DNA from: a phage
Sequence record: PZ534511.1
Length of the DNA: 64,000 nucleotides
Reading direction: 5' to 3' (one strand)
Part shown: positions 1 to 64,000 of the stretch, one piece after another
Numbering within the stretch: position 1 is the first letter of the stretch
Layout of the letters: every line of letters begins with the position of its first letter
Position numbers and translations under genes: made by a program
The notes under the pieces: model-generated
Databases searched by the model: none
What the model was told of the DNA's origin: nothing
Seen by the model: only the letters and a program-made list of their open reading frames with translations

Positions 1-120
1 CAGCGTGGCGGTGAAGTCTTTCATTTCGTCACGTGGTGTTTTAGTGCAATACCAGATCTCAGGCTTGCCGATCTGTAAGTTGCGTAAAAATTCTGTTTTG
101 CCTGTTTTGTTAGTGATCAT
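1..120 (-). CDS. hypothetical protein (N-terminal part; gene continues beyond window start)
   Basis: Minus-strand ATG at 118-120 with GAGGT upstream; translation MITNKTGKTEFLRNLQIGKPEIWYCTKTPRDEMKDFTATL runs off the window edge. Confidence 0.3.
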   Translation of the reverse strand, partial: MITNKTGKTEFLRNLQIGKPEIWYCTKTPRDEMKDFTATL

Positions 121-324
121 TTGCCAACCTCACCCGATACCGTTGGAAGACAAGATCATATTAGACATGGTTGCAATCAGGCCAATACCCAGGGCAATAG
201 CTAGGATCACCGCATCAATTAATTTCTGTTTCATCTTGTTTTCCTCTTCTTGTTCCAGGTGGCGGACCATTCCACCGCCTTATGTATTATGCTTTGTAAG
301 ATGGTTGTTTGTTTTCAAACTATT

Positions 325-504
325 TTAACGATAATCATCGTACGCTTTATTAACCTGGCGAATATAACATTCAAAAGCCAGATCAATAGATTTATATTCA
401 CGGATATACTCACCATAGGAAACCACATACATTTCTATAGCTTCCTCATATGCGAGGAGAATAGAATCCAAGCCTACGATCTCAGTCTTTGCAATAATAG
501 CCAT
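325..504 (-). CDS. hypothetical small protein (~59 aa)
   Basis: Minus-strand ORF below the 60 aa track cutoff, found by manual translation (MAIIAKTEIVGLDSILLAYEEAIEMYVVSY...); co-directional with neighbours. Confidence 0.3.
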   Translation of the reverse strand: MAIIAKTEIVGLDSILLAYEEAIEMYVVSYGEYIREYKSIDLAFECYIRQVNKAYDDYR

Positions 505-689
505 GATTTTTATCCTCTTTGTGGTTGGTGGGGCTTGCCCCTTTGATTTATATACTACAGTCTTATATGGTCATGTCAACTATTTTCAAAAAATTTTTCT
601 GCTGTGATATTTTTCCCGGTAGGGTTCGCTACTTTCAAAATTCTATCATGCACCGGACGCCCAAAAGAATAAGCGCCGTACACAGTAAA

Positions 690-881
690 CTAATAATCGC
701 CGTCAGGTTGTACTATTACCGCCGCATAGGGTACGCCTTTTTCGTTATTGCTGACAAAATAGATCACGTTGCCATTAATAGCCTCGGTGCGTTTAATTTG
801 TTCCATCATGATGATTTGCCTCTCTTTATTTTCATAATTGGGGGCCTTTTCGGCCCCGCCAGGTTTATTTGTTGATAGCAT
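690..881 (-). CDS. hypothetical small protein (likely starts at internal ATGATG near 806)
   Basis: Track ORF; internal Met pair preceded by AGAGAGG RBS; the upstream part overlaps a GGGGCC..GGCCCC hairpin. Confidence 0.3.
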   Translation of the reverse strand: MLSTNKPGGAEKAPNYENKERQIIMMEQIKRTEAINGNVIYFVSNNEKGVPYAAVIVQPDGDY

Positions 882-1149
882 GCAGCGGGAAAGGTACGCC
901 AGGTTGATAGATAACTTTTACAACCTCATCAGGACAAAAGAAGTTGCAGAACTCACCGCAATAGGCCTCATCCTCTTTTAGCTCTTCATCGACATACTCA
1001 AAAAAGTAGTCGATGCTTGGATAATCCTGACCGGGATTATAGTCAACCATTGTCAGGACTAGTTCAAGATCGTTGCGTAGGATATGCATACCCGCTTTTA
1101 AGTATTTTGCTTCCATTTCTACTACATCGCCAACGGTAACAATAGCCAT
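865..1149 (-). CDS. hypothetical acidic early protein
   Basis: Track ORF 94 aa; RBS ATAGGAG upstream; promoter-like TTGCAT..GATAAT plus 5'-UTR hairpin upstream. Confidence 0.5.
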   Translation of the reverse strand: MAIVTVGDVVEMEAKYLKAGMHILRNDLELVLTMVDYNPGQDYPSIDYFFEYVDEELKEDEAYCGEFCNFFCPDEVVKVIYQPGVPFPLHAINK

Positions 1150-1374
1150 GGTTTTAACTCCTATCTATCCGGTTAATGATTGGGGGCCGCCCCCCTGACA
1201 CGTCCTATTATCCATATTGTAGGGCTTGATGCAAGTACTTCTTTAAAAATTTTTTAAGCGCCTTGGGGGCCGCTGTAGCGCCAAAATAATAAAGGCCATG
1301 CAACCGCATAGCCTTTATGTGATTATATCGCTGCAGGCCCTGCCATGGGCCTTATTTTGCATCATTTGCTGGAA

Positions 1375-1695
1375 TTATTCAGAGAAAACATCGTTCACAA
1401 TAGCGATCACAATGCCGCCCACCTTGTCACGGTCAACAATGCACAAATCACCATAGATCATGTGGTAGTCTGGATGATCTTTCACGGAATAGTCAATGAG
1501 TGTCTTCTTATCGTCCAGCTTTTTGACTTCCATGGTCATTGTAATGAATTGATCGTTAAATGCACTATTGCGGAAGATCATTACCTGGCCGCCTTGACAT
1601 CCAGTGATCTCAACTTCCACGCCGTCTACGATCTGACCATCAAAGAAATAAAGATTATTGGCGGGTATAAACATGATCATTGCTCCTTTTTGCAC
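1375..1695 (-). CDS. hypothetical protein
   Basis: Track ORF 106 aa; RBS AAAGGAG before ATG; preceded by a copy of the 45 bp promoter-hairpin repeat. Confidence 0.5.
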   Translation of the reverse strand: MQKGAMIMFIPANNLYFFDGQIVDGVEVEITGCQGGQVMIFRNSAFNDQFITMTMEVKKLDDKKTLIDYSVKDHPDYHMIYGDLCIVDRDKVGGIVIAIVNDVFSE

Positions 1696-1718
1696 TGATT
1701 ATTTTAACAGGGTTTAAA

Positions 1719-1763
1719 TTTACTTTATTGATGGTCCTGGAGTCAAGACCATCTAAAAATAAA
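1719..1763 (-). repeat. 45 bp intergenic promoter-hairpin repeat, copy 1 (GATGGTC..GACCATC variant)
   Basis: Near-identical to copies at 5426-5470 and 6059-6103; contains TTGACT -35-like element and TAAAYT -10-like element on the minus strand; stem carries a compensatory C>T / G>A change. Confidence 0.7.
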
Positions 1764-1765
1764 TT

Positions 1766-2035
1766 TTACAGGCCTACAATCTCTTTGATTCGTTTAACTG
1801 CTGCCTCAGCGCCTTGGGGGTAGAAATTATGATAACCAATCACGCGGGTAATACTGATCGCCACCTGATGATCTTCATAATACCCCTTGAATATTTCTTG
1901 ACCATCAACCAGCACAGCAATTTTTTCTTCTTTTTTGAAGTTAATAACGCGGATATTGTTGCTCATTTTGTTTCTCCTTTTGGAACTTTGTCTATGTGGT
2001 GGGGGAGTGTCTCCCCGTTGATTGTTATTATCCAT
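1766..2035 (-). CDS. hypothetical protein (probable start at internal Met near 1966, MSNNIRVINF...)
   Basis: Track ORF; internal ATG preceded by AAAAGGAGAAAC RBS; promoter TTGCAA-16-GATAAT and GGGGAG..CTCCCC UTR hairpin upstream. Confidence 0.5.
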   Translation of the reverse strand: MDNNNQRGDTPPPHRQSSKRRNKMSNNIRVINFKKEEKIAVLVDGQEIFKGYYEDHQVAISITRVIGYHNFYPQGAEAAVKRIKEIVGL

Positions 2036-2213
2036 ATTCTGGACCGGATTGCAACACCCCGGAAGAAAAATTTTTTGAAAAGTTAGGCCCCCAGGGATCG
2101 GGGGCCGTTATCAGGTGCGTACAGCGATAAAATACATCCCTACGCCTAACAATATTTCAAGGGCGATGATCTCCAGCCATACCATAACACGGCGCGCCTT
2201 ATCGGTGCGGGGC

Positions 2214-2396
2214 TTATCCTTGGGTGTCATCGTCTCCCCCTTTCCTCCTGTTAGTAGTGACGTGGTTTGCAATGGCCCCCAGGAGTATTATCACCACGCA
2301 CATTACAAGAAAAATTATCTCTGTCGTTGTTCGATCCATTGTTATAAAATTCCTTAAGATCAGGCCTGAAAATAAAGCTTTCATTATTGAATCCAT
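2214..2396 (-). CDS. hypothetical small membrane protein (probable start at internal Met near 2339)
   Basis: Track ORF; hydrophobic stretch IIFLVMCVVIILLGAIA; AAGGAA RBS before the internal ATG. Confidence 0.3.
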   Translation of the reverse strand: MDSIMKALFSGLILRNFITMDRTTTEIIFLVMCVVIILLGAIANHVTTNRRKGGDDDTQG

Positions 2397-2449
2397 CCCG
2401 CCAGGCGGCTGGCCTCAAATCTTCACTAAATGGATTAATTAACGTGGTA

Positions 2450-2854
2450 TTATTTAAACGGCTGGCCCACATATTTTCTATTCCTCTCAAATAAGCGATC
2501 CGCCTCAGTTAAACAAATCTCATGGGCGTGATCTCTGGTTTTAGCTTCATCGAAAACCTGTTGTGCAAGGCTGCAACGTAGGGAGACTGGAAGATCACTA
2601 TAATAGGCGTTGACAAACGTTTGAGCGTCGTACAGGTCTGAAAATACTTTACCCTTTCTATTATTCCCCTTGTCAACAATTGCAAGGATAACCAATACAA
2701 TAGTTGCAACCACCCCCAGGAAAATAGATATAATAAACCATAAAAAGGCGGATCTTCCCATCTTGCCAGCGATCCAGGCGTTAAACAAGGCAACCAATAC
2801 AGCCAAAATAATAAATTCCATTCTATGTACCTCTTTTACAGTTCTGATTAACAA
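2450..2854 (-). CDS. hypothetical membrane protein
   Basis: Track ORF; two predicted TM segments (FIILAVLVALFNAWIAG, FLWFIISIFLGVVATIVLVILAIV); probable start at MEFIIL. Confidence 0.5.
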   Translation of the reverse strand: MLIRTVKEVHRMEFIILAVLVALFNAWIAGKMGRSAFLWFIISIFLGVVATIVLVILAIVDKGNNRKGKVFSDLYDAQTFVNAYYSDLPVSLRCSLAQQVFDEAKTRDHAHEICLTEADRLFERNRKYVGQPFK

Positions 2855-2885
2855 TAAGGCGGCAAATATGCCGCCTGTTACCTGA

Positions 2886-3266
2886 TTAAAAATTATCGCC
2901 GTAAATCTTTCCGCTTTCTACCCATACCACCACGCGAGGCATACTATCCCACACGTCTTGTTTTAGATTGAGCGCGTGCAATTCTTCGGTGGTGCTCATA
3001 CCGGGCACGGGCTGATTGTATACTGCAAAACGACCACCCGCATAATCATAGGCTAGAGTTAAATCACACTGGATCATCTTTTTGATCATGGCATTAAGCA
3101 TGGCGTTAGCCGCATACTGATCACGTTTTAAAGGCAACTCTTTGATTAGTTTGCGATAGTTTTCGATATGGTCGCACACTGTTTCACGCGGAAGATCTTT
3201 CATATCCTCGCGAAAGGTAACCAGGTTAAACATAACGGTGTCAATAGCTTTAGTAGTGTTTTTCAT
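2886..3266 (-). CDS. hypothetical protein
   Basis: Track ORF 126 aa; RBS AGAGGAAAAC; promoter TTGCAA-16-TATATT at 3321-3348. Confidence 0.55.
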   Translation of the reverse strand: MKNTTKAIDTVMFNLVTFREDMKDLPRETVCDHIENYRKLIKELPLKRDQYAANAMLNAMIKKMIQCDLTLAYDYAGGRFAVYNQPVPGMSTTEELHALNLKQDVWDSMPRVVVWVESGKIYGDNF

Positions 3267-3320
3267 GATGTTTTCCTCTTTGTTTTGTGTGGGGGCAAAC
3301 GTCTTGCCCCCTTGAGTTTT

Positions 3321-3348
3321 AATATAGCAGGTTTTTAGGTTATTGCAA
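3321..3348 (-). promoter_or_regulatory. sigma70-like promoter (TTGCAA-16-TATATT) followed by GGGGGCAA..TTGCCCCC 5'-UTR hairpin
   Basis: Hexamers and spacing read directly on the minus strand upstream of the 2886..3266 gene. Confidence 0.5.
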
Positions 3349-3356
3349 CACTTTAT

Positions 3357-3980
3357 TTATGAAAAAGTCATCTCGCCATCTTCATCCACATCAAACCGCC
3401 AATCATTGGCCTCGATAAGGCCGATCAGGTTTTCGGTAGTGAATTGTTCAAGATAGGCCCCCTCCAGGTCTACGTAAACCTTGCGGGATAGCTCCCGTAC
3501 CGTCTCGGTGATCAGCTCTTCCAGGTCTTCCACTTTGTTTTCTTGTTTGGCGGTCAGATCTAGCCAGGTGGTATCAATGTATCCGCTTACAGTGTTTTCA
3601 TGGCTGTAATGGCTGTACTTGTCGCGTTCAACACTGGCTGATAACTCGCCATCGTGCATTGTGCCGAACAAGTGACGAATTGATCGGAACTTGGTCAGGG
3701 CCTTTACTTTACGCAAAAATTTTTCTAAATCCACGTTTTCAGCACTGATTGAAGCGCCGTCACCCTGGCACCAAAAGCCGGACCAATGTACTTCGGTATC
3801 TTCAAGGCCGTACTCTGGAAAGATATATTCTTTGTAGTGTTCAATTACACTTTCTGCAAAAAAGTCATCCCCGCTGTGTTCTTCTCTTTCGCGTACCATT
3901 TCAATGGCTTTTTCTTTTTGTTCGTCGGTCAGCACGTCGAAAGATAAATTGTAACCTGTGGTAATGTTAACGGTGGTCAT
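3357..3980 (-). CDS. hypothetical acidic early protein (207 aa)
   Basis: Track ORF; strong RBS AACAGGAGAAAATATC; highly acidic; preceded by promoter TTGACA-16-TATACT. Confidence 0.6.
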   Translation of the reverse strand: MTTVNITTGYNLSFDVLTDEQKEKAIEMVREREEHSGDDFFAESVIEHYKEYIFPEYGLEDTEVHWSGFWCQGDGASISAENVDLEKFLRKVKALTKFRSIRHLFGTMHDGELSASVERDKYSHYSHENTVSGYIDTTWLDLTAKQENKVEDLEELITETVRELSRKVYVDLEGAYLEQFTTENLIGLIEANDWRFDVDEDGEMTFS

Positions 3981-4036
3981 GATATTTTCTCCTGTTTTCT
4001 TTGTTAGTGGCGGGAAGTTTTCCCGTTTACGTGTTT

Positions 4037-4064
4037 AAGTATACTTATCAAGATTTACTTGTCA
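4037..4064 (-). promoter_or_regulatory. sigma70-like promoter (TTGACA-16-TATACT) with downstream GGCGGGAA..TTCCCG 5'-UTR hairpin (4010-4026)
   Basis: Read on the minus strand: TTGACAagtaaatcttgataagTATACT, then hairpin, then RBS and ATG of the 3357..3980 gene. Confidence 0.6.
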
Positions 4065-4315
4065 ACACTATTTTTTAAATTATTGTGGCGCAAAATGTTT
4101 AAAATCTCCTCAACGTCATCAACACGGCGGCAATTTTTAAACGCTACCAATTGCCCCATGATTTTAATCACTGGGCGGCCTTGCCAGTGCCCCTGGAGAA
4201 AGCGCGCCTTGACTTTATCGGTGGAACTATCACGCCACCAAATAGCCTTGTTGTTGCAGTAGTAAAAATTATTCAGGACAACATCAACTTTATCAAAATT
4301 TTTTAATTTACGCAT
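4055..4315 (-). CDS. hypothetical protein
   Basis: Track ORF 86 aa; co-directional early gene. Confidence 0.45.
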   Translation of the reverse strand: MRKLKNFDKVDVVLNNFYYCNNKAIWWRDSSTDKVKARFLQGHWQGRPVIKIMGQLVAFKNCRRVDDVEEILNILRHNNLKNSVDK

Positions 4316-4533
4316 GGCGTTTACTCCTTTCTCTCTTTGATGTGGTTAGTATAGCTAACCTGTTGACGATGTCAATGATATTTTTAACGCCATAAAACGG
4401 CCTTGGGCGATGTTTTCAGGTTAAAGGGGGCGATTGCATAGGTGGGGGCCTTTTTGGCGCTTACAGGGCCAACCAGGGGCGCTATTCGTAGGATAGAAAT
4501 AAAAAGCCCCGCACAATGGCGGGGCGTTGGTTG

Positions 4534-4755
4534 TTATTTGTCTTTATGGCGGTATCGTTCTGCCTGTCGTTCACGTTCCAAAAGTAGGCCGGGCAATTTA
4601 CGATCATAATGATTACGCCAGATCTTCCCAAACCTTTTTGGCTTATTCAGTTTATTGTTACGCTGGCGGCGTTCTGGCAGCTCTTCGGAATCATGAGGGC
4701 GCTTTACAATTTTCTCGAAATTAATTTTCATATATTCCCCCCTTGCTAACTTCAA
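4534..4755 (-). CDS. hypothetical small basic protein
   Basis: Track ORF; Arg/Lys-rich; probable start at MKINFEKIV. Confidence 0.4.
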   Translation of the reverse strand: MKLARGEYMKINFEKIVKRPHDSEELPERRQRNNKLNKPKRFGKIWRNHYDRKLPGLLLERERQAERYRHKDK

Positions 4756-5137
4756 TATTGGCCTGAATAGCCCGGATACGGCGCTTTATAACTTCCTGAT
4801 CTGTGTGATCGTATCCCCAAAAGTCTACAATTTTTGCGCCCCCAGCCTTTAGGCGGTATAGTGTTTCCTGCATTTTGTAAGCCGGGATCGGTCGCGGTGT
4901 TACCTGGTCGCCCTTCTCATTCTTGTACTTGATAATGTAGTCTTCATTGTCGTTGAATACCCAAAATGGGTATTCTGTGAGCGCGTTGCTCTCTTTTTCG
5001 TTTTTAGATTGGATCTTGTTTACAATTAAAGCCGTAGCAATAGCGCCAATAATAAAACTTGCCCCGCTGATCATGTACTTTCTCCTTTCATTGTGTTGAT
5101 AAACTGTCTTTATAGATGGCCCTGCTACCAGGACCAC
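4721..5137 (-). CDS. hypothetical membrane-anchored protein (probable start near 5074, MISGASF...)
   Basis: Track ORF; internal ATG preceded by AAAGGAGAAAG RBS; N-terminal TM helix FIIGAIATALIV. Confidence 0.5.
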   Translation of the reverse strand: MVLVAGPSIKTVYQHNERRKYMISGASFIIGAIATALIVNKIQSKNEKESNALTEYPFWVFNDNEDYIIKYKNEKGDQVTPRPIPAYKMQETLYRLKAGGAKIVDFWGYDHTDQEVIKRRIRAIQANIEVSKGGIYEN

Positions 5138-5149
5138 CGAAAAAACAGC

Positions 5150-5395
5150 TTATTTGACGATACCGACAAAACAGATCCCGCCTTCCCCTATATAGGCAAT
5201 ATCGGTAATTTTATAATTTGTCAAGATCCGCGTGTTCAGATCATTAATAAAATCGGTCATCGCGTTGGTGTAGTTGTCTTCCGTGTCTAAGGCATAATCC
5301 CAGGTGTAAACCTTTTTACGTCCGAAGCCTTTTACCATGATACGGGCGCTTTTGGTGTTGGTGGGCGCATAATATTTTGTGATTAGTGCTGCCAT
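5150..5395 (-). CDS. hypothetical protein
   Basis: Track ORF 81 aa; RBS AATGAGGAG; preceded by 45 bp repeat copy 2. Confidence 0.5.
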   Translation of the reverse strand: MAALITKYYAPTNTKSARIMVKGFGRKKVYTWDYALDTEDNYTNAMTDFINDLNTRILTNYKITDIAYIGEGGICFVGIVK

Positions 5396-5425
5396 GGTTT
5401 TAACTCCTCATTAGTTCAGTGTTAA

Positions 5426-5470
5426 CAGTGTAAAGTTTACTTTATTGATGGCCCTGGAGTCAAGGCCATC
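5426..5470 (-). repeat. 45 bp intergenic promoter-hairpin repeat, copy 2
   Basis: TTTACTTTATTGATGGCCCTGGAGTCAAGGCCATCTAAAAATAAA; identical to copy 3. Confidence 0.7.
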
Positions 5471-5482
5471 TAAAAATAAATT

Positions 5483-5824
5483 TTACTCGTTTTCTTCCAG
5501 CTCTGAAAGCTCTTCTTTCATTTCTTCCAGCTCTGTCTGCAATTCCTGGTATTCTTCATCGTCCTCAATATCCAGGCTGTCGATGTAGTCGCTAAATCCG
5601 CAGCGGTAAGCGATAGGATCTAACTCCTTGAGGATACGCGACGGAAGAAAAGAAATGTTTCCGATCATAATTTCGCCGTAGATCTCGTCTAACCATTCAT
5701 CATAGTTTTCGTCGTACTTGTCCTCGTCGATTTCAAAGTTATCGATCTTATTCTCAAGGTCTGCGATCTGTTTTTTCAGTTCAGCGATCTGCATAGCTTT
5801 TTCTGCGGCGGTCATAGTAGTCAT
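5483..5824 (-). CDS. hypothetical highly acidic coiled-coil early protein (113 aa)
   Basis: Track ORF; Asp/Glu very abundant (EELQTELEEMKEELSELEENE); driven by consensus promoter at 5875-5902. Confidence 0.55.
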   Translation of the reverse strand: MTTMTAAEKAMQIAELKKQIADLENKIDNFEIDEDKYDENYDEWLDEIYGEIMIGNISFLPSRILKELDPIAYRCGFSDYIDSLDIEDDEEYQELQTELEEMKEELSELEENE

Positions 5825-5874
5825 GGTGTTTTTCTCCTTTTGTGTATTCTGGGAAGTTTTCCCGTTTATGTGCT

Positions 5875-5902
5875 TATTATATCGATTTAAGTTAGCTTGT
5901 CA
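5875..5902 (-). promoter_or_regulatory. consensus sigma70-like promoter (TTGACA-16-TATAAT) followed by GGGAAGTTTTCCC 5'-UTR hairpin (5850-5863)
   Basis: Minus strand reads TTGACAagctaacttaaatcgaTATAAT; both hexamers perfect consensus. Confidence 0.65.
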
Positions 5903-6058
5903 ATTAAAAGTTTAAGAAAAATTTTGCGACACCGTTGGCGCTACCCATCAACATTTGCGCCAGGATGTACCCAATGATGCAAACGATAATAGTTACCTTT
6001 GTGTGCTGGCGTGTAGTACTCATCTTTAAGCCCCCCTTTCCGCTCAACTGTGGTTAGT

Positions 6059-6103
6059 TTACTTTATTGATGGCCCTGGAGTCAAGGCCATCTAAAAATA
6101 AAC
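6059..6103 (-). repeat. 45 bp intergenic promoter-hairpin repeat, copy 3
   Basis: Identical to copy 2. Confidence 0.7.
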
Positions 6104-6499
6104 TCAGTAAGTTTTCAGTACTTTCCCGTCCAACCTGTCTAACTGAATCTCAATAGCTGCAGAAAACCTATTGTAAACCACATCGCCCAGGGAGTCCAGC
6201 CAATCTATGACGTTATACACCTGCTCTTTATTCTTGCAAGTCCGGATCCGTTTCATTACGTAAGACGGATCAATATTAGCGCTCTCGTTGTTGTGGTCAT
6301 GCGCCTGGCCTGCTGCGCTAGTTATAGATTTTACAACCACCTGAAAGGGCTTTAAGGTGCCTTTTGCGTTCATCTCACGCGCTTTCGCGGCGCGGTTGTT
6401 GTATGTTACACAACGGTGGCAAATGTTGACCAAATGCATATCAATAATTTTTTCATCGTTTGCCAGTTCGTTCATGATGCGGCGTACGTTCTTATTCAT
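6104..6499 (-). CDS. hypothetical protein
   Basis: Track ORF 131 aa; RBS AAAGGAAAAAAGATC; promoter TTGACA-16-TAAACT at 6549-6576 with 5'-UTR hairpin 6523-6540. Confidence 0.55.
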   Translation of the reverse strand: MNKNVRRIMNELANDEKIIDMHLVNICHRCVTYNNRAAKAREMNAKGTLKPFQVVVKSITSAAGQAHDHNNESANIDPSYVMKRIRTCKNKEQVYNVIDWLDSLGDVVYNRFSAAIEIQLDRLDGKVLKTY

Positions 6500-6548
6500 G
6501 ATCTTTTTTCCTTTGTGTTGGCGGGAAACATTCCCGCCTTTTGTGTAT

Positions 6549-6576
6549 AGTTTACTTGAATTTTGCAGCGTGTCAA
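6549..6576 (-). promoter_or_regulatory. sigma70-like promoter (TTGACA-16-TAAACT) with GGCGGGAA..TTCCCGCC 5'-UTR hairpin
   Basis: Read on the minus strand upstream of the 6104..6499 gene. Confidence 0.55.
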
Positions 6577-6583
6577 TAATTTT

Positions 6584-6982
6584 TTATTCGTGGGCACATG
6601 TTACAATGTGTTTTTTATAGCCCAGGTGGTCAGCAAGTGCCGACAAAAACTCTTCTTCGTAGATCCAGCCGTCGGCAGTGATCCCCATAGCATTTAATGC
6701 GCCCTCAAGTGCTGCGTTAGCTTTATCGTAACCGTGACCGCTCGCCTTGCCGCCAGTATAACCGTACTTATTGTTCTTGTTGTCGTGAATCCAAAACACG
6801 CAGTAGTGAGTGTTCCCGCTGGCGGCGGCATAATACCGGATCTCAGCTACTTCGTGCAAATTATTGTCATCGTCCAGGCCCACCAGATTATAAGCCTTGT
6901 AAAATCCACGATCACGGCGGCAGTTCTTGACATCAGAAAAAGAAAAGTCCGCATTATCAAAATTAAAGGTAGTGGTTTTCAT
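6584..6982 (-). CDS. hypothetical protein
   Basis: Track ORF 132 aa; RBS AAGAGGATAAAATC. Confidence 0.55.
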   Translation of the reverse strand: MKTTTFNFDNADFSFSDVKNCRRDRGFYKAYNLVGLDDDNNLHEVAEIRYYAAASGNTHYCVFWIHDNKNNKYGYTGGKASGHGYDKANAALEGALNAMGITADGWIYEEEFLSALADHLGYKKHIVTCAHE

Positions 6983-7046
6983 GATTTTATCCTCTTAGTG
7001 TCTTTTGTGCTTTTAGTGTATTTGGTGTCGGACTATATGTCAATAC

Positions 7047-7322
7047 TTATTTTTTATTAAACCAGTGGTTGATCTGTCCTTTTGTCAGGGCGCAACGATC
7101 AAGCTGTTGCAGGGTATAGCTATGACCGCGACGAAATTTATAAAGGCCTTGCCCGTTGTTAATGGTTACATCCACCCGGCAAATCACTTGATTGGTGACC
7201 ACCTGGCGAGTGTTGCGACGTACTTTGATCCCGTATGCGTTCATAAATTTATCCTCTTTACTGGTTAGTGCGGTGTTGTTCACCTTGTAGGGTAATAATA
7301 CCATGATTAACCTTGTTGTCAA
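7047..7322 (-). CDS. hypothetical small basic protein (probable start near 7244, MNAYGIKVRR...)
   Basis: Track ORF; internal ATG preceded by AAAGAGGATAAATTT RBS; promoter-like TTGACA..TATTAC upstream. Confidence 0.45.
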   Translation of the reverse strand: MTTRLIMVLLPYKVNNTALTSKEDKFMNAYGIKVRRNTRQVVTNQVICRVDVTINNGQGLYKFRRGHSYTLQQLDRCALTKGQINHWFNKK

Positions 7323-7325
7323 CGA

Positions 7326-7571
7326 CTATTTTAAATTATTTTTATGATAGAATCCACCTGCCGCCCCCCGCCAGGTTAACCACCATTTTTTTTCGTACTC
7401 TTCTTTATGTTCCAACGCTCCCGCCATAACCTTTTCAACCAGGGCGATAGCTTCCGTATCATTAATCACTACATTTCCCAGGCGAGTAGCATTACCTTTC
7501 ATTTTTGTACCTCTTCTGTAGCTGTTTACTTTATAGTGCGGACCTGCCAGGCTGGCCCCGCCAGGTTGCAA
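7326..7571 (-). CDS. hypothetical small protein (probable start near 7502, MKGNATRLGN...)
   Basis: Track ORF; internal ATG preceded by AGAAGAGGTACAAAA RBS; the N-terminal extension overlaps GC-rich hairpin sequence. Confidence 0.4.
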   Translation of the reverse strand: MQPGGASLAGPHYKVNSYRRGTKMKGNATRLGNVVINDTEAIALVEKVMAGALEHKEEYEKKWWLTWRGAAGGFYHKNNLK

Positions 7572-7610
7572 CGGTTAGCGCATCAGGTTAGAAAAATTTT
7601 TTGAAAAGTG

Positions 7611-7639
7611 TTGACAGCGGCCCCGCCAGGCGGCATAAT
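7611..7639 (+). promoter_or_regulatory. plus-strand sigma70-like promoter (TTGACA-17-CATAAT)
   Basis: Near-consensus hexamers with 17 bp spacer; faces away from the minus-strand early genes into a noncoding region. Confidence 0.55.
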
Positions 7640-7645
7640 ATACCT

Positions 7646-7745
7646 ATCGAAAGGACGGCAGGCACCGGTGACGGGGGAGACAACCACCGGGGATGGGCGC
7701 TTCATAAAATGAGAACGGTTATCATTATCATTTAAAAATTTATGC
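7646..7745 (+). ncRNA. candidate small structured RNA, unit A (GC-rich stem-loop with GAGACAA loop motif, then AT-rich hairpin and U-rich tail)
   Basis: Lies just downstream of the 7611-7639 promoter; no ORF with RBS; shares GGGAGACAAYCACCGGG and GAGAAYNNTTATCATT motifs with unit B. Confidence 0.35.
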
Positions 7746-7789
7746 AAAAAATCCTTGCCTTCTTTGTCCTGTGTGATACTATAATAACA

Positions 7790-7880
7790 AGCCGGGGCAG
7801 CAGGGGCCGGGAGACAATCACCGGGCCTGCCCGTTATTCTGCAAACGAGAATAATTATCATTCAAAATTCTAAATAAGAA
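7790..7880 (+). ncRNA. candidate small structured RNA, unit B (paralogue of unit A)
   Basis: Preceded by TTGCCT..TATAAT promoter-like sequence (7755-7785, 19 bp spacer, weaker); stem GGGCAG..CTGCCC enclosing GGCCGGG/CCGGGCC with loop AGACAATCA. Confidence 0.3.
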
Positions 7881-7945
7881 TCCCTCGCATTTAATAAATT
7901 TAATTAGCATGCTAATTACCCTCCGTAACAATTTCCTATAAAACA

Positions 7946-8160
7946 GTGCCCCATAAAATATTCCCATATAGAAATTTTAAAAATCCATTTCTGAAAACGA
8001 AAAATAGATTTCGTCCCCAAAAATTTCAGGTCGAGATCCGGAACGATTTCCAGAAAATCCGATTCAGAAAACGAAAAACAGATCGAGTACTGAGAAATTT
8101 ATCGAGAAAAATTTTCAGAAAATCCAAGCCCTGGAATGAAAAGTAGATCGAGTACCTGGA
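7946..8160. repeat. AT-rich iteron-like direct repeats (GAAAACGAAAAAYAGAT, AGATCGAGTAC x2, CAGAAAATCC x2, AAATCCATTT)
   Basis: Short imperfect direct repeats read directly; the only large noncoding stretch in the window (about 7.87-8.46 kb). Confidence 0.5.
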
Positions 8161-8467
8161 AAGCTGCACCGCAACTTCAAGATAGTGGTTAGATTGTTAC
8201 CATAGAAGGTCAAGGGTAAGTGGAGGAAGTTCTAGTAGAGGGAGGTTAGCATGTGTGGGAAATCTATAATGGTGGTCTGGAATATGGTGCAAACGATAGG
8301 ATGAGCTATTCAGCTTGTCGCGCCTACTCTGAAAAATCCATTTTAGTTTTCGATCCATTTTCTGATTTTCTAAGAATTTTAAAATATCCAGCCCGGTGAA
8401 ATATCAAAAGGAGGAAATCCATTTTAGAAATCCCCCTTATACTTGATATGCCAGGAATTTTCAAGTA

Positions 8468-8797
8468 TCAGTTGTCTTTGTTTTTAGGTTTGTACATGCG
8501 CAGAGGTATGGTCTTTGTAACATTCCATTTCCTCAACCCTTCCCAGCTCCAGTTGTGGGCGTGGTATCCGGTTATGCATGCACTACTGGAGTGATCGTAA
8601 GCATAAGAGAACGCTAAGCGCACCAGGTGGGGCCAGTCCTTCCATGGTTGTGGACCGTAAGCTTTTCTCCAACACCGACACAAACTAAATGTCTCAAGAA
8701 TAGGAAGGATAACAAATCCATACACCGCCACCAGAATAGCCAGCGCAATGATTGTCAGGAATACATACCCTGCAGTTGAAATGATGATCTCTGTCAT
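8468..8797 (-). CDS. hypothetical membrane protein
   Basis: Track ORF 109 aa; N-terminal TM segment IIISTAGYVFLTIIALAILVAVYGFVILPIL. Confidence 0.5.
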   Translation of the reverse strand: MTEIIISTAGYVFLTIIALAILVAVYGFVILPILETFSLCRCWRKAYGPQPWKDWPHLVRLAFSYAYDHSSSACITGYHAHNWSWEGLRKWNVTKTIPLRMYKPKNKDN

Positions 8798-9057
8798 TTG
8801 TCCTCCCCTTTCTTACGAATATAGATGTGAGAGCCTGCCTGTATATAAATTTCTCGACCATCTTCTGCAAAGATATGAAATACACGATCACCTTCGTACT
8901 CGATACGAGATATTTTCATAATGGTCTTTCCACCTGGGATACGGATCTCGTCCCCCACAGCGATGTTCCATGCAGATTTAAGCTTAAACATCTGCACCTT
9001 CCTTTGGGAGCTCGAACTCTGGCATAGCCATATACGCCACAACAGGGTTGTAATCAA
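8794..9057 (-). CDS. hypothetical protein
   Basis: Track ORF; 4 nt overlap with the downstream gene suggests translational coupling. Confidence 0.4.
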   Translation of the reverse strand: MITTLLWRIWLCQSSSSQRKVQMFKLKSAWNIAVGDEIRIPGGKTIMKISRIEYEGDRVFHIFAEDGREIYIQAGSHIYIRKKGEDK

Positions 9058-9229
9058 AGTAGAAATGACCGTTAATTATCCCAGTTTTGTGAGCATAGTC
9101 ACCAGATCCTGCAAGAACAACCTCGCAAACTCCGAAATCAACCTTGCCATTCTCATCTGCCATGGCTACAATATACTTTCCTAGAGGCATGTTTTTAACG
9201 CCGTCTACAAATGTCCACCCTTTGTTCAT
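8984..9229 (-). CDS. hypothetical protein
   Basis: Track ORF 81 aa. Confidence 0.4.
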   Translation of the reverse strand: MNKGWTFVDGVKNMPLGKYIVAMADENGKVDFGVCEVVLAGSGDYAHKTGIINGHFYFDYNPVVAYMAMPEFELPKEGADV

Positions 9230-9250
9230 AACTTTATCTCCTGGACTTTC

Positions 9251-9583
9251 TTAAGGTAACCAGTAAACAATTTCGCCTTTCAGTTCCATGTCGTTACCGA
9301 CATAGATTTTCCAGCCATCCATTTTAGCCACTGCAGGAGTGAAGTCCGAAGAACCACTAACCTCTTTCCAAGTCCCGTAGTCAGGTTGCCAGATATAGAA
9401 TCCACCTTCCTTGTCCCATGCTCCATATACCACATCGAGCAGGTTGCCCATTGCAACAATAGTAGGCCGTGGGAATAATACATCTACAGATGCGCCACAA
9501 TTTCGGGTATCTTTTAAGTTGCAATCCCAAAAGATGTCTGCCAGTGTGGCGGCGATAGCTTTACGTCTTTCCAATGTTACCAT
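9251..9583 (-). CDS. hypothetical protein
   Basis: Track ORF 110 aa. Confidence 0.45.
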   Translation of the reverse strand: MVTLERRKAIAATLADIFWDCNLKDTRNCGASVDVLFPRPTIVAMGNLLDVVYGAWDKEGGFYIWQPDYGTWKEVSGSSDFTPAVAKMDGWKIYVGNDMELKGEIVYWLP

Positions 9584-9593
9584 GGCACGATAC

Positions 9594-9785
9594 TCACTTG
9601 TTGTTAATAAGTTCTAAAACTTTCTGTCTTACTTTGTCAAGGTCTGTGGATTCAAAAACTGCACGATATCCCCAACTTTGCCCATAGGAGTGACTGCAAT
9701 CCCCGTAGCACCATTGCTCAATTTGATAGTATTCAAGGAACGGGTGCTGTCTAACTATGATACCATCCCGGTTAAAAATTACCAT
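9594..9785 (-). CDS. hypothetical small protein
   Basis: Track ORF 63 aa. Confidence 0.35.
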   Translation of the reverse strand: MVIFNRDGIIVRQHPFLEYYQIEQWCYGDCSHSYGQSWGYRAVFESTDLDKVRQKVLELINNK

Positions 9786-9848
9786 AATACATCACCCTCT
9801 GTTAGTTTATGCGTATATTATACACTGCAGTTTTCAGATGTCAACCTC

Positions 9849-10100
9849 TTACAGATTGCTCCAGTACAATCGGCATTTACATTTTGGGCAATGAGGTTCT
9901 TTTATGTAGTAACCGTCAGTCTTTGGAACACTTTTTGGTGCAGTTTTAAGATTGTACCTGGTAAAACATCGGAAGCAGGTTACCTCTCCCACCTGTTGAT
10001 CGTTGATCCACTCACCGGAGTAAAGTTCTTTCTTGTTTCTCATAATTCTCTCCCAAATCCTCTGCAATCTTATACCAAAATCTCCAGCCAGAAAGCACAC
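9849..10100 (-). CDS. hypothetical zinc-ribbon protein
   Basis: Track ORF; paired Cys motifs CFRCF ... CPKCKC. Confidence 0.45.
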   Translation of the reverse strand: MCFLAGDFGIRLQRIWERIMRNKKELYSGEWINDQQVGEVTCFRCFTRYNLKTAPKSVPKTDGYYIKEPHCPKCKCRLYWSNL

Positions 10101-10294
10101 GGGAACACTTTGAGGATTGAATCTTTACTTGGCTCGGAAGTTCTTTTTCCGTATGGTAGGTAGAAATACCCTCCTGCAGATTCGAATATAGCTCCTTCGG
10201 TTGTATCTACCACAGCAAGAATTAAGATTTTAGTCTCCACAGTGCTCTCCTCTCTTAGTTGTCGTGGAAACTATATCACCTCAGAAGATGGTCG

Positions 10295-10834
10295 TCAACA
10301 CTTTTTGTACTCCACCACGACAATATCTATGTCGAAAGTGGCAAGGTTAATAACGTCCTCTACGTGTTCCAACTTCAAACCGCCTATGCCGCACCCGATC
10401 TTAGGGATGTAGAATGGTAAAGTCGATCCGCTGAATACTTCATTGACTAGCTCAAAGCCTTTCAGGATTGAGAAATACTCAGCATTAGGTCCTGGGTAGA
10501 ACTGGGTATATAGATTGATTCCGTAGACAATACCTATCGGAGATAAGTGCTCCCATCGGGAGAACGCACCCAGTTTACTTAGGCAACCGTATCTAGTCTC
10601 TTTGTCGGCTGACAGTGCTTGAGGAAACTCACGGGCAATCTGTTTTGCTATACCCTTGCCCATTGTGTGGAAGCAGTTACAACCGTGGATCAGGTGACCA
10701 GCACCACTCTTAAAAAGGGAGATTAAATCTCCCTCTACAGTATCAATAATCACGGTAAGCCAGCTCCTCTTCCGCAATTTCAAAAAACTCAGTCCAGCAC
10801 TGTGGCATATTGGAGTTACCGAAGTGGCTTTCAT
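10295..10834 (-). CDS. macro-domain protein (ADP-ribose binding/hydrolase fold); probable GTG start near 10747
   Basis: Motif GAGHLIHGCNCFHTMGKGIAKQIAREFP resembles the macro-domain N-terminal Gly-rich signature; AAGAGGAG RBS precedes an in-frame GTG that overlaps the upstream stop (GTGATTATTGA). Confidence 0.55.
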   Translation of the reverse strand: MKATSVTPICHSAGLSFLKLRKRSWLTVIIDTVEGDLISLFKSGAGHLIHGCNCFHTMGKGIAKQIAREFPQALSADKETRYGCLSKLGAFSRWEHLSPIGIVYGINLYTQFYPGPNAEYFSILKGFELVNEVFSGSTLPFYIPKIGCGIGGLKLEHVEDVINLATFDIDIVVVEYKKC

Positions 10835-11168
10835 AGTAAAGGTTCTTACCGCTAGGAAGGTAGAAATCTGTTACCTCATAAAATCCACAATCGTCGCACT
10901 CACCTTCTTCAAACTTGGCCTTAACCTTAATACCGAGGAAGGTGAAAAGTTTATGGACATCTTCAGTTTCGAACTCCCAGGGAATGTTGTTTTCCGCATC
11001 GGTGTAGAACTGGATCAGCAGACCATTGTCCAGTTTACCAAAATACTCTGTGAAGTAACTTCCTTCCCAGAAATCTTTATGACAAATAATATCCATGCGT
11101 TTGCCCATAATAATGGTGTGAGCGTTTTGGGCATCGTCACGAATCAGTTTTGGCATTTCATAGATCAT
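10743..11168 (-). CDS. hypothetical protein
   Basis: Track ORF 141 aa; stop overlaps the proposed macro-domain start. Confidence 0.5.
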   Translation of the reverse strand: MIYEMPKLIRDDAQNAHTIIMGKRMDIICHKDFWEGSYFTEYFGKLDNGLLIQFYTDAENNIPWEFETEDVHKLFTFLGIKVKAKFEEGECDDCGFYEVTDFYLPSGKNLYYESHFGNSNMPQCWTEFFEIAEEELAYRDY

Positions 11169-11236
11169 CTTAGTTCTCCGGGTTCAACAGGTGGTGGTGC
11201 TACAGGAAGATCATAAAACATGGCTATCACAGTCTC

Positions 11237-11434
11237 TTACACAGGAATTGCTTCAAATAGACCGTTATCTATACCGTCCTTCAGATAGAGATTATATTCT
11301 ATGTCGGTATCTGTATAAAGGGCAGCATCCAGCATTCTATCTGTGAGTCCATCCATCGGGTGGAGAAACCACCACCCACGCCAGTCAAAGTAACAGCCTG
11401 GTGCATCTTCTCTTACACGGATTCGATAAATCAT
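11237..11434 (-). CDS. hypothetical small protein
   Basis: Track ORF 65 aa. Confidence 0.35.
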   Translation of the reverse strand: MIYRIRVREDAPGCYFDWRGWWFLHPMDGLTDRMLDAALYTDTDIEYNLYLKDGIDNGLFEAIPV

Positions 11435-11530
11435 GGGCAGTGGCCTCCTGTTAGTTATACATCCCAGTTTTCTTCGTTCATCACGTCCTCCCGTTCTATG
11501 AAGTTATAATTACACACCTTTCAACTTGTG

Positions 11531-11947
11531 TCAACAGAAAACTTCAACAAATTCTTCCACAGTTTTAATGTCGTGGGAAAAAGGTTTACGGCTATAACGG
11601 GCAATAGCACTATCAACCACCGCCCGGTACTCCAAATCTTCAGAATATTTCATGAAGCATTGCAGCGTCTCTGGGCAGATAGCTAAATAGCTCCACCACC
11701 CCTCTTCAGATTGGTAGTCGAATCCCATACTCTCCAACCATGAAGCATATACGCCTGCACCTTCAAGCCAGTGAGTATTTTCATCCAGAAACTTGTTAAT
11801 AGACATGTGAGCTTCTAAGCATTTATCCAGCTCTTTTCCGTTAACCAGCCATGCACTGACTGTGGCGCATCCAAGGTCTACAGATTGAGTTGACAGGTTG
11901 TATTGGTCATAGTTCTCAGGTTTAACAATGATATCTTCTAATGTCAT
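11531..11947 (-). CDS. hypothetical protein
   Basis: Track ORF 138 aa; RBS AAGGAGATCTGAAAA. Confidence 0.5.
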   Translation of the reverse strand: MTLEDIIVKPENYDQYNLSTQSVDLGCATVSAWLVNGKELDKCLEAHMSINKFLDENTHWLEGAGVYASWLESMGFDYQSEEGWWSYLAICPETLQCFMKYSEDLEYRAVVDSAIARYSRKPFSHDIKTVEEFVEVFC

Positions 11948-11961
11948 TTTTCAGATCTCCT

Positions 11962-11995
11962 TATACAAAAATGCCCCACCATTTCGGGCAGGGCT
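11962..11995 (-). terminator. rho-independent terminator (minus strand)
   Basis: Minus-strand hairpin GCCCTGCCCGAAATGGTGGGGC followed by ATTTTTGTAT; G-U wobbles make the stem minus-strand specific. Confidence 0.55.
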
Positions 11996-12009
11996 ATGTT
12001 AACTAGATG

Positions 12010-12588
12010 TTAGAAGTATTCATAGAGGTATCCATCGGGAGCTGGAATTTTTTCATGAATGTAGTAACCAACATATATTCCGGTTTCTCTGCTGCAAGAG
12101 TTGTGGGATACCCACTCTTTAAGAACGTTGCCATTCATGTCCAACCTCCTTACATTTTTGCACCGTCTACCGCTGGTGCTTCTATGTAACAAAATATCCT
12201 CTGTCTGCTTGTCTTTATTTTCTCCCCAGGTCGTTAAACGGATATTATCAAAAGAGTACCCTTTGAAATCATCTATCCTGTCACAAGAAGGCTTTTTCCT
12301 TTTGTCGTATCCGCTGGCTACCCACTGATCATACAACTCTTTGTAACCGTTCAGGTATAGCCACTCCTTAAACTCTTTTTTGGTGTAAGTCGGAGGAGGG
12401 TGACCTCTTTGCTTGCTGTTGCACTTTTGAGTCTTGTACAACACACGTATTACACCTTTTTCTGAAGAGTCTTTAGCAAATTGGTCAGCCTCCCTGCTGG
12501 CCTTCTTACAGCACTCTTTGCACGTTGATTTGTTGCTGGTATAGAAGTCGGAGGCCTCCTTGTCCTCCCCACAACGTTTGCATTTCAT
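12010..12588 (-). CDS. putative homing-endonuclease-like protein (zinc finger plus degenerate HNH-like motif)
   Basis: N-terminal CKRCG..TCKECC; PSCDRIDDFKGYSFDNIRLTTWGEN resembles an HNH core with His replaced; free-standing between replication genes. Confidence 0.4.
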   Translation of the reverse strand: MKCKRCGEDKEASDFYTSNKSTCKECCKKASREADQFAKDSSEKGVIRVLYKTQKCNSKQRGHPPPTYTKKEFKEWLYLNGYKELYDQWVASGYDKRKKPSCDRIDDFKGYSFDNIRLTTWGENKDKQTEDILLHRSTSGRRCKNVRRLDMNGNVLKEWVSHNSCSRETGIYVGYYIHEKIPAPDGYLYEYF

Positions 12589-12596
12589 AACTGACC

Positions 12597-13823
12597 TTAG
12601 AAAGGGATCGAGTCATCGAACTCATACTGCGCCGGATTCTGATCCATCGGGTCATCTTCCTCATCATTTACAGGAGGAGCGTCTATAGTGTTTTGCTGTG
12701 GAGCAGCTTCCTGCTTGGCAGCTTGAGGTTCTTGATGGTCAGTGGACCCAGCACCGTTCTTGATCCAATCGTACAACGGCTCAGCCAGATTAGTCAAGAC
12801 ATCTTTTGCTTCTGCAGTAATTGCCGCTGCAAAATCCTCAACTTTCGTTTTCTTGTCAATACGGCGACAAGCGTTCAACACCGCATTACCGACACTGGCA
12901 CCTACTTCATCTTCGGTTCGGTTGGTGGCTTGAGCATACTCTTTCTTAAGCTCAATGGTGACTACGTGCAGTGTTTTAGCCACACCTAGTGGGTCGTCTA
13001 CCTTAAACCCGCGATCCAGGATGATTTGCAACGCGTTGATGCTATGTCCCGTCTCCACACCAATAGGGTCGTAAGAGGATTTACGCTTGCCACCAGAGCC
13101 TTGAGTGCCGTTCTCTGCCTTAGGGGGATAGGCTTTGAAACCACTGATAATGTTTCCGGTGTCTTTGTCAACAATGGCTGCAACACGACCACCTACCACC
13201 AGGTCTTTAAGCTGCTCATCAGTTACAACCATAGCACCTTCGCCAATCTTGTGGTCATTAACAGTAACCACGTTGCCAACAATCTGAGTCACATCGCCAT
13301 AGATGCGTAAAACGTCCTGATTGGCATTCTGCTGAGGTTTCTGCTTCTGGCCTTGTGATTGTGCACCTTGTTGCTGTTTTTGCTGCTGAGTCGCTGCTGG
13401 AGCCTCTCCTGCACCCAGCTTGACCATCTTAGCCAGTGAGCCTTTGTAATAGGTCTTACCGTTATGCTCGTTTGCCTTCAAAGGGATATTTACGATCCAT
13501 CCCGGCGTTACGGTTTCCCACTTGTCATCAATTTTAACAGAGACAGAGTCTTGATGACCAGGTTTAAGCAGCTTATCACCCATGCTGATCCAAACTTCTT
13601 CACCACCTTGAAGCAGGTTATCAGAGGAATCCAGTTCAGAAATCAGTAAAGAGATGGTGTGGCTGGATTCAATTTTCTTACCTTGCCACACAGTGGTTTT
13701 AATACCTGTTGTAGGATCAGCACCTTTGATAGGCTTGATGCTGACACGTTTAATCATGCCGTGAGCCAGTAAAACAGTTTCACGCGGATTCATCGGGTTA
13801 GCGAATTGTTGAATAACGCTCAT
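12597..13823 (-). CDS. single-stranded DNA-binding protein-like with acidic C-terminal tail
   Basis: C-terminus YEFDDSIPF matches the canonical SSB acidic tail ending in IPF; Gln-rich linker; location in the replication module. Confidence 0.6.
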   Translation of the reverse strand: MSVIQQFANPMNPRETVLLAHGMIKRVSIKPIKGADPTTGIKTTVWQGKKIESSHTISLLISELDSSDNLLQGGEEVWISMGDKLLKPGHQDSVSVKIDDKWETVTPGWIVNIPLKANEHNGKTYYKGSLAKMVKLGAGEAPAATQQQKQQQGAQSQGQKQKPQQNANQDVLRIYGDVTQIVGNVVTVNDHKIGEGAMVVTDEQLKDLVVGGRVAAIVDKDTGNIISGFKAYPPKAENGTQGSGGKRKSSYDPIGVETGHSINALQIILDRGFKVDDPLGVAKTLHVVTIELKKEYAQATNRTEDEVGASVGNAVLNACRRIDKKTKVEDFAAAITAEAKDVLTNLAEPLYDWIKNGAGSTDHQEPQAAKQEAAPQQNTIDAPPVNDEEDDPMDQNPAQYEFDDSIPF

Positions 13824-14188
13824 TATTTGTCTCCTTGTTCTTCGTTAGTGTTTGCCGTATGTGCAAACCCTGCTTGAATTAATTTGTCCTGAACTTGAGC
13901 CAACAGCCCCATTGCAAAACTTGTAGTCCCAGAGAGGGCCATTAGCATATCTCGTTGTTGAGCTACCCAACCTAAGGCATAGTCCAAACGACGATATTTT
14001 TCTTCTTCACGCAGAGCCTGAAATAATTGTTCAGCCTCCGGTTGTTGTGTGAGCTCCTGAAGTCTTCCCATGAAAGAAGAAAGCACTAGCAAAAGAGACA
14101 CTTGATCTTTACTTAACCCTAAGAAAAATTCTTGAGGTTGTTCTTGCTCGTTCATTGCAACCGACGTTTGATCGTTCATTTGTTCCAT
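13823..14188 (-). CDS. hypothetical protein
   Basis: Track ORF 121 aa; start overlaps the stop of the upstream gene. Confidence 0.45.
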   Translation of the reverse strand: MEQMNDQTSVAMNEQEQPQEFFLGLSKDQVSLLLVLSSFMGRLQELTQQPEAEQLFQALREEEKYRRLDYALGWVAQQRDMLMALSGTTSFAMGLLAQVQDKLIQAGFAHTANTNEEQGDK

Positions 14189-14271
14189 TATGGAATCTCC
14201 GATTTTATTTGAACAACATAGAAGGAGACACTATTTTAGCATCCCCTTCTGCAAATTACAATAGGTATTTG

Positions 14272-14517
14272 TTAGCCAATCACTTCAAAAGTTCCCCAAT
14301 TCCCGTCTAGCAGGCAGGTGATCGGATCCCCATCGTCGTCAAAGATTTCAAAGTTTTCAGCATCCAGGATGTGGTCCTCGAACACAATACTCTCGTCGCC
14401 ACCACCAGAAATAACAGCGTATTCCTTACCTTGAGTCAAGTTTTGACACCCTTTGCCACCAAAACCTACTTCCACACAACGTACTTTCTGTCCTGCGCGA
14501 GCAACTGCTTCAGCCAT
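14272..14517 (-). CDS. hypothetical protein
   Basis: Track ORF 81 aa; RBS AGGAGACCTTAAG. Confidence 0.45.
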   Translation of the reverse strand: MAEAVARAGQKVRCVEVGFGGKGCQNLTQGKEYAVISGGGDESIVFEDHILDAENFEIFDDDGDPITCLLDGNWGTFEVIG

Positions 14518-14534
14518 CTTAAGGTCTCCTGATA

Positions 14535-14855
14535 TTAATCGTCAAGTTCAAAATAGATTTTAACAGCTTCATCAAAGATTGGAATCCCGATGTTGTTGAT
14601 AAGCTGCCAAACTACCATATCTTTACCTGGGTCTGGGAGAATGTCAACCTTTCTCCATGCGCTGTATATCCAGTTTGGACCACCTTCTGCACTAACTGGC
14701 AGATTTTCACCAGCCTCCTGCAGATACTTATACAGCAAAAGATATTCTGGATACTCTAGAACACTGTCCTCTGTAGTATATAGCAGTTCACGGTATACTT
14801 TTAAAAACCCTGCTGGGGTGATGTTTTCAGTCTTCATTTGCTGCTTCTCCTGCAT
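14535..14855 (-). CDS. hypothetical protein
   Basis: Track ORF 106 aa. Confidence 0.45.
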   Translation of the reverse strand: MQEKQQMKTENITPAGFLKVYRELLYTTEDSVLEYPEYLLLYKYLQEAGENLPVSAEGGPNWIYSAWRKVDILPDPGKDMVVWQLINNIGIPIFDEAVKIYFELDD

Positions 14856-15219
14856 TCATCAGATCTGCCATAGCGTCACCCACGAAGAGAACAACCACAT
14901 CGTTGACAGCGTCAGCATCATCTTTATTGACGTTGCTGAATTTAGGACACACAGCAATGATCATATAGACACCGTTACCAACCTGAACTGTCCGTGTGGT
15001 GCACATCATGGCGGTATTTGTGCCTTCTTTGAAGGCGAAGCCTTGAAGACGCTCCTCTAAAGTGTTACCGGTAGATTTCAGAAGCGCCAGCTCGTCCAAG
15101 TCATAGATGATATCTCCGGAAGTTAGTGTTGCCTTGCCATCAGACACCATAATAACTCCATCAGCACCGTCAAGCTTAGAGGCTTCAAAGATATCAATAT
15201 CCCAAATATTTTTCATCAC
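14827..15219 (-). CDS. hypothetical protein
   Basis: Track ORF 130 aa. Confidence 0.45.
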   Translation of the reverse strand: MMKNIWDIDIFEASKLDGADGVIMVSDGKATLTSGDIIYDLDELALLKSTGNTLEERLQGFAFKEGTNTAMMCTTRTVQVGNGVYMIIAVCPKFSNVNKDDADAVNDVVVLFVGDAMADLMNAGEAANED

Positions 15220-15536
15220 GCTTCCTCGTCGTCTAAGGAGTTGAAGATTTCACCGAAGTATTCTAAGACTTCTAGCTCCCGTGTGGTGCAGAAAACACAG
15301 TCACCGTTGTCATCCTCGATAACGGCCTCTTTACCCAGCACATCTACTTCAAGTTTATCGTTCAACAGGACGGCCCCTGTGTAAACTTTGTCAGCTGTGC
15401 AGTCCCGAAAAGCGGAGTCCTTCTCCAGATAGTCTGGCTTAACCTTGGCTTTAATTCGTTGATATTGTTTGGTCATTGCTATGGTCTCCTTTTTCTTAGA
15501 TGGGGCCATTATATCTGGCCCCATCTTTCTTGTCAA
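15216..15536 (-). CDS. hypothetical protein, paralogue family A (FRDCT / DxxGDxVxCT motifs)
   Basis: Shares AF[RK]DCT and DD[NE]GD[CS]V[FW]CT motifs with the adjacent 15540..15794 gene. Confidence 0.5.
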   Translation of the reverse strand: MTRKMGPDIMAPSKKKETIAMTKQYQRIKAKVKPDYLEKDSAFRDCTADKVYTGAVLLNDKLEVDVLGKEAVIEDDNGDCVFCTTRELEVLEYFGEIFNSLDDEEA

Positions 15537-15539
15537 GTA

Positions 15540-15794
15540 TTAATGTTCAGGTTTTACAAAAACCACTTCGTTAACGGTGCACCAGACAGAATCTCCTTCA
15601 TCATCTTTAAAGGTAAGGCACTGGGCTGAGTTTTCCAGCTCATCAATCTCTTCTTGTGATAAAGGAGCCCCTTCTTCCAAAAGGGCTTTTACTAAAGGGT
15701 TCTCACAAAACTCTGCTTCATAAATAGCACCAAGCGTGCAATCTTTAAAAGCTCGGTCATTTGCAACGCATGCTGGTTTCAACATGATTTTCAT
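15540..15794 (-). CDS. hypothetical protein, paralogue family A
   Basis: See 15216..15536; tandem paralogue. Confidence 0.5.
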   Translation of the reverse strand: MKIMLKPACVANDRAFKDCTLGAIYEAEFCENPLVKALLEEGAPLSQEEIDELENSAQCLTFKDDEGDSVWCTVNEVVFVKPEH

Positions 15795-15870
15795 TTTAGC
15801 AGTCTCCTCAATTATTTAAAAATCAACTCTCTGTTTGTGTGAAGCATCTTATATCTAATCTTACTTCTTG

Positions 15871-16269
15871 TCAATGACTATTTTCAATCAGCCACACAGG
15901 GTCGAGGTAAATTTGTTGGCGTGTTGCCCAATGACAAACTTCATTGTACGTCTGAACCTCTTTGTCTGTCAATTCACGAATAGGCTCATCTATACCCTCA
16001 TTTTTGTGGTAATCCCATTCTGCGTCTATCTCCCACAGCCATGACTTGTTGTCACCACGCTTACGCACACAGAAGTCACCAGGGCGGCCTGCCAGTGCAT
16101 TTAAGAACTCGTTCTCCACTCGCTCCTGGAGAATACTGAGGAGCAAAACGTTGGAGCATGATCGTAAAATATGCTTCAGCTCACAGTCATCGATCTCAAC
16201 TTCGATACGTTGTTTGACTGTGTGGGTACCTTTTACTAACATTCTACCTCCTCTAAACGAACTCTGCAA
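15871..16269 (-). CDS. hypothetical protein
   Basis: Track ORF 132 aa. Confidence 0.45.
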   Translation of the reverse strand: MQSSFRGGRMLVKGTHTVKQRIEVEIDDCELKHILRSCSNVLLLSILQERVENEFLNALAGRPGDFCVRKRGDNKSWLWEIDAEWDYHKNEGIDEPIRELTDKEVQTYNEVCHWATRQQIYLDPVWLIENSH

Positions 16270-16447
16270 GGGTTGTGTTGTTCACTGCACCACAGTAAAT
16301 GGAGTATCCCAGCCCATTAGAGTGCAGAAACCACGGAGTGCCGAAATTATCTTTCACGTAGACATCGCCGTTGCTTGTAAAGGGCCAATATTCTTCACCA
16401 AGGGTGAAATACCTACTCATACCCTCAGCCAGATACTTTACTTTCAT
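16253..16447 (-). CDS. hypothetical protein, paralogue family B
   Basis: Shares the pattern W[FY][IL]xH..NG.Y.IY...L..FV with 16444..16671 and the C-terminus of 16668..17042. Confidence 0.45.
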   Translation of the reverse strand: MKVKYLAEGMSRYFTLGEEYWPFTSNGDVYVKDNFGTPWFLHSNGLGYSIYCGAVNNTTLAEFV

Positions 16448-16671
16448 AGGTCCTCTTCAACAGCTACAAACTTGGCAAGCAGGGTGGTTCCGTAGATATG
16501 ATACTCACCGTTTGCCAGATGGGAGATAAACCAGGCAATCCCTTCCTCGTCTTTAATCATCTTGTTTGCACGATCTTTATCGTAATAAACCTCGTAGGTC
16601 TTTCCTTCTTTAAAGAAGGACAGGTCTGTCATCTTTTCTTCTACAAAAGTAGCTTTAACCAAAGTTGTCAT
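16444..16671 (-). CDS. hypothetical protein, paralogue family B
   Basis: See 16253..16447. Confidence 0.45.
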   Translation of the reverse strand: MTTLVKATFVEEKMTDLSFFKEGKTYEVYYDKDRANKMIKDEEGIAWFISHLANGEYHIYGTTLLAKFVAVEEDL

Positions 16672-17042
16672 TGATCGGTCTCCTTCTTGTTAAGTCTGAA
16701 TACTGCAATAATAGCATTCCCAAGGTGCAGTGTCAAATCATTTCCAAGATACCACAACATTCCACGGTCATCTTTAATGAAAGGGTAACAATCTGGTGCC
16801 TTCCAGACATTGTACACTTTCCCAACCTGAAAGAAATCAGGCCCTGTTGGGATTTTGGTGCCAGGCCACACTTGAGATACCTGAACACACTCCACCTGCA
16901 TAATAACAGGAATAGTCATGGATGTAAATGTTTTTGTTGGTTCTACTACCATAAAAGTCTCCTCTTTGCTCAACAACACTTCCATGTGTTGATAGTTTAC
17001 ATTAGTGACAATCACCCCAATTACGACCACACAAGTATTCAC
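16668..17042 (-). CDS. hypothetical protein, paralogue family B
   Basis: C-terminal half matches family B; overlaps the end of DNA polymerase exon 2. Confidence 0.45.
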   Translation of the reverse strand: MNTCVVVIGVIVTNVNYQHMEVLLSKEETFMVVEPTKTFTSMTIPVIMQVECVQVSQVWPGTKIPTGPDFFQVGKVYNVWKAPDCYPFIKDDRGMLWYLGNDLTLHLGNAIIAVFRLNKKETDQ

Positions 17043-17355
17043 CTGTGATCTGGAACGGGACTCCCATCATTTTAGAAGCTTGCCAGAAGCAATGCACCAC
17101 CATTTCACCCACAGGGCTCCAGATAAGTTCAAGCTTTCCGTCATCGTTCAGGATAGGATCGTACACCGTGTTTCCGTCTCTGTCAACCACTTCGTTTCCG
17201 TCCTCATCCTTGCGTGCCTTTTTGTACTTATGACCGTCGAACACATGAAGTTTGGCTTCCTGCTCTGCCTTAAATGCTTCCAATTCTTCAATTGTGTCGA
17301 AGGTGTACACAGTCTTATACTTAGGCGTGTCAGGGACCTGAAGTTGGTACTCATC
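17002..17355 (-). CDS. DNA polymerase (family A), exon 2 (C-terminal part carrying the DE of motif C)
   Basis: Begins GAU GAG (DEYQLQV...), which joined to exon 1 ...YYH gives HDEYQLQV, matching T7 gp5 motif C VHDEIQV; C-terminus GRNWGDCH matches T7 gp5 GPNWAICH. Confidence 0.75.
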   Translation of the reverse strand, partial: DEYQLQVPDTPKYKTVYTFDTIEELEAFKAEQEAKLHVFDGHKYKKARKDEDGNEVVDRDGNTVYDPILNDDGKLELIWSPVGEMVVHCFWQASKMMGVPFQITGEYLCGRNWGDCH

Positions 17356-18198
17356 CATCTGTTCAGGTAGGTCGTTAAGCTACCCCGCACCATTACGTGC
17401 ATAGCCATACAGTTTCCTGTATGGATCGGACTACCTCACTGCCTTGGTAACAAGGCACCTCCCATTTCGACCGCACTTGCTGGCCTACTCTACTCGCTTC
17501 TTCACACCAACCTGTGTTGGAGCTATGCTTTCGATAGTCTCTGAACGTTACTACCAGGTGTAGTTTTTAGAGATATGTTTCCACTGTCTTCTTTGCTTTA
17601 TAGCCCTGACGGTCTCATAAGGATATCCAAGATCCCTAATCTCGCATTGTCGTAGACCACTCTGCAACAGTTCGCAAATCTCTATTACCTCATCTTCTGT
17701 CAGCACAGCGTTGGCATTATACTCACCAACTGGCCTTACTCTGAGGTCATTATCATAGGCGTGCTTGATATTTCCACCAGGGGTGGTCCATTCCAGGTTC
17801 CAGTATGCATTGTTGTACTTATTCCCATCCTTATGGTTCACCCATGTGAGCCTTTCAGGATCCGGGTTTGATACAAAGCATTCAGCAACCAGGTGGTGGA
17901 CACCTTTTGTGCACTGCTTCCCCTCGATTAGCATGGTTACGCAAAGGTAACCTCTACCATTATCAAAACAAAACATTGTTGTATGATCACGTTTCGATAA
18001 AGGTATTGTTCCATCATCAAACACGGTATACCCGTGATAATCAGCTGTTCTAGCCATTTTAACTACACCCCTTTAGTCTTCGCTGCGGATTAGCATATTG
18101 AGCTTTTACCATACTCAGGTGTAAAAGTCAACTTAGCTTTCCCGTCAATTAAAGAGGTTATTCGACATAGATCACTCTATGAAGCCACAATGTTATTT
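17356..18198 (-). mobile_element. group I self-splicing intron interrupting the DNA polymerase gene, with HNH homing endonuclease ORF in the P6 region
   Basis: Minus-strand RNA carries conserved elements P (AAUUGACGGGAAAG, 18137-18150), Q (AAUCCGCAGC, 18082-18091), R (GUUCAGAGACUA, 17535-17546), S (UAGUCC, 17428-17433), and a P9-like hairpin with GAAA loop (17406-17424); 5' exon ends in U, with GUGG available as guide sequence; intron ends in G. Confidence 0.75.
17551..18057 (-). CDS. HNH homing endonuclease (intron-encoded)
   Basis: Motif WVNHKDGNKYNNAYWNLEW (HNH core); C-terminal helix-turn-helix-like region; lies between intron elements Q and R. Confidence 0.8.
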   Translation of the reverse strand: MARTADYHGYTVFDDGTIPLSKRDHTTMFCFDNGRGYLCVTMLIEGKQCTKGVHHLVAECFVSNPDPERLTWVNHKDGNKYNNAYWNLEWTTPGGNIKHAYDNDLRVRPVGEYNANAVLTEDEVIEICELLQSGLRQCEIRDLGYPYETVRAIKQRRQWKHISKNYTW

Positions 18199-20622
18199 AT
18201 GGTAATAGATAATACGACGGACACCTTCATCGTACCACCCACGCTTCACCATTTGGTGGTGCATGAGTATCCCAACTAAGTCACACAGCGATGCACCACC
18301 ATTCTGTTGGTATGCATTAAGTAAAGAGTGTTTAGATCGGGTCCAGATAGCATGACCATCAAAAGAGTAGATAAACTTCTTACCCGTTGCTTCCCAGAAT
18401 TTCTCCAGATCCTCTTTACGCCCCTTAAGACCAGGGTTGGCATCCCAAAGTGCATCGATTACCCTTTGTCCCAACTCTGGAGAGATGTCCAGCATATCTG
18501 CAACTTTATCTTTTTGTGCCCCGTACATAACCCCATACGTGATAGGTTTACCGTCGTTACGAGACACCTCTCTGCCTGCTACTTTTGTATATGCCTCAGC
18601 ATTGTTTTGGTGTGCGTCCCCGTTACTTACAACATCATAATACAAGCCGTTGTCGAACTCAAAGGCACCCCAAGCCCCGATAAGCTGCTCTAAGTTGGAC
18701 CCGTCAATACCGATCTGAAAGTATCCAGGAGGAACACCCCACAGACTACGCATCTCTTTACCCATAACCACTTTAGGAGATGGTTTAGGCATGTTTGCAC
18801 AAATACTGTGTTTCTGTCGTGAAGTGTTTGTTAACCCAGAACTTTTAGCAGGAAGCTTATGGTCAATCTTCAAACGTGGGTGATTAAGAAGACCAGTATC
18901 AACCTTATCCTCCTTGATTGGATCAAGGACCGATCTGCGGTTTCGCAATGATAACCACAAGACGATATCTTTAGCCATCTCTCCGTTCAATTTTTCAAGA
19001 TTCGGGCATAGGTGTCCAAACGTATCTTTCAGTTGCGGAGAAGTAATAAGTGCCCTAGCTTTTCTACGTATTTTCCCGAATACTTCCTTTTTAATCCTTT
19101 CGGAGTTAGGAAAGCTTCGGAACTTGTGCACGGTTGTCTGGAACTTAGCATCAGTTTTGTTCCAGAAGTTGATAATCAGGTCACAATACTCTGACTCTAA
19201 AAGCTCGTCCATATATGCATATACTCGTGCATCAACATCTGCATCAGGTAGAGCTTTCTTCTTGCTGTCTTTAGTTACATCCTTAGTTCTCCACATTGTC
19301 GGAAGCCAACCAGCACTGATCAGGTATCGCTTAATGTCGTCCTGGTTGCTGATTTTCATAGGTATCTTGCAGTCCGGCATTCGCTTCTGCTGTAGATCAC
19401 TTATTGCCTGATCCATTAGCTCTTTAGGTAAAGGTTGTGGTGTGGAGGTGCCCTTAATATAGCCTCTCAAGAAATCAGCCATCTTATCGGGGTCTTTGCA
19501 GCCCATCTCTTCACACCATTTTATCCCTATCTTACTGACATCTCCTGTAGAGGTAAATGCTCGCTTAGGTGGGGCTTTGAACTCTAAAGCGCTCATGTCT
19601 ACAGGGTAGCCAAGCTTATCTTTTAACCATTTCCAGCCATTATTGGAAATTGTCCCATCTTGGTTGAACGGCTTTTCAGGGAATTTAGGCCGCTGAGATA
19701 TTGATAACTCTTTTAAAGGAAGTTGAGGTTCAACACGATCAGCGATCTCTTTCATCCACGCATCACAGCGGTCACGTAAAGCAATAGCCCCGTCTATGTC
19801 GAAATACACACCCTGACGGGCCTGCAGCTCCATCAGGAAGTGCTGCAGCATGCCTCGGCGTAATGCGTTCTTCCAGGTGATCTTCTTGAACCCTTTCGGC
19901 TTCTCTTTGGCAGGATCGTACATAAAGTTCTGCATGTCAGATTTGCCGTAGAATACACCTTTTGATTCCGCTACCAGCTCTTTCCAGAGCAGCTCCTGGA
20001 TGATAACGTCCTCGAATACACGATCCACATACTTCCACAACGGAAGATCGCGCCAGTCATCAATTTGAACTTTCTGGTTACCAAGGGCGTAGCCCCATGC
20101 CATAAGGCCGTGAGGACCAACAGGCTGCATTTTCTTAGTAACCGGGTTGAATACAGAGTCCGGACAACCTTTTGGTAAAGGGCGATCAGGCCACAAAATT
20201 CGACTCATCGCCAACGTATCAAACAGGTTAACCTGGTGGTCGTTGATAGTCCCCATGCATTTAGGATCACGGAACATATCAAAATGAATACCGGATAATC
20301 TTTCCATCAGCATAAAGTCATAACTGTAGCAGTTATGGCAGTTCAAAGCTGTTGGTGACCAGTCGGAATTGCCTGTAAGCCAACCTTCCAACTCCGAAAA
20401 ATCTGCTATGCGAACTTCAAAATCTTTATAAAGAGTTTTCTTTGCCAGAATGAAGTTCTTGGCCTTTTCTATATCCTCCTCGGAGTAGTGTGTGCGGTCA
20501 TTTAGAGGAAGGAACAGCATAAAACGGTTCTTATTCAGCTCTTTAAACAGACCGCAGTGATAATAAAGATCTGGGTCTTCCAAAAGCCCAGAGGCCTCCA
20601 GATCGAAGCACCAATTACTCAT
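18199..20622 (-). CDS. DNA polymerase (family A, T7 gp5-like), exon 1 with 3'-5' exonuclease and polymerase motifs A/B
   Basis: N-terminal FDLEASGL (Exo I, DxE); motif B RNDGKPITYGVMYGAQ; ORF stops 2 codons after ...YYH, before motif C, which is supplied by exon 2. Confidence 0.8.
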
Positions 20623-21353
20623 ACTGTCCCCTCCTGTTTCTTCTCAGCATTCTTTCTTGCAGCTATTGCATCGTCCCTATTCTTGAAATACCCAAGGCAT
20701 TTCCTTTTACCATCTACATAAATTCTGGCTACCCATCTTTCATGGGTTTTATCCCAATTCACCCCTGAGCAACCGCTGGTATTATTATACTGCACGGCTC
20801 TTCCACTCTTGTGCGAAAAACCATTATCTTCGAAGAACTTTCTTGCCCACTCTGCCTCTTCAAAAGTTCTGTACTGGCCTAGCCAGACCCTTTCCCCTAC
20901 AGAGTCTGTGCCTTGAGCTATCCATGCATCTCTTTCTTCAGAATAGTGCACCCCGACCCTGCCAGATTTGTTGTTGCTACGAGGTATCTTGCAACTTTTC
21001 TTTTTGTTATCTGTGGGCTCGAGTAGTTGCAAATTTTGAATACTGTTATCAGCCACACCACCTGTTTCCCTTATCTCCTTGATGTGGTCAACCTCATACC
21101 CTTCCGGTACAGGGCCGTTAAACATTTCCCAGATTATGACGTGGGCACCTTTAGTGCAATGCTTTCCTAGACTAACTACAGGCCTGCCATCAGCATCTTG
21201 CCCCTTGTCAGCTCTGGAGCCTGCTGAAGTTTTAACATATCCTACACCGCTACCTGCCAGAATGTCTATCTTCCAAAAAAGATTTTGACCGTCATACTCC
21301 AGTATCTCTGACCACAGGTGGTTGGCTACACAGTGGTCTCTGAACTCGTTCAT
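20619..21353 (-). CDS. HNH endonuclease with C-terminal AP2 DNA-binding domain (free-standing homing endonuclease)
   Basis: HNH core GYEVDHIKEI..NSIQNLQLL; C-terminal AP2-like segment VGVHYSEERDAWIAQ..WLGQYRTFEEAEWARKF; 4 nt overlap with the polymerase start. Confidence 0.75.
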   Translation of the reverse strand: MNEFRDHCVANHLWSEILEYDGQNLFWKIDILAGSGVGYVKTSAGSRADKGQDADGRPVVSLGKHCTKGAHVIIWEMFNGPVPEGYEVDHIKEIRETGGVADNSIQNLQLLEPTDNKKKSCKIPRSNNKSGRVGVHYSEERDAWIAQGTDSVGERVWLGQYRTFEEAEWARKFFEDNGFSHKSGRAVQYNNTSGCSGVNWDKTHERWVARIYVDGKRKCLGYFKNRDDAIAARKNAEKKQEGTV

Positions 21354-21411
21354 AAAGTGTTCTCCTTAAAGGGGAGGCGGTTGTACTACCCCTCCCACTC
21401 TTTGTTAAACA

Positions 21412-23490
21412 TTAAAAAGGTGTTTCATCATCTTCAAAACCGGGGACCGGATCAGAAGATGGATCATCGTACTGGAGGTCTTCCTGCGTGTCAACAGGCT
21501 TAATAGTAGGAGTTACAACCTTATCAGCTACAACCTTGCCCATAGGTGTTTCTACAACTGCATGCTCTTGGTCCTCAAACATGGCCTGAGGTCTCCAAAC
21601 AACCTCCCCACCTTCTCCGTCTGTAAACATCTGCATTTCTTTGTCCCAGTACCAATTACTGGCATCATGGAACTTACCTGTATGTGGGTCCATAACCAAA
21701 GTATCCGCAATACCCAATGTTTTTGCTGGACGGTTTTTAAGACCTACTAAACGGACACGACCACGAGAACGATCTACCATTTCTTCAGCCTCAACACCTA
21801 TGACTACCCAACTCAACTGTTCAAGCCCAGCCGATCCTCGCAAATTCTCTTTTCGCACAGGATACCAGAAAGGTAACGGGTTACCATCCTTGTCCTTAGG
21901 AGGCACAATCTCTGTACGTTTGAGGTGAGCGATCACTAGGATAAACACGTTAAACTGCTTACAAAACGCAGCCAGTTGGGTCATAGCCATGTCCAGCTCT
22001 TTTCGCTCATCCTTAACATTAAGCCCTGAAATTACCATGGACAGGTGATCCAGCACAATATAACGGCAATGGTACAGGCAAACCATTTGCTTAAGCTTGG
22101 TAATCAACTCGTCCACCGGAATAGATCCGAAATGTTTGAACACTTTGATTTTTCCAGCTTTTGCCCATGATTGGTGAATCTCTGCGTGTTCTTGATCAGT
22201 TAAAAACTGGCTAGGATCTTCAACAAACTCTTTAACATCAAACCCTAACTGGTTTGCATACAAGGAGTTAATTGCTTCCTCTGGGTCCTCCTCAAGATGA
22301 ATCATGCATAGACGATCATCCTCTTCGTAATCATCAGCCTTTGGACATGTCGGGTCCATTAGGTATCTTGCAATACAGTGTTCCAGTTTTTTAGCTACAG
22401 TTGTTTTACCGCCTCCTGATGGACCTGTAAGCATTACAAGTGTCCCTTTGTGCAAGCCTTTCAGCATTTTTTGCAGTTTTGGGAACTCTGCGCTGATATC
22501 TACCCCGTTGGAAGTCTTTTTCCGCAAAGATTCGATAGAGAAGTCTTCTAAATCCGACACAGCATCCGGCACATACTTAACAGGATGCCGGAACATGTTT
22601 ACAATATCTTCCAGCTTTTTAGCCTTCAGCATGTCACGGATATCTTTTACACCATCAGGGTCGTTTACCTCGCCAGGATATTCCACGTGGTAAACGTTAT
22701 CAGCCATCAAAAATGCTGCGATATTATGTGTGGCTTCAACACCTTTGATAACGTGTTTTTGCTTCTCTATCTCGTTAGCTGCATCGTTGTCCATTGCAAG
22801 GACCACTGTTCCGTAGCTACGGATAAATTTCTCATTGTTTGCAAAAGTATCTACTGCGTTTGCACATCCACAGTTAATTCCAACAAAAGGTAGGCAGGGT
22901 TTTCCTGCCAGATCACCACCGTTGATAACTGCGTCGATCCCGTCCTGGACCTCTTTAGCCCACTGCTTCACTTTTGCCGGGGCTTTAGCGTTGGTGAGAA
23001 TCCCTTTTACTTGTATCTGATATGCAGCCTGCCATGCTGCAATAACATCACCTTCTCCCTCACAAACGTTAATCTGCTTACGGTTGTTGGAAGATGCACA
23101 CAGCTTTTGACCAAACATCTGGGAGTTAGCCTTCACTATGCCTACTACAGACCAGTGCCCTTTCTGCTCTTTCGGCTTAGTCCAGTCACGCTTTTTGAAA
23201 CCGGACAGATTTCCGTAGCGGTCGTAATATGGGAAATATGTTGCAGTGACTGTCACACCATCTTCTTGGGACAATGCTGATCGCACACCAAAATATTGTG
23301 CAGCCATCAGACCGATATTTTGTTGTGGGACAGGGACAATTTTAGTATTTTCTAAAACAGTCTCTACAGTTTCAACCTCTTTTTCATCACGATAGTCTCG
23401 TTTCATACTACCCCCACTTTTGTATCTTGTTGCAACCGGGTTTGGCTCACCGAAACGGTTGTATGCAGATGCCATAAATTTACTTCCCAT
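21412..23490 (-). CDS. bifunctional DNA primase-helicase (T7 gp4-like: TOPRIM plus DnaB-family helicase)
   Basis: TOPRIM motifs CEGEGDVIA and MDNDAANE; Walker A GPSGGGKTT; Walker B IVLDHL; acidic C-terminal tail EDDETPF. Confidence 0.8.
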   Translation of the reverse strand: MGSKFMASAYNRFGEPNPVATRYKSGGSMKRDYRDEKEVETVETVLENTKIVPVPQQNIGLMAAQYFGVRSALSQEDGVTVTATYFPYYDRYGNLSGFKKRDWTKPKEQKGHWSVVGIVKANSQMFGQKLCASSNNRKQINVCEGEGDVIAAWQAAYQIQVKGILTNAKAPAKVKQWAKEVQDGIDAVINGGDLAGKPCLPFVGINCGCANAVDTFANNEKFIRSYGTVVLAMDNDAANEIEKQKHVIKGVEATHNIAAFLMADNVYHVEYPGEVNDPDGVKDIRDMLKAKKLEDIVNMFRHPVKYVPDAVSDLEDFSIESLRKKTSNGVDISAEFPKLQKMLKGLHKGTLVMLTGPSGGGKTTVAKKLEHCIARYLMDPTCPKADDYEEDDRLCMIHLEEDPEEAINSLYANQLGFDVKEFVEDPSQFLTDQEHAEIHQSWAKAGKIKVFKHFGSIPVDELITKLKQMVCLYHCRYIVLDHLSMVISGLNVKDERKELDMAMTQLAAFCKQFNVFILVIAHLKRTEIVPPKDKDGNPLPFWYPVRKENLRGSAGLEQLSWVVIGVEAEEMVDRSRGRVRLVGLKNRPAKTLGIADTLVMDPHTGKFHDASNWYWDKEMQMFTDGEGGEVVWRPQAMFEDQEHAVVETPMGKVVADKVVTPTIKPVDTQEDLQYDDPSSDPVPGFEDDETPF

Positions 23491-24274
23491 TAATTCTGCT
23501 CCTTACTACAGGCTCGTTTGCTAAGAATACGGCTTTTGCCCAGCCACGTGGTGTGAGGCTTCGAATCATCTTCGTTCTTGCACTCTTTCCACCCAGCTTG
23601 GCGTGTTGCATGGAATACCCGCTAACCACGTCAACTATTTGCGGGACAGGTTTTGTGGCTGGGATTATAAATCCATTACCTATCCAGCCGCAAGTTATTT
23701 TTGGATAGGCATCACGTGGAGCTATAAATTCAGGAAACCATGGATTTACATCATCTTCCGGTAAATACCCGCCATAATCCGAAGGGTGAAAACGGTAATC
23801 AGGTTTGCGCCACAGTGTGGACATAACACCTACAGGATTCTCTACATGCCACGGGCAATCGTAAATCTCTCCCAACTCTTCCGCAACCCGAGCATCCTTT
23901 ACAGCATTAATTTGGATCAGTGGGTCCTTAGCCAGCTTTTTCTTAAAGTGTGCAGCTCCTGATACCGCTAAATGCGTGCACGGAGGAAATGCAAGAATAA
24001 AGTCTGGAGCTGGATACATGCAAAAAGTTTCTTGAGGGAACCATGGGTCAATCCAATAATCCACATAGTGAATGTTAGGATGATCGGTTATCACCTCTGC
24101 ATAACTGCCGTGGTCAGCACCTTCTGCATTAAAGCACAGGCACAGGTACCCAGCTTTTGCCCAGTCAATAACTGCACCACCAGACCCGTCAAATAGACTC
24201 CACACAACACCTTTGTGGTAGTGTTCTTTGTAGATGAATTTCAATTTGCTGTCTCCTAATGCAAAAAGCCCCAC
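23480..24274 (-). CDS. C5-cytosine DNA methyltransferase-like protein
   Basis: Motif I SLFDGSGG, motif IV FPPCTHLAVSG (Pro-Cys), motif VI HVENPVG (ENV); small size (264 aa). Confidence 0.55.
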   Translation of the reverse strand: MGLFALGDSKLKFIYKEHYHKGVVWSLFDGSGGAVIDWAKAGYLCLCFNAEGADHGSYAEVITDHPNIHYVDYWIDPWFPQETFCMYPAPDFILAFPPCTHLAVSGAAHFKKKLAKDPLIQINAVKDARVAEELGEIYDCPWHVENPVGVMSTLWRKPDYRFHPSDYGGYLPEDDVNPWFPEFIAPRDAYPKITCGWIGNGFIIPATKPVPQIVDVVSGYSMQHAKLGGKSARTKMIRSLTPRGWAKAVFLANEPVVRSRINGK

Positions 24275-24290
24275 CCTTTCGGGCAGGGCC
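24260..24290 (-). terminator. rho-independent terminator (minus strand)
   Basis: Minus-strand hairpin GCCCTGCCCGAAAGGGTGGGGC followed by TTTTTGC. Confidence 0.5.
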
Positions 24291-24295
24291 TAGTG

Positions 24296-24778
24296 TTAAA
24301 CCCGGATACCTATTGTATACTCGGTGGATACCAATGTCAAATCTAAATTTAAAATTTCTTGCATCTCATAGTATGCGTCCAGGGTGAGATACATTTCCCC
24401 ATCCTTTTCTACATACTTGTCCAAGTGCTTGAGGCATTTCGGATAACTATCGAGTGCAGCTTTCAGACACTCAAATTCTGTGCTGTTGATGAATCCTTCC
24501 ATCTTGGCTACCCGTTCTGGAGTAACGATAGCACTGTAGTGAGATTTAGCTTCCTGGATGCAATGGGTCCAAGCATCAACTTTCTCTTCGAAAAGTCCGA
24601 AGAACTTCTTTTTAGTGAGCTTCAGATTCTTTAAGTGCTTAAGCACTCGGTTGCCGATCACAGCCACATCACGAAACTTAAGGATCACTTTGTCGATATC
24701 CTCGCGGCCTATTTTCACAAAGCAAGCCTCACACATTTCAGGAGCTGCGTAACCTACTTTCCACATAAAATCTGACAT
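24296..24778 (-). CDS. hypothetical protein
   Basis: Track ORF 160 aa; RBS AATAAGGAGATAG. Confidence 0.5.
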   Translation of the reverse strand: MSDFMWKVGYAAPEMCEACFVKIGREDIDKVILKFRDVAVIGNRVLKHLKNLKLTKKKFFGLFEEKVDAWTHCIQEAKSHYSAIVTPERVAKMEGFINSTEFECLKAALDSYPKCLKHLDKYVEKDGEMYLTLDAYYEMQEILNLDLTLVSTEYTIGIRV

Positions 24779-24790
24779 AACACTATCTCC

Positions 24791-25189
24791 TTATTCTTCC
24801 TGAAAAGCTATGATATCATATGAACTTGCAGATGATCCTGGTGAAGAATGACTCCAATCCAGGTCATCAGAGTAGTCAGCGTACTGTGCACCGCTACGTA
24901 GTTTGTATTTTACCCACTTACCTGGTGCAGGGTTTTCACCACCTTCCCATACTTCCCAGCCTTCTGGCAGGCCGTCCTGAGCATAGTCATCCACCTCACT
25001 AATGATCTTAGGGTTTGGCACCAAGATCCCCGCAGGCTCTTCCTTCCGGATAAGTGTCCACACAGCGTAGGTATCTGAGCAGGCGCATGATAGCAAAGTA
25101 TATCCACTATTCAGAACTTCTGCAAGCTCTTTTTCAGCATCTTCCAATTTAGTTAAGTGGTATTGGATAATCTTCACACCTGTAATCAT
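24791..25189 (-). CDS. hypothetical protein
   Basis: Track ORF 132 aa. Confidence 0.5.
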   Translation of the reverse strand: MITGVKIIQYHLTKLEDAEKELAEVLNSGYTLLSCACSDTYAVWTLIRKEEPAGILVPNPKIISEVDDYAQDGLPEGWEVWEGGENPAPGKWVKYKLRSGAQYADYSDDLDWSHSSPGSSASSYDIIAFQEE

Positions 25190-25533
25190 CAGAAACCTCC
25201 CACTTCTTCAGCAAATGCAGCTGCTGTCGTCGCTGCATCCAGATAGGACTCTAGTTCACGGGCTGCACGTTTGTAAATTGAGTGTCGCAAATCGTTTGGC
25301 AGTTGGTGGAAGTCCACCTCTTCACCGTTGTGGTAAACATGCACATCGGTAATTTGTCTAAATCCGTAATAGTCAACATCAGAATCACGGCACTCCGGGT
25401 CTGGCAACTGGACAACTGCCTGAGCTTCTACAGTAAACATATCGTCAAGTTCGAAATCGATTTCAAAAGTGTATGGTTTATAACGTTTCATCATTTGATT
25501 GTACTCTTTATTGATCAGACATATCTTTCGCAA
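25189..25533 (-). CDS. hypothetical protein
   Basis: Track ORF 114 aa. Confidence 0.45.
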   Translation of the reverse strand: MRKICLINKEYNQMMKRYKPYTFEIDFELDDMFTVEAQAVVQLPDPECRDSDVDYYGFRQITDVHVYHNGEEVDFHQLPNDLRHSIYKRAARELESYLDAATTAAAFAEEVGGF

Positions 25534-26833
25534 TTAAGGCCGGGGTAAGTTTGTAATAACGGAAGCCACCACCACCTTGCCAGTTTACAGACTTAGAAAT
25601 ACCACCTTGATCTTCGCCATCGATCACTTTTTCCAAGCGCGGAATAATATGGGTATGACAATGATCACCCAGTTCGATCAAGATCCAACGTCTTTTCATT
25701 TTGTGAGCTACAGCAGCAGTAGTTCCCGAACCACCGAATGAATCCAATACCAAATCGCCTTCTCGCGTACACATCTCGAAAATCCGCTTCAAAAGCGCTT
25801 CTGGTTTTTTACCATTTTTGAAACTAACGCCACCTTCATTTGCTATTCCATTCCAACTAATATCTGTCCAAACATCAGTTATTAGTTCCGCAGGCTGCAT
25901 CTCACCGTCAATTTCCAAAAGCCTGTTGGAGTAAAAGACCATTTGCCTACCATTTGCGATATAAAATCCTTCAACATCCTCATTTGGATGTACATAAACC
26001 TTATCCCTGTCTTTCTTTGACTTCTCGATAGTTTCTTTTCTCTTTATTTTAGCACCACCACCAATTGCAACAGATTGAAATACACGTTCTGCATTATCAA
26101 TTGCGAATTGTGCTAATTCATCATCGAATGTGTCAGGCAGTTTTTTCTTGGCTTCTTTTGCATCTTTATAGCCATTGGCCTTTGCAAACGCATCGGCAAT
26201 ACCACACCACGTCCAATTTTTATAATGGTCATCCGGGTTTAATAGGTATTTGTTATATCCTGTATCATACCCTTTAGGTATATAGATTTTGTTAAGCGGT
26301 TTCTGGTTGCGATCTTTTGCATATACAAGCAAAAAGTTTGCTGTGGAGAAAACTGTGGCTCCTGTTGCCTTAAATCCTGAAGGGGAATTTGTGGTCATCG
26401 AGATGGTATTTAACTGATTTGCACGACCAAAAATCTCGTCCATCAAAACTTTTAAATACGCCATTTCGCAACCATCTAAGTGAACGAATATTACCCCATC
26501 ATCACTCAGAAGATTACGAATTATTTCTAACCTATCCCTCATTAAGCCCAGCCAAATGGAATGCTCCAGGCTATCATCGTAGTGCTCAAAAGCCCTCCCG
26601 GTATTGAATGGTGGGTCTATGTAAACACACTTCACTTTGCATGCATACTCTTGCTCTAGCGCCTTCAATGCTAATAAGTTATCTCCAAAAATCAGTTTAT
26701 TATCAAAAATATCGTTTTCGGTCACCTTCTGGCTGTGGTAAGATTTGCTAGAATCTTCTAACAAAATGTGCGGCTCTAACTTTTTGCGCTCGTTTTTACC
26801 TATCCAGGTAAGTTCTAATTTGGTTTTACTCAT
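25508..26833 (-). CDS. DNA N6-adenine/N4-cytosine methyltransferase (beta-class amino-methyltransferase)
   Basis: Catalytic motif IV VYIDPPFNTG followed C-terminally by the AdoMet motif LVLDSFGGSGTT (beta-class order). Confidence 0.7.
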   Translation of the reverse strand: MSKTKLELTWIGKNERKKLEPHILLEDSSKSYHSQKVTENDIFDNKLIFGDNLLALKALEQEYACKVKCVYIDPPFNTGRAFEHYDDSLEHSIWLGLMRDRLEIIRNLLSDDGVIFVHLDGCEMAYLKVLMDEIFGRANQLNTISMTTNSPSGFKATGATVFSTANFLLVYAKDRNQKPLNKIYIPKGYDTGYNKYLLNPDDHYKNWTWCGIADAFAKANGYKDAKEAKKKLPDTFDDELAQFAIDNAERVFQSVAIGGGAKIKRKETIEKSKKDRDKVYVHPNEDVEGFYIANGRQMVFYSNRLLEIDGEMQPAELITDVWTDISWNGIANEGGVSFKNGKKPEALLKRIFEMCTREGDLVLDSFGGSGTTAAVAHKMKRRWILIELGDHCHTHIIPRLEKVIDGEDQGGISKSVNWQGGGGFRYYKLTPALIAKDMSDQ

Positions 26834-26894
26834 CGTTTGGTGCTCTCCTTAGTTTTTGTGGGGAGGAGTGCCTCCCCTTTATACTCACACCTTA

Positions 26895-27236
26895 CTACTC
26901 AAGGTCTTCAGAGTCAAGCTCAAAAAGAATCAAACTGTGCATGCCTGCAGAGAGATTAACACACCCTGCAACAATAAGGGTTTGATAGTAAGGTCCAGCA
27001 CCCTCAATGTCTTCGTTAAAATCTACAACAAGGTAGTCACCTTTGTTAAAGGTGTATTTGTCCGATGTAAACGCAAAACCTGCCCAGTCTCCTACTGCAG
27101 GATCTTTATCAGTCACCTTTGTTAGCAGTAGATCTTTTTCACGAGATCTTTTAGTAAAATCGTGAATCACAACATTCTTCTCTTCAGGAGTCGGATTGCC
27201 ACACACGTAGTTAACGATATTTCTCCACAAACTCAT
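26895..27236 (-). CDS. hypothetical protein
   Basis: Track ORF 113 aa; start overlaps the stop of the helicase gene. Confidence 0.45.
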   Translation of the reverse strand: MSLWRNIVNYVCGNPTPEEKNVVIHDFTKRSREKDLLLTKVTDKDPAVGDWAGFAFTSDKYTFNKGDYLVVDFNEDIEGAGPYYQTLIVAGCVNLSAGMHSLILFELDSEDLE

Positions 27237-28603
27237 ACGTCCCCCTCTTCTGCTCTGGTTTCAAAATCTTTCCTGACAATTTTGTCTAAGTCAGGGAATG
27301 TTGTATTGTAAAACTCTACGACTCGCGGGTCAACAATAATGTCAACTTCTCTTAGTGGACGCAACAAGTTTATTCCTTGTATTGTCTTAACCCGACTCAA
27401 AGCAACATACGTCATCCCAGGAGAGAAAGCTCCGTTCTTTCCAAGGTCCAGGTTGTAACAATCTAGCGTAAGTCCTTGACTTTTATGAGATGTTACGGCG
27501 TACCCAGATTTCAGAGGAAGTTGCTTGTATGACCCAATCACTACCCTCTCTATAAACTTCTCCATCTTCCTTTCTGCAATGTTGTATCTCTGAGAGGGCT
27601 TATACTCGTTATTCTCCCACAACCTCTGCTCTATGTCAACCTGTGTTCCATCTTCAAGCTCTACCACCACCGCCTTGTTCTTAAATTTAACAATTGTGGC
27701 ACGTGTTCCGTTAACATAATAAGGTACCTTGTGCGTCGGGTCAACATCGTTGGCGGTTATCATAACTTTCATGCCAATTTTCAACTTCATCTCCTGCTCA
27801 ACTGGCAGGGTGGAGGGAAACTTACCCTTCATTTCACCAGTGTATACCTTCTCTGGGGCGTTGATGGCATCATAGAACCTTCTGTTCACTTCCTCTGCTT
27901 GTTTGTTGGTGGCGCAAATTGTGAGAGCGTCTGTTGGTACACCGCCTTTGTAACAGCGAGCATTAAGTTCTGCTACAACCTCTTTTATGCGACGACCCTC
28001 ACGAACACAGTTGAGCATTGTGGCAAATCGAATAGACTCCTGTCGGAACTGATCTACTAAGGCTATGTTGTGGAGGTCAAGCTCTTTCCAAGATTCGGTA
28101 TAGCAACACAGGTCCGTATGGTAGAAGTTGAAGTAGGCTTCCTTCTCCATAGAAGAGACAACAGGAGGTGCCTGGTAAAAATCGCCAAACAATATGACCT
28201 GTATGCCTCCGAAAGGTTTGTCATTTTTTCGAAGGAAGCGGAGTTTCCTATCCATCTCTATAAACTTATCAGCACGGATCATAGAGATTTCATCGATAAT
28301 CAGGATGGTAAATGCCTTGCTTTTCAAAGGCTTTGCTGTTTTTGCCCTTATTGCGGTCCAGTCTGACTCCATGCTCACACCTGCTGCAAGATCGAAGGTT
28401 CGGTGTGCTGTTGCTCCATTAACGTTTAAAGCGGCTACCCCTGTCGGGGCAACCGTTATGCAAGAGTCTCCATACATTGACTGGATCATGTTGATGAGAT
28501 ACGTCTTCCCACAACCTGCAGGTCCTGAAACGAAGACATTCTCACCACTCATGATTGCAACGAGGGCAGCATCTGTGCCTACATCATACTGCCCTTTTTC
28601 CAT
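27233..28603 (-). CDS. Dda/PIF1/RecD-like superfamily 1 DNA helicase
   Basis: Walker A GPAGCGKTY near the N-terminus; Walker B-like IIDEISM; size and position typical of phage Dda-like helicases. Confidence 0.7.
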   Translation of the reverse strand: MEKGQYDVGTDAALVAIMSGENVFVSGPAGCGKTYLINMIQSMYGDSCITVAPTGVAALNVNGATAHRTFDLAAGVSMESDWTAIRAKTAKPLKSKAFTILIIDEISMIRADKFIEMDRKLRFLRKNDKPFGGIQVILFGDFYQAPPVVSSMEKEAYFNFYHTDLCCYTESWKELDLHNIALVDQFRQESIRFATMLNCVREGRRIKEVVAELNARCYKGGVPTDALTICATNKQAEEVNRRFYDAINAPEKVYTGEMKGKFPSTLPVEQEMKLKIGMKVMITANDVDPTHKVPYYVNGTRATIVKFKNKAVVVELEDGTQVDIEQRLWENNEYKPSQRYNIAERKMEKFIERVVIGSYKQLPLKSGYAVTSHKSQGLTLDCYNLDLGKNGAFSPGMTYVALSRVKTIQGINLLRPLREVDIIVDPRVVEFYNTTFPDLDKIVRKDFETRAEEGDV

Positions 28604-29808
28604 TACGCCTCCTCGTAAAGAATGTCGATAGTGTTACCGTCACGATCAACTACATATTCAATAGGGTCTCCATCTTTGCGTGCTTCCGGAGCTACCACAA
28701 TCTCATAGCGGCATGCACGGCACTTAGCGCTATTGTGTTGGTATGGCACACTAACCACATCTGCAGGGTCAACCATAACAGTCATTACAGTGCCGTAGCT
28801 CTTTGCATACTCTTTGCTGGCGCAGTGTAAGCCATAAGAGCACGCAGCTTCCGGATCATCCTCTACAAAGTTACGAGGCATGGATACAAAAGCCCCCTGG
28901 TATTGTGGAACTTTACCACTGTGCCAATCCACCCACTTGCTGCCGTTAAACTGAACCCCTTTGTAGCAAATGATTCGACCATCTTCTGCAATCTGGATAT
29001 CGTTGGCCTGCATAAAATCGTAGAGCATGTTTACAGATTTTGCAGAAGGATTGCGCAGCAGGCGAACGAGGAATTTCACATAGCGGTCATCCAGTGTTCC
29101 GTCTGCATAATCTTTCTCAATTTTCTTTGCAATGGTGGATCGCATCTCTACACCGTAGTAGTAGAGCTTACCATCTTTCATGACCAGGTTGTCTGCAAGT
29201 GTGGTGAACTCATTCTTGCGTTCCAGCCAGACAAGGATTTCACCAATTGCCTCATCATATTCCTGAACAGAGATATGGTCGAAGACTTTCTGGTAAACTT
29301 CCTCACTTTCGCTGCGGCGAATTTCAAAAATGCCTTCGTTGCAGGTGATCTGGAGGAGTTCCCCACAAATAACTACCAAAGGCTCAATACTTCGAGTCTG
29401 TTGCTGAGATACGCTGCTCACCACCTCCAGCACCGGATCTTTGACTTCTACTAAAGGTTCTTCTGACTTGATTGCTACCCCAGTGAACCCCACACCATGA
29501 ACAACACACAGTGGGTATACCACGCCCCAACGTTTAACGGACCCTTCGCCTAAATCTAAGATCATGGCGTACTTACCGTTATCTTCCAGACCGTATCGAA
29601 ATAAACGGGCCTCTTCGCGGGTTTCAAAATCCTCACGGGTGTAGCAGACGCTGTCACGGTCAGGATCGAACAACTCTGGGGCACCAACTGCCAGTGTCCA
29701 GGTTGTGTCGCCTTTCTCAATGGCACATGTGAAACCCTTCTTCTCAAGTTCTGCACGGCGGTCTCGTGCTTCTTTACGGGTTTTGAAATGTTCGTAGATG
29801 AAAATCAT
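28603..29808 (-). CDS. hypothetical protein (possible rIIB-like partner of the adjacent GHKL ATPase)
   Basis: Track ORF 401 aa immediately downstream of the rIIA-like gene; assignment by synteny only. Confidence 0.35.
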   Translation of the reverse strand: MIFIYEHFKTRKEARDRRAELEKKGFTCAIEKGDTTWTLAVGAPELFDPDRDSVCYTREDFETREEARLFRYGLEDNGKYAMILDLGEGSVKRWGVVYPLCVVHGVGFTGVAIKSEEPLVEVKDPVLEVVSSVSQQQTRSIEPLVVICGELLQITCNEGIFEIRRSESEEVYQKVFDHISVQEYDEAIGEILVWLERKNEFTTLADNLVMKDGKLYYYGVEMRSTIAKKIEKDYADGTLDDRYVKFLVRLLRNPSAKSVNMLYDFMQANDIQIAEDGRIICYKGVQFNGSKWVDWHSGKVPQYQGAFVSMPRNFVEDDPEAACSYGLHCASKEYAKSYGTVMTVMVDPADVVSVPYQHNSAKCRACRYEIVVAPEARKDGDPIEYVVDRDGNTIDILYEEA

Positions 29809-29818
29809 CTTGGTCTCC

Positions 29819-31801
29819 TTATTTGATGTTATTCTTTGTATCGATCAGTTCACGGTATTCAATCATAGCAGGAGTGTCCCAATATTTCAAGCCTACATGC
29901 TTCAAAAGTGGGTATTTCTTTTCCAATCTTGCAATATAGGCCTTCCCGCATTTAACTCGGTTGGCGATTAAGATTTTGGCACGATGATTTAGCTCACTGT
30001 GCTTCCACGCGGTGTTACCTTCCCACTTGTGGAAATGTGGCCGATAATTTCCAAAATCTTGCATGGGAATAATTTTCCCTAATTGTCTATACAGGCTGTC
30101 ATATGAAGTTTCATTTGCTGCGCGAGTCAGTAAGAATTTCCAAGCATCCTCTTTCAACAAATGTTCCACATTTTTCTCTGTAACATACTGGCAATCAGGA
30201 TCAGTCCAAAGCAGACGGGATTCTGATACCAGGTACAGGTCTTCCCCTTCAGGAATCTGGAGTGCCGCACGCACACGGTCATAATTTTGCTGGTAGATGT
30301 TACTCAGCTGTCCCAGCCAACAACTTCCACGTTGGATATCACCTTCATAAGGAATGCAGTGCTTAATCTTCTTGAACTCTGCCTTAGTAATACGTTCACG
30401 ACGGAAGTAACCATCCTTCTCAAGCTTTTTAACCCAATAACCTGGCTCGTAATGAGTTTTTGTTTCACCTTTCTTCGCAGGTCGGCGAGGGAGCTCTGAT
30501 AACAATTTGACAGTATCTGCAAAGAACGGATGGTGTGCCGCCTCTTTAAACTCTTTCACTAGATCCGTATTCCGGCAATAGAAAACGTTGCGTCCGGTGA
30601 TTTCGCTTAAATAGTTACACTTATTTCGGTTATATTTGCCATCTCCGTCGTTAAATACAAGGTATACACCTCGTAAGAACTCCGACTTTCCGTAACGAGC
30701 ATAGCCTATGCGGCCTTTATTTAAGCCTCCAGCGAAAATTTCACAATCGCCTAAGTCGCCAAGCCCTGTTTCTTCCCATCTGTCCCACATAAAATTCTTA
30801 CCGAAGATGTGCCCGAACACTCCACTGTTCTTCATCATCTCACGTGCTTCTGAGGATGTTTTTGCTGTCTCCAATTCCGCAACAACTTCTGCCCCACGAA
30901 GACGGATACCCTCTTTGACAAAAGCCTCCAGACGCTCTTGGAATCCACCATCGTCGTGCCCCTCTATGGTCCATTCGCGCCCAGGGTTAATATTGCAATC
31001 CCCGATAGGGATCTCTACACAGATTGCAGGGTAGTCTGTCAATGTTTCCAGAAACTTAGAGCGGTAAGGTTGGTGTCCCATCACCACACGGCTCTCATCA
31101 GAGCTGGTATAACCTTTCAGGATGGTCATTTTCCAACCATCCTTCTCGTAGTGATACTGCGCCTCAACCTTATCACCTTCCAGCATCTTACTGGTCATAG
31201 GGTCGGTAACGGTAAACGGAAACTTTGCATAGCGTAGGCATGACGCAATAGCAGTGCGATATTTCAGGACATGCTCTTTCTTAACATGGAACTGAACTTT
31301 TACCCCGTTGTGCTCTTCAGTCTTCCGCTCACGGATCTTGGTAACGTTTGGGATACCCTGATCCAAGAACAATAGATATGTGCTTTCAACACCATTGTGC
31401 ACACTGATAACATCGAAAGTGTCCACCATACTGAACGGAGCCTTTGAACCAACACCTTTATTACCTACCAGAGCGTTGCTGTTGCGCTTGGTTGACTCCC
31501 CGAGATTCATGAAAGTGTTGCGGACCATCTCTTCTGACATGCCCAATCCAACGTCCTGCACAAAGAAGTATGGTTCAAGGTCTGTAGGAGAGTGAATAAT
31601 GATCGGTACATCACCCCGTCCAGACTCAACATGGGAGTCCACGGCATTGAAGATTGGTTCACGGCAGCTTGCCAGCACCTTATCTTCGTAAATCCCTTTA
31701 ATGATTAGCCCAAAAGTCTCTTTGTTCAGAGAAATTGAGCCCCTGGTGACCTCCATATTCCCGGTTAGTACCGCTTTAGTTTCATTACTGTTTACAATCA
31801 T
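29819..31801 (-). CDS. GHKL/HATPase_c-domain protein, rIIA-like
   Basis: Bergerat-fold motifs NAVDSH (N box), QDVGLGMS (G1), GNKGVGSKAPF (G2) in the N-terminal third; 660 aa. Confidence 0.5.
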   Translation of the reverse strand: MIVNSNETKAVLTGNMEVTRGSISLNKETFGLIIKGIYEDKVLASCREPIFNAVDSHVESGRGDVPIIIHSPTDLEPYFFVQDVGLGMSEEMVRNTFMNLGESTKRNSNALVGNKGVGSKAPFSMVDTFDVISVHNGVESTYLLFLDQGIPNVTKIRERKTEEHNGVKVQFHVKKEHVLKYRTAIASCLRYAKFPFTVTDPMTSKMLEGDKVEAQYHYEKDGWKMTILKGYTSSDESRVVMGHQPYRSKFLETLTDYPAICVEIPIGDCNINPGREWTIEGHDDGGFQERLEAFVKEGIRLRGAEVVAELETAKTSSEAREMMKNSGVFGHIFGKNFMWDRWEETGLGDLGDCEIFAGGLNKGRIGYARYGKSEFLRGVYLVFNDGDGKYNRNKCNYLSEITGRNVFYCRNTDLVKEFKEAAHHPFFADTVKLLSELPRRPAKKGETKTHYEPGYWVKKLEKDGYFRRERITKAEFKKIKHCIPYEGDIQRGSCWLGQLSNIYQQNYDRVRAALQIPEGEDLYLVSESRLLWTDPDCQYVTEKNVEHLLKEDAWKFLLTRAANETSYDSLYRQLGKIIPMQDFGNYRPHFHKWEGNTAWKHSELNHRAKILIANRVKCGKAYIARLEKKYPLLKHVGLKYWDTPAMIEYRELIDTKNNIK

Positions 31802-32298
31802 TTATTGCGCTCCTTGTAGTAGATATGGCTCCCGAATTGAGCTGTCCTCTGCATCTTTTTTGCCCATTTCGGTCGTACTTTGGTTGTATGGTAGTGTGTT
31901 GCTCCACCTGTTATGTCCATAGCCATGTATGCAACATGGTTGTTATTATAGACCTTTAGAAGCATCTTTGCAAGACTTTTAGCGTGATCCCATGAATCTT
32001 TTTCTGTCACCTTAAAAGTTTTGCCGTGGTTTGTCCACGAAAACTGGTTAGGTTGGTAGACAATCTTTCTTATAGTGTCTGGGTATTTAGGGTGGGATTT
32101 CCTGTTTAGTGTGGCAAACCCAGATGCCAGCATACCCATCGTGCCATCTCCTCTAGCTTCCCTGTAGATATTGCATGCCAGAATGTTTTCCTTAGTATCT
32201 GATGGCTTGCAAGTATGATATACTTTTTGTTTTGGTGCTGCAACAACAGGCAGCGATAAAAGTGCGCTCAAAATAATAGCAAAGATCTTAATTTTCAC
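31798..32298 (-). CDS. SleB/CwlJ-family cell wall hydrolase with N-terminal signal peptide (candidate secreted endolysin)
   Basis: Signal-like N-terminus MKIKIFAIILSALLSLPVVAAP; motif NIYREARGDG..LNR typical of the SleB hydrolase family. Confidence 0.55.
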   Translation of the reverse strand: MKIKIFAIILSALLSLPVVAAPKQKVYHTCKPSDTKENILACNIYREARGDGTMGMLASGFATLNRKSHPKYPDTIRKIVYQPNQFSWTNHGKTFKVTEKDSWDHAKSLAKMLLKVYNNNHVAYMAMDITGGATHYHTTKVRPKWAKKMQRTAQFGSHIYYKERNK

Positions 32299-32330
32299 AA
32301 TGACTCCAAATAGAAAATCCCCGCCGAAGC
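32295..32330 (-). terminator. rho-independent terminator (minus strand)
   Basis: Minus-strand hairpin CCCCGCTTCGGCGGGG followed by ATTTTCTATTT. Confidence 0.55.
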
Positions 32331-32347
32331 GGGGGAGGTCTTAGAAA

Positions 32348-32776
32348 TTAATCGTAGTGTGCCAAAATCTCTCCATCGTTGCAAGTTCCCTCTACAAAGT
32401 TATGAAGATTCATGCACTCATCTTGATAGAAGAATTTACCGCTTTTCAGCCGTAGGCCAAACAACTCCGCATCTCCACGATGGCAAGCCTCTACAAGTTC
32501 ATAGATTTCATACGGCAACTCTCCGTCGTCATGGAAGAATCCAGCCTTATCGTTGACATAAATGAAGAAATAATCACTGCTATCGCAAGCGTCCAATATT
32601 TTAAACCAGACTTCATCTACATCTTTTTCTCGGATATCGATCACGCAAGTGGAGCTGCATTCGTACTCCTTCTCCGGCTCCTCGGTCAATACCACCAGGT
32701 AGTTTCCCCGCTTACCTACTTTAGCCATACAACCCCCCTTAAGCTTTAGCCAAAATGGCGCTAAACTCTTCACCAA
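32348..32776 (-). CDS. hypothetical protein
   Basis: Track ORF 142 aa. Confidence 0.45.
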   Translation of the reverse strand: MVKSLAPFWLKLKGGCMAKVGKRGNYLVVLTEEPEKEYECSSTCVIDIREKDVDEVWFKILDACDSSDYFFIYVNDKAGFFHDDGELPYEIYELVEACHRGDAELFGLRLKSGKFFYQDECMNLHNFVEGTCNDGEILAHYD

Positions 32777-33923
32777 ACTCTTTTACAATCTTCATCAGGT
32801 TTGGGTATGCTTTGATCAGCTGAGCAACAATCTTGTCACGCCCTTTACCGATAAGCAAGGCATTTCCTAAGGCATTAGGTTTCATCATCGCCATAAAGAC
32901 TGAGAATACAAAATCTCGGTTCTCGTCCTTGAAGTTTTCCCAAAGGAAATCGAGGAAGTTTGCCACGCAGCTGACAAGATCTTCGTCTGAGATACTTGCA
33001 TTTTCCATCATATTGCGAATAGCGATACAACCTTCAGATCCAAGAATCCACAAAATGTCTGGCTGCTTAGGACCTACGTATTCTTTGCAGCCACCTGCCA
33101 TAATCCGACCGATTTCCGGTAAATTACGTTTCTTGGTGTGGTAAGTCCAGATCTCTACCGCTGCAGTGTGACCAATAGCACCTTGTAGAAGAACACGGGC
33201 CATAGCGTCAGAAATAATACCGCTGTCAAAATCGTGCAAGATGTCAGATGCAGCAACCCAAGATCGTGGTGTGGCAAAAGATGGACAATTAATCTCAGCC
33301 ATAGCCTCATAATTATCAATAGCTGATGGAACTCTTTTCAGATACCCAATTACAGAGGAGTGAACCCCGTTGAGGAATGCGTAGTCCTCAATAAACACCT
33401 CTGCATTGCTTGTAACCTCTACAATGATAAAACGGTTAGCCAGAGGGGCTTCGAGCGCCGAAAGAACCGCACCATCTGTAGAACGGTTACCCGCAGCCAC
33501 AAAAACAGAACCTTTAGGGAATGCATAGGTGCCGCACTTGTGGTCAAGCATAATTTGCATTGCAACCTTTTGCAGGTAGTTATCTGCATGAGTGAGCTCA
33601 TCCAGAAAGATAATTCCGCTCCAGTCAGGATCCGCAGGCCAAAATTCTGGAATTGCAAACACTGTACGTGTAGTTCCATCCGCTTCTACAGGGATAGGTA
33701 GCCCAGATAAGTCGGCAGGATCTTTATCTGACAGTCGCACGTCAACAAGGTTGTCATCTCGCTCACCGAACATATTATCAGCGATCTGCTTCATCACCTG
33801 GCTTTTACCCACACCCATTGGTCCCAAAATTAGGACAGATCGGCTATGACGTTGGGCAAACTGAATAATAGCTGGCAACTCACGGACAGTGATTTGACCA
33901 CTTTCGAATACGTTTCTTGACAT
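32739..33923 (-). CDS. MoxR-like AAA+ ATPase
   Basis: Walker A ILGPMGVGKSQ; Walker B IIFLDELTHAD; size about 390 aa. Confidence 0.65.
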   Translation of the reverse strand: MSRNVFESGQITVRELPAIIQFAQRHSRSVLILGPMGVGKSQVMKQIADNMFGERDDNLVDVRLSDKDPADLSGLPIPVEADGTTRTVFAIPEFWPADPDWSGIIFLDELTHADNYLQKVAMQIMLDHKCGTYAFPKGSVFVAAGNRSTDGAVLSALEAPLANRFIIVEVTSNAEVFIEDYAFLNGVHSSVIGYLKRVPSAIDNYEAMAEINCPSFATPRSWVAASDILHDFDSGIISDAMARVLLQGAIGHTAAVEIWTYHTKKRNLPEIGRIMAGGCKEYVGPKQPDILWILGSEGCIAIRNMMENASISDEDLVSCVANFLDFLWENFKDENRDFVFSVFMAMMKPNALGNALLIGKGRDKIVAQLIKAYPNLMKIVKEFGEEFSAILAKA

Positions 33924-34192
33924 TAGTAAAAGTCCTCTACTTGTGTGTAAGTGTTTTCAAAGTTTTCCAAAACAGATATCACATCGAATCTGTCAATATC
34001 ATACGTGACTCTCCAGTTGTACGCAACCCTTTCTGCTGTTGCCTCTTCTGGCGCTAGTCGTCTGCTGGCATAAAAGAGTGTTGGAGTACACTTTCTTGCT
34101 TGCCCTCTAACTTTCCCATAATAATATCTGTGAATATCTTTGTCAAAATTTAACTCTTTTTCTGCACGAAGTTCATATTGCTGGTATAACAT
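33923..34192 (-). CDS. hypothetical protein
   Basis: Track ORF 89 aa. Confidence 0.4.
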   Translation of the reverse strand: MLYQQYELRAEKELNFDKDIHRYYYGKVRGQARKCTPTLFYASRRLAPEEATAERVAYNWRVTYDIDRFDVISVLENFENTYTQVEDFY

Positions 34193-34236
34193 CTCTACTA
34201 CTCCTTAAGCAGCATCCTTGCCGCCATTCCTGCCCA

Positions 34237-34617
34237 CTAAAATGCAGTCCGAATCCAGACAAGGTTCTTATCTGCCCAATCATAGAGGCAAGTCATTGCA
34301 CTATTGAATTGCTCACACGGAGGATAATCTTCTTCCATCTGGCGCATAGCAGAGCCTTGTGGGTAAAGCTCCCGTGCTGCAAACCACGCGTCGTAGTCAT
34401 CAACGGTGTCGAAGTAGTATACAACATCCTCTAACTCAGGATCGAACTTTGAACTATCAGGATCCAGTTGTTCAGGGAACTTGGAGCGTAACTTGCCAGC
34501 CACAATACTTGCCAACTCGCTAACATGCTTATTGTCCCACTCCACTAGCTTCCCGTCTTCAGTGATGCGTCCTAACCACTGATCATGAAGGTCAACTGTT
34601 GTCTTCCACTGAGCCAT
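34237..34617 (-). CDS. hypothetical protein
   Basis: Track ORF 126 aa. Confidence 0.45.
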   Translation of the reverse strand: MAQWKTTVDLHDQWLGRITEDGKLVEWDNKHVSELASIVAGKLRSKFPEQLDPDSSKFDPELEDVVYYFDTVDDYDAWFAARELYPQGSAMRQMEEDYPPCEQFNSAMTCLYDWADKNLVWIRTAF

Positions 34618-34619
34618 TA

Positions 34620-34877
34620 TCAGTCCACCTCTTCTTCTCGTTGTAGTTCAAGATACCCGTAGGTCTGGACATCTTGAAGGGTGTGGAACTCCCCCTCTGC
34701 CGCTAAGGCACGAACAACTTGGCACAAAACCTTATGAGGAACTTCATCCAAACCTAGATTCAGTGCAGGAAACACCTTATCTAAGTCAACAAAATAAACG
34801 AACTGTAGCTCACCAGCTTCAAAAGGTGTATCTTCAATAAACATCTTCTCGGCATTAGTCAAGATCTGCACTTTCAT
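34620..34877 (-). CDS. hypothetical protein
   Basis: Track ORF 85 aa. Confidence 0.4.
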   Translation of the reverse strand: MKVQILTNAEKMFIEDTPFEAGELQFVYFVDLDKVFPALNLGLDEVPHKVLCQVVRALAAEGEFHTLQDVQTYGYLELQREEEVD

Positions 34878-35254
34878 TATTCTACCTCCTCTTCTTTTTC
34901 TTCGGCATTAGTTTCATGGCTACCCCACTCGGGAGTTTCCACCTCGATAGTAAACTCACGCACTACACGGTAATTGCCCATGAAGCGCTCTACTTCGTCA
35001 AGGCTTATGGAGAGGCCATTGGCAACCAGGTCTGCAGCACCCTCTTCTACCAGGTAGTCCAGATTGGCTTCCAGAGCCTTAGGTTCAAACCCTGTCAATG
35101 CAATCAGATAACCTTCCCCTTCATCAGGGAGGACAATACAGCCCAATTGATTTTCTTTAAAAAGGCAGTGACCATCATTATTGATTGGGTGTTCATTGCA
35201 GTAAATAGCTGCACGATAAGTAACTTTAGACATCGGTAAGGTCTCCTTAGGCAA
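34877..35254 (-). CDS. hypothetical protein (probable start at MSKVTYRA, near 35233)
   Basis: Internal ATG preceded by AAGGAGACC RBS; its first codons lie within a 28 bp inverted repeat shared with 37072-37099. Confidence 0.45.
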   Translation of the reverse strand: MPKETLPMSKVTYRAAIYCNEHPINNDGHCLFKENQLGCIVLPDEGEGYLIALTGFEPKALEANLDYLVEEGAADLVANGLSISLDEVERFMGNYRVVREFTIEVETPEWGSHETNAEEKEEEVE

Positions 35255-35525
35255 TTGTCATTTTACATTCTTGAAATTTTAACACAAGACGGTGATTGTG
35301 TCTAGTGTCTAAAAAGATTTTTTCAACCATCAGGCACACGGTATAACCGTCCATCTTGTTGACAACAAAATCTCCAGGATGAGGGAGGATGTCTCCCGGA
35401 TTGGGGAAACATAGTCCACTCAGAAAGGCATCGTCAGTGGTGGACTTAATAGATTTCCACACACTGTCTGCCTGAACATGTTCACCGACGTAATATACAT
35501 TACCACATGCCTTCATCATAGTCAA
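35247..35525 (-). CDS. hypothetical protein
   Basis: Track ORF 92 aa. Confidence 0.4.
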   Translation of the reverse strand: MTMMKACGNVYYVGEHVQADSVWKSIKSTTDDAFLSGLCFPNPGDILPHPGDFVVNKMDGYTVCLMVEKIFLDTRHNHRLVLKFQECKMTIA

Positions 35526-36421
35526 ACCCTCGCATAAATTAAACTTGTATCAGTATACTTCTTTAATGGGTAAATATCCTGTCCATAGATGCAATCATTA
35601 AACACCTCATCTACCCAAAGGCTACACTTATATCCCATCATTTCTAAAACACCCATCTCTTCTTCGGTAAACTTATCACCGCTCTTGCAAGATGTCAATA
35701 CCTCATTCTGAACTCTTGCTACCTCGAAGCGGTTATTGGCAATATCGCTATTGGCGATCAAATACTCACCTAGAGGGTGTGCGGCATTAAAGATGCACAG
35801 CGGACGGCTGACGTAATAGTCTCCAGGTGTATAAAAATTGTTGAGGTCTTTCACTAGAACATTCTTATCAGTCACTTCATTTATAACATCATGCATATCG
35901 CACATCTTTATATGTTTGAGGATTCCATCCCCCATCACAAAATAAAAACTTGCTGAGACACTTTCGGCATAGATCTTACTAGATCCGTTGTAGTTGTATT
36001 TTACTCGGATGCTAACGGGGGTTTTTCCTGTCGCGTTAGCCATCATCCAAAGAAATGGCAGCTCATACTTCTCCTCTGAGGAAACAAAAGGTGAGGTAGC
36101 CAGAGATCGAAAACCTCCAGAGAAGTTGAAAGTTACAGAACCGCTCCGGCGGTATGATACCGCGTATTCTACTTTTATATCGACATACCCATTGGAATAG
36201 GTGTGTCCTTCATTATCTAAATATGTCCACTTATCAGACCCAGATACCAATCTACGCTCAATAACCTTCATCACTATAGGAATTAATGGGTTGGTACAAA
36301 CCGCTTTTGAAGTAGCTTTATCATCTAAAGCCTCGTAAATTGCAGAAAGGATGTCCCCAGCTGAAAGATTGGTTGTTATGTCCTGTTTCCACCGCGTACT
36401 AAAACTGTTAAGATTTGCCAT
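35522..36421 (-). CDS. hypothetical protein
   Basis: Track ORF 299 aa; RBS TAGGAGCAC; promoter TTGACT-17-TATAGT at 36452-36480. Confidence 0.5.
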   Translation of the reverse strand: MANLNSFSTRWKQDITTNLSAGDILSAIYEALDDKATSKAVCTNPLIPIVMKVIERRLVSGSDKWTYLDNEGHTYSNGYVDIKVEYAVSYRRSGSVTFNFSGGFRSLATSPFVSSEEKYELPFLWMMANATGKTPVSIRVKYNYNGSSKIYAESVSASFYFVMGDGILKHIKMCDMHDVINEVTDKNVLVKDLNNFYTPGDYYVSRPLCIFNAAHPLGEYLIANSDIANNRFEVARVQNEVLTSCKSGDKFTEEEMGVLEMMGYKCSLWVDEVFNDCIYGQDIYPLKKYTDTSLIYARV

Positions 36422-36451
36422 AAGTAAGTGCTCCTATGTTAGTTTTCTTTC

Positions 36452-36480
36452 GAATGGGTGCACTATATTGTGGAGTTAGA
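36452..36480 (-). promoter_or_regulatory. sigma70-like promoter (TTGACT-17-TATAGT), divergent partner of the 36504 promoter
   Basis: Read on the minus strand upstream of the 35522..36421 gene. Confidence 0.5.
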
Positions 36481-36497
36481 GTAAAGTCAACACGTTT

Positions 36498-37541
36498 TTG
36501 ATGTTGACATCTGTTGAGACAATTGATACGATTTCTTCACTTACAGAGCACGAGAGACGACTCATGAATCTTGAAAAATATTATACACCAGAAGAGTTAG
36601 AGCGCTTGCTCAAAAAATATAGACGCAAACAGAATAACGCACGGAAACGAGATATAGAGTTCGACCTGTCATGGGAAGAATACCTCCTATTTGGTAAAAA
36701 ACTTTTAGGAGATGGAGTATGCGACTATACCCTTATACCTTTTGACATGCACACAGATGAAAACGGGCTGGGGAATCCTTTCTACCCATCTCTGGAGCGG
36801 ATAGATGATGAAGGTCCTTATGCGGCTGATAACTGTTGTGTGGTGGGATTGAGATGCAACTCTCTAAAGGACTGTCTGGTAGATAAAAAGACTGCAGTCT
36901 TGATTAAAGACGAAACTGATCGAAAAATTGTCCAGCAGATGATGCTCCACCTGAGCGAAGAGCGTATGGAGAAATTGAAAGGTGATTATACTTTTGAAGA
37001 TTTCATCTTGCAATATGGAACGGAAGAGGATAAACTAGCACTCTTTGACGAAGAAGAGGAGGAAGATATGCTACCGATGTCTAAAGTTACTTATCGTGCA
37101 CCCAAGAAGCACATTTCCGACATTGTAAACGAGCCTATCACAGAAGAGATTGAAGAAATGACGCAACAGGTGCATGAAGAGGAAAAAGAGACTCAGGAGG
37201 TCGAAGAGGAGCTTACAGAAGAGGTTCCTGCACTACCTGATGATGTTGAGATTGCCAAAGCTTACACTTTCTATTGTCAAACGTTCTACGATGTAGGTAT
37301 GAAAGTTGATCTGTCATTCAGCCAATTTAAGAGTTCGTATATTCGCAAATGCTGTGCTTTAACTGGTGAACGTCTTGGAGCTGGACTTAAACCCCTGTTG
37401 GTGACCGACTGGAATAAAGGTTTCACTAAAGGAAACTTTATGGTAGTATCTCCAATTATGGAGAAAGCTATGACAGATCTTATGAAGACCACCCGCATGA
37501 CAATGACCGAGTTGGCAGGTATTTTCAAACACGTTAAATAA
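36498..37541 (+). CDS. protein with two tandem degenerate HNH/endonuclease VII-like domains (probable true start about 36564, MNLEKYY...)
   Basis: Internal duplication (DLSWEEY..GVCDYT.. and DLSFSQF..CCALTG..); CxxC..N..CN..K-like remnants; track start is TTG inside the promoter; contains internal MSKVTYRA start-like repeat. Confidence 0.4.
   Translation: MMLTSVETIDTISSLTEHERRLMNLEKYYTPEELERLLKKYRRKQNNARKRDIEFDLSWEEYLLFGKKLLGDGVCDYTLIPFDMHTDENGLGNPFYPSLERIDDEGPYAADNCCVVGLRCNSLKDCLVDKKTAVLIKDETDRKIVQQMMLHLSEERMEKLKGDYTFEDFILQYGTEEDKLALFDEEEEEDMLPMSKVTYRAPKKHISDIVNEPITEEIEEMTQQVHEEEKETQEVEEELTEEVPALPDDVEIAKAYTFYCQTFYDVGMKVDLSFSQFKSSYIRKCCALTGERLGAGLKPLLVTDWNKGFTKGNFMVVSPIMEKAMTDLMKTTRMTMTELAGIFKHVK
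36504..36532 (+). promoter_or_regulatory. sigma70-like promoter (TTGACA-17-TACGAT) driving the plus-strand island
   Basis: Hexamers read directly; overlaps the first codons of the over-extended track ORF. Confidence 0.5.
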
Positions 37542-37553
37542 TGACAGGGGCCA

Positions 37554-39035
37554 ATGGCCCCTTCTGGAGTTTTAATGGATAGCAGAAGTTCAGAAATCAT
37601 TGCCTCGCAGAAAGATGATGCCCTGAGAATGTTGCAGGCTGCACGTATGTATCTCCTTGAAAAGCTGCCGTTTTATGGCACACTACTGTCAGGGTTGCAG
37701 TTCGTAGAAAACCACACATGGTGCTCCACCATGGCAACCGACCATAAACGCATCTACTACAGCCCTGAGTTCATTATGGGGTTGGCGGATGAGCGTAAAA
37801 CCATTCTTAAAGCATCTCTGACTGACAAGCAGTTTGAGATGGCTGAGGTTTTCTATTCCCCAAAATCTGTGAAAGAGGTGGCCTTTCTTCTGTCACATGA
37901 GGTGGGGCATATTATCTGTGATCATCTGGTCCGTGGTAAAAGCTTTGAGCCGGAACTGTTCAATATTGCTTGTGATCACGTTATCAACACAGGTCTTGTG
38001 GTTGACTTTAGCAAGCCTCCTTGTGTTTTCTTCCCGAAGGGGAAAAGCACTGAGTTCGTAAAAGGTAAGCCTTTTGGCTTCTTAGCTAATTGCTACTGCG
38101 ACATGAGGTTTCATGGATGGATTGCTGAGAACGTCTATGCAGTTCTTGATAAACAAAGAGATCAGAATGGCGGTAAAAGTAAGAACGGTAAAGGTGAGAA
38201 CTCCCAAGGAGATAAACGACAAACCGATGATCACATGAGCGGGAACGGTGGCACTAGTGATGATCTTGGAAAGGCTATGGGGTATGATCAGCCGCAACCA
38301 GTAATCAGTCAATCTGACAAAGATCAGGCCATGCAGGACTCTGGTGACATGTTGGAAGCAGCAATGCAAGCTTCAGGAGGTCGTTGCCCCGAGGCGGTGC
38401 GCGAGTTTGTCAAAAACAGAGGCAAGCCTGTAATCAATTATATAGATATTATTAAGCAACGTATGTTATCTAAAAGAAAGGCTGAGTTAACCTACAGAAA
38501 ACCTGGTCGCCGATCTGGGTCTTTGACCACCACAATGCGAAAAGTTGGAGCTATAAACAAGAATCAACACGTTATTGTTCCTGGTCGTAATCCGGAAAAC
38601 ACTATAGATATTGTAGTGGCTTTAGACGTTTCTGGGTCGATCTCACAAAGAACTTTAAAGAAAATGTTCAATGAGATCACCGGGTTGTGCAATTTGTATA
38701 AAGAGTTTAAGGTTACTATGTTCTGTTGGTCAACGGAGGTTGGAGAGGTTAAAGTATACACTCGCGGTAACATCGATGAGATGATTAACTATGAGGTCCA
38801 CTCAACATGGGGCACAACAGCCGCCTGCGTGTTCGAGTATCTGGATGCTAACATACCGAATGCAAAAGATGTCATCGTCCTTACCGACCTCTACTTTGAG
38901 CATAACTTTGAACAAAAGGCTGTTGACAACAAGTGGAAAAAGTACGATACTTTATGGGTTCTCACCGAAGGGTATAATAAAAATTATATCCCGAGCTTTG
39001 GGAAAACTGTGGAATTAATCGAGTACGCTAAGTAA
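37554..39035 (+). CDS. VWA-domain protein with N-terminal HExxH metallopeptidase-like motif
   Basis: HEVGHIICDH motif near residue 115; MIDAS motif VALDVSGSIS in the C-terminal half. Confidence 0.6.
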   Translation: MAPSGVLMDSRSSEIIASQKDDALRMLQAARMYLLEKLPFYGTLLSGLQFVENHTWCSTMATDHKRIYYSPEFIMGLADERKTILKASLTDKQFEMAEVFYSPKSVKEVAFLLSHEVGHIICDHLVRGKSFEPELFNIACDHVINTGLVVDFSKPPCVFFPKGKSTEFVKGKPFGFLANCYCDMRFHGWIAENVYAVLDKQRDQNGGKSKNGKGENSQGDKRQTDDHMSGNGGTSDDLGKAMGYDQPQPVISQSDKDQAMQDSGDMLEAAMQASGGRCPEAVREFVKNRGKPVINYIDIIKQRMLSKRKAELTYRKPGRRSGSLTTTMRKVGAINKNQHVIVPGRNPENTIDIVVALDVSGSISQRTLKKMFNEITGLCNLYKEFKVTMFCWSTEVGEVKVYTRGNIDEMINYEVHSTWGTTAACVFEYLDANIPNAKDVIVLTDLYFEHNFEQKAVDNKWKKYDTLWVLTEGYNKNYIPSFGKTVELIEYAK

Positions 39036-39041
39036 GAGAGG

Positions 39042-39308
39042 ATGGTATTTATGGCAACAGAGGTAGTAATTAAAGCTGAACGCCCAGTTAAAAAAGCTAT
39101 CAACACGTTCCCTGTAGGAACCATTGTGAGCATGATTACAGAGTCAGGCCGTGTATCTACACTGCTAATCGTGAAATCTGCATGCTCATCTTGTGTGTGG
39201 GCATACGATCTTGACGAGAAAGAACTGAAAGATTTTGTTGGGGAGCTGAAAGCAACAGAGCTTGACGCTCGTATCGAAGTATTTGGTGAAACTATGAAGG
39301 AAGAGTAA
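39042..39308 (+). CDS. hypothetical protein
   Basis: Track ORF 88 aa; RBS AGAGAGGATGG. Confidence 0.45.
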   Translation: MVFMATEVVIKAERPVKKAINTFPVGTIVSMITESGRVSTLLIVKSACSSCVWAYDLDEKELKDFVGELKATELDARIEVFGETMKEE

Positions 39309-39571
39309 TGACTACAAAAATCACTATTGCAGAACCAAAAGCTAACACGCAACCTATCGAAAAGTTTAAATGCGGTGAGGTGGTAACATTCACACCGGAT
39401 AATGAAGATGCTAAGATTTTTGCCATGGTCACAGCCGAGTGGATGTGTGACAATACCACACAGGTGCTGCGTTTTGACACCTATCTTACAGATGAAATCA
39501 GGAACGACAAGATTGTGACTGGTGTGGATACTGAGATTATTTTCTACAAGAGCTTTTTAGAGGGTTTCTGA
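39308..39571 (+). CDS. hypothetical protein
   Basis: Track ORF 87 aa; start overlaps the upstream stop. Confidence 0.45.
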   Translation: MTTKITIAEPKANTQPIEKFKCGEVVTFTPDNEDAKIFAMVTAEWMCDNTTQVLRFDTYLTDEIRNDKIVTGVDTEIIFYKSFLEGF

Positions 39572-39572
39572 T

Positions 39573-39806
39573 ATGGCAAAAATTCGTAAATTATCCAGCA
39601 ATCAGGTTGTGAAAGACTTTGAATCTGGAGAGATTTTGTATGTTCGTGATGCAGATGATGAAGGTGAAGATCTTGTTATGCTGGTAGGGCACGCTGAAGA
39701 CGGATGCATACAGGCTGTTTTTCTTGAAACAGCTATGGTGCACTGGATAGAGCTGGACCTGAAAGCACGAAAACCTAAAGCAGAAATCCTGATTTACGAA
39801 GATTAA
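39573..39806 (+). CDS. hypothetical protein
   Basis: Track ORF 77 aa. Confidence 0.45.
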   Translation: MAKIRKLSSNQVVKDFESGEILYVRDADDEGEDLVMLVGHAEDGCIQAVFLETAMVHWIELDLKARKPKAEILIYED

Positions 39807-39822
39807 CAAAAAGGAGATAACC

Positions 39823-40272
39823 GTGTTGAGCAAACGTGAATGCGACAGCATTAGCCTGAATTCTTATAAGAAACAATGGTTTGGGGTGGAAGTTTGCCGA
39901 CTGCGGCTAGGATCCTACCTGAACTTCGTCTATTATGAGAGTGACAGTCGTATCGTTTCTTATGAAGTGTTCTACACTAAGAACACATTCGAACTGCGCC
40001 GTAAAGTAGATGGCGGGAGAACTACCGCTCAGAATAATTGGGAAACTATCCTACCTACAGATGTTATAGGAAGTCCCCTGAATGTATCTGAAGATGAAAA
40101 TCTTATGGTTCATGCTATGATGGGACTTGACAGCTTAGAGCTGGCAATCTATGATATGTCCATCGAAGCAGTTAAGCTGGACTACATCGAAAACACTTTA
40201 GAGGAAGGTATCAAGAAGTTTCTCAGTGAGAAATTAAAAGACCACTTTCATAAGGAGCTATACCTGTTATGA
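39823..40272 (+). CDS. hypothetical protein
   Basis: Track ORF 149 aa; RBS AAAGGAGATAACC. Confidence 0.5.
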   Translation: MLSKRECDSISLNSYKKQWFGVEVCRLRLGSYLNFVYYESDSRIVSYEVFYTKNTFELRRKVDGGRTTAQNNWETILPTDVIGSPLNVSEDENLMVHAMMGLDSLELAIYDMSIEAVKLDYIENTLEEGIKKFLSEKLKDHFHKELYLL

Positions 40273-40514
40273 AGACCCGTAAAGAACGTAACAAAATTTT
40301 ACCTGGAGCTCTAGAACACCTGATGAAGTGCAGATCTATTTGGCACTCTGCCAAGGAAGGGCAGAAGGTGGTTGTGGTTAGTGACAATACCAACCCGTTT
40401 GGAGATTATACCACTATGATGGCCCCGTATGTCCGTGATGGTGTTGTGGAAGTGGTCCCTTACAACGGTCTGCATGAACGGCACTTTGAAAGCACTTTGC
40501 TAGTGGAGCTATAG
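40269..40514 (+). CDS. hypothetical protein
   Basis: Track ORF 81 aa; 4 nt overlap. Confidence 0.45.
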   Translation: MKTRKERNKILPGALEHLMKCRSIWHSAKEGQKVVVVSDNTNPFGDYTTMMAPYVRDGVVEVVPYNGLHERHFESTLLVEL

Positions 40515-40516
40515 TC

Positions 40517-41083
40517 ATGGCGGTCAATGTGGCTTACAACACAGGAAAGCTTGACAGAGACATTGGGTGTCTTGTCCTTTCAGATACAGAAGAGTATTGG
40601 GGTTATGGGTTGCTGTCAGACCCACACCCGAGCAACCTTGTATCAACAGTGCTATACCGCTACGACCCTGTGCCAACGGTACACGACAAAGACATTCACG
40701 ACCTTCGGATCAAGTGTCTGGAAGATCTGCTGAACAATGGTTGCAACGATCTGCGGGTAGCCAAAGAGAAGCTTACAAACATTCACAAAGAGGAAGTGAT
40801 GAGCACCCTCAGTAAGAGATCAGTGCACAAAAAGATGATGCTGAACTTTGCAATGGGTATCTACATGGACGGGTATAAGGGAGGTGATCCGGTCCTCAAG
40901 CTTCGCTGCCCGACACTGTGGGAAAGAGTGGTTGACAGTAAGGACGGCACTGCCCTGCTCGAACTCCACACCGCAGGTTGGATTTGGCGGTATGTAGACG
41001 GATACCCTCTGTGGGCATGTGGACCTGGGGAATTTGTTGACAGACCTAGCGCGGTAGTGGACTTGCTATTACAGTTTGAATAA
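40517..41083 (+). CDS. hypothetical protein
   Basis: Track ORF 188 aa. Confidence 0.5.
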   Translation: MAVNVAYNTGKLDRDIGCLVLSDTEEYWGYGLLSDPHPSNLVSTVLYRYDPVPTVHDKDIHDLRIKCLEDLLNNGCNDLRVAKEKLTNIHKEEVMSTLSKRSVHKKMMLNFAMGIYMDGYKGGDPVLKLRCPTLWERVVDSKDGTALLELHTAGWIWRYVDGYPLWACGPGEFVDRPSAVVDLLLQFE

Positions 41084-41142
41084 AAGGTGAGTTATAAGGT
41101 ATTCATGCACCTACCAACAACAATACAACAGGAGAGACTGAG

Positions 41143-41418
41143 ATGACGAAAGAAGAGGCCGACGTATTAGATTTTGCACTAGAGGCTACGCAGGAGGCTT
41201 TGGTGTTAGCTTGGAAAATGAACCAGCGTGCTGCAGAATGCAACCGTCGCATCAATGAGATTCTGGGCATGTCTATGTATGATTTCACTATGCATGCCGG
41301 AGAGATTCCTGAACTAACTGCAGAGATGAATGATCTTGACAATAAAATTAATATCATTCTGAAGACAGCAGAAACAACCCACCAAACCGCCCGTAAATTT
41401 ATCAACGAGAAGGTGTGA
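41143..41418 (+). CDS. hypothetical protein
   Basis: Track ORF 91 aa; RBS CAGGAGAGACTGAG. Confidence 0.45.
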   Translation: MTKEEADVLDFALEATQEALVLAWKMNQRAAECNRRINEILGMSMYDFTMHAGEIPELTAEMNDLDNKINIILKTAETTHQTARKFINEKV

Positions 41419-41894
41419 ATATGGACTACAGCTACTGCGGGGAAGAAGTTCCTTTTAACTACAGTAATCTTACCACAAGCAATCCATACGAGACTCGCCA
41501 CGGCACACACATCATTGCCATCGACTTTGATGGAACGTTTAATGCGAGCCCTTTCATCTTCTCCCGCCTGATCAGGGATCTGAAGAAGGAGGGGTGGACA
41601 GTCTACCTTGTGACTTTCCGATTCATTACTCAAGACAATGTAGACATTGAGTATTGGCGCAAGGAGCTCGATGTTGGTGTGTTCTACACAGGCGGTGTGC
41701 AGAAGGCAGCCTACTTGGCGCAGTTTGATATCTACCCAGATATCTGGATTGATGATTCTCCGGCATGTATTCCGGCTAAGAATCAGTTAGAGTTTGCAAT
41801 GAAGGAGATTGAGTACAAGTCTGAGGCTAAGCGGAACGGATGGCCCTTTATTATTGAAGATTACCCAGATCCTGAACCGGAGAAAGAGCCATGA
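41415..41894 (+). CDS. HAD-superfamily phosphatase (candidate 5'-deoxynucleotidase)
   Basis: HAD motif I IAIDFDGTF and C-terminal acidic motif IWIDDSP. Confidence 0.5.
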   Translation: MNMDYSYCGEEVPFNYSNLTTSNPYETRHGTHIIAIDFDGTFNASPFIFSRLIRDLKKEGWTVYLVTFRFITQDNVDIEYWRKELDVGVFYTGGVQKAAYLAQFDIYPDIWIDDSPACIPAKNQLEFAMKEIEYKSEAKRNGWPFIIEDYPDPEPEKEP

Positions 41895-42091
41895 GGCGAA
41901 GATATCATTACCTGATGTGGAAGTTATATCATGGTGCTGCTAAAGCTTACCGCACCGTGTTTGGTAATGACAATCACTGCATTATGTTACACCTTACCGC
42001 CATTGAACATCACAATGAGTGGATTCGTGCAATCGTAATAGGTGACAAAGATTTTAAGTAAAGTATTGCTTTCTAGATGGAGACTGATTAA

Positions 42092-42472
42092 ATGTGCAAG
42101 TGTAAATCCTATAATTGGAAAGTGAAAGGTGCCAAGCATCAAAATGTTATCGTTGATGTGCCTAAAAAGCTCCGTGACGGCAAAAAACGTGTGTGCCTTG
42201 ATAAGTGCATGGCTAAGCCTATCATGAGTCTATGGGCGGCAGGATTGAAAACTCTAAACTGCTGCTGTGGTCATAACAAAGATGTTCCAAGTATCATTAT
42301 CCCAGAGGATGCAGACCCTAAAGCTTATGCCAAAATACTGACCCGCTACCCCAGCACCTTCCTGATCGGAAAATGGTGTCACGATGAACTTCAATGGTGG
42401 GTAGCATACGGTAGTATAGGTACTGCTTTTGGCTTCCCAGCTTTGTCAGAGCGCTACGTCAAAGCGTCATAA
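42092..42472 (+). CDS. hypothetical Cys-rich protein
   Basis: Track ORF 126 aa; CKCK..C..C..CCC cluster. Confidence 0.45.
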   Translation: MCKCKSYNWKVKGAKHQNVIVDVPKKLRDGKKRVCLDKCMAKPIMSLWAAGLKTLNCCCGHNKDVPSIIIPEDADPKAYAKILTRYPSTFLIGKWCHDELQWWVAYGSIGTAFGFPALSERYVKAS

Positions 42473-42577
42473 CCTATTTTAAGGCCTCAAACGAGGCCTG
42501 TGCCTTCATAAATTGCCCTACCCTGTGTGATTACCCTCCTGAACAAAATACCCCCCCAGAATCGCTTAAAATTAAAC

Positions 42578-42606
42578 TTGACACCAACACCAGATCTATG
42601 TATGAT
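42578..42606 (+). promoter_or_regulatory. sigma70-like promoter (TTGACA-17-TATGAT)
   Basis: Hexamers read directly; overlaps the first ATG of the track ORF, so the gene probably starts at the RBS-supported Met near 42637. Confidence 0.5.
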
Positions 42607-43044
42607 TATCTCACCAACCGAACAGAGGAGATCGTCATGGATAATCTTGCGGATGTAAATGTCGAAATTGTTAAACTAAAGTTCTTAGGCTTTCGAGACC
42701 CTTATTCTTTAACAGCTATACTAATGGACACTCACTTCACACCAGGTAAAGAGTACACTGCCTTCCGTTATATTTGCGGAGATCACGAATCAGCTTATAG
42801 TGTGAATACAAACCTCGGTGAGGGATATTTCATCAGAGATATCGCAGATCACTTGTGGGGTATGTGGGAGTTGGTGGAGGAAGAGAATAAATCCCTTCCT
42901 AAAGAGATTTGGGTGCACACCTTCCACACAGGTAAGTTTGGAGGTACGGAACATAAATCTATCCACTATGATGAAGAAAGTGCCATTAAACAACAAGCTG
43001 TGCTTGGTGGATCTGTAGAAAAATTTGTTAAATGCGAGGACTGA
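42598..43044 (+). CDS. hypothetical protein (probable start about 42637, MDNLADV...)
   Basis: Internal ATG preceded by AGAGGAGATCGTC RBS. Confidence 0.5.
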   Translation: MYDYLTNRTEEIVMDNLADVNVEIVKLKFLGFRDPYSLTAILMDTHFTPGKEYTAFRYICGDHESAYSVNTNLGEGYFIRDIADHLWGMWELVEEENKSLPKEIWVHTFHTGKFGGTEHKSIHYDEESAIKQQAVLGGSVEKFVKCED

Positions 43045-43047
43045 GAA

Positions 43048-43248
43048 ATGGCTGATTTTTGCAAAGATTGTTCTGAAGAGTTGTTTGGTCGTGACTGCGG
43101 AGATCTGAAAGGACTGATCACAGAGGACCAGTGGAAGGAAGGTTATGCGGCCCCTGTTATCTGTGAAGGCTGTGGTTACACCTATGTCGATCATGAAGGT
43201 AAGCGTGTCCAGCCGTCTGAAGATGGGTCGTGTTGGGAATATTACTAA
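43048..43248 (+). CDS. hypothetical zinc-ribbon protein
   Basis: CKDC ... CEGCG motifs; RBS upstream. Confidence 0.45.
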   Translation: MADFCKDCSEELFGRDCGDLKGLITEDQWKEGYAAPVICEGCGYTYVDHEGKRVQPSEDGSCWEYY

Positions 43249-43253
43249 TTATA

Positions 43254-43287
43254 AAAAGAAAGGGGCCGTCTGGCCCCTTTTTATTTG
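43254..43287. terminator. bidirectional rho-independent terminator between convergent gene blocks
   Basis: AAAAGAAAGGGGCCGTCTGGCCCCTTTTTATTT: perfect GGGGCC/GGCCCC stem flanked by an A-run and a T-run. Confidence 0.7.
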
Positions 43288-43294
43288 CCTCCTG

Positions 43295-46200
43295 TTAACT
43301 AGGGAAGTTTGTATAAGCTTCGAGATGGTATTGCTGGTTACCAGGTAGCATAACACCTATGCTTGCAACACCTAATGTTCTACCACCAGGGTTCCACTGA
43401 AACTTAAATCCAATCCAACCCGAGCTTCTGGCTGCATCAATGTTGTCACTGTACCCAAAAGTGGCTAGACCATCAACACCTGCTCCGAAAAGCAGTTGTA
43501 TCTGGTTCCTTGGTAGGCCAATAATTTCAGGTATGTAAGCACCAAAAAATGTAGGGTTGGTGGTTGTGGTCGGATTGTTCATGACCGGACCGGTAAAGAC
43601 CCTCATATTGGACGTTCCTGCAGGTCTAGGGTAAGCCCCGTCAAGAGGATTTCCTTCCCAAATAAACCACTGAGGTGCCATCTGTCTGACAGTAAACGAT
43701 GTTGAAGACGTTTTGCGGCCTGCATCATCTCTAACTACAAACTTTATGGTGACATTCCCAGTAGCTTTAAATGTTACCAGCCCTGTGGTGGCATCCACTG
43801 TTGCAATGTTGGTATTACTACTTTCCCAAGTCTTTCTAATCCCGGATACGTTGGAAGGGGTGATAGAAGGTTCCTGCATCTGCAGTTTACCGCCCACAAT
43901 CCCTATGCCGTTGCCCGGATTATACAGCACACCGACCTCGTCTATAATGTTCCCTGCTTTGAGACTATACTTCCTTGAGAAGTTGTAAGTTCCGTTATAA
44001 GTGTGTGTCCCTGAGAATGTGACATCTGCCTTCCCGTAAGAGATGCAAACCAACGCATACTTCCTGTCAGGCAACGTTTCTCCAGTCTCTGGGTGAGTTT
44101 TACCTACCTGGAACACACTCGGGTCAGTAGAGTCGTGACTATCACTAACGGAGCTTGGACCGCCCATCAACTGTGACAAACAATTCCTTACCCATGTCCA
44201 GTTATTATCGCTGGAGAAGTCCACAGTCAAATCAAACACAACCCACTCATTTGGCTTCCACACAGGTGTTGCAATGGACTTGCCTACACCGCCTCCTTGG
44301 AGTGTTGCCGACTGTTCGGTGATCAGTGCCGCATAGGCCAGAGTTCCTAAACTCAGAGTCTGGCTTGCTGTCCTCACTACCTTAGAATCAGCATCTGTGA
44401 AGTTGTTGATGATTTGGAATGTGCCATAAGTGTTTTTACAGGTAATTCTGGCGTTCAGCGTGTCAATCTTCCTCACATCTGCCATAGCAGTGTTAGACAC
44501 AGAGAAGTCAGAAGCTTTAGCTGAGTTTGCCGCAACAGCAGGATCAACGTTAAGAGTTGCGTTGAACTGACAGGCAGGGGTAACCAGCAGCTTGTTATCA
44601 CCTATTTGCTTCCATGAAATACTTTGGACAGGTAGATTCCATTTAATACCTGAGAAAACTTTAGCAACCCTTGGCCCCAAAGCTCCAGTCCTGTTGTCTT
44701 TACAGCACATAGACATGGTGATCGTTGACGGAGTTGCCTGACCGAACAATTCCTGTGCTTTTGCAGAGGACATGGTGTAGAAATTGTCCTTAACAAACTC
44801 ATCAGCGGCTAAAGATCCATCAGCCCTCCACCACTGGACCTGATACCCTGTTTTATCCCAGCCTCCAACCTGCTTCAAGTCCTCCCAAGAGATTTCCAGA
44901 TCCCCCGTGGTAGGGTTGATTGCAGCAGTTCCTGGTGTACCGGATGACCACAATGGGATATCAAACCACGCAGGTTTAACAGATTGCACTGCATTAGGAC
45001 CTATTGCAGCAGCAAGTTGTTGACCCATCAGCACGCGAGCATCTTTCACCAGGCCCCATTCTATCATAGACCCAGAGTAACCTTCTTTCTTGTAGGCAGA
45101 GGATCCGTTCAAATGGATGAGCCTGCTGCAGTCGAAGCCATACGCTCCACCACCGTTAGGATCTGCAAAGTTGGTTATGATTCTATCCCTAATATTTTTC
45201 CATGCCCTACCTCCAATCTCGTAGTCATGGTCATAACATCTTTGCAACGTTGTCCAGCAAATGATTGCCATTCTTCTGCCGCCTGTGAACCCGAAAGCGC
45301 CGTCATTCAGCTCTTTCCACAGGTAACAGTTGGTTGTCCACATAGCCCTGTGGATATTGAACCAGTTTATAGATTTGGCTGAGTTGTTCCACTGAGTCCC
45401 AGGTAATTCAGGCCACACTGCATTGACTAGCATGTCCTCTGTACCGGCATCTATTAAGAAGCCTCTTACCTTCTTGCCCATACCTACCCTGTCTTTAGCA
45501 ATCCAATTGCCAAACAGTCTCAGTTTTGGACCATAAACAACATCCTCTGGGTGCTCAAAAGAGACATACTTTAAGTAGATTGTTGGGTCACCGTAGGTGC
45601 CATCACAAACACTTTTGTGCATGTTTTCGCCAAGGTCTAGACGAAGCCCCGTCACTACTTTAGACGTGTCGGTGAATTTGTCTGTTAAGTCAAATTCATA
45701 CCACCACCACCCACCACCTAGCATAAATTTCTTGCATCGCACAGCGTCTGTGTCAGATATTCTCTTATCCCCTGCAAAAGGTGAATCAGCAAACTGATAG
45801 TGCAGAGCAGTCTCAAATAGGTGGGTGGAAGTTCCGTTCTCTGCAAGAACTTGCTTACCTATCAGATCGCACTTAATGATCATCACAACACGCTTGTATC
45901 CGTTTGTTACCGGAACTTGCATAGATATGGATGTTCCATCCATGTTCGATCTTAGATCACTCATGATGATATAGGGGTCGACAGCGTTGCCTAAAGTTTC
46001 AGGCCCTGGAATTATCTTGTATTTCTTGACCTGGCCCATAAATCTGTCACTGGCGTAAGTTGCAGCCTCAAAACAAGAGCCACCACCAGGTAATTCTCCA
46101 GGTCCCCAGAAAAATGCCCCATAGCAGTTATAGAACCACTTATTAGGGTCGTATTTGTTCTTGAAGGTCTGGACCTCGTTGGCCTGTTTTGTCAAGAAAA

Positions 46201-48922
46201 CCTGCGTGTCTGTGAAGATTGCAGGGTTTACTCTCGCCTGTCTTGGAGGGTAACCTGTAGTTTGGTTAAACCACAAATTACAAGAGTAATCCCTCATATA
46301 GTCATAATCAGAGTATTTGTTTACATCTTCGTTCCAACACATGTTTAGGTTGGTACCGCCCATGCATACAATATATTCTGCGACATACTTATCACTTCTG
46401 GTAGGAATACCTATGAACCATCTGTTAACAGGCTCATCCCAAGCTGTGCGCTCATCTTTAACGCAGATAGCAATCCAGTCATGTGTTCCTGTTTTCTTGC
46501 ACACATCTCGCTTCATACCATAGTAGAACTCTTTAGTATTCGGCTCAGGTGCATTTATCAGGTAACTCCATGCCTGATTTGCATAAGTTCCATTGGTGCG
46601 TGGATCATGATCAAAGGCATACATGATGATCCTTTCCCCACCAAGATGTTCGCCAAGAGTAACTTTGACATTCACATCGCCGTAACCATTGCGAACAACA
46701 TCCATATTATCAATAGAGATACCTCTGGGCGTGTAGGCAATTTTCAGCGAGTTATCTTCACTAGTGCCGCCAAGTGTAATCCCTATGTTGTTTGTTGTCC
46801 CGTCGACATATCTTACTGTAGCTTCCCAGCGTATTCCGAAATACCCTGCATCATGGCTGACAATTTTCAGTGTACGAGCTCCTGGGTGAGGTTTTCCAGG
46901 ATCAGGCCAAGGGTCTGGGTGTTCGTGAACAGTCAACGACGTTCCGTTCTGCTCATTAACCTGCAACATTTTACCACCCTTGCCATTAGGATTGAACTCC
47001 CACAAGGCTTGTGTTTTCACAATATTGTCATACGTGGCGCGTCTTTGATCGTAGATCTCTTGGGTCACATCATAAGTGACTGATCCAGCATCCATTCTGT
47101 GGAGTCTGACCATATACGATGTATCCCCTTCTACTGCAGGCTGGGTCCCATTCAGCCCAAAGTATACAGTATCATTAACATGGAACTGTTTGTTTCTACC
47201 GACAGTATGCCATTTACCATCAGACGGGTACGCAGGAACTATGGTGTTCCAGTTCAAAGTCCTTGTCGTATGGGTTCTGCCTGTGCCATGCTTGTCATGA
47301 TAGGTTATTTTTACAGAGTACAGGCCACGTCTGTTAACATTTCTGTTATACTGGGTGACAACAACTTCATTGGCCCCTCCGTGGTTCCAGTTGGTGGAGA
47401 ATTGGTAATTTGCATCTGTAACAACCGTGCCTGCAGCATTTACCAGTTCAATCTTGTCAATAATGAACGTAGCCCCCTCTGGCTGAGGCTTCAATTTCAT
47501 CTTGACCGTGTCACCAATGTAAATATTGCTAACGCTGCTAACACCGTTAACGTCGAAAATATCCTCAACACCCCAACTGTCTACCGGGACATTTTTATAC
47601 CAATTCTCCGGAATCTCTGTGAACCCTTGGCTGTTAAGTCTGCCGCCAAAGAGGTTATTAGATCCTGTAAAACTTCCCCTTGGGATACCTGACCACCAAA
47701 GTTTACCATTAACAACAGTAAAGGTACCTAAGAAACCTTCTCTGTGGATGCCTTGGAAATAAACACTCTCTGTCCAGCTGACTGGCAGGCGTTGCTCAAC
47801 ATATTTAGCTGTAGCAAGAGCTTGATAGTGGATAAAATCGGCCCTAGGACTATTGTTTGCAGATTGTGCACCAATATCATTACATAAGTTGCGAGAGAAC
47901 CCACGATACTGCTTAGTGCCATTATTGAAGAAAATGCCACTTGTGCCGTACCCACGAGCCATCATTACCTCATGGGTGTAGGTGATATTCAGTTCCCGCC
48001 ATGTATCATCTCCCCAAATGTTTTGACCATAAAATACGTTAACAAGCTGCTGGTCATCGGGTCTATGCATCCTCTGTGTAGCAATTACTGCCCCGTTAGG
48101 ACCACACATAAACCCTTTCCACTCCTCATCTGCAGGAATGCCCCTCAAATCGTTACGAGTAATCTGCACAGGAGGCCAAACAAGGTCGTTTCTACTGTTA
48201 TTTCTCAGAAAGTCGTAACCTGCAATCCAGAATCCGTTAGGACCACCAAAAATAACCGAGTTGTCATGAACTTCACAATTAATTCTTGGATTTTTCCAAG
48301 GACCTGTCTCTGGACTTTCAGATGTTTCACCGATCTTAACTGGAGTAGCGTGTTGACTTTTGTCAACATGAAGAGAGCCGTAAGTATTATTGCCAGAGCC
48401 GTACAGGTGAAGCATACCATCAGCCTCTGGTGCAGCAATTACCCACACGGTATTGTTTACGCCACCCATTACTTCAACAAGTCTCTCAGGATGGGTGTCC
48501 AAATGCAACCCTGTTACGATCTGTTCCGGCAAAGGTGTCCACTCTCTGACACAAACATCGTTTCCACCTGCTGCCTCCGATCCGATAAGACCAGCTGTGC
48601 AACCAATATAGAAAAATTTATTATCGAATGTGCGGATTACAAATGCACGGTCAGCTCTCCAAACATGGTCTACGTTCCAAGCTGCCTCATTAGGATAGTT
48701 TATTGTATCAAGATCTCCAGTCCGACACTCTCCGAACCTATTATAGCCAGTAATATTAAGCTGACCATCATCAAAAAGTATAGCTAAGCTATTTACATAG
48801 GATACTGTGTTGCTTGTACCATCACTGTTGTCTATTGGGTATGACAGAACAGCAAGTTCCTTAATTCCACCCCTCTTATCGAGGAAATGACGACCAAGTT
48901 TTAGCAAAGGGATTGGAAGCAT
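43295..48922 (-). CDS. giant tail fibre / host-specificity adhesin (1875 aa) with Ig-like (Big_2-type) domains
   Basis: Single uninterrupted ORF; Ig-like segment NIATVDATTGLVTFKATGNVTIKFVVRDDAGRKTSSTSFTV; Gly/Asn/Thr/Trp-rich beta-rich composition; last gene of the tail module. Confidence 0.6.
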   Translation of the reverse strand: MLPIPLLKLGRHFLDKRGGIKELAVLSYPIDNSDGTSNTVSYVNSLAILFDDGQLNITGYNRFGECRTGDLDTINYPNEAAWNVDHVWRADRAFVIRTFDNKFFYIGCTAGLIGSEAAGGNDVCVREWTPLPEQIVTGLHLDTHPERLVEVMGGVNNTVWVIAAPEADGMLHLYGSGNNTYGSLHVDKSQHATPVKIGETSESPETGPWKNPRINCEVHDNSVIFGGPNGFWIAGYDFLRNNSRNDLVWPPVQITRNDLRGIPADEEWKGFMCGPNGAVIATQRMHRPDDQQLVNVFYGQNIWGDDTWRELNITYTHEVMMARGYGTSGIFFNNGTKQYRGFSRNLCNDIGAQSANNSPRADFIHYQALATAKYVEQRLPVSWTESVYFQGIHREGFLGTFTVVNGKLWWSGIPRGSFTGSNNLFGGRLNSQGFTEIPENWYKNVPVDSWGVEDIFDVNGVSSVSNIYIGDTVKMKLKPQPEGATFIIDKIELVNAAGTVVTDANYQFSTNWNHGGANEVVVTQYNRNVNRRGLYSVKITYHDKHGTGRTHTTRTLNWNTIVPAYPSDGKWHTVGRNKQFHVNDTVYFGLNGTQPAVEGDTSYMVRLHRMDAGSVTYDVTQEIYDQRRATYDNIVKTQALWEFNPNGKGGKMLQVNEQNGTSLTVHEHPDPWPDPGKPHPGARTLKIVSHDAGYFGIRWEATVRYVDGTTNNIGITLGGTSEDNSLKIAYTPRGISIDNMDVVRNGYGDVNVKVTLGEHLGGERIIMYAFDHDPRTNGTYANQAWSYLINAPEPNTKEFYYGMKRDVCKKTGTHDWIAICVKDERTAWDEPVNRWFIGIPTRSDKYVAEYIVCMGGTNLNMCWNEDVNKYSDYDYMRDYSCNLWFNQTTGYPPRQARVNPAIFTDTQVFLTKQANEVQTFKNKYDPNKWFYNCYGAFFWGPGELPGGGSCFEAATYASDRFMGQVKKYKIIPGPETLGNAVDPYIIMSDLRSNMDGTSISMQVPVTNGYKRVVMIIKCDLIGKQVLAENGTSTHLFETALHYQFADSPFAGDKRISDTDAVRCKKFMLGGGWWWYEFDLTDKFTDTSKVVTGLRLDLGENMHKSVCDGTYGDPTIYLKYVSFEHPEDVVYGPKLRLFGNWIAKDRVGMGKKVRGFLIDAGTEDMLVNAVWPELPGTQWNNSAKSINWFNIHRAMWTTNCYLWKELNDGAFGFTGGRRMAIICWTTLQRCYDHDYEIGGRAWKNIRDRIITNFADPNGGGAYGFDCSRLIHLNGSSAYKKEGYSGSMIEWGLVKDARVLMGQQLAAAIGPNAVQSVKPAWFDIPLWSSGTPGTAAINPTTGDLEISWEDLKQVGGWDKTGYQVQWWRADGSLAADEFVKDNFYTMSSAKAQELFGQATPSTITMSMCCKDNRTGALGPRVAKVFSGIKWNLPVQSISWKQIGDNKLLVTPACQFNATLNVDPAVAANSAKASDFSVSNTAMADVRKIDTLNARITCKNTYGTFQIINNFTDADSKVVRTASQTLSLGTLAYAALITEQSATLQGGGVGKSIATPVWKPNEWVVFDLTVDFSSDNNWTWVRNCLSQLMGGPSSVSDSHDSTDPSVFQVGKTHPETGETLPDRKYALVCISYGKADVTFSGTHTYNGTYNFSRKYSLKAGNIIDEVGVLYNPGNGIGIVGGKLQMQEPSITPSNVSGIRKTWESSNTNIATVDATTGLVTFKATGNVTIKFVVRDDAGRKTSSTSFTVRQMAPQWFIWEGNPLDGAYPRPAGTSNMRVFTGPVMNNPTTTTNPTFFGAYIPEIIGLPRNQIQLLFGAGVDGLATFGYSDNIDAARSSGWIGFKFQWNPGGRTLGVASIGVMLPGNQQYHLEAYTNFPS

Positions 48923-48932
48923 TGTGTTCTCC

Positions 48933-48964
48933 AGATAAGAAAACCGCCCCGTCAGGAGCGGTTA
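48933..48964 (-). terminator. rho-independent terminator or attenuator (minus strand)
   Basis: Minus-strand hairpin AACCGCTCCTGACGGGGCGGTT followed by TTTCTTATCT. Confidence 0.45.
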
Positions 48965-48972
48965 GATATATA

Positions 48973-50718
48973 TTAACGTTGTGCAATTACTACGTCTACG
49001 ATATCACCAACACCACAATATGTTAATTGCAGCAAGGTAACACTATTAGCCTTGTTATTAATAACAGGCGTTGCCGACAGGATAGCATACTTATCGTGCA
49101 AAGTCACGTTGTGACCTACAGCATCCTGAATGACATAGATAACCGCAGTGAATGGATAAGGTTTATCTTCCGCTGATGTACCAGGCCATTGTCCTATTGT
49201 AAAATCCCCTTTCGCGTGGACAACATACATACTGGCCTGCCCGTTAGGTGTCCATGTCCCACTGGACGCGTCAACCTCCTCTAAATCAAAATCTACCTTT
49301 CCTGCGTGGAAAGTAGGGGCAGTAATGGTTTTACCCGCCTCAATTTCTTGAGAGGTGGTTATCTTGCCACTGGAGTTAATGCCATTACAAACAAAGTTGA
49401 CATTAGAGAAGTCTGGCAGCCACCCAGTCACTGTGCCGGATATTTCAAGGTTGTGAAGGTAGGTGGTGCCCGTCCCTGCTGCGTTTAAACTAACATCTCC
49501 ATTTACCTGCAAGTTTCTGGTAACGTTGCAGTTTTCAGAGTTTGCAGTTGTTGCAGTTAAAGTAGTGGTTGTCAGCTCGGTAATTACACCTTTGTTGGCT
49601 GTAAGCCCTTCCCCTTCAAAAGTTGCACGCTCATTGACTCTTAGGGTATTCAGAGCTATGTTTTGGATAGAGGCTGTACCTCGAATAACTACAGATCCGC
49701 CAACTTCTAAATCACCATTTATTAATGCGTCCCCCGTGCTTTCAATATAGCTAGGGTAAATCATGGTGCCATCGACAGAGTAGGTTATCCCTGTAACAGT
49801 GCCTGTCACCTCAAGGTTCTTAACCCTGGTGGTTCCATCTACCTGCAATGTCGGTTCGGTTGCTGCCTTCATGGCATTACCACGAATGTACACGTAGTCA
49901 AAAAAGTTATTACCTAGACCATCAAAATGCACATCGTTATTATTAGCCACTGGTTTCCCAGAAGTTATAGTGTCAGCTATAACCCTGTGGGTGGACACTT
50001 CATGAGGTTGCAGCTCTGTGCTTCTCCAGTCTGCATGCTTAGGATCACTCCACGCAAAAGTAAGTGTAGAAGTATTTGCCGTGAGGATTAGGTTCCTGAA
50101 GCGTGCAGTAGAATCTGCTCCATTAACAGGCCCATGTAAGGTGAGTGTGCCACCAACTATAGTGTTAGCAAGTTCTGTAAGACCTTTTACCACCAAAGAT
50201 CCTACAGTAACTTTCATTCCCTCCATGGCTTCAAATATGCTATCCACATAGTCAACAACAAACTCTGTGTTTGCTATAGACTCGGATTTGTCGTCCATTG
50301 GAGGCGTAGGTACTCGCGGGTCACCTTCGAACCTCGGACTGTTAAGTTTTGCGTAGTATTTTGCCATTACTGCAGAATCGGTATATAATCTCCAGTTTGG
50401 AGATTGTGAAGGATCTGCTGGCATTCTAACCGGGTTAGATTTTGATGCTGCGGGAGCGTACCACCACTGAGGGCCTGTGTCCCCTTTAAACTCGTACAGC
50501 TGGTTAAAAACTGTTGTGGATGCACCATACGCCCAAGGGATCGGTGGCGTTTTAAAATAAAGGGTGTCAAGCATGGCTTTTCGTACCGTAGGGATGGTGG
50601 TCCCATCCTCTACGACAACTTCATCCACAGCGTTACCGTTGACAATCAGGTGCAAACGTTCAGAATCAACAATTACTTGATCTACCGCCTGCTCAAAGCT
50701 TGTCATGTCTTGCGCCAT
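48973..50718 (-). CDS. tail fibre / tailspike protein (581 aa)
   Basis: Thr/Gly/Asn-rich repetitive beta-strand composition; position in the tail module. Confidence 0.5.
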   Translation of the reverse strand: MAQDMTSFEQAVDQVIVDSERLHLIVNGNAVDEVVVEDGTTIPTVRKAMLDTLYFKTPPIPWAYGASTTVFNQLYEFKGDTGPQWWYAPAASKSNPVRMPADPSQSPNWRLYTDSAVMAKYYAKLNSPRFEGDPRVPTPPMDDKSESIANTEFVVDYVDSIFEAMEGMKVTVGSLVVKGLTELANTIVGGTLTLHGPVNGADSTARFRNLILTANTSTLTFAWSDPKHADWRSTELQPHEVSTHRVIADTITSGKPVANNNDVHFDGLGNNFFDYVYIRGNAMKAATEPTLQVDGTTRVKNLEVTGTVTGITYSVDGTMIYPSYIESTGDALINGDLEVGGSVVIRGTASIQNIALNTLRVNERATFEGEGLTANKGVITELTTTTLTATTANSENCNVTRNLQVNGDVSLNAAGTGTTYLHNLEISGTVTGWLPDFSNVNFVCNGINSSGKITTSQEIEAGKTITAPTFHAGKVDFDLEEVDASSGTWTPNGQASMYVVHAKGDFTIGQWPGTSAEDKPYPFTAVIYVIQDAVGHNVTLHDKYAILSATPVINNKANSVTLLQLTYCGVGDIVDVVIAQR

Positions 50719-50727
50719 GATTTCTCC

Positions 50728-50994
50728 TTAAGCTTTTTGCTCTTCGTTTTTAACGTGGTCAGGGTGCTGGCAACCCCACCGGAGCGAGATGAATTTGCTA
50801 ATAAGCTGGGGGCAAGCTACTGAAGGCGCGTATATCCACGCATACCATTCAGGAAGCGTATCATTATACCCCATATGAATAAACACCCCAGTCATCACCG
50901 CCATGCCTATGTTCGACCATAGCTTAGATTGGGACACTTTCGTAGGGTCATCAGATGCCGCAACCAGTCCCCATAAAAACTGAGTTAGTTTCAT
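50728..50994 (-). CDS. hypothetical small membrane protein
   Basis: Predicted TM segment WSNIGMAVMTGVFIHMGY; sits between fibre genes. Confidence 0.4.
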   Translation of the reverse strand: MKLTQFLWGLVAASDDPTKVSQSKLWSNIGMAVMTGVFIHMGYNDTLPEWYAWIYAPSVACPQLISKFISLRWGCQHPDHVKNEEQKA

Positions 50995-51005
50995 TTACCC
51001 TCTTT

Positions 51006-52052
51006 TTAAGCATAAGATATAGTGATCCATTGACCATTTACAAGTTTTTGGATAGCACCTGTCCAGTAATCACCTTGATAAGGGTGTTTATAAGCGTAGT
51101 TACCAGAGCACATCACATGTCCAGGGTAGACTCTTGACTCTCTGTAGGTGGTTTTAAAACGGTTTGCTATCCTTACATCATCAACCCCTCTGCTAGGCAT
51201 AGGGATAGTAAGGTTACCGCTACTGTCTGCGCCGTTACCATTTACCCTGCGGACCACGTTTCTTCCACCAACTGTTGCATATTGGCCCCTGACGGTTTCA
51301 TCGTTACAATCAACTCTTCCACCTATTTGAGCGCTTCCGCAGGATTGTTGTCCATTAACAGTGGCTCTTGGTATCGTGACCGCATTGGCATTTGCAGAGG
51401 AACTTTTTGCATCGTTGCATTCAAGATTTCCTTGGATAGCCAGTCTTGCACGGTTGGCAGTTATAGCATTGAGCTTCATAGCTGAAAACACAGGCTGCCC
51501 ACCAGAAGGTTGAAATCTCCAACGGAACCCATCTATTTGGTGAGAAGGATCATCAAGGTCTGTGCCGTCAGCACCACCGATGTTGTCCATAATCCAGAAA
51601 TCCATCGTCGTCTTGTCTGGAGTTATGGTGGTATATATTGCCGCACTGTCTGTTGACGCAGATGCAAACTCGATTCTTTGAAGACCTAAAGTTTGAGTCT
51701 GAGTCATTATGTCTCCAGACTTGTCAACATATAGATCGTCCATTTCTTCAGGTGAGTATACATTGAGAACTTGACGTGCAGCAGCTTTGTCTGGAACGTC
51801 TGCTAGATTATTAGTGACCCTTAAGAATCTATTATCCCATCCTGGGACAACATCTTCTGTTAAATGCTTCAACCACGCAGAAAGCATGTGAAGTTCAAAG
51901 TTAACAACTTCACATGCCATTCTTTGTGTCATATCCCAACCTTTCAATCTCTCTTCTTTTTTTGGTTGAGATTTATTCAACTCTCCCGTATTTTCAAGCA
52001 CAACATCCTGATTGGCCCAAATATCAAGAGGGATAACTGGTTTAGTCATCAC
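51006..52052 (-). CDS. tail fibre protein, paralogue 2 (348 aa)
   Basis: N-terminus (PLDIWANQDVVL..KGWDMTQ) and C-terminus (QKLVNGQWITISYA) conserved with 53064..54104; 30 bp identical DNA at the 3' ends (51011-51040 vs 53069-53098). Confidence 0.6.
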   Translation of the reverse strand: MMTKPVIPLDIWANQDVVLENTGELNKSQPKKEERLKGWDMTQRMACEVVNFELHMLSAWLKHLTEDVVPGWDNRFLRVTNNLADVPDKAAARQVLNVYSPEEMDDLYVDKSGDIMTQTQTLGLQRIEFASASTDSAAIYTTITPDKTTMDFWIMDNIGGADGTDLDDPSHQIDGFRWRFQPSGGQPVFSAMKLNAITANRARLAIQGNLECNDAKSSSANANAVTIPRATVNGQQSCGSAQIGGRVDCNDETVRGQYATVGGRNVVRRVNGNGADSSGNLTIPMPSRGVDDVRIANRFKTTYRESRVYPGHVMCSGNYAYKHPYQGDYWTGAIQKLVNGQWITISYA

Positions 52053-52138
52053 GTTCTCCTGAGAAAATTCCTTAGGACTATTTTAACACTTTAGAGAACA
52101 AAATGCAAGAACGGAGTCCTTTCCGTTCTGACCTTTGT

Positions 52139-52453
52139 TTACCTTTTACTATGCTCTACGAGCATGTGCAAAATCTTTTGTACATCAGCTCGGATGCCGG
52201 AGACATCTGTCCTGACATCCTGCTTAAGGTCGTTAATATCGGCCTCTAGCTTGCTTAACCGAGTCTCGATAACGGAATCAAGTCTATCTTTTGTAACCAT
52301 ACTGTTTTTCACTAAGATGAGGTCTTTCTCCAGCTCATCCAACCTCTTGGAAATGCCTTTCCATTTGGTGTGCCACTGGTTGAAAGCCCATACACAGATC
52401 GGGACAACGGTACCCATGCAGATACCGTACAATGCCGCCAAATCCAACTCCAC
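52139..52453 (-). CDS. hypothetical membrane-anchored coiled-coil protein
   Basis: N-terminal TM LAALYGICMGTVVPICVWAF followed by heptad-like region. Confidence 0.4.
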   Translation of the reverse strand: MELDLAALYGICMGTVVPICVWAFNQWHTKWKGISKRLDELEKDLILVKNSMVTKDRLDSVIETRLSKLEADINDLKQDVRTDVSGIRADVQKILHMLVEHSKR

Positions 52454-52464
52454 AACACCTCCTC

Positions 52465-53049
52465 TTAGAGGGTAGGTCGCTCCGGGAAGAAAATGTCAGG
52501 GGCTTTAGATGTATCTATTTCAAGAAGTTTTACCCTGTACATTTTCAAATCTCTGATGTTACGTTTCTGGTCATCAGTAAGATCATATTCAAGGTCAATC
52601 ATGTCTTGATAGGCACCAATTCTAGCAGTAGCCCAAGCAAGTTCTGTCTCTATGACACCCTCTGCCTGTTGAACAAAGAATTCATTGTCTGTGACAAATT
52701 CATCACCAACTAAACGCAAAGCGTCGTGGTGAAGCATAATGTTTTCTGGTACCTCTTCTTTTTTGGCGATAACCACACGAAGACCTGGAGCAGGCCATAA
52801 GGCATCAGGTTCTTCTGTAGATGTCTTAAGAATTCCCTTCTCGTCAACAAGTAGGAAGATACACCCTGGATTTTCTTGTCGTAATGTTCGTGACTGCACA
52901 TACCAATCACCATCATCATTACGTAAAAAATACCCAGTGTATGCGGTGTAATCCTCGACCTCTTGAGGGGTCAGCTCCTTGGTTTCCTTGTTGGAGTAGT
53001 ATTCGCCAGATCCCGGTTGGTAAAGTTTAAACTCTTGAAGTATTTTCAT
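52465..53049 (-). CDS. putative tail fibre assembly/chaperone protein
   Basis: Immediately downstream of a fibre gene; size about 190 aa; assignment mainly by synteny. Confidence 0.35.
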   Translation of the reverse strand: MKILQEFKLYQPGSGEYYSNKETKELTPQEVEDYTAYTGYFLRNDDGDWYVQSRTLRQENPGCIFLLVDEKGILKTSTEEPDALWPAPGLRVVIAKKEEVPENIMLHHDALRLVGDEFVTDNEFFVQQAEGVIETELAWATARIGAYQDMIDLEYDLTDDQKRNIRDLKMYRVKLLEIDTSKAPDIFFPERPTL

Positions 53050-53063
53050 GCTAGTCCTCCGAT

Positions 53064-54104
53064 CTATGCATAATTAACAGTGATCCATTGACCATTTACA
53101 AGTTTTTGTAAAGGTCCTGCCCAGTAGGTTGAACCACGCATCTCTTTTTTGTCACCGAAATGCCAGCCTGTGACAACGTAGCCGTTGCGGATTGGAGATT
53201 CAGAAACGCCGTCCACAAGTCTTGCACCGATTCTGATGTCTTGCACACCTGTCTGCGGGATAGTGATCGTTACATCACCGTTACCGTTAGCCGTCACTCC
53301 ATTCACGGAGCGCACCACATTTCTGTTACCGACAACACAGTGCTGGCTTCTTACAACCATACTGTCACAACTTGCACCACCATTAACATATACTGACCCA
53401 GCCGTCAACTGACTAGCCACATTACAGTTGGTGAATGTTGCTGTATTGCTGATAGTAAGGTTATTGCACCTCATGTTATCGACAACTTCAACATTGCCTA
53501 CCACTTTCAACAGCGCACGATTAGCCGTGATCGCGTTAAGGTACATCAAAGTGAACTCTGGATTAATATCCGGCTGAGTTGGCTGGAATCTCCAACGAAA
53601 CGCATCTACTGTAGATGTACCACCATCATCAAACGACCCGGTATTATCACTTAACCCAAAGTCGAGAGTTGTCTTATCTGGGCCAATAGTTGTCTCTATC
53701 CAAGCCTTATCTGTCTCGGCAGCTTTAAAGTTGATACGTTGCAACCCCAAGGGGCCTGTCATTGTATCACCTGTAACTTTTACATACCTGGCGTCTGCCT
53801 CTTCCTTAGTGATAATCCCAAGGTTTCTACGGGCAACAGGGATGTTCAAAAGATCGCTCAAGTTATTATCACGTACCAGATAACGGCCTTCTTGAGCGGG
53901 GATCTGCTCGTCAGCAATGTATTTTGCCCAAGTTCCGAGCATATTGAAAATATAGTTAAGTTCTTCACAGGATGGCTTTTGACCAAGATCCCAACCTTTT
54001 CTCCACAAATCATCAATCGGGCGTAGCCTGTTCTGTCTGTGGGTGTTAGGCAGAACCTGATCCTCCTCTGCCCAAATCTCTAATGGAAAACTAGGTTTTG
54101 ACAT
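53064..54104 (-). CDS. tail fibre protein, paralogue 1 (346 aa)
   Basis: See 51006..52052; conserved termini, divergent central region. Confidence 0.6.
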   Translation of the reverse strand: MSKPSFPLEIWAEEDQVLPNTHRQNRLRPIDDLWRKGWDLGQKPSCEELNYIFNMLGTWAKYIADEQIPAQEGRYLVRDNNLSDLLNIPVARRNLGIITKEEADARYVKVTGDTMTGPLGLQRINFKAAETDKAWIETTIGPDKTTLDFGLSDNTGSFDDGGTSTVDAFRWRFQPTQPDINPEFTLMYLNAITANRALLKVVGNVEVVDNMRCNNLTISNTATFTNCNVASQLTAGSVYVNGGASCDSMVVRSQHCVVGNRNVVRSVNGVTANGNGDVTITIPQTGVQDIRIGARLVDGVSESPIRNGYVVTGWHFGDKKEMRGSTYWAGPLQKLVNGQWITVNYA

Positions 54105-54116
54105 TTTATCTCCTGA

Positions 54117-56189
54117 TTATGAGAAGTCTGGAGGGACAACATCTTCTACATACCCTTTCAGAGCAACCTGCCCCATATGAAGCACGGTAGAATCTCTGGC
54201 TGTAACAGTGATGCTGTCAGACATTACTTGCGGGTATGCCCACACATACTGTTTTACCTCAGGGTATCTATACTCTATGGTTGCCATGTTTCCGCAGATA
54301 CATCTCCATAAAAATTCTTGGTAATTCCTGGTTGGGTCGTAGCCATATACCGGAGCAAGCTCTTTACTAGGAACGAACCCTGCAAGGTATTGTATTTCAG
54401 ACGGTTGCCAACCTAACTTAACGATAGGTATGTTTACAGACTCTTTTGCCTTTTCAATACCTCCCTGCATCACCCAATCGTAGCACTCGGTGCAGAAGAA
54501 ATCAAGAGCACCTGCTTCTTTTTTATATTGGTCAGCAAGGTTCAGCTTTTGCGTAAGCTCTGTTTCCATAATGGTTGGGAAAAACAGCAGAGCTGTCATC
54601 TGAGCTGATGCAGCGTGTGCCTTTATTGCCTTTGAAATGGCCGCAATACGAGCGCCAAGCTTACCACGACAAAATGCTACATACTTGTCGTAAACACCGC
54701 CAGTTTTAGGATCGTCAATAGTCCCAATATCTAATGCATACTCACCTGTCTCATCATAAAACGCCTGCTTTGTAGGGTAATCATAAATACAAGGTCTACG
54801 AGTATCGGTATTGTACCACCACCACGGTTCACCAACCTGCATAATCACTGGCAGGTTGTTTCTCATAGCGGCTGATGCAAAATTCTTAAATACTGCAGTA
54901 AGGAAATTCATACCCTCTTCAATGGTTGGAGACAGGAGGTAGCTACAGGGTGTATACCCTGTTTTAGCGTAGTTATCGTTCCAGTCTCTTTGGGTCCATT
55001 CCAACGGGCAGGCATCGCTGAAAAGCTCAAAACTTACAGATTGCATAACGTCGAAGTTATGTCGTTTGGCATTGTACATAAAATCATCATGCCATTTATA
55101 AGCTGCAGCGTTTAGCGCCCCTGTTCTGTTTATAGACCATTGGGTTCCTGACCATGTGTAGTCATAATAATGACTCATACCAACATAATGGTTTATGGTT
55201 CCGGTATAGCCCAGACGCTTGATATTGTTCAACACCCTTAAAGGAGATACGTTCCACATATCGTCATATGCGGTGCAGATCCCAACGTCGTGCTCTTTAA
55301 CCTGAATATTGTTAAGTTGCATCATTTTCCAGCCTGTGTCTGGCTGGAGCAGATCTAGGCGCAACTCACACTCTACATTTTCCGTTCTCGGGTCTGTGCT
55401 ATTACTTACCCAGTCTTTAGGCATAAGCGGTATTAAAATCCTTCTCACCTGTCGAGGATCAACACCCATCATGTTGTTGTTCTGATCCATCCCGACGCAG
55501 TCCTCGAAATCAATATGAATCTCTGCAACATTCTTATCCTCTGAGATGCTGACAGCATATTGAGCTAAAGGAACATAGATGATTGTGCCATCAACAAGGT
55601 CTACAGTCATAATCATCTTTTCAGGGGTGGAGAAGTTGCTGGCATTGGTTATTGACATTCTGAACCAAAGCTTGGTGTTTCTCATCTCATAGTGATCATC
55701 AAACCCAATACCGAAATGGTCATACTTGTCAACTGTTTCCCAAATGCACCCAGCCATACCTCCATATGTTCTTGACACTAAACGGTTAATACAACAGTTG
55801 TTATCTGCAACAATACAGGTACTTTCAGTCTGCTGAGTAGTTGTAACCCAATACCTTGGGTGAAACATTCTCTCCTCAACAGTATCCCAAGATATCCTGT
55901 CAAGATTCTCATCTGAAACTATTGTACATTTCGCCCTTTGTGTTCCAATCATCACCCCTTGAGATTTTGATGAAAACTCCATAAAGAAGCTTCTTGGCAA
56001 CCTGTTGGGTAATTTGTCAACAATTTCCACTGGGATCTCAATACTGGTTGCCCCAATTGGGATAGTTACATCACCCTCAACATGATTATAATCCCTACCA
56101 GGAACGGCAGTATCCTGAACTGTGCGGTAATGAAACCGTGCAGCCATTGTAGAGTAATCACGGTAAGGTTTAAAAATAGCTGTTGCCAT
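54117..56189 (-). CDS. tail/baseplate-associated structural protein (690 aa)
   Basis: Large ORF in the tail module; Trp/Tyr-rich; function not assignable by eye. Confidence 0.45.
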   Translation of the reverse strand: MATAIFKPYRDYSTMAARFHYRTVQDTAVPGRDYNHVEGDVTIPIGATSIEIPVEIVDKLPNRLPRSFFMEFSSKSQGVMIGTQRAKCTIVSDENLDRISWDTVEERMFHPRYWVTTTQQTESTCIVADNNCCINRLVSRTYGGMAGCIWETVDKYDHFGIGFDDHYEMRNTKLWFRMSITNASNFSTPEKMIMTVDLVDGTIIYVPLAQYAVSISEDKNVAEIHIDFEDCVGMDQNNNMMGVDPRQVRRILIPLMPKDWVSNSTDPRTENVECELRLDLLQPDTGWKMMQLNNIQVKEHDVGICTAYDDMWNVSPLRVLNNIKRLGYTGTINHYVGMSHYYDYTWSGTQWSINRTGALNAAAYKWHDDFMYNAKRHNFDVMQSVSFELFSDACPLEWTQRDWNDNYAKTGYTPCSYLLSPTIEEGMNFLTAVFKNFASAAMRNNLPVIMQVGEPWWWYNTDTRRPCIYDYPTKQAFYDETGEYALDIGTIDDPKTGGVYDKYVAFCRGKLGARIAAISKAIKAHAASAQMTALLFFPTIMETELTQKLNLADQYKKEAGALDFFCTECYDWVMQGGIEKAKESVNIPIVKLGWQPSEIQYLAGFVPSKELAPVYGYDPTRNYQEFLWRCICGNMATIEYRYPEVKQYVWAYPQVMSDSITVTARDSTVLHMGQVALKGYVEDVVPPDFS

Positions 56190-56875
56190 TAACCCTCCTG
56201 TCTAGTTGCGTTTACTGTAATACTTTCACAATAAATGGTTGTGGTGTCCCAATCAGGTCTTACGTCAGGAACATACAGCAAAGTAGCCAGCCCACCAACT
56301 CCGAATTGGTTTTCTTCCCACACTGATCCGAAGCCAAGAGCTGTAGAGTCCCCTTCAAAACCAAAAGCTTGCCCTTGCGATTCTGTAAGACGCAAATGAC
56401 AAGGTAATGGTAGCATATCTAAGATCTGATCGATAGACTGCAATATGTCAAAGCAAGTTTTTCTAATATTTATGTCAAACCTGAAGTTGTCTCCTTTCCA
56501 CGTATCGAAATTGTCTCTTCCGAACAATTGTCGCAAGGTGGAGATGACATCTTCGCGAGTCCCGCCCCTTGATGCTGCGGCCTGCTGAATAATTAGTGTG
56601 GCACGAAAATCAGCATCTGAAAGTCCATTCCTAAGAATACCAAGTTGATTACCAACTTCGTCAAGGTATCTTCCGCTGGCATTGTTAAGCAATCTTCCTT
56701 CAGCCAAACCTACCAGCATCTTATCAACATCCTCCAACCTTTTAAGGTATACGGTTAAGAATGTGACTAAATTAACCTTCTCAGCCAGAAAATCTCCAGG
56801 CAGGTAGTCAAGACCTCCCTGAACAAAATCTGGCAGAGTGTGGATGTGGTTAACATCCGACTTAATCTCTGCCAT
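56189..56875 (-). CDS. tail/baseplate-associated protein (228 aa)
   Basis: Track ORF; start overlaps the upstream stop. Confidence 0.45.
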   Translation of the reverse strand: MAEIKSDVNHIHTLPDFVQGGLDYLPGDFLAEKVNLVTFLTVYLKRLEDVDKMLVGLAEGRLLNNASGRYLDEVGNQLGILRNGLSDADFRATLIIQQAAASRGGTREDVISTLRQLFGRDNFDTWKGDNFRFDINIRKTCFDILQSIDQILDMLPLPCHLRLTESQGQAFGFEGDSTALGFGSVWEENQFGVGGLATLLYVPDVRPDWDTTTIYCESITVNATRQEG

Positions 56876-56886
56876 ATCTCGCCGCC

Positions 56887-58377
56887 TTAAATAGTTTGTT
56901 GGAAAGTTATATTACTTTCGTCGAGGTCAAACACCTCGGTCATGTTCGCAACAATATCGTTTGTAGTGTAAGCTTCATCAGAAGCTCCTACGGATTTAAC
57001 TTGAATTACCAGCCTATTAAATCTGCCTATTGACACAGCAGCAGATGCAGCACCTACCAATTGGATATTATACAACGTATCTGCAACATCCAGTCCGTTA
57101 ACAACCTGCAAAAGAGCCTCTATAATGGCATCTTTTTCGGTTGTAGAAAGCGCAGCACCGGAGTAGGTAATTCTTACATCTAGGCGGTAGGTGTTTGCCT
57201 TGGAGTAATAAATTCTTTCAGTTTGACCGTCAGATGTAGTGACATCGTAGAAAATATTACCATAAGTCCTGTTCGTACAGGCTATAGTTTGGTAAAGTGC
57301 TTGGCAAATGTCTTCCGTTGCACCACCAAACACAACCACTTGGAACTTGTAAGGGGGTATACCTTTAGCATCAGTTTTATCGGTGTTATTGGAGAACACT
57401 CTCACTTTCTCAACACCTTTCACCTCGCTTACAGCGCTAAGGATTGCAGGACGGGTAGCCTTAGATGTTAACTGTTTTGTGCTGGAAGCTCTTAAGCGAT
57501 ACTCTGAGTCTTTCTCAACATCCCTGCCCTCATTGAATCTTTCTCGGTTGGTAAGCTTGATAAATCCACTGGGAGTAGGTGACATTGTTGTCACGGTTTC
57601 TGCCTCTCTTGACAACTCACCCGCCTCGTTAGCGATAACATCCAGTGTGATAGTTCTTTCCCCTACAATCGGGGATACTCTGAAATCTACTCTACTATTA
57701 AGTCCAACTTGATCAAGATTCGAATTGTACCCTATCCACAACGTTCCTGTCAACATATCTATCTGAATCAAATCGTCGTTCAACAGGGTTGTATTATCGA
57801 CAATGAACTGCTTAATCTCTCCGTAAAAGCTTGGCAGATCAGAAGAGTCCAGAGACTTATCTGTTAAAACCAGACTTTTTGTTTTGATACTTCCATCTGT
57901 CTGGTTGGTAATTTGAAAGTTGTATTTACCAATCCTTAGGTCTGGGGCATTTATTCTGTGAGCAATAAGATTCCCTGCTACTTGCACATCGTTGCTAAGA
58001 ACAAAGTTGCCACTGTCCAGCGTATAAGTTTTGGAATCATAAATCATATTGTACGGCACAGTTGTGTTGATTGTCAACTGGCAGGTACCTGATGATTTAG
58101 AACGGCCTCTTCGGTAAATACCTTGTCTTCCAAGAAGCTCATCTAGGTAAATACCTTCTGCCCCATACAGCGTCTGTGATGCGTATACAGATGCTGCCAT
58201 AAGAATAAGTTGATACTCTCGCTCGTTGAAGATAGTGGTCAGCTTATCTGCAACGGAGTTACTCTGTACGTTGAAGTTTTCGCCAAAAGCACGGATCAGG
58301 CTTTGCTTAGTTTCAACGATTAGGTCATTTAGGGTTGGTATAACGAAACCAGCCTCTGTCAATCCATACTTAGCCAC
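56887..58377 (-). CDS. putative baseplate/tail-tip protein (496 aa)
   Basis: Immediately downstream of the gpJ-like gene; structural-protein composition. Confidence 0.45.
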   Translation of the reverse strand: MAKYGLTEAGFVIPTLNDLIVETKQSLIRAFGENFNVQSNSVADKLTTIFNEREYQLILMAASVYASQTLYGAEGIYLDELLGRQGIYRRGRSKSSGTCQLTINTTVPYNMIYDSKTYTLDSGNFVLSNDVQVAGNLIAHRINAPDLRIGKYNFQITNQTDGSIKTKSLVLTDKSLDSSDLPSFYGEIKQFIVDNTTLLNDDLIQIDMLTGTLWIGYNSNLDQVGLNSRVDFRVSPIVGERTITLDVIANEAGELSREAETVTTMSPTPSGFIKLTNRERFNEGRDVEKDSEYRLRASSTKQLTSKATRPAILSAVSEVKGVEKVRVFSNNTDKTDAKGIPPYKFQVVVFGGATEDICQALYQTIACTNRTYGNIFYDVTTSDGQTERIYYSKANTYRLDVRITYSGAALSTTEKDAIIEALLQVVNGLDVADTLYNIQLVGAASAAVSIGRFNRLVIQVKSVGASDEAYTTNDIVANMTEVFDLDESNITFQQTI

Positions 58378-58444
58378 GTCACTCCTCCGGTATGAAAATC
58401 TCTACAAGGTATTTTACCAAATTTTGTAACAATAGTCAATCTGA

Positions 58445-58476
58445 GCATAAAAATAAACCCCGCCGAAGCGGGGCTT
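58445..58476 (-). terminator. rho-independent terminator (minus strand) after the gpJ-like gene
   Basis: Minus-strand hairpin GCCCCGCTTCGGCGGGGT (UUCG loop) followed by TTATTTTTAT. Confidence 0.65.
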
Positions 58477-58482
58477 TAAAGG

Positions 58483-61400
58483 TTAGTCGTGAGACTCGTT
58501 CCAAGGTCCCTGGAAGCTAGAGTTTGAACGACTTACTATCACAGTAGGACAGGATATTGTAACACCTGTTATAGCTGAGGTGGACCAGCGTGTGTAAATT
58601 TCAACAATAATGTCTATGGTCTGTTCACCCAGCCCTGTTATCCCGACTGCACACATACCATCGTTGTCGTTACCATACTTCTTGCCAGCGAGCAACTGGT
58701 GCCCCGCTATCCACACATTCAACTGGGAGCCTCCTAGAGTTCCGTTAAGCTTAAAGAAGAATGTTACGTTCTTACCTTGTCCTTGAACGTTATCCACGTA
58801 TCTCCATCTCCAACGGCAAACCTGCTGCTGAGAGTTGTATACTGGAGGACAGTCACCGTAGGTCTTGTGTGCAACTATTGCACCTTCGAACTGGTTAGCA
58901 CGAATAACAGAAGCCTCTACACGCCCACGGAAGGTACCTCCGGTTGCATCTATGGTGCCCCTAAAGCTACCGTTATTGGCATAAACATCCCCACGGAAGG
59001 TACCACTGGTGGCGTTAACTGCCCCTGTGAAGTTACCAGAACTGGCGTTGATGTTGCCTTTCACCCATACATCCATAAATTGGGCGTGCCCGTTCTTGTT
59101 AATATACCAACCGTATTTATGGTACCCGTTGCCATCGTAGTTGTTTGACGAAATTTCTTGTGCGATCTTGGCAGAAGAGATCGTGCCATTCTCTATAAAA
59201 GCGTCTTTCAAGAACGCTTGGTTGTTCTTGATTGCGAAAGCAAGGGTTGCTGTTCCATTTCCGGGGTTGTATACCGCAAAGTTGTTTGCACTAACCATGA
59301 AGTAGGATTGAACTTGGCCCCCAGACCCTTCCATCCCCAACTGGATACCTGCAACATATTTATTCCCTGCGGAGTCTACCTGTATTTTTGTGCCCCATTG
59401 AGCATTTACTTTACCCTCTAAGTCGGTTACAGCCTTAGATGTTGTAGCTACTGCAGCCCTAAGCTCAGATACATCCCCAACATCATTGATGATCTCCTGC
59501 TTAGCGACAGCAAGTTCTTGACGAATAGCTGACGCTGTGCCGTTGATAAGGTCCACAGTGGCTTTGTTGGTATCGGAAATTGTAGCATCCAGCGCTGTTT
59601 TTGTGGAGGTCAGTTTTCCATCCAAAGCATCAATCGCTTGCTTGTTGGTAGAGATCTCCCCACGTGCAGAAGTTATTTGCTCTGACAGTGCAGATGTTTT
59701 CTGATTCAACAAGTCAGTGGTGGCCTTGTTGGTATTGGCAATCAAGGTGTTGAGGTCAGTTTTTGCGGTAGTTATCTTGCCGTCAAGGGTGGTATAGTTT
59801 TTAGATACCGTCGCGTTTGTCTGACTAATCTTTTGATCCAGAGTTTCAGATGTCCTGTTCAAAAGATCTACAGTGGCTTGGTTAGTGCTCAAGATGCTTG
59901 CGTCAAGTTCTGTTCTCTGAGTATTGATCTTACCATCCAGAGTTTTATCTCCGGCTAAATACCCGCTCTCAACTCCCCCTATCTGCTCTACCAGCTCACC
60001 TTTGGCGGCAACCAATTTCTCATCTAAAGCCTCTGTCTTTTTGTTCAGAAGATCAGTAGTTGCTTTATTGGTTGTCTCGATTAGAGATGCCAGTCTGCCA
60101 CTTTCAGTGTTCAGATCGTTGGTGAATTTGTTCTGTGCAGCAACAAGTTTCCTATCCAGCGCTGTAATGTTACCATTGACATCTTCAAACTTCTGAGTTG
60201 TTTCTGTAACTACCGCACCTATTCTGTCCCCAAGTTGCTGGAACGCTTCATCTACCCTACCATCCATGTACCTGTTAAGTTCTGTGACACGATTTTCAAC
60301 CTCTTCAATAGAGGAATCCAAAGTGCTCATCAACTCTTTATAAGTTTCTGTCTTTTTGAATTCAGCATCTATCTGAGGCATCAAATCCTCAATAGAGGTG
60401 TAGCAGCGTGCAGCGCATTCTACAAACTGAGAACTACCAAAAGCGTTTGTGGTTCGAATATACCAATAATAAACCTTATCGTTCTGCAGACCTTCAGATG
60501 TCCAAGTTGAACCAACACCCATACGGGTGGCGTTTGAAGTAACGGTTGCATCACTGGTGTCTGGCAACCTTGTCATACCGGATGTCCAAAAGTCATACTG
60601 GGTGCTAACACTTGCTAAATCCCTACTATGCGGAATCAAGGTGATAGCAAAGTATCCTTGCTTAACCTCTACAGAAACCGGAGCTTCAGGTGCCTGAATG
60701 TTAAACTCACAATACGCTTCTGGAGATACACCACCTTTATAAGATGTTGCAACCACGGTTGCTGTGTATGACCCTTTGGTCAAACCTTCTACTCTGACAA
60801 ACTGCTCAACTGTCTGTGCTGTCCAAACAATCTCTCCGTTCTTTCTTACCTGCACAATATTTTGAGCGTAAGTCCCAACGTTGTCCCAAGCCAAAACACC
60901 GTGAGTTACTTCCCCAGCTTGGAGAACGGAGTATCTGAAGTTTTGCGGTTGAGCTACACCAGATGGAGATATCGGAATATCTACATTGCCAGAATCCGGA
61001 AGTTGCCCTGTGGCATCATTCCACTCTTTAGCATCTTGACGAAGTTTTACCTTGACACCACCCTTTTTGGTAAACTCCCATTCAAGAACCCTCATTTCTT
61101 GGCCCACTATACCTATACTTGGAAGGTTCATTGTAACGTAACGACCAGGTTTAAATTTAAAACCTCGCATATTGCAGGTGACTTCAATAATCCTGCCAGC
61201 TCTCGCGCGTCTTAAGAAGATTGCAGAAACACGCTGAGCTTGATAAGGGCTGGTAACAAAGCGATAGTCTATATCGATTATCTTTCTTTCTCCATCCTTC
61301 TCTATCCACTCTGGGACAAACACTGATGGAAAATCTGTTTCAGAATACCCTTTGGTCGGACTAGTGAATCTGCCGGTTATTGTGTTGGATCTTTTGTCAA

Positions 61401-62322
61401 ATGAGGCTTCCGGGTAGATCTTGACCTCACCACAGACACAATCCTCACTCAGTGTCATTGTTGCCGGGCCATAGTATGCACCAACCAGCAAACCATACTT
61501 ACCAGCTACATAGCTGAGATCTGCGCCACAAGCTTTCAGCATTTCTGCCATAATACTTGCTGGGGCCTCATCCATATCGAACTCGCCATTAATTGTGTAA
61601 CGACGCTCGCTGGTTCCGTCTGCGTTTCTTACAGCCTCGTCGCATATGTTGGCAGCCTCCTTGAAGGACTCCCAGTTGATGGTTTCGTCAGGACATTTAA
61701 GGTACGTTCTTAAATAGTCCAGAATCACCAAGGCAGCGTTATTGGTATACACCTCTTTACTAGTGCGAGGATCATAGCATTTTTTACCAACCTTGACGAG
61801 TGTGACGTTTGGCAACCCAAAAGGAAACTTGTTAGGGTCAAACCTAAAGCTGACCCGTAGCCAACTGATCCCTCTACCTATCATGTCCGGTGACCACGAT
61901 GGGCAGTGTGTGCCCATGAAAGGATCAGAGGTTTTTCTATCGTTATGTAGCTCCCACGATACCAAATCCCCATACGAAGAAATAGGATTACCGTCGATAA
62001 GTATATCTTCTATACCTTCCAGAGGGTGATTGGCAAGAACAATAGCACAATGAAGGGTTCTGTCCCTGTCCTGCTCCAAAAACGCAAGCAATCCAGATGT
62101 ACGTGTCTTCCCATACACTACAGAGCAAGGTGCAGCAGAAGATCTGAGAAGCTTTTGTCTATCTTGCTGACTTCTGTAAGATTTGTTTCCCTCGAAAATC
62201 TTATCCAGAGTTCTGGTGGTAACAGTGTTCAGGCTGTCAGCCAGAGCTGCCTTGGATGCGTTCCAGTCATAACTTGAAGATCTTGCAGAAGCAACGATGT
62301 TATCAATCATTGCAATTGGCAT
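58483..62322 (-). CDS. central tail fibre / tip attachment protein, lambda gpJ-like, with coiled-coil repeat insertion
   Basis: Segments KQGYFAITLIPH..YYWYIRTTNAFGSSQFVE and KIQVDSAGNKYVAGIQLGMEGSGG..FMVSANNFAVYNP align with lambda gpJ regions ([64 protein letters not shown]); repeated TDLLN[KQ]KT..L[DS][EQ]K units. Confidence 0.7.
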   Translation of the reverse strand: MPIAMIDNIVASARSSSYDWNASKAALADSLNTVTTRTLDKIFEGNKSYRSQQDRQKLLRSSAAPCSVVYGKTRTSGLLAFLEQDRDRTLHCAIVLANHPLEGIEDILIDGNPISSYGDLVSWELHNDRKTSDPFMGTHCPSWSPDMIGRGISWLRVSFRFDPNKFPFGLPNVTLVKVGKKCYDPRTSKEVYTNNAALVILDYLRTYLKCPDETINWESFKEAANICDEAVRNADGTSERRYTINGEFDMDEAPASIMAEMLKACGADLSYVAGKYGLLVGAYYGPATMTLSEDCVCGEVKIYPEASFDKRSNTITGRFTSPTKGYSETDFPSVFVPEWIEKDGERKIIDIDYRFVTSPYQAQRVSAIFLRRARAGRIIEVTCNMRGFKFKPGRYVTMNLPSIGIVGQEMRVLEWEFTKKGGVKVKLRQDAKEWNDATGQLPDSGNVDIPISPSGVAQPQNFRYSVLQAGEVTHGVLAWDNVGTYAQNIVQVRKNGEIVWTAQTVEQFVRVEGLTKGSYTATVVATSYKGGVSPEAYCEFNIQAPEAPVSVEVKQGYFAITLIPHSRDLASVSTQYDFWTSGMTRLPDTSDATVTSNATRMGVGSTWTSEGLQNDKVYYWYIRTTNAFGSSQFVECAARCYTSIEDLMPQIDAEFKKTETYKELMSTLDSSIEEVENRVTELNRYMDGRVDEAFQQLGDRIGAVVTETTQKFEDVNGNITALDRKLVAAQNKFTNDLNTESGRLASLIETTNKATTDLLNKKTEALDEKLVAAKGELVEQIGGVESGYLAGDKTLDGKINTQRTELDASILSTNQATVDLLNRTSETLDQKISQTNATVSKNYTTLDGKITTAKTDLNTLIANTNKATTDLLNQKTSALSEQITSARGEISTNKQAIDALDGKLTSTKTALDATISDTNKATVDLINGTASAIRQELAVAKQEIINDVGDVSELRAAVATTSKAVTDLEGKVNAQWGTKIQVDSAGNKYVAGIQLGMEGSGGQVQSYFMVSANNFAVYNPGNGTATLAFAIKNNQAFLKDAFIENGTISSAKIAQEISSNNYDGNGYHKYGWYINKNGHAQFMDVWVKGNINASSGNFTGAVNATSGTFRGDVYANNGSFRGTIDATGGTFRGRVEASVIRANQFEGAIVAHKTYGDCPPVYNSQQQVCRWRWRYVDNVQGQGKNVTFFFKLNGTLGGSQLNVWIAGHQLLAGKKYGNDNDGMCAVGITGLGEQTIDIIVEIYTRWSTSAITGVTISCPTVIVSRSNSSFQGPWNESHD
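59450..60300 (-). repeat. tandem imperfect DNA repeats encoding coiled-coil heptad units inside the gpJ-like gene
   Basis: Recurring units such as GGTCCACAGTGGCTTTGTTGGTATCGG, GTCAGTGGTGGCCTTGTTGGTATTGG, ATCTACAGTGGCTTGGTTAGTGCTC, ATCAGTAGTTGCTTTATTGGTTGTC. Confidence 0.6.
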
Positions 62323-62759
62323 TAATACCTCCAGACATCAACAACGATAGAATCTTTCATGTCGAACATAAAGACCCCTTTATCACCTTTAGCCCAAATC
62401 TGGTTGTTCCAGAACACACCAGCGGTGAGCCCGTTCAGACCTTCGAAAATGACAATATCTCCACGCTGAGCCTGTTTAGGAGTATCCAGCCGAGTCATAA
62501 AGAGATCAAAAATAGTAGGCAGGTGTGTGGTTTTGAAACGAAGCATGCACCATCTTTTGCTTTCCAACTCTGTTTTATACGTTCCTTCAAAGTTAGAAAG
62601 AAAATCTGTTCCGTATTGGGCATCAACACACTTAGCCGCAAAGGTGCAACAATCGTGGAATCCCCATTCAAAAGGTATGGTGGCCTCTTCGTCAAACACT
62701 TTCCACAATCTTTCTTGCCAATCCACTAAACGAGGATGTGTGCTCATTAAACCTCCCAA
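62322..62759 (-). CDS. tail assembly protein, NlpC/P60-like (lambda gpK-like)
   Basis: Cys-containing motif FEWGFHDCCTFAAKCV immediately upstream of the gpJ-like gene, as in lambdoid tail-tip gene order. Confidence 0.45.
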   Translation of the reverse strand: MGGLMSTHPRLVDWQERLWKVFDEEATIPFEWGFHDCCTFAAKCVDAQYGTDFLSNFEGTYKTELESKRWCMLRFKTTHLPTIFDLFMTRLDTPKQAQRGDIVIFEGLNGLTAGVFWNNQIWAKGDKGVFMFDMKDSIVVDVWRY

Positions 62760-63313
62760 ATGATCGGGCGGCTCGCCACCTGATCCACATATTTAAAAAA
62801 TCTGTCGTTATCGTTTCTTGAGCTGTGGCTTTCCTCCGTGTACCGATAAGGAAAACCTCTTAACCAGCTGTTGAAGATGGAGGAGATGGATATGGACAAA
62901 GCACTATTCTCGCCTGTCTGAATAGCCATATCTGTTATAAGGCCGTCAAACAAGCCATTAGTTGTAACAGGCAGACCATTCTCCATAGCGGTAATGTACA
63001 ACGTGGCACGACAACCAGAATACTCCGTCTTCAGCAGATCACCCACATACTTAGGATCAAACCCGTTCAATGTCGCTACCACAGATCCGAAGTTGGTGGC
63101 ATCTTTCTCAGACACAGCAGTTAACGTTGCTGATCCACCTATCCCTATAAAATGTTGCCCCTCAATTACTACAACACCAGTGCCTGAGCACACCCTGACA
63201 GTTCCTGTCGGTAGCTCCAGCTTTGCAGCAATTAAGATCTCAACACCATCAAGCTCCAGCTTTTCAAGAAATAAATTATCTAATGGCGCTCTGATCATCT
63301 TAGAAATCCTCAA
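62747..63313 (-). CDS. minor tail protein (lambda gpL-like by position)
   Basis: Synteny upstream of K-like and J-like genes; 188 aa. Confidence 0.4.
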   Translation of the reverse strand: MRISKMIRAPLDNLFLEKLELDGVEILIAAKLELPTGTVRVCSGTGVVVIEGQHFIGIGGSATLTAVSEKDATNFGSVVATLNGFDPKYVGDLLKTEYSGCRATLYITAMENGLPVTTNGLFDGLITDMAIQTGENSALSISISSIFNSWLRGFPYRYTEESHSSRNDNDRFFKYVDQVASRPIIWEV

Positions 63314-63890
63314 AGAAGTTGATAACTATATTATCACCTTTTTGCATAGCATCGACTTTTTGCTTAATTTTATAAATATCTCTGATATGAAACCTACCCT
63401 TCGGAGATTGAGTTATTATCTTCATGGTGTCCCCTGCGGCAATAGGCTTTCTAAGTCTTGGAGATATGCCTATAACAGCAGACCCAACACCATCACTACG
63501 CACTGGAGCTGTTACCACTTTCAATTCATCATTGACAGATATTTTATCCCCAGCTCTAGCTATGTCTCTGTTTGGCTCCCATCCGACCGTCTTCAAAAAA
63601 TCGTCGTTACCAGTAGGCCCAAGGGCGATTGGCTCATTAGTTGTTACTGAGTGACCGTAAGTTTTAATAAGAAAGATGTTTCCATCTTTATACACCTGAT
63701 CAACAAAGCTCTTAAGCTCTAGCAACTGTGACTCGCTGATATTGGAGACCGTCAAAGTGCCTTTCCAGTTAGGTGTGGCATAGGTTACTTTTTGCGTTTT
63801 ACCTGTAAATGGACTTTTAAACGTAACAATATCTGCCAGCAGCTCCAATCTAATATCTGGAAGATATCTAGGCCTTTCCCATAAAAACAT
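63300..63890 (-). CDS. minor tail protein (lambda gpM-like or distal tail protein, by position)
   Basis: Synteny; 196 aa; overlapping starts and stops suggest translational coupling. Confidence 0.4.
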   Translation of the reverse strand: MFLWERPRYLPDIRLELLADIVTFKSPFTGKTQKVTYATPNWKGTLTVSNISESQLLELKSFVDQVYKDGNIFLIKTYGHSVTTNEPIALGPTGNDDFLKTVGWEPNRDIARAGDKISVNDELKVVTAPVRSDGVGSAVIGISPRLRKPIAAGDTMKIITQSPKGRFHIRDIYKIKQKVDAMQKGDNIVINFFEDF

Positions 63891-63949
63891 TGTGCCTCCG
63901 GGTTAAACAATCATGATAGCTATTTTACCAGATTTTAAGTTAATACGCA

Positions 63950-63983
63950 ATACAAACAAAAAGCCCCCGCCGAAGCGAGGGCA
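63950..63983 (-). terminator. rho-independent terminator (minus strand) upstream of the minor tail gene block
   Basis: Minus-strand hairpin GCCCTCGCTTCGGCGGGGGC followed by TTTTTGTTTGT. Confidence 0.6.
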
Positions 63984-64000
63984 AAACAGTTACTTCAGTT

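Follow-up and report, generated by a model that had tools for sequence, protein, structure and literature searches.

The window analysed here, a stretch of 64,000 nucleotides from a Vequintavirus (rV5-like phage), carries a perfect inverted repeat which is best explained, with a probability of about 0.75, as a young, lineage-specific scar of templated copying: the translation start of the ORF8 homologue was probably copied, with its orientation reversed, into the ORF11-homologue linker, where it would encode a neutral passenger peptide. TACCGATGTCTAAAGTTACTTATCGTGC is found at exactly two sites of the window, 35211-35238 on the minus strand and 37072-37099 on the plus strand; further copies or a repeat family were considered and rejected, as no third site exists in the window even with up to 3 mismatches allowed. 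An earlier note on this DNA had described a perfect inverted repeat of 28 bp, which is real and in fact one base longer, the perfect match extending over 29 nt (35210-35238, minus, and 37072-37100, plus) with a spacing of 1,833 nt between the two arms. As the note had also observed, both copies cover the ATG and the codons for SKVTYRA, in frame in either case. The arms and the segment between them are as follows.

35210-35238, minus strand: copy A, the donor arm, spanning positions -5 to +24 of the ORF8-homologue start, with the ATG at 35233-35231 and coding for MSKVTYRA.
37072-37100, plus strand: copy B, the derived arm, within the ORF11 homologue, encoding L170 (in part) to A179, with an internal ATG at 37077 corresponding to M172.
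35239-37071: inter-arm segment of 1,833 nt, comprising ORF9 (35247-35519, minus strand), ORF10 (35522-36421, minus strand), the divergent promoters and the ORF11 N-domain.

The 29-nt pair is the longest perfect inverted repeat of the window, the longest in five shuffles measuring 16-19 nt, and none of 100 dinucleotide shuffles contained a match to TACCGATGTCTAAAGTTACTTATCGTGC. Moreover, the carrier pair is common to 26 independently isolated phages from many depositing groups and is also present on long metagenome contigs. Against these figures, the probability of a chance match or a sequencing or assembly artefact is practically negligible. Among the relatives compared, no genome matches the repeat at more than 2 places. 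The remaining repeats in the window are promoter- or terminator-like elements. The repeat is unmentioned in the literature on rV5-like phages.

The genes hosting the two copies and their expression signals can be assigned as follows.

34877-35233, minus strand: ORF8 homologue, 118 aa, phrog_12908, of unknown function, with the start as annotated in Murica, rV5 and others.
35243-35248, minus strand: Shine-Dalgarno sequence AAGGAG of ORF8, 9 nt upstream of the ATG and outside the repeat, annotated as ribosome_binding_site in Murica.
36462-36532: back-to-back sigma-70-like promoters, TTGACA-17-TACGAT rightward (36504-36532) and TTGACT-17-TATAGT leftward (36490-36462).
36564-37541, plus strand: ORF11 homologue, 325 aa, in which an acidic linker joins an N-terminal Srd/endonuclease-VII-like domain to a conserved C-terminal domain.
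36999-37235, plus strand: hypervariable acidic ORF11 linker holding copy B, poorly conserved over alignment columns ~147-229.

The earlier note had assigned the copies to a gene at 34877..35254 and an ORF at 36498..37541, which is right as to placement and wrong as to both starts: ORF8 begins at the ATG inside the repeat (35233) and not at the TTG of the maximal ORF, and ORF11 begins at ATG 36564 and not at TTG 36498, because this TTG precedes the sigma-70-like promoter at 36504-36532. The divergent promoters which it had placed between the arms do lie there, and the rightward one is the annotated P11 of rV5. For ORF11, the phrog_3118 profile matches residues 3-324 over profile positions 2-286 of 287 (E = 3.6e-113), with the N-domain also matching PHROGs for Srd, sigma-70 decoy and endonuclease VII, while a Pfam search with ORF8 to ORF11 gave no matches. 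In rV5, gp11 was described as a 'probable Srd homolog' (PMC3606486). Full-length homologues of ORF11 occur in Seunavirus, Avunavirus, Mydovirus and other phages, and in tblastn the full-length protein was matched at a coverage of at least 80% in 205 of 211 records. The linker is the tolerant part of this protein, where alleles differ by indels of 3, 9 and 12 nt; it is nearly missing in Av-05 and almost gone in the distant full-length homologues.

This architecture bears on the proposal that the repeat acts at the RNA or protein level, i.e., as a common translational operator or sRNA target, as a site of internal initiation, or as a shared N-terminal targeting peptide. The same 29 nt surround the AUG in both mRNAs and an internal Met at the position of copy B is conserved within the genus, as such a function would suggest. 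Nevertheless, an upstream ribosome-binding site, which the earlier note had seen at each copy, exists for ORF8 (AAGGAG, at 9 nt) and is lacking in usable form at copy B, which does not include the ORF8 Shine-Dalgarno sequence. The nearest similar run there, GAGGAGG at 37056-37062, consists of poly-Glu codons, ends 14 nt before ATG 37077 and 5 nt from ATG 37068, and a distance of 14 nt from ATG 37077 is too large for a good Shine-Dalgarno site. Likewise, a division of ORF11 into two genes is contradicted, and an internal start left unsupported, by the single full-length family phrog_3118 and its full-length homologues in other genera, the C-domain being essentially never a separate gene. A shared targeting peptide is at odds with the lack of copy B in most of the genus and with an identity of the copies that includes synonymous positions. 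Furthermore, relatives (FV3, Aya, isim, Alma) differ in copy A at synonymous and even at non-synonymous sites, which argues against a constraint at the nucleotide level, and Rfam and tRNA scans of the window gave no matches. Taken together, a function of this kind is scarcely credible.

The identity of copies A and B covers every synonymous position of 8 codons and ends abruptly on either side. Such identity therefore indicates copying of DNA, as judged from the sequences themselves, rather than selection on the peptide or convergence. The earlier note's alternative of a recombination junction is thus borne out insofar as copy B stems from copying at the DNA level; it does not hold in the sense of a boundary between exchanged modules, copy B being a templated patch of 13-29 nt within an otherwise collinear gene.

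The direction of copying can be read from alleles without the patch. At the site of copy B, non-carrier alleles have the 12-nt-longer SPMQDFKNFMADRAAN, which already features short microhomologies to the ORF8 start. The patch-free ORF11 alleles of the rV5, FV3/A147 and Aya types, which are deeply diverged from each other, share the stretch ...ATG TCA CC[G/A] ATG CAGGATTTTAAAAA[T/C]TTCATGGCT[G/A] ATCGTG[C/G]AGCC..., encoding SPMQDFKNFMA[DNE]R[AG]AN. The agreement of three such alleles therefore marks the patch-free linker as the ancestral state, ORF8 as the donor and copy B as the derived sequence. In the derived allele, 25 nt of the ancestral stretch are replaced by 13 nt identical to the ORF8 start, with a net loss of 12 nt and the frame kept, and changes consistent with the donor cover 37072-37100, so that the complementarity of the arms is 29/29 after the event. 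ORF11 of the rV5/JES2013 type has ACCGATG (7 nt) and ATCGTGCAGC (10 nt) in common with the ORF8 start, in equal order and orientation, although chance alone makes quasi-repeats of this kind frequent, shuffles containing about 20 of them per 64 kb; FV3-type alleles have less in common with it (ACC..ATG and ATCGTG). The changed region is delimited as follows.

37071-37106, plus strand: derived tract together with the substitutions 37071 T>C, 37101 G>C and 37106 C>G on its flanks, none of which agrees with the donor or with an ancestral allele.

The exact recipient allele is unsampled and the nearest patch-free allele sampled differs by about 5% outside the patch, so that tract length and use of microhomology are bounded rather than known exactly.

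Copy A is genus-wide, every Vequintavirus relative examined having it with a few point variants. Copy B, on the other hand, is restricted to 28 of about 116 GenBank records, which all share a single ORF11 allele, and is missing in about 75% of the genus; the absence from relatives, which the earlier note had named as speaking against its readings, was thus found for most of them. Sequenced isolates carrying copy B include Murica, pangalan and the BASEL phages CarlMeissner and WalterGehring, those without it rV5 and HeinrichReichert, and the countries given in the carrier records include Denmark, Switzerland, USA, Germany and Ireland. Within the sampled set, the carrier allele is at least 99% identical, with the exception of ECP32 (about 95% at the nucleotide and 98.5% at the protein level), compared with an identity of 90-94% to other alleles. 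It resides on differing backbones, e.g., those of nomine (species APECc02) and Murica, so a single origin followed by spread via recombination is the likely history. The pair decays in its carriers: 23 records retain an exact match of 29 nt between the arms, and the longest such match has shrunk to 27 nt in nomine, A51.2 and PMBT16, to 24 nt in ECP32 and to 13 nt in Alma. The arms would accordingly seem neither to evolve in concert nor to be kept identical by selection, and from distribution and decay we infer that the patch is neutral. Searches in further collections added one contig from a JGI metagenome scan, in parental arrangement, and no matches in IMG/VR or in GTDB genomes; the complete E. 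coli assemblies searched contained no Vequintavirus and were uninformative.

The event proposed would have occurred in the ancestor of one Vequintavirus ORF11 allele, with the ORF8 translation-start tract transferred across 1.8 kb into the ORF11 linker in inverted orientation. The copied tract would comprise at minimum 13 nt (TCTAAAGTTACTT) and at maximum 29 nt, the limits being set by the first mismatches. Older microhomologies of rV5-type alleles, ACCGATG at one end and ATCGTGCA(GC) at the other, probably primed the copying. As to the enzymatic mechanism of copying, which we infer likewise, a template switch in the course of replication or of recombination-dependent synthesis may be considered, as may an ectopic micro-conversion; template switching is an established route from an imperfect to a perfect inverted repeat (PMC7202029; bioRxiv 10.1101/2023.08.09.552703). 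The internal MSKVTYRA would then be a passenger in the tolerant, disordered-looking linker of one continuous protein and, as a by-product, the arms may now allow the 1.8-kb segment with its promoters to be inverted by homologous recombination. Several points stand against this explanation. Classical quasipalindrome events reach tens of nt and not 1.8 kb, which makes their application here an extrapolation, and the substitutions at 37071, 37101 and 37106 fit neither donor nor ancestor. In addition, recombinant-junction contigs could mean that the repeat is more than a scar and has an ongoing biological role hidden from finished genomes.

The earlier note had named an inversion substrate among its explanations. 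Simulated inversion yields two in-frame products, a 289-aa fusion of the ORF11 N-domain with ORF8 (ORF11N-ORF8) and a 154-aa ORF11 C-domain (ORF11C), with every gene keeping a promoter. None of the 28 GenBank carrier records and none of 17 further long carrier contigs showed the inverted order, all being parental. A search of 50,697 phage records with 80-mers of the two recombinant junctions (J1 and J2) gave partial matches only, in parental contexts. However, the exact stand-alone ORF11C product of 154 aa is encoded on 7 public contigs, and the six of them that were retrieved, short metagenome contigs, carry the exact predicted junction ORF9-repeat-ORF11C-ORF12. These six align in one collinear piece with the simulated inverted isomer, break at the repeat when aligned to the parental arrangement and are drawn from three backgrounds. 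The reading as an inversion substrate thereby receives tentative support: the isomers that the earlier note had looked to for a decision are missing among finished genomes, and the junction is present on the six contigs.

Accordingly, the arms may be recombinationally active in vivo, with the 1.8-kb segment flipped homologously and the isomers in a minority or at low abundance, not necessarily with an adaptive value. Such activity is a serious possibility, if on balance short of probable, and is compatible with the templated-patch origin. It would fuse the ORF11 N-domain in frame to ORF8 and leave the ORF11 C-domain to be translated alone from the ORF8 Shine-Dalgarno sequence. The in-frame products, the retention of promoters for all genes and the contigs just described argue for it, the roughly 45 complete or long carrier sequences, all parental, against it. 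Moreover, the junction contigs are all at most 6.7 kb long, six of them below 2 kb, and one has a SPAdes coverage of 0.41; for the ORF9 index blocks, the longest contig fell into the 50-200 kb class in 54%. At k of at most 27-29, the junction path holds no k-mer foreign to the parental genomes, so that multi-k assemblers starting from k=21 can mis-join at low coverage with no spanning read. Five of the six junction contigs could be explained as such small-k mis-joins. The sixth, L026, comes from a Logan assembly at k=31 and passes through a repeat of 27 nt; it contains three 31-mers which the parental genomes lack and which were each seen at least twice, and both of its arms match one strain type (nomine-like). 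L026 requires real spanning reads, either from a true recombinant or from a library chimera, and is no simple assembly collapse; in-vitro chimeras are known to prime inverted joins on 2-21 nt (PMC1855051).

At the protein level, no full-length 289-aa ORF11N-ORF8 fusion was found among the representatives of 5.8 billion protein clusters; the cluster listing for ORF8 comprised 118-aa members only and could not reveal partial fusions. Matches of odd length to the fusion query were frameshifted or truncated parental forms. Likewise, the protein P0028 (157 aa, MLPMSKV...) was rejected as a stand-alone C-domain, as it stems from a parental context with a frameshift or from contigs starting near the repeat. 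If the junction contigs are genuine, the locus could even represent a newborn invertible segment without a dedicated recombinase, in which two viable isomers re-wire the divergent operons with alternative protein architectures, namely intact ORF8 and ORF11 in one, the ORF11N-ORF8 fusion and a free ORF11 C-domain in the other. This far-reaching interpretation is unlikely.

A primary role of the inverted form is also conceivable. An illegitimate inversion with staggered breaks could have duplicated the ORF8 start at both ends of the segment, with a homologous flip-back later on. The inverted duplication, the loss of 25 nt at the site of copy B and the junction contigs would fall into one framework, but two rare events are needed where the templated patch takes one, all complete carriers are parental, and no sequence feature separates this history from the simpler model; it is quite improbable.

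A working inversion switch comparable to Mu G, P1 C or Hin, by which the phage would alternate between two protein architectures or operon wirings, has the fitting geometry, with repeats that bracket a promoter-bearing segment and both junctions in frame, as well as the possible recombinant junction in metagenomes. Still, no Pfam recombinase domain was detected in seven neighbouring genes, the PHROGs scan of ORF8 to ORF11 returned families of unknown function or Srd/HNH families only, and the rV5 genome paper makes no mention of an integrase or recombinase (PMC3606486). Moreover, the repeat is confined to a minority of the genus and decays there, and no finished genome is inverted. A switch of this kind is largely refuted by the distribution and is very improbable.

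Under the templated-patch origin, copy B is a mutational scar, possibly recombinationally active, and neither a second gene start nor a targeting signal nor a conserved site. It provides a clean natural example, since sequenced relatives still preserve the donor, the ancestral recipient and the derived product: an inverted templated copy flanked by microhomology would have written, over 1.8 kb and in one step, both a new in-frame linker coding sequence and a perfect inverted repeat. Two cautions follow. What strikes the eye as a shared start peptide can simply have been carried along when DNA was copied, and a repeat of 27-29 nt suffices to break or mis-join low-coverage multi-k assemblies, so that recombinant junctions on public contigs need confirmation at the level of reads. 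Should the junction contigs be real, the locus would be a tractable model of how an invertible domain-swapping segment is born and, if a newborn segment is indeed present, would show in nature the beginnings of a domain-shuffling inversion system.

Several known systems are suitable for comparison. ORF11 is a full-length member of the T4 Srd / phrog_3118 'HNH endonuclease / anti-sigma factor' proteins, which bears on the identity of the host gene only, the family having no known tie to the repeat. In the segments Mu G/Gin, P1 C/Cin and Salmonella Hin, short inverted repeats flank a segment whose inversion swaps in-frame protein parts and re-assigns promoters. The locus described here resembles them in its short repeats (29-nt arms with 1,833 nt between), in the in-frame swap and in the promoter re-assignment if inverted. 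Unlike these systems, it has no invertase gene, no repeat conservation and no inverted finished genome, and any flipping would rest on general homologous recombination over 27-29 bp. Chimeras of MDA or strand displacement, i.e., inverted joins primed on 2-21 nt (Lasken and Stockwell, 2007; PMC1855051), arise intramolecularly at short complementary stretches and are the in-vitro counterpart of the proposed origin; they are amplification artefacts, whereas the 29-nt repeat is genomic in 26 independent isolates. Microhomology-mediated switches were described during yeast gene conversion (bioRxiv 10.1101/2023.08.09.552703) and short-range template switches in ape genomes (PMC7954356). Switching of the MMBIR/FoSTeS type likewise proceeds out and back on a microhomology of a few to about 10 nt and leaves a short inverted copy resembling a mutation cluster; it is undescribed for this phage group, and here the copied tract became protein-coding linker. 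The closest parallel is offered by quasipalindrome template-switch mutations (Ripley model; E. coli thyA/lacZ reporters and T4 rII; PMC7202029), in which an imperfect repeat is also perfected in one step. A prior imperfect repeat, a complex change (substitutions and a 12-nt deletion) wholly specified by the other arm and a raised complementarity are all found at copy B, the proximity needed for a hairpin is not: the arms are 1,833 nt apart instead of tens of nt, which makes a simple nascent-strand hairpin unlikely, so that a cross-fork or D-loop template switch, or ectopic conversion, must be invoked. Unlike the reporter revertants of quasipalindrome assays, moreover, copy B is a natural fixed variant, one that would work like a template switch and yet probably differ from the classical quasipalindrome event.

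Among the perfect inverted repeats of the 64 kb, the longest has two 29-nt arms (five shuffles yielded 16-19 nt), which are spaced by 1,833 nt:

35210-35238, minus strand, copy A: perfect 29-nt arm at the start of the ORF8 homologue
37072-37100, plus strand, copy B: perfect 29-nt arm within the ORF11 homologue

The earlier note had given the length of this pair as 28 bp. The 28-mer reported there occurs exactly twice in the window (35211-35238, minus; 37072-37099, plus); a third copy was not found in the window with 3 mismatches allowed, and 100 dinucleotide-preserving shuffles gave 0 matches. As likewise reported, both copies comprise ATG TCT AAA GTT ACT TAT CGT GCA (MSKVTYRA), each in frame with the respective host gene.

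Sequence identity of the region to rV5-like E. coli myophages (genus Vequintavirus) is 99%, and its counterpart in rV5 is ORF5-ORF12. Copy A spans -5 to +24 of the homologue of rV5 ORF8 (118 aa, phrog_12908), the annotated start of which is the ATG inside the repeat, while its Shine-Dalgarno sequence (SD), AAGGAG, is located 9 nt upstream of this ATG and outside the repeat. A ribosome binding site had also been claimed for copy B, but the GAGGAGG before the internal ATG represents poly-Glu codons and ends 14 nt upstream. The ORF11 homologue is annotated as a single 325-aa gene starting at ATG 36564; the TTG of the maximal ORF at 36498 precedes the promoter 36504-36532 (annotated P11 in rV5). 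It matches phrog_3118 over the full length (E = 4e-113); the N-domain is similar to T4 Srd and endonuclease VII, with rV5 gp11 having been termed a probable Srd homologue (PMC3606486). Full-length homologues of 23-40% identity occur in Seunavirus, Avunavirus, Mydovirus and phages of Erwinia, Serratia, and Aeromonas. An alignment with three distant homologues placed copy B in an acidic, indel-rich linker joining two conserved domains, which is almost missing in Av-05, and ORF11 is thus one gene. The suggestion that 36498..37541 comprises two genes or an internal initiation site is not supported, as ORF11 forms one full-length family with 205 of 211 homologue records at ≥80% coverage. Copy B is very unlikely to be a second gene start or a conserved signal. 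An Rfam scan of the window gave no match, and nothing suggests a functional element at the nucleotide level.

Copy A was found genus-wide with few point variants; copy B is limited to 28 of ~116 GenBank records, representing 26 phages. In an alignment of 18 relatives, all carriers of copy B featured one distinct ORF11 allele, ≥99% identical among the sampled carriers except ECP32 and 90-94% identical to all other alleles. Three deeply diverged alleles without copy B (rV5-type, FV3/A147/WM-type, and Aya-type) read ...ATG TCA CC(G/A) ATG CAGGATTTTAAAAA(T/C)TTCATGGCT(G/A) ATCGTG(C/G)AGCC AAC... here, which translates to SPMQDFKNFMA(D/N/E)R(A/G)AN in all three. Since they have this sequence in common, it is ancestral, with the ORF8 start as donor and copy B as the derived state. 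The carriers possess 13 nt (TCTAAAGTTACTT) in place of 25, a net change of -12 nt which keeps the frame, and donor-consistent changes cover at most 37072-37100. The rV5-type alleles already share ACCGATG and ATCGTGCAGC with the ORF8 start in the right order and orientation. Such double microhomologies within 3 kb are frequent by chance: shuffles yielded ~20 per 64 kb, and the real window has 73. The identity of the arms includes all synonymous positions and breaks off abruptly at either end; it is hence due to DNA copying and not to peptide selection. Together with the restricted distribution of copy B, this speaks against a shared N-terminal peptide, as had been considered previously. The repeat is probably (roughly three chances in four) a young, lineage-specific copy of the ORF8 start, which would have been introduced into the tolerant ORF11 linker by templated synthesis. 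At three substitutions on the flanks of the tract (37071 T>C, 37101 G>C, 37106 C>G), the carrier allele agrees with neither donor nor ancestor. Since this allele is ~5-7% different from the nearest relatives sampled, these substitutions may simply reflect its ordinary divergence, or they may be associated with the copying event.

The repeat pair is not maintained among carriers. The longest exact stretch common to both arms comprises 29 nt in 23 carrier records, 27 nt in nomine, A51.2, and PMBT16, 24 nt in ECP32, and 13 nt in Alma, and copy A varies at synonymous as well as non-synonymous positions (FV3, Aya, isim, Alma). Moreover, ORF8 alleles and the derived ORF11 allele are reassorted among backbones: the carriers nomine and Murica are assigned to different species (APECc02 and murica, respectively), and HeinrichReichert and isim, again of species murica, are without copy B.

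The repeat had further been proposed as an inversion substrate. Simulated recombination between the arms resulted in two in-frame products, a 289-aa fusion of the ORF11 N-terminal domain with ORF8 and a 154-aa ORF11 C-terminal domain behind the ORF8 SD, with a promoter retained for every gene. The 28 carrier records of GenBank are without exception collinear with the window, and neither recombinant junction, searched as 80-mers, was found in 50,697 phage records. The parental order was likewise present in a 137-kb metagenome contig, in all 13 of the 20 long public contigs fetched via ORF7 and ORF9 that contained both copies, and in the public contigs L052, L055, and L056. The full-length fusion protein was not found among cluster representatives. 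The repeat is very unlikely to be a dedicated inversion system.

An exact-sequence look-up of the hypothetical 154-aa product retrieved it as an own gene call on seven contigs. The six fetched (L026-L031) feature the order ORF9, ORF8 SD, repeat, ORF11 C-domain, ORF12. Each aligns as a single collinear block to the simulated inverted isomer and is split at the repeat when set against the parental order. They represent three backgrounds, i.e., window-like (L030, L031), nomine-like on both arms (L026), and pangalan-like (L027-L029, a single strain in which a private CCT directly follows the repeat). All junction contigs are short (six of seven <2 kb, one 6.7 kb), with an upstream arm of merely 27-163 nt in L027-L031; the longest contig fell into the 50-200 kb class for 54% of the ORF9 index blocks, and the exact full-length ORF11 of the window occurred only on contigs ≥20 kb. 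MEGAHIT and SPAdes by default use multiple k values beginning at k=21. As the recombinant path includes no k-mer missing from parental genomes at k≤27 (L026) or k≤29 (L030, L031), such assemblers can mis-join the arms at low coverage without a spanning read. SPAdes coverage was 0.41 for one junction contig and 2.0 for another. Besides, the low-coverage parental contigs L053 and L054 begin ~20 nt before the repeat, and L052 shows a frameshifted ORF11 at 3.7x coverage. At this 27-29-nt repeat, low-coverage public assemblies are prone to breaks and errors, which is a practical warning for structural-variant mining from short metagenome contigs. L026, a Logan contig, requires three 31-mers missing from parental genomes. 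As Logan builds its assemblies from 31-mers, discards singleton k-mers and uses Minia3 for graph simplification (PMC12424806), the library ERR6406626 contained at least one molecule with the recombinant junction, which was either a genuine recombinant or a chimera formed in vitro. In MDA, for example, >85% of chimeras are inverted joins, mostly within one molecule and primed on 2-21 nt (PMC1855051). The repeat may be recombinationally active, the existence of genuine in-vivo inversion isomers is less likely than not, and a function of the inversion is highly improbable.

Further observations concern the surrounding locus. A palindrome (GTCAAC-N11-GTTGAC, 36486-36508) overlaps both -35 boxes of the back-to-back promoters driving the operons ORF10-ORF5 and ORF11-ORF12 and may be a shared operator. 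Public records feature annotation drift: for ORF12 (37554-39035), which Pfam identifies as a DUF2201 metallopeptidase/VWA protein (E = 2e-28), several of them give 'HNH endonuclease' or 'anti-sigma factor'; ORF10 (35522-36421) bears the label 'alpha 1-3 fucosyltransferase' without Pfam support, ORF5 (33923-34192, 89 aa) that of 'ATPase', and the ORF11 homologue of APCEc02 that of fucosyltransferase. Downstream of ORF12, a small family of ~87-aa paralogous genes (window 39042-39571; contigs L022 5222-6011 and L055 5051-5840) comprises two members in the window and L026 and three in inoa, L055, and L056, the copies being too diverged for a DNA tandem-repeat call. Over this region, sixteen GenBank records named 'Campylobacter phage' (MG0656xx, e.g., MG065635, MG065655, MG065644), some of them UNVERIFIED, share 92-99% identity with E. 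coli rV5-like phages, which looks like wrong host assignment or contaminated lysates.

Other repeats of the window include:

1707-1763, 5424-5480, and 6046-6102: 57-nt element in the early region, three copies (84-100% identical)
7980-8165: three 47-nt direct repeats, spacing 65-74 nt
51007-51068 and 53065-53126: two copies of a 62-nt direct repeat at a distance of 2,058 nt (84% identity)

The 57-nt element contains GTTTACTTTATT, behind which are a GC-rich hairpin (GATGGCCCTGGAGTCAAGGCCATC) and an A-rich tail; it may be a regulatory cassette present in several copies, with a promoter or terminator joined to a stem-loop, and recalls the promoter-stem-loop cassettes of T4. The 47-nt repeats are located in ~650 nt without obvious gene (7560-8200), which include GC-rich structured stretches and a near-consensus promoter preceded by AGAAAAATTTTTTGAAAAGT, a motif found again at 574-600, 2064-2083, and 8105-8124. 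The Rfam scan covering 7560-8200 gave no match, and this region could encode small RNAs or be origin- or iteron-like. The 62-nt repeat probably marks paralogous genes or domains.

Regarding known systems, strand-switch templated mutation is recognised by a complex change which perfects an imperfect inverted repeat in one step and the sequence of which is given entirely by the other arm (PMC7202029), and microhomology-primed strand switches also occur during recombinational repair synthesis (bioRxiv 10.1101/2023.08.09.552703). Copy B would accordingly have arisen by a template switch or an ectopic micro-conversion. Its 1.8-kb spacing from copy A is far beyond that of classical quasipalindromes, and the event is therefore grouped by its way of working with these two processes and not with classical quasipalindrome events. 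Among mutational events of this known kind, its range would be unusually long.

Follow-up and report, generated by a model that had tools for sequence, protein, structure and literature searches.

A rightward gene block lying between divergent promoters and a bidirectional terminator in a Vequintavirus genome, as the probable counterpart of the rV5 genes 11-26 unit

Introduction

In phage rV5, a transcriptional unit comprising genes 11-26 was proposed by Kropinski et al. (2013; Virol J 10:76, PMC3606486), whose Table S4 lists the promoters P010, P011 and P025 together with the terminator pair t026/t027, called on both strands. These authors also voiced the suspicion that late promoters form a class of their own and that gp11 takes part in a switch. 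The GenBank records of rV5 (DQ832317), Gotham and Murica annotate the promoters and terminators of this block. A passage of PMC7430671 citing Qi et al. (2015) states that Srd of phage T4 stimulates RNase E, leading to host mRNA degradation. In the literature that was searched, no experimental transcript mapping was found for any Vequintavirus.

The stretch analysed here in its whole length of 64 kb (the window) belongs to a Vequintavirus (rV5-like myovirus of E. coli), and Escherichia phage JeffSchatz is 98.9% identical to it. Its rightward block is, with high probability, the Vequintavirus counterpart of the rV5 unit, and would operate by the mechanism outlined in the following sections. The block and its boundary signals are real but ordinary and already published, and nothing in them is new.

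Extent of the rightward block

The JeffSchatz annotation places 14 plus-strand genes (window orientation; bas55_0055-0042) at window positions 36564-43248 and, according to the annotation of relatives, all remaining genes across the 64 kb lie on the opposite strand, making this the sole plus-strand block. Positive GC skew in the window is confined to the 36-44 kb bins, with switches like those of rV5 (PMC3606486), and these are also the only bins in which long plus-strand ORFs predominate upon ORF tiling. The first-pass annotation had described a sole rightward block of about 13 genes; the block holds, but the count is 14. All 14 block ORFs matched PHROG families. In the rV5 gene table, the MS evidence flag is absent for gp11-26, and the block comprises 14 non-structural genes, none of which has a virion-protein flag in rV5.

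The divergent promoter pair

The gap to the left of the first gene harbors the following elements:

36462-36490, minus strand: leftward sigma70-type promoter, the rV5 P010 equivalent (scan, rV5 Table S4, Gotham, footprint)
36486-36508, no strand assigned: inverted repeat GTCAAC-N11-GTTGAC from two back-to-back -35 boxes (motif count, alignment A5)
36504-36532, plus strand: rightward sigma70-type promoter with an extended -10, rV5 P011 (scan, rV5 match, Gotham annotation, footprint)

The scan resolved the rightward promoter into TTGACA, a 17-nt spacer, a TG at 36524-36525 and TACGAT at 36527-36532, exactly at the coordinates proposed earlier, with a start predicted near 36539-36541; its 29-mer is identical to the rV5 P011 29-mer. 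On the minus strand, TTGACT (36490-36485) and TATAGT (36467-36462) flank a 17-nt spacer, with an A5 run just upstream and a start predicted near 36455. This promoter would read into a 299-aa gene (36421-35522), and then into MoxR, rIIA/B and the replication genes. Its existence had been correctly claimed, but not its position: neither hexamer is in register within the interval 36452-36480 first given, and the real site lies 10 nt rightward, at 36490->36462. The Gotham GenBank record carries both promoters at exactly the coordinates returned by the scan.

Shuffles gave 9.7 ± 3.1 sites matching at least 10 of the 12 consensus positions on the minus strand and 7.8 ± 2.4 on the plus strand; the window has 34 and 15, respectively, co-oriented consensus sites being enriched window-wide. 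In the 142-nt divergent gap, the chance expectation was 0.019 per strand and ~4e-4 for both. Generic scans of a 12-kb stretch returned 28 promoter-like sites against 21.8 ± 5.1 and 9 terminator-like sites against 9.2; since neither class was enriched there, the support for these signals lies in where they stand, how strong they are and how well they are conserved, rather than in motif counts alone.

Conservation was followed in a footprint alignment (A5) of 10 sequences, including a lineage at 61% protein identity (hereafter the 61% lineage). The -35 box and T1, A2 and T6 of the -10 were invariant in the minus promoter, as were the -35 box, the TG and T1/A2/T6 of the -10 in the plus promoter, whose spacers vary. 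Altogether, 20/26 motif columns were invariant versus 24/98 other intergenic columns (Fisher p 1.5e-6, a value that overstates independence because the aligned sequences are kin). The plus -10 of the 61% lineage matches the consensus at just 3/6 positions (TAATGT) and relies on the TG. Both promoters, and likewise the terminator described below, thus go beyond chance expectation, with a phylogenetic footprint that reaches relatives at 61% protein identity.

These observations bear on whether the hexamers are used. The late promoter class and gp11 switch suspected for rV5 (PMC3606486) would favor a block read from other signals, of a middle or late class, by a phage-modified polymerase, the promoter-like hexamers remaining idle. 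We regard this as very improbable, given a positional and phylogenetic footprint that is strong on exactly the sigma70-critical bases and the window-wide enrichment of co-oriented consensus sites; moreover, TGGTAAAATA, a putative late motif that is overrepresented on the minus strand, has no occurrence at intergenic positions of the block.

The arrangement of the two -35 boxes could suggest another role. The repeat GTCAAC-N11-GTTGAC is present as a single copy both in the 64-kb window and in every Vequintavirus-like locus, and the two hexamers are separated by 13-14 nt in all relatives, a spacing kept across divergent lineages. Such spacing would imply overlapping RNA polymerase footprints, which, with starts ~85 bp apart, would meet at each other's -35 box. 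The element might therefore act primarily as an operator bound by a dimeric regulator from phage or host, or impose mutually exclusive polymerase binding, in either case switching both units together instead of serving as two independent promoters. This seems quite unlikely: the two -35 hexamers fully account for the repeat, the intervening bases vary (ACACGTTTTTGATG vs AACATTTTTTCA), Pfam and PHROG searches revealed no candidate DNA-binding regulator among the block genes, and the promoters are arranged differently in Seunavirus 4MG.

The reading preferred here is that unmodified host sigma70 RNA polymerase would transcribe the block rightward from the extended -10 promoter at 36504-36532, possibly with early or middle timing, while the back-to-back sigma70 promoter at 36490->36462 would start a leftward unit comprising a fucosyltransferase-like gene, a MoxR ATPase, rIIA/B and replication genes.

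Genes of the block

The genes, numbered g1 to g14 from left to right, are as follows:

36564-37541, plus strand: g1, 325 aa, T4 Srd-like protein, rV5 gp11 (PHROG, BLASTP, hhalign)
37575-39035, plus strand: g2, 486 aa, putative metallopeptidase (DUF2201_N) and VWA-like (DUF2201) protein (Pfam)
39042-41418, plus strand: g3-g9, seven small genes of unknown function (39042-39308, 39308-39571, 39573-39806, 39823-40272, 40269-40514, 40517-41083 and 41143-41418), each matching its own PHROG family at E<=1e-33
41421-41894, plus strand: g10, 157 aa, HAD-like (invariant motifs)
41891-42061, plus strand: g11, 56 aa (PHROG 12006)
42092-42472, plus strand: g12, 126 aa, Cys-rich (PHROG 12958)
42637-43044, plus strand: g13, 135 aa (PHROG 15992)
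43048-43248, plus strand: g14, 66 aa, CxxC...CxxC (PHROG 2210)

The most informative gene of the block is g1, which was omitted from the auxiliary functions listed in the first-pass annotation. It presents two Srd-N-like domains with an acidic linker between them and matched PHROG 4592 ('decoy of host sigma70', 4e-13) and PHROG 1400 ('Srd anti-sigma factor', 1.5e-10). BLASTP aligned it with T4 Srd over aa 8-143 (E 2e-7) and aa 249-295 (E 1e-3), and hhalign gave a probability of 78.6%. Records of relatives disagree on its annotation, calling it an anti-sigma factor, an anti-termination protein or an HNH endonuclease. A 346-aa start present in some records was rejected, as it falls inside the -35 box and adds residues missing from homologues 58-68% identical to g1. 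The Srd-like protein, first product of the block, is a candidate host-takeover factor.

The second product would be the DUF2201 metallopeptidase/VWA protein, whose presence in the block had been correctly noted: DUF2201_N (100 bits, 2.2e-28) and the VWA-like DUF2201 (43.8 bits, 3.4e-11) both exceeded the Pfam cut-offs, and g2 homologues were found in 625 phage records. The normal partner of a VWA/DUF2201 protein is a MoxR ATPase, and one is encoded at 32739-33923, within the divergent leftward unit, which would supply it; the rightward and leftward units would therefore be functionally linked.

The small genes of unknown function, the HAD-like protein and the Cys-rich proteins would then follow. 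The 61% lineage has g6-g9 but mostly not g3-g5, and g13 and g14 are missing from it. In g10, claimed earlier as a HAD phosphatase, the four motifs (D35xD37xT39, T65, K95 and D111-D112) are invariant in five homologues (alignment A2), but no Pfam, NCBIfam or PDB sequence match was obtained and the fold evidence is weak. The AF2 model had a pLDDT of 61.5, and Foldseek gave no match at E<=1e-3, the two best being CopA (model of a P-type ATPase, E 0.015) and the C-terminal domain of Nir2 (E 0.025), both of which we take to be HAD-type folds. The gene is retained in 4MG and in the locus L011, and its product is a candidate small capless phosphatase or nucleotidase. In L011, the g12 homologue (63% identical) is located upstream of the g1 homologue. 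As for the zinc-ribbon proteins proposed previously, the CxxC spacing agrees with such an assignment, but the zinc-ribbon Pfam matches fell far under threshold.

Internal signals

Besides the boundary elements, the block contains five internal ones:

37546-37562, plus strand: 7-bp GC hairpin in the g1/g2 gap, directly 5' of the g2 ribosome-binding site (fold, conservation)
38923-38951, plus strand: promoter-like TTGACA-17-GATACT, 10/12, inside the g2 3' end (scan)
40127-40155, plus strand: promoter-like TTGACA-17-TATGAT, 11/12, inside g6 (scan)
42482-42499, plus strand: 7-bp hairpin AGGCCUC-AAAC-GAGGCCU after g12, without U-tract (fold, conservation)
42578-42606, plus strand: sigma70-type promoter, rV5 P025, TTGACA-17-TATGAT, 11/12, in the 164-nt gap before g13 (scan, rV5 Table S4)

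The first hairpin (-14.0 kcal/mol, z just -1.2) occurs in all Vequintavirus loci, L007 having another GC hairpin in its stead, and is a candidate attenuator or 3'-end stabiliser of the g1 message. At the position of the site within g2, ~112-115 nt before its stop, L007, L008 and L010 carry the 12/12 consensus TTGACA-17-TATAAT. The site within g6 is retained in rV5, L005 and L006, relatives too close for retention to inform. The hairpin after g12 (-13.1 kcal/mol, z -3.3, 0/200 shuffles equally stable) is invariant in five Vequintavirus sequences. P025 keeps its -35 box in relatives, with TATGAT, TAGGAT or TATAAT as the -10, and it is suitably placed for g13, annotated as starting at 42637 with a GAGGAG ribosome-binding site.

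In this layout, with a hairpin after g1, promoter-like sites in g2 and g6, and a hairpin and P025 before the last two genes, the block would probably consist of several nested units with one common terminator rather than one simple operon. The module had been described as independently regulated; its boundaries stand, but independence is supported only in part, the block having internal promoter-like sites and conserved hairpins and the MoxR partner lying in the leftward unit.

The predicted shared terminator

The right boundary corresponds to a single element:

43253-43286, both strands: bidirectional intrinsic terminator, rV5 t026/t027 (fold, hairpin scan, rV5 Table S4, GenBank, Murica)

It occupies the 46 nt that separate the stops of g14 (43248) and of a leftward gene for a 1875-aa lateral tail fibre (43295). 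The hairpin at 43259-43280, AAAGGGGCC-GTCT-GGCCCCTTT, has a perfect 9-bp stem (43259-43267 / 43272-43280) that is entered from the upstream side by AAAAAGAAA and left downstream by TTTTTATTT, the A-tract spanning 43253-43261 and the T-tract 43278-43286. The fold reached -19.3 (plus strand, z -4.3) and -16.7 kcal/mol (minus strand, z -3.6), with 0/200 shuffles equally stable in each case. Of five strong hairpins in the window, it alone has both tracts, a combination absent from shuffles, which yielded 1.35 hairpins per 64 kb. Eight Vequintavirus sequences show no variation in the stems or in either tract, their loops being GTCT, GTTT or AAAC, and the Murica annotation includes the terminator. 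The perfect bidirectional terminator described earlier at the meeting point with the leftward tail operon is thus borne out.

It could be argued that the hairpin essentially serves the tail-fibre operon, rightward RNA being ended weakly there or elsewhere (e.g., at 42482-42499), and that the A-rich g14 stop region explains its bidirectional look. The generic scan did report a terminator solely on the minus strand, probably because the stem extension uses up the T-run on the other. Moreover, the homologous hairpin of the 61% lineage has an A9 run on the upstream side only, giving a U-tract on minus-strand RNA, and just CAAGTTGTTTCC on the plus strand in place of the downstream T-tract; in that setting, it resembles a terminator of the late operon acting in one direction. 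For the window such a reading is unlikely, however, as the plus-strand tail TTTT(T)ATTT, as U-rich as the minus tail, does not vary between the window and any of the eight aligned Vequintavirus sequences, the stabler fold is that of the plus strand, and terminators were assigned to both strands in the rV5 publication (PMC3606486). Under the two-way reading, rightward transcripts and oncoming leftward late tail-fibre transcripts would halt at 43259-43280, so that neither convergent unit would be read into the other.

Comparison with known systems

Bidirectional intrinsic terminators, which E. coli and its phages carry between convergent genes, combine a GC-rich palindromic stem with an A-tract and a T-tract, and both RNAs end in a U-run. 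The window hairpin, placed in a short convergent gap, is a textbook example of this class with nothing distinctive about it. Regarding srd (NC_000866) of the T4 early region, a gene that, like g1, is preceded by host-type promoter signals, the likeness lies in a common N-terminal domain (E 2e-7); only ~130 aa are alignable, g1 adding a second domain copy and the acidic linker, and a tblastn search of phage genomes did not extend as far as T4.

In Seunavirus 4MG (KF550303), an Srd-like gene also opens a rightward cluster with a VWA protein, the MoxR ATPase is leftward, and the divergent gap holds a TTGACA-17-GATAAT promoter. However, the proteins are 39-50% identical, the -35 boxes are not likewise back to back, and the rightward cluster has no end terminator facing the tail operon. 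Since the right boundary differs in 4MG and the block genes of L011 lie in a co-directional cluster, the 'island' is lineage-specific.

The closest system is rV5, from which the window differs in details. Its g2 is intact (486 aa), whereas rV5 has two ORFs (12 and 13), and one window ORF corresponds to rV5 ORFs 22 and 23; therefore, 14 genes are counted in the window and 16 in rV5. The terminator loop is GTCT instead of GTTT, and rV5 P020 (21-nt spacer) has no convincing window counterpart, the scan giving no site in a stretch that reads GCTAT where rV5 has ACTAT. Apart from these differences, the same genes occur in the same order, with 83-100% protein identity across the 14 block genes, the P010 hexamers are the same with a changed spacer, and the P025 -35 box and the terminator stem and tracts are the same.

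Genetic Organization of the Rightward Block

The 7.1-kb region matched 122 phage records at 90-99% identity, almost all of them from Escherichia Vequintavirus (rV5-like myoviruses), with phage JeffSchatz as the top match (98.9%). The JeffSchatz equivalent of the 64-kb window was annotated on one strand throughout, barring 14 consecutive genes (bas55_0055 to 0042), which occupy the plus strand of the window at 36564-43248 and are here named g1 to g14. In the window, GC skew rose above zero only at ~36-44 kb, and long plus-strand ORFs were dominant only there. The first-pass annotation had described this block as the only rightward one, with about 13 genes; its uniqueness was borne out by the JeffSchatz annotation, the GC skew and the ORF tiling, and the actual gene count in JeffSchatz was 14. 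All 14 ORFs matched PHROG families with strong E-values, and they are therefore real conserved genes.

It was also observed that 16 records titled 'Campylobacter phage' (one of them UNVERIFIED; e.g., MG065646 and MG065674) shared 94-95% identity with the E. coli Vequintaviruses matched here. Their host labels look doubtful.

The Predicted Divergent Promoter Pair

Predicted features at the left end of the block (window coordinates)
36490->36462, minus strand: sigma70-type promoter, TTGACT-17-TATAGT, 10/12 in the consensus scan
36504-36532, plus strand: sigma70-type promoter with an extended -10 (TGn), TTGACA-17-TACGAT, 10/12 in the consensus scan
36564-37541, plus strand: g1, Srd-like gene, matching PHROG 'decoy of host sigma70' (4e-13) and PHROG 1400 'Srd anti-sigma factor' (1.5e-10)

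Both promoters presented a -35 hexamer near TTGACA and a -10 hexamer of the form TAnnnT, 17 nt apart. The consensus scan returned exactly the 36504-36532 coordinates previously proposed for the plus promoter; the minus promoter was also present, but the interval given for it, 36452-36480, lay 10 nt too far left, with neither hexamer in register. The two sites were found within a 142-nt divergent gap, in which 0.019 promoter-like sites (>=10/12) per strand would be expected by chance, and they fit the annotated gene starts at 36564 and 36421. Over the whole window, sites of at least 10/12 numbered 34 on the minus strand (9.7+-3.1 expected) and 15 on the plus strand (7.8+-2.4 expected), an enrichment on the coding strand, and promoter-like matches as a class were not enriched in the 12-kb stretch (28 vs 21.8+-5.1).

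The two -35 boxes form an inverted repeat, GTCAAC-N11-GTTGAC, with one copy in the window and one per related locus. Their distance of 13-14 nt was strictly kept, and the T/A run between them reads as an A-tract for the leftward promoter only. Conservation was assessed in an alignment of 10 sequences that takes in a lineage from metagenomes with only 61% identity in its g2 protein (hereafter, the 61% lineage). Invariant columns amounted to 20/26 in the motifs vs 24/98 in the remaining intergenic sequence (Fisher p 1.5e-6; as the aligned sequences are related, this value indicates a footprint and is no strict probability). Invariance extended over the two -35 hexamers, the TG and, in each -10 hexamer, T1, A2 and T6, which are the positions of greatest weight for sigma70; the spacers were free to vary. 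The recognition bases of the predicted promoters are, in this alignment, selectively conserved.

The conserved back-to-back geometry could mean that the two promoters compete for one polymerase platform, the junction acting as a switch that partitions transcription between the Srd/VWA genes and the MoxR/replication unit, while the conserved hairpin after g1 would also attenuate the rest of the block and leave the Srd-like protein in excess. We consider this proposal improbable; if true, it would describe a regulatory design and not merely two adjacent promoters.

Elsewhere in the window, the longest perfect hairpin (11 bp, AGATGGGGCC...GGCCCCATCT; 15498-15536, minus strand) overlapped a 12/12 consensus promoter, TTGACA-17-TATAAT, at 15536->15508 on the same strand.

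Internal Signals and the Predicted Terminator

Predicted features within and at the right end of the block (window coordinates)
37546-37562, plus strand: GC hairpin between g1 and g2; a different GC hairpin occupies the same place in the 61% lineage
38923-38951, plus strand: promoter-like site at the g2 3' end, 10/12; in the 61% lineage, this position matches the consensus perfectly (12/12)
40127-40155, plus strand: promoter-like site inside g6, 11/12
42482-42499, plus strand: conserved hairpin after g12, lacking a U-tract (z -3.3)
42578-42606, plus strand: promoter equivalent to rV5 P025, downstream of the 42482-42499 hairpin in the 164-nt gap before g13
43259-43280, both strands: predicted bidirectional intrinsic terminator, AAAGGGGCC-GTCT-GGCCCCTTT, with upstream flank AAAAAGAAA and downstream flank TTTTTATTT

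Because of these internal hairpins and promoter-like sites, the block is probably better described as several nested units driven by the host polymerase and sharing one common terminator than as a single operon. A further promoter predicted in rV5, P020 (21-nt spacer), was rejected for the window, since the scan revealed no site in the stretch and the visible sequence reads GCTAT vs ACTAT in rV5.

The terminator occupies the 46-nt gap between the stop codons of g14 (43248) and of the gene for the 1875-aa lateral tail fibre (43295). Its perfect 9-bp stem, with 6 GC pairs, is followed by the tails UUUUUAUUU on the plus strand and UUUCUUUUUAU on the minus strand, and its predicted folding energy was -19.3 kcal/mol (z -4.3) and -16.7 kcal/mol (z -3.6), respectively, with none of 200 shuffles as stable. 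The window has five strong hairpins, against 1.35 expected, and only in the terminator did an A-tract and a T-tract occur together, a combination found in none of the shuffles. Both stems and both tracts were invariant in 8 Vequintavirus genomes, the loop being GTCT, GTTT or AAAC. The perfect bidirectional terminator that had been proposed to face the tail genes was, in this way, confirmed as a sequence signal by its fold z-scores, tracts and conservation. An Rfam scan of 35500-44000 (E<=1) returned nothing but a sub-threshold MicX match over the terminator.

The equivalent hairpin of the 61% lineage kept the upstream A-run alone, corresponding to a U-tract on the minus strand only, and has the look of a terminator that serves the late operon in one direction. 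As regards the loop (window 43268-43271), which is GTCT in the window, GTTT alternated with AAAC, its reverse complement, in genomes of the terminator alignment that are otherwise near-identical; loop flipping inside the palindromic stem would explain this alternation.

Expected Timing of Expression

The block would be expressed by the unmodified host polymerase, early or middle, because it presents near-consensus sigma70 signals, a first gene of host-takeover type, and intergenic regions from which the late motif is missing. In the window scan, this putative late motif yielded 16 matches with at most one mismatch, against an expectation of 6.2; the minus strand held 13, and the intergenic regions of the block none. 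The tail and baseplate region contains exact minus-strand copies of the putative late-promoter motif of rV5, TGGTAAAATA, at 58410-58419 and 63921-63930. The common terminator would block late tail-fibre transcription from entering the block antisense, and vice versa. No Vequintavirus transcriptome was found in the literature searched, and sigma70 initiation and termination are treated here as predictions.

The Srd-Like Gene g1

Residues 8-143 of g1 aligned with residues 4-133 of T4 Srd (BLASTP E 2e-7), and the C-terminal domain matched the same Srd segment (E 1e-3), so that g1 contains two Srd-N-like domains with an acidic linker between them; hhalign against Srd gave a probability of 78.6%. 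The duplication was visible only via T4 Srd, as direct BLASTP of the N- against the C-domain gave E 1.3. By significant sequence similarity, g1 can be assigned to the T4 Srd family; however, only the N-terminal domain aligns, and the duplicated domain and acidic linker of g1 make its full-length architecture unlike that of Srd. A tblastn search of phage genomes with g1 did not reach T4, sequence searches of Pfam, NCBIfam and PDB gave nothing usable, and an AlphaFold2 model built on a 7-sequence alignment (pLDDT 48) was judged unusable. All-against-all BLASTP of the block genes, which covers the test of g3-g5 as paralogues, detected nothing significant. T4 Srd is reported to stimulate RNase E (Qi et al. 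2015, as cited in PMC7430671). The labels 'anti-sigma', 'anti-termination' and 'HNH endonuclease' carried by g1 relatives are annotation guesses.

In many database proteins, as in some GenBank records (e.g., I29), g1 starts at ATG 36501 (346 aa). This codon lies within the -35 box of the predicted plus promoter, and the 21 extra residues are missing from homologues at 58-68% identity to g1. The 325-aa start at 36564 fits better, and the promoter speaks for it.

g2 and Its Expected MoxR Partner

The VWA protein that had been placed in the block was recovered as g2, which matched DUF2201_N (100.1 bits; cut-off 23.2) and the VWA-like DUF2201 (43.8 bits; cut-off 26.4), both above the Pfam gathering scores, and is accordingly annotated as a putative DUF2201_N metallopeptidase and VWA-like protein. 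Its expected partner is a MoxR ATPase, yet this is encoded in the leftward unit: a 394-aa ATPase (32739-33923, minus strand) is annotated as MoxR in JeffSchatz, rV5 and Seunavirus 4MG and matches PHROG 1297, with all Pfam AAA matches below cut-off. This gene and g2 (37575-39035, plus strand) flank the divergent promoters, each 1 to 2.5 kb away, and MoxR and VWA genes are separated in this way in rV5 and 4MG too. In the rV5 record (DQ832317, 5501-6962), the VWA/metallopeptidase gene is annotated as ORFs 12 and 13, which overlap, vs one intact 486-aa gene in the window and JeffSchatz, which suggests a frameshift or a sequencing error in that reference record.

g10 and the Remaining Small Genes

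A HAD phosphatase had also been claimed for the block. The set of four catalytic HAD motifs (DxDxT/V; S/T; K/R; DD/E) was found complete and in order in g10, as D35-x-D37-x-T39, T65, K95 and D111-D112, invariant in 5 homologues with 39-66% identity to g10. This gives the claim motif-level support; no Pfam, NCBIfam or PDB sequence match was found, even at E 1-10. As to a Rossmannoid HAD fold, Foldseek with the AlphaFold2 model of g10 (pLDDT 61.5) gave nothing at E<=1e-3. The top matches, both weak, were to a model of the P-type ATPase CopA (E 0.015) and to the C-terminal domain of Nir2 (E 0.025), which we take to be HAD-type folds. For the zinc-ribbon proteins that had likewise been claimed, sequence searches of Pfam, NCBIfam and PDB gave nothing usable with g12 and g14; g14 contains two CxxC pairs (CKDC...CEGC), and its matches to Zn_ribbon_RPB9 (E 0.85) and ADK_lid (E 0.27) in Pfam were far below threshold. 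The 'MS evidence' flag is absent from all of gp11-26 in the gene table of rV5.

The close relative L006 presented an insert of ~1 kb (10500-11543), relative to the window, between its g8 and g9 homologues. It may be a homing endonuclease, because some relatives annotate HNH endonucleases in the block.

Comparison with rV5 and More Distant Relatives

Kropinski et al. (2013, PMC3606486) proposed four transcription units for rV5, genes 11-26 among them, with GC-skew switches at both ends of these genes and gp11 as a probable Srd homologue. In their Table S4, the hexamers of P010 are those of the window minus promoter, the 29-mer of P011 is identical to the plus promoter, P025 corresponds to window 42578-42606, and the t026/t027 stem is the window terminator stem. 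P11 and both terminators are annotated as features in the rV5 GenBank record, both promoters at exactly equivalent coordinates in that of Gotham, and the terminator in that of Murica. Gene set, order, predicted promoters and terminator agree, which identifies the window block with the predicted 'genes 11-26' unit of rV5. The block with its promoter and terminator signals is real, ordinary and already published, and its earlier interpretation was partly right, with one 10-nt coordinate error. Little import remains beyond correct annotation: the 2013 predictions for rV5 already included the unit with its promoters and terminator, and several GenBank records carry them as features. The signals do provide precise coordinates usable for a first Vequintavirus transcript map. 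Phage therapy and biocontrol studies on E. coli make wide use of this genus.

The 61% lineage is represented by IMG/VR contigs of sample 3300045988 (L007-L010). At this level of identity the GenBank phage collection has a gap, with nothing between 95% and 60%. Their back-to-back promoters are kept, and their plus-strand block is longer and partly different. Among block genes, g1, g2 and g10 are present in the 61% lineage, 4MG and the 46% lineage (L011), g6-g9 and g11 are retained in the 61% lineage only, and g13-g14 are confined to Vequintavirus proper. The rightward cluster of 4MG (KF550303) pauses at ~13370-14590, a stretch of ~1.2 kb nearly without annotated genes, in which 'ctcgatcg...tttttc' repeats are followed by GC-rich sequence.

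The divergent junction between Srd/VWA and MoxR is kept in 4MG, whereas the convergence with the tail operon is absent, and L011 carries the same genes within a long co-directional cluster. Since these arrangements differ, the island layout, as judged from the genomes compared, is a property of this lineage and not of the genes themselves.

Follow-up and report, generated by a model that had tools for sequence, protein, structure and literature searches.

Tandem PacI-type His-Me finger domains, one with its catalytic-type residues and one degenerate, in the Srd-related gp011 protein of rV5-like phages

The open reading frame at positions 36498-37541 (+ strand) of the window, a stretch of phage DNA of 64,000 nucleotides analysed as a whole, raises the question of what its product does. 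An earlier note on this DNA read the two halves of the protein as duplicated, degenerate HNH or endonuclease VII-like domains and proposed that an inactivated nuclease had been reused as a DNA-binding regulator. Relatives of the gene in GenBank carry the labels "anti-sigma factor", "HNH endonuclease", and "anti-termination protein". Three points have to be settled in turn: whether the protein is duplicated and of the His-Me fold, whether either copy is dead, and which of the proposed functions fits the result.

The open reading frame is the conserved gp011 gene of phage rV5, and the window is a Vequintavirus (rV5-like) Escherichia coli phage genome; the 5 kb around the gene share 95-98% DNA identity with more than 100 Vequintavirus genomes. 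The mechanically called frame begins with a TTG codon at 36498, and the real start is most likely the ATG at 36564, which gives a coding sequence at 36564-37541 (+) of 325 amino acids plus stop that matches the gp011 family (phrog_3118, E=3.6e-113). We prefer this start because a promoter lies inside the TTG extension, because the same ATG is the annotated start in GenBank relatives, and because homologues of 30-60% identity begin at the equivalent position. The promoter in question is a sigma-70-like element at 36504-36532 (+) (TTGACA-17-TACGAT with TG), and a divergent sigma-70-like promoter stands back-to-back with it at 36490-36462 (−), both having 10/12 matches in a consensus scan. The PVP-SE1 homologue has an annotated promoter upstream of it, in a place equivalent to 36504-36532, and this element would drive the gp011 gene, which opens a block of rightward genes running divergently from a leftward block. 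Because the promoter calls rest on consensus matches, early expression of gp011 is a prediction.

Several records call gp011 an HNH endonuclease, which would make it a free-standing homing (mobile) enzyme of a kind that is abundant in phage genomes, and the HNH fold described below and the PHROG labels "HNH endonuclease" and "endonuclease VII" agree with such a reading. Against it, the gene keeps a fixed position and fixed neighbors: gene order across the 5 kb is shared by 117 of the 121 Vequintavirus records, and the same genes flank it in the Seunavirus PVP-SE1 and in a metagenomic homologue of only 36% identity. This is the pattern of a vertically inherited core gene, unlike the sporadic occurrence of homing genes. 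The canonical H-N-H residues are also absent, as are typical homing DNA-binding modules (no Pfam hit). We consider a homing endonuclease extremely improbable and reject it on the synteny.

An AlphaFold2 model built on an alignment of 21 sequences scores a pLDDT that mostly exceeds 90 over residues 1-165 and 225-320, and the C-domain modeled by itself reaches 88. In both domains the modeled elements follow in the order long helix, short helix, beta-hairpin, and helix, so that the beta-hairpin followed by an alpha-helix that defines the beta-beta-alpha-Me core fold is present. Foldseek returned PacI at a probability of 0.99. Below PacI, the match lists contain DraIII, McrA, Cas9 HNH, Cap5, TagI, Gme HNH, and GVE2 HNH, and further ZRANB3, Hpy99I, and T4 endonuclease VII, all of them HNH/His-Me nucleases. 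The similarity to His-Me finger folds that the earlier note had expected is found by structure prediction and by profile-profile comparison alike.

Four regions can be told apart in the protein, all encoded on the + strand. The N-domain core (residues 9-107, 36588-36884; pLDDT mostly above 90) consists of a basic helix and a PacI-type beta-beta-alpha-Me unit. It is followed by a helical extension (residues 108-165, 36885-37058), defined by the model and by a hidden Markov model (HMM) alignment and shared in part with T4 Srd, in which the modeled helices span residues 117-129, 132-138, 144-151, and 154-165. Next comes a disordered and strongly acidic linker (residues 166-222, 37059-37229; pLDDT below 50), whose length and sequence vary among homologues, as seen from alignment gaps. 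The C-domain (residues 223-325, 37230-37538), recognized by profiles and in the model, is a degenerate copy of the N-domain fold. Charge is distributed unevenly along the chain: the net charge is −23 for the whole protein, −6 for the N-domain core, and −20 for residues 153-224, while the C-domain is basic (pI 9.1) and the N-terminal helix of the N-domain is very basic. The packing of the two domains against each other has no confidence in the AlphaFold2 monomer (pTM 0.51).

The shared pattern that the earlier note saw in the two halves is real. The N half reads DLSWEEY ... C53-D-Y-T56 ... E78-R79-I-D81 ... Y86 ... N90 ... N99-x-x-K102, and the C half reads DLSFSQF ... C264-A-L-T267 ... D282 ... 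F287 ... N291, with equal spacings in C-x2-T and in D-x4-[YF]-x3-N; the "N..CN..K" remnant attributed to both halves occurs in the first half only. A direct BLASTP comparison of the halves gave nothing significant (E about 1-2.5). Profiles recover the relationship. Sub-alignments of the N and C halves from a homologue set of 21 sequences, reaching down to 30% identity, matched in the expected register in hhalign (P=5.6e-5), and profiles of 124 sequences per group matched over 84 columns with 97.8% probability and P=1e-12.

The duplication is further apparent in relatives that carry a single copy. A search of 1.84 billion representative proteins with the C-profile found 365 proteins at E<=0.001; among the 150 of these that were listed, most are 230-330 amino acids long and many have two matched stretches. 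In a local re-analysis the N+C architecture was present in 156 of 196 collected proteins. About 20 phage proteins of 103-131 amino acids consist of one domain, and in these the N- and C-profiles match the same residues, the former as strongly as 1e-15 to 1e-19 and the latter mostly at 1e-13 to 1e-16. In hhalign the single-domain group matches the C-profile at P=3.8e-26 and the N-profile at P=3.4e-31. The whole length of such a protein (e.g., P0156, P0168, P0183, and P0190) corresponds to the domain found in the window protein, with one copy in place of two. These profile results, from hhalign and from the single-domain relatives, show that the duplication is real and old. Searches of Pfam and NCBIfam returned no significant family for the full protein, for its halves, or for the single-domain relatives.

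The position of the duplication boundary is a separate matter, and here the earlier note erred in having the second half begin with a repeated MSKVTYRA start. This motif (residues 172-179) falls within the disordered linker, and some 50 residues separate it from the start of the C-domain at about residue 225. It is part of an exact 29-nt repeat, TACCGATGTCTAAAGTTACTTATCGTGCA, at 37072-37100 (+) inside the linker, which encodes (L)PMSKVTYRA; the exact partner copy at 35210-35238 (−) covers a 5-nt leader and the first 8 codons of the minus-strand gene at 34877-35233 (phrog_12908), and the two form a perfect inverted repeat. The MSKVTYRA allele of the linker occurs in 28 of 118 related records, the remaining 90 having a segment of 60-80% identity that encodes MSPMQDFKNFMADRA. 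Its location in a disordered linker and its status as a minority allele rule out MSKVTYRA as a domain boundary or an ancestral gene start. FFH2 has two exact copies of the 29 nt and phage I29 has the gene-start copy alone, and the repeat has the look of a short patch of ectopic gene conversion that the disordered linker tolerates. In-frame ATG codons occur at 37068 and 37077, the former with an AGGAGG motif 5 nt upstream, from which one might speculate that an internal start and a separately translated C-half are conceivable.

Whether the domains are dead depends on which branch of the His-Me superfamily serves as the reference. The catalytic His is replaced in both halves, as the earlier note stated, by R79 in the N-domain and by V280 in the C-domain. 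Position 79, at the end of beta-strand 1, is Arg in 99% of 124 N-domain sequences, and the canonical His is accordingly absent. The His-Me superfamily includes groups without the His (PMC5714182), and the same classification places PacI (PDB 3ldy/3m7k) in its group 20. As described in PMC5714182, PMC4081073, and PMC11529989, PacI is an active nuclease that has "DR" in place of "DH", in which a Tyr from the next loop replaces the His and the metal is bound by an Asp and an Asn.

The window family is related to PacI at the sequence level as well as in fold. A mixed profile made of single-domain proteins and several N-domains (A4) had PacI as its top match in an hmmsearch against PDB sequences (E=0.0028), aligning the family pattern t-l-D-R-i-D-s-n-k-G-Y-v-k-g-N-...-a-N-q-l-K with G-V-D-R-S-D-S-F-E-G-Y-S-P-Q-N-...-C-N-R-I-K of PacI. 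This broader profile was needed: phmmer with the protein and hmmsearch with a narrower alignment (A2) returned only noise from the PDB sequences. The N-profile matched the PacI segment in hhalign with 94% probability and P=9.6e-8, and the C-profile alone was not significant (P=0.18).

In the N-domain the catalytic-type residues are E78-R79 (36795-36800), Y86 (36819-36821), N99 (36858-36860), and K102 (36867-36869), all on the + strand, and D81 and N90 are conserved too. Across the 124 N-domains the respective positions hold E or D in 98% (E 88%, D 10%), R in 99%, Y in 100%, N in 98%, and K in 96%, the N being the metal-ligand position in the core helix. All residues of the PacI set occur together in 123 of 124 N-domains, in 26 of 28 single-domain proteins, and in 0 of 124 C-domains. 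The C-domain keeps C264, T267, D282, and N291, and its catalytic positions are occupied by L279-V280, F287, E300, and M303; E300 aligns with Gln, Ala, or Gly in homologues, which leaves this copy without a metal ligand at that position. Since the PacI set is retained in the N-domain and lost in the C-domain, the term "inactivated nuclease" used in the earlier note fits the second half and does not fit the first, for which loss of activity cannot be deduced from the residues present.

The likeness to PacI has limits. PacI contains two structural Cys4 zinc sites and the window protein neither, with C53 and C264 as its only conserved cysteines, so that C-x-x-C ... C-x-x-C-N of PacI corresponds to C-x-x-T ... 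x-x-x-x-N in the window family. The metal-ligand position that is Asp in PacI is Glu in most N-domains. The active-site residue His42 of PacI is not conserved in the family and aligns with I31 in the window protein; R29, two residues upstream of this position, is 96% conserved, and the three single-domain proteins without R29 have His at the His42-equivalent position. Loss of the Arg and gain of the His may represent a functional swap in these proteins, a very small sample. PacI is a restriction enzyme with TTAATTAA specificity, whereas the window protein is the product of a phage gene that is predicted to be early. The Pfam models of T4 endonuclease VII and of canonical HNH proteins (PF02945 and PF01844) give no match to the window protein, which lacks the catalytic His and the zinc site of T4 endonuclease VII. 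The single Cys that aligns with the first Cys of the PacI zinc knuckle (C53, 36720-36722; C264, 37353-37355) is 97-100% conserved in the N-domain, C-domain, and single-domain groups, and the remaining three zinc ligands are gone.

PacI is an obligate homodimer, and the window protein differs from it in joining an active-type copy and a dead copy in tandem within one chain. Taking the PacI dimer as the guide, the simplest model of the window protein would be an asymmetric pseudo-dimer in which one of the two sites is competent; the single-domain proteins, having one domain only, are presumably homodimeric like PacI. Two metagenomic phage contigs bear on this point. In the first (L011, 2070-2893), an N-type protein of 144 amino acids and a C-type protein of 130 are encoded by adjacent genes with an ATGA overlap; in the second (L012, 956-1778), the N-type gene (150 amino acids) and the C-type gene (127 amino acids) also overlap, and a DUF2201 gene comes next, as it does in the window. 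This arrangement represents either gene fission or a state that preceded fusion, and the adjacency and overlap of the genes in both contigs indicate that the N and C parts probably act together. We infer the pairing of the domains from these fused and split forms.

The closest characterized relative is Srd of phage T4. PHROG comparisons of the N-domain returned "endonuclease" (1.2e-13) and "endonuclease VII" (3.7e-10), together with phrog_4592 "decoy of host sigma70" (4.2e-13), which is probably another Srd-like cluster, and phrog_1400 "Srd anti-sigma factor" (1.5e-10). Residues 3-132 of T4 Srd (NP_049634) match the N-domain and single-domain profiles with 45-70 bits; the HMM alignment takes in the N-domain and reaches some way into the helical extension, and Srd keeps the E, R, D, Y, N, and N residues. 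Both srd of T4 and the window gene lie in early or early-type gene regions of large virulent coliphages. Srd has one copy of the domain and lacks the acidic linker, and its C-terminal half (residues ~133-248) is unlike the C-domain of the window protein. Srd residues 126-248 matched none of the N, C, and single-domain profiles, and a hidden second copy in that half was rejected for want of any signal in this comparison. T4 Srh, Mrh, and ModA.3 showed similarity to neither domain.

Srd binds to the N-terminal half of RNase E, its catalytic part, and speeds the decay of host mRNA (Qi et al. 2015, as reported in PMC13232886, PMC4980113, and PMC7430671), and this effect on decay needs RNase E (Qi et al. 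2015, in PMC13232886 and PMC7430671). The RNase E interaction has been shown for T4 Srd only, and it may not be transferable to the window protein.

These properties of Srd weigh on the regulator reading raised by the earlier note, here spelled out as an inactivated nuclease that would act as a sequence-specific DNA-binding regulator in an anti-sigma, anti-termination, or repressor-like role. Dead His-Me fingers that became DNA-binding regulators do exist, the Smad MH1 domain being one (PMC5714182), and the basic C-domain and the labels "anti-sigma factor" and "anti-termination protein" can be cited in its favor. Judged by PacI, however, the N-domain is not inactivated. Because the N-domain is homologous to Srd, the "anti-sigma" label can be traced to inheritance from Srd's historical name ("similarity with rpoD"), while the activity demonstrated for Srd concerns RNase E and mRNA decay. 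Neither Pfam nor NCBIfam yielded a significant hit, and hence none to sigma, anti-sigma, or antiterminator families, and the PDB sequence search offered only noise for anti-sigma likeness (FliA, E=3.4). We found no evidence that supports a DNA-binding regulator, hold that role to be improbable, and conclude that nothing demonstrated makes the protein an anti-sigma or anti-termination factor.

A further alternative is that the protein is purely an adaptor, as T4 Srd is currently viewed: without catalysis of its own it would bind and stimulate the catalytic half of RNase E, or some other protein of the host, and the His-Me fold would serve only as a scaffold. The dependence of the Srd effect on RNase E and the binding of Srd to the N-terminal half of that enzyme are compatible with it, as is the loss of the canonical His and of the zinc sites. 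The strongly acidic character of the whole protein and of its N-domain core points the same way. Enzymes that act on nucleic acids seldom carry such a charge, which is characteristic of phage factors that bind proteins or mimic DNA. What an adaptor leaves unexplained is the near-absolute conservation of the PacI residues in N-domains and single-domain proteins from diverse phages, at the same positions that drift freely in the C-domain. On this balance a pure adaptor appears unlikely, though it deserves more weight than the regulator.

The reading we favor, and regard as somewhat probable, is that gp011 encodes a two-domain Srd-family protein with a competent PacI-type N-site and a dead C-copy, and that this protein takes part in host shut-off, most likely by way of RNA. 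The protein would be made early from a host-type promoter; it contains two homologous, zinc-less PacI-type His-Me domains separated by the helical extension and an acidic linker of about 60 residues. The dead C-domain would pair with the N-domain or position it, giving an asymmetric counterpart of the PacI dimer in which only one site is competent; the N-domain would engage a nucleic-acid phosphodiester and may well cut it; and, by analogy with T4 Srd, the protein would help to shut off the host, most likely through its RNA. The homology and the layout are established here, and the function is proposed from the sequence, the model, and the Srd analogy. A bolder extension, which we offer tentatively and think doubtful, is that the whole Srd family, T4 Srd included, consists of active Tyr-dependent PacI-type nucleases, of which the rV5-type members would be built-in asymmetric dimers, fused or split, that cut host RNA or DNA. 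Stimulation of RNase E would then lie downstream of the protein's own cleavage or of substrate delivery and would not be simple allosteric activation.

The gene family itself and its loose "HNH" and "Srd" labels were known already. In the literature searched we found no paper that joins Srd to HNH or PacI proteins and no functional study of rV5 gp011; nor did we find there an assignment of the Srd domain, with all its catalytic residues in place, to the His-less branch typified by PacI, or the tandem live/dead architecture and its split-gene variants. A defined architecture can now take the place of three incompatible labels for a core gene that is found in over 100 sequenced phages of the rV5-like group, which are therapeutic candidates. 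The analysis also ties T4 Srd, the stimulator of RNase E, to the PacI branch with the catalytic residues intact, so that simple point mutants of the Y-to-F, N-to-A, and R-to-A kind could tell whether host shut-off factors of the Srd type work as enzymes or as adaptors. The fused and split live/dead pairs are, moreover, a clean case of a pseudo-enzyme partner that arose from tandem duplication.

The surroundings of gp011 yielded several smaller observations. A GC-rich palindrome, GGGGCCAATGGCCCC, at 37547-37561, in the region of the 12-nt gap between the stop codon and the next gene, could form an RNA hairpin or act as a weak terminator. That downstream gene (37554-39035, +) encodes a DUF2201 metallopeptidase/VWA protein, and a MoxR-type ATPase gene, so labeled in relatives, lies at 32739-33923 (−) on the opposite arm of the divergent early region; MoxR-type ATPases and DUF2201 metallopeptidase/VWA proteins are usually paired. 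The gene at 35522-36421 (−) is called "putative alpha 1-3 fucosyltransferase" in relatives, a label that looks unsupported because the product has no Pfam match and belongs only to its own PHROG of unknown function, phrog_12338. Among the GenBank records, 16 that are named "Campylobacter phage" (MG0656xx, host C. jejuni) are 95-99% identical here to E. coli rV5-like phages, and their assignment to a C. jejuni host looks doubtful.
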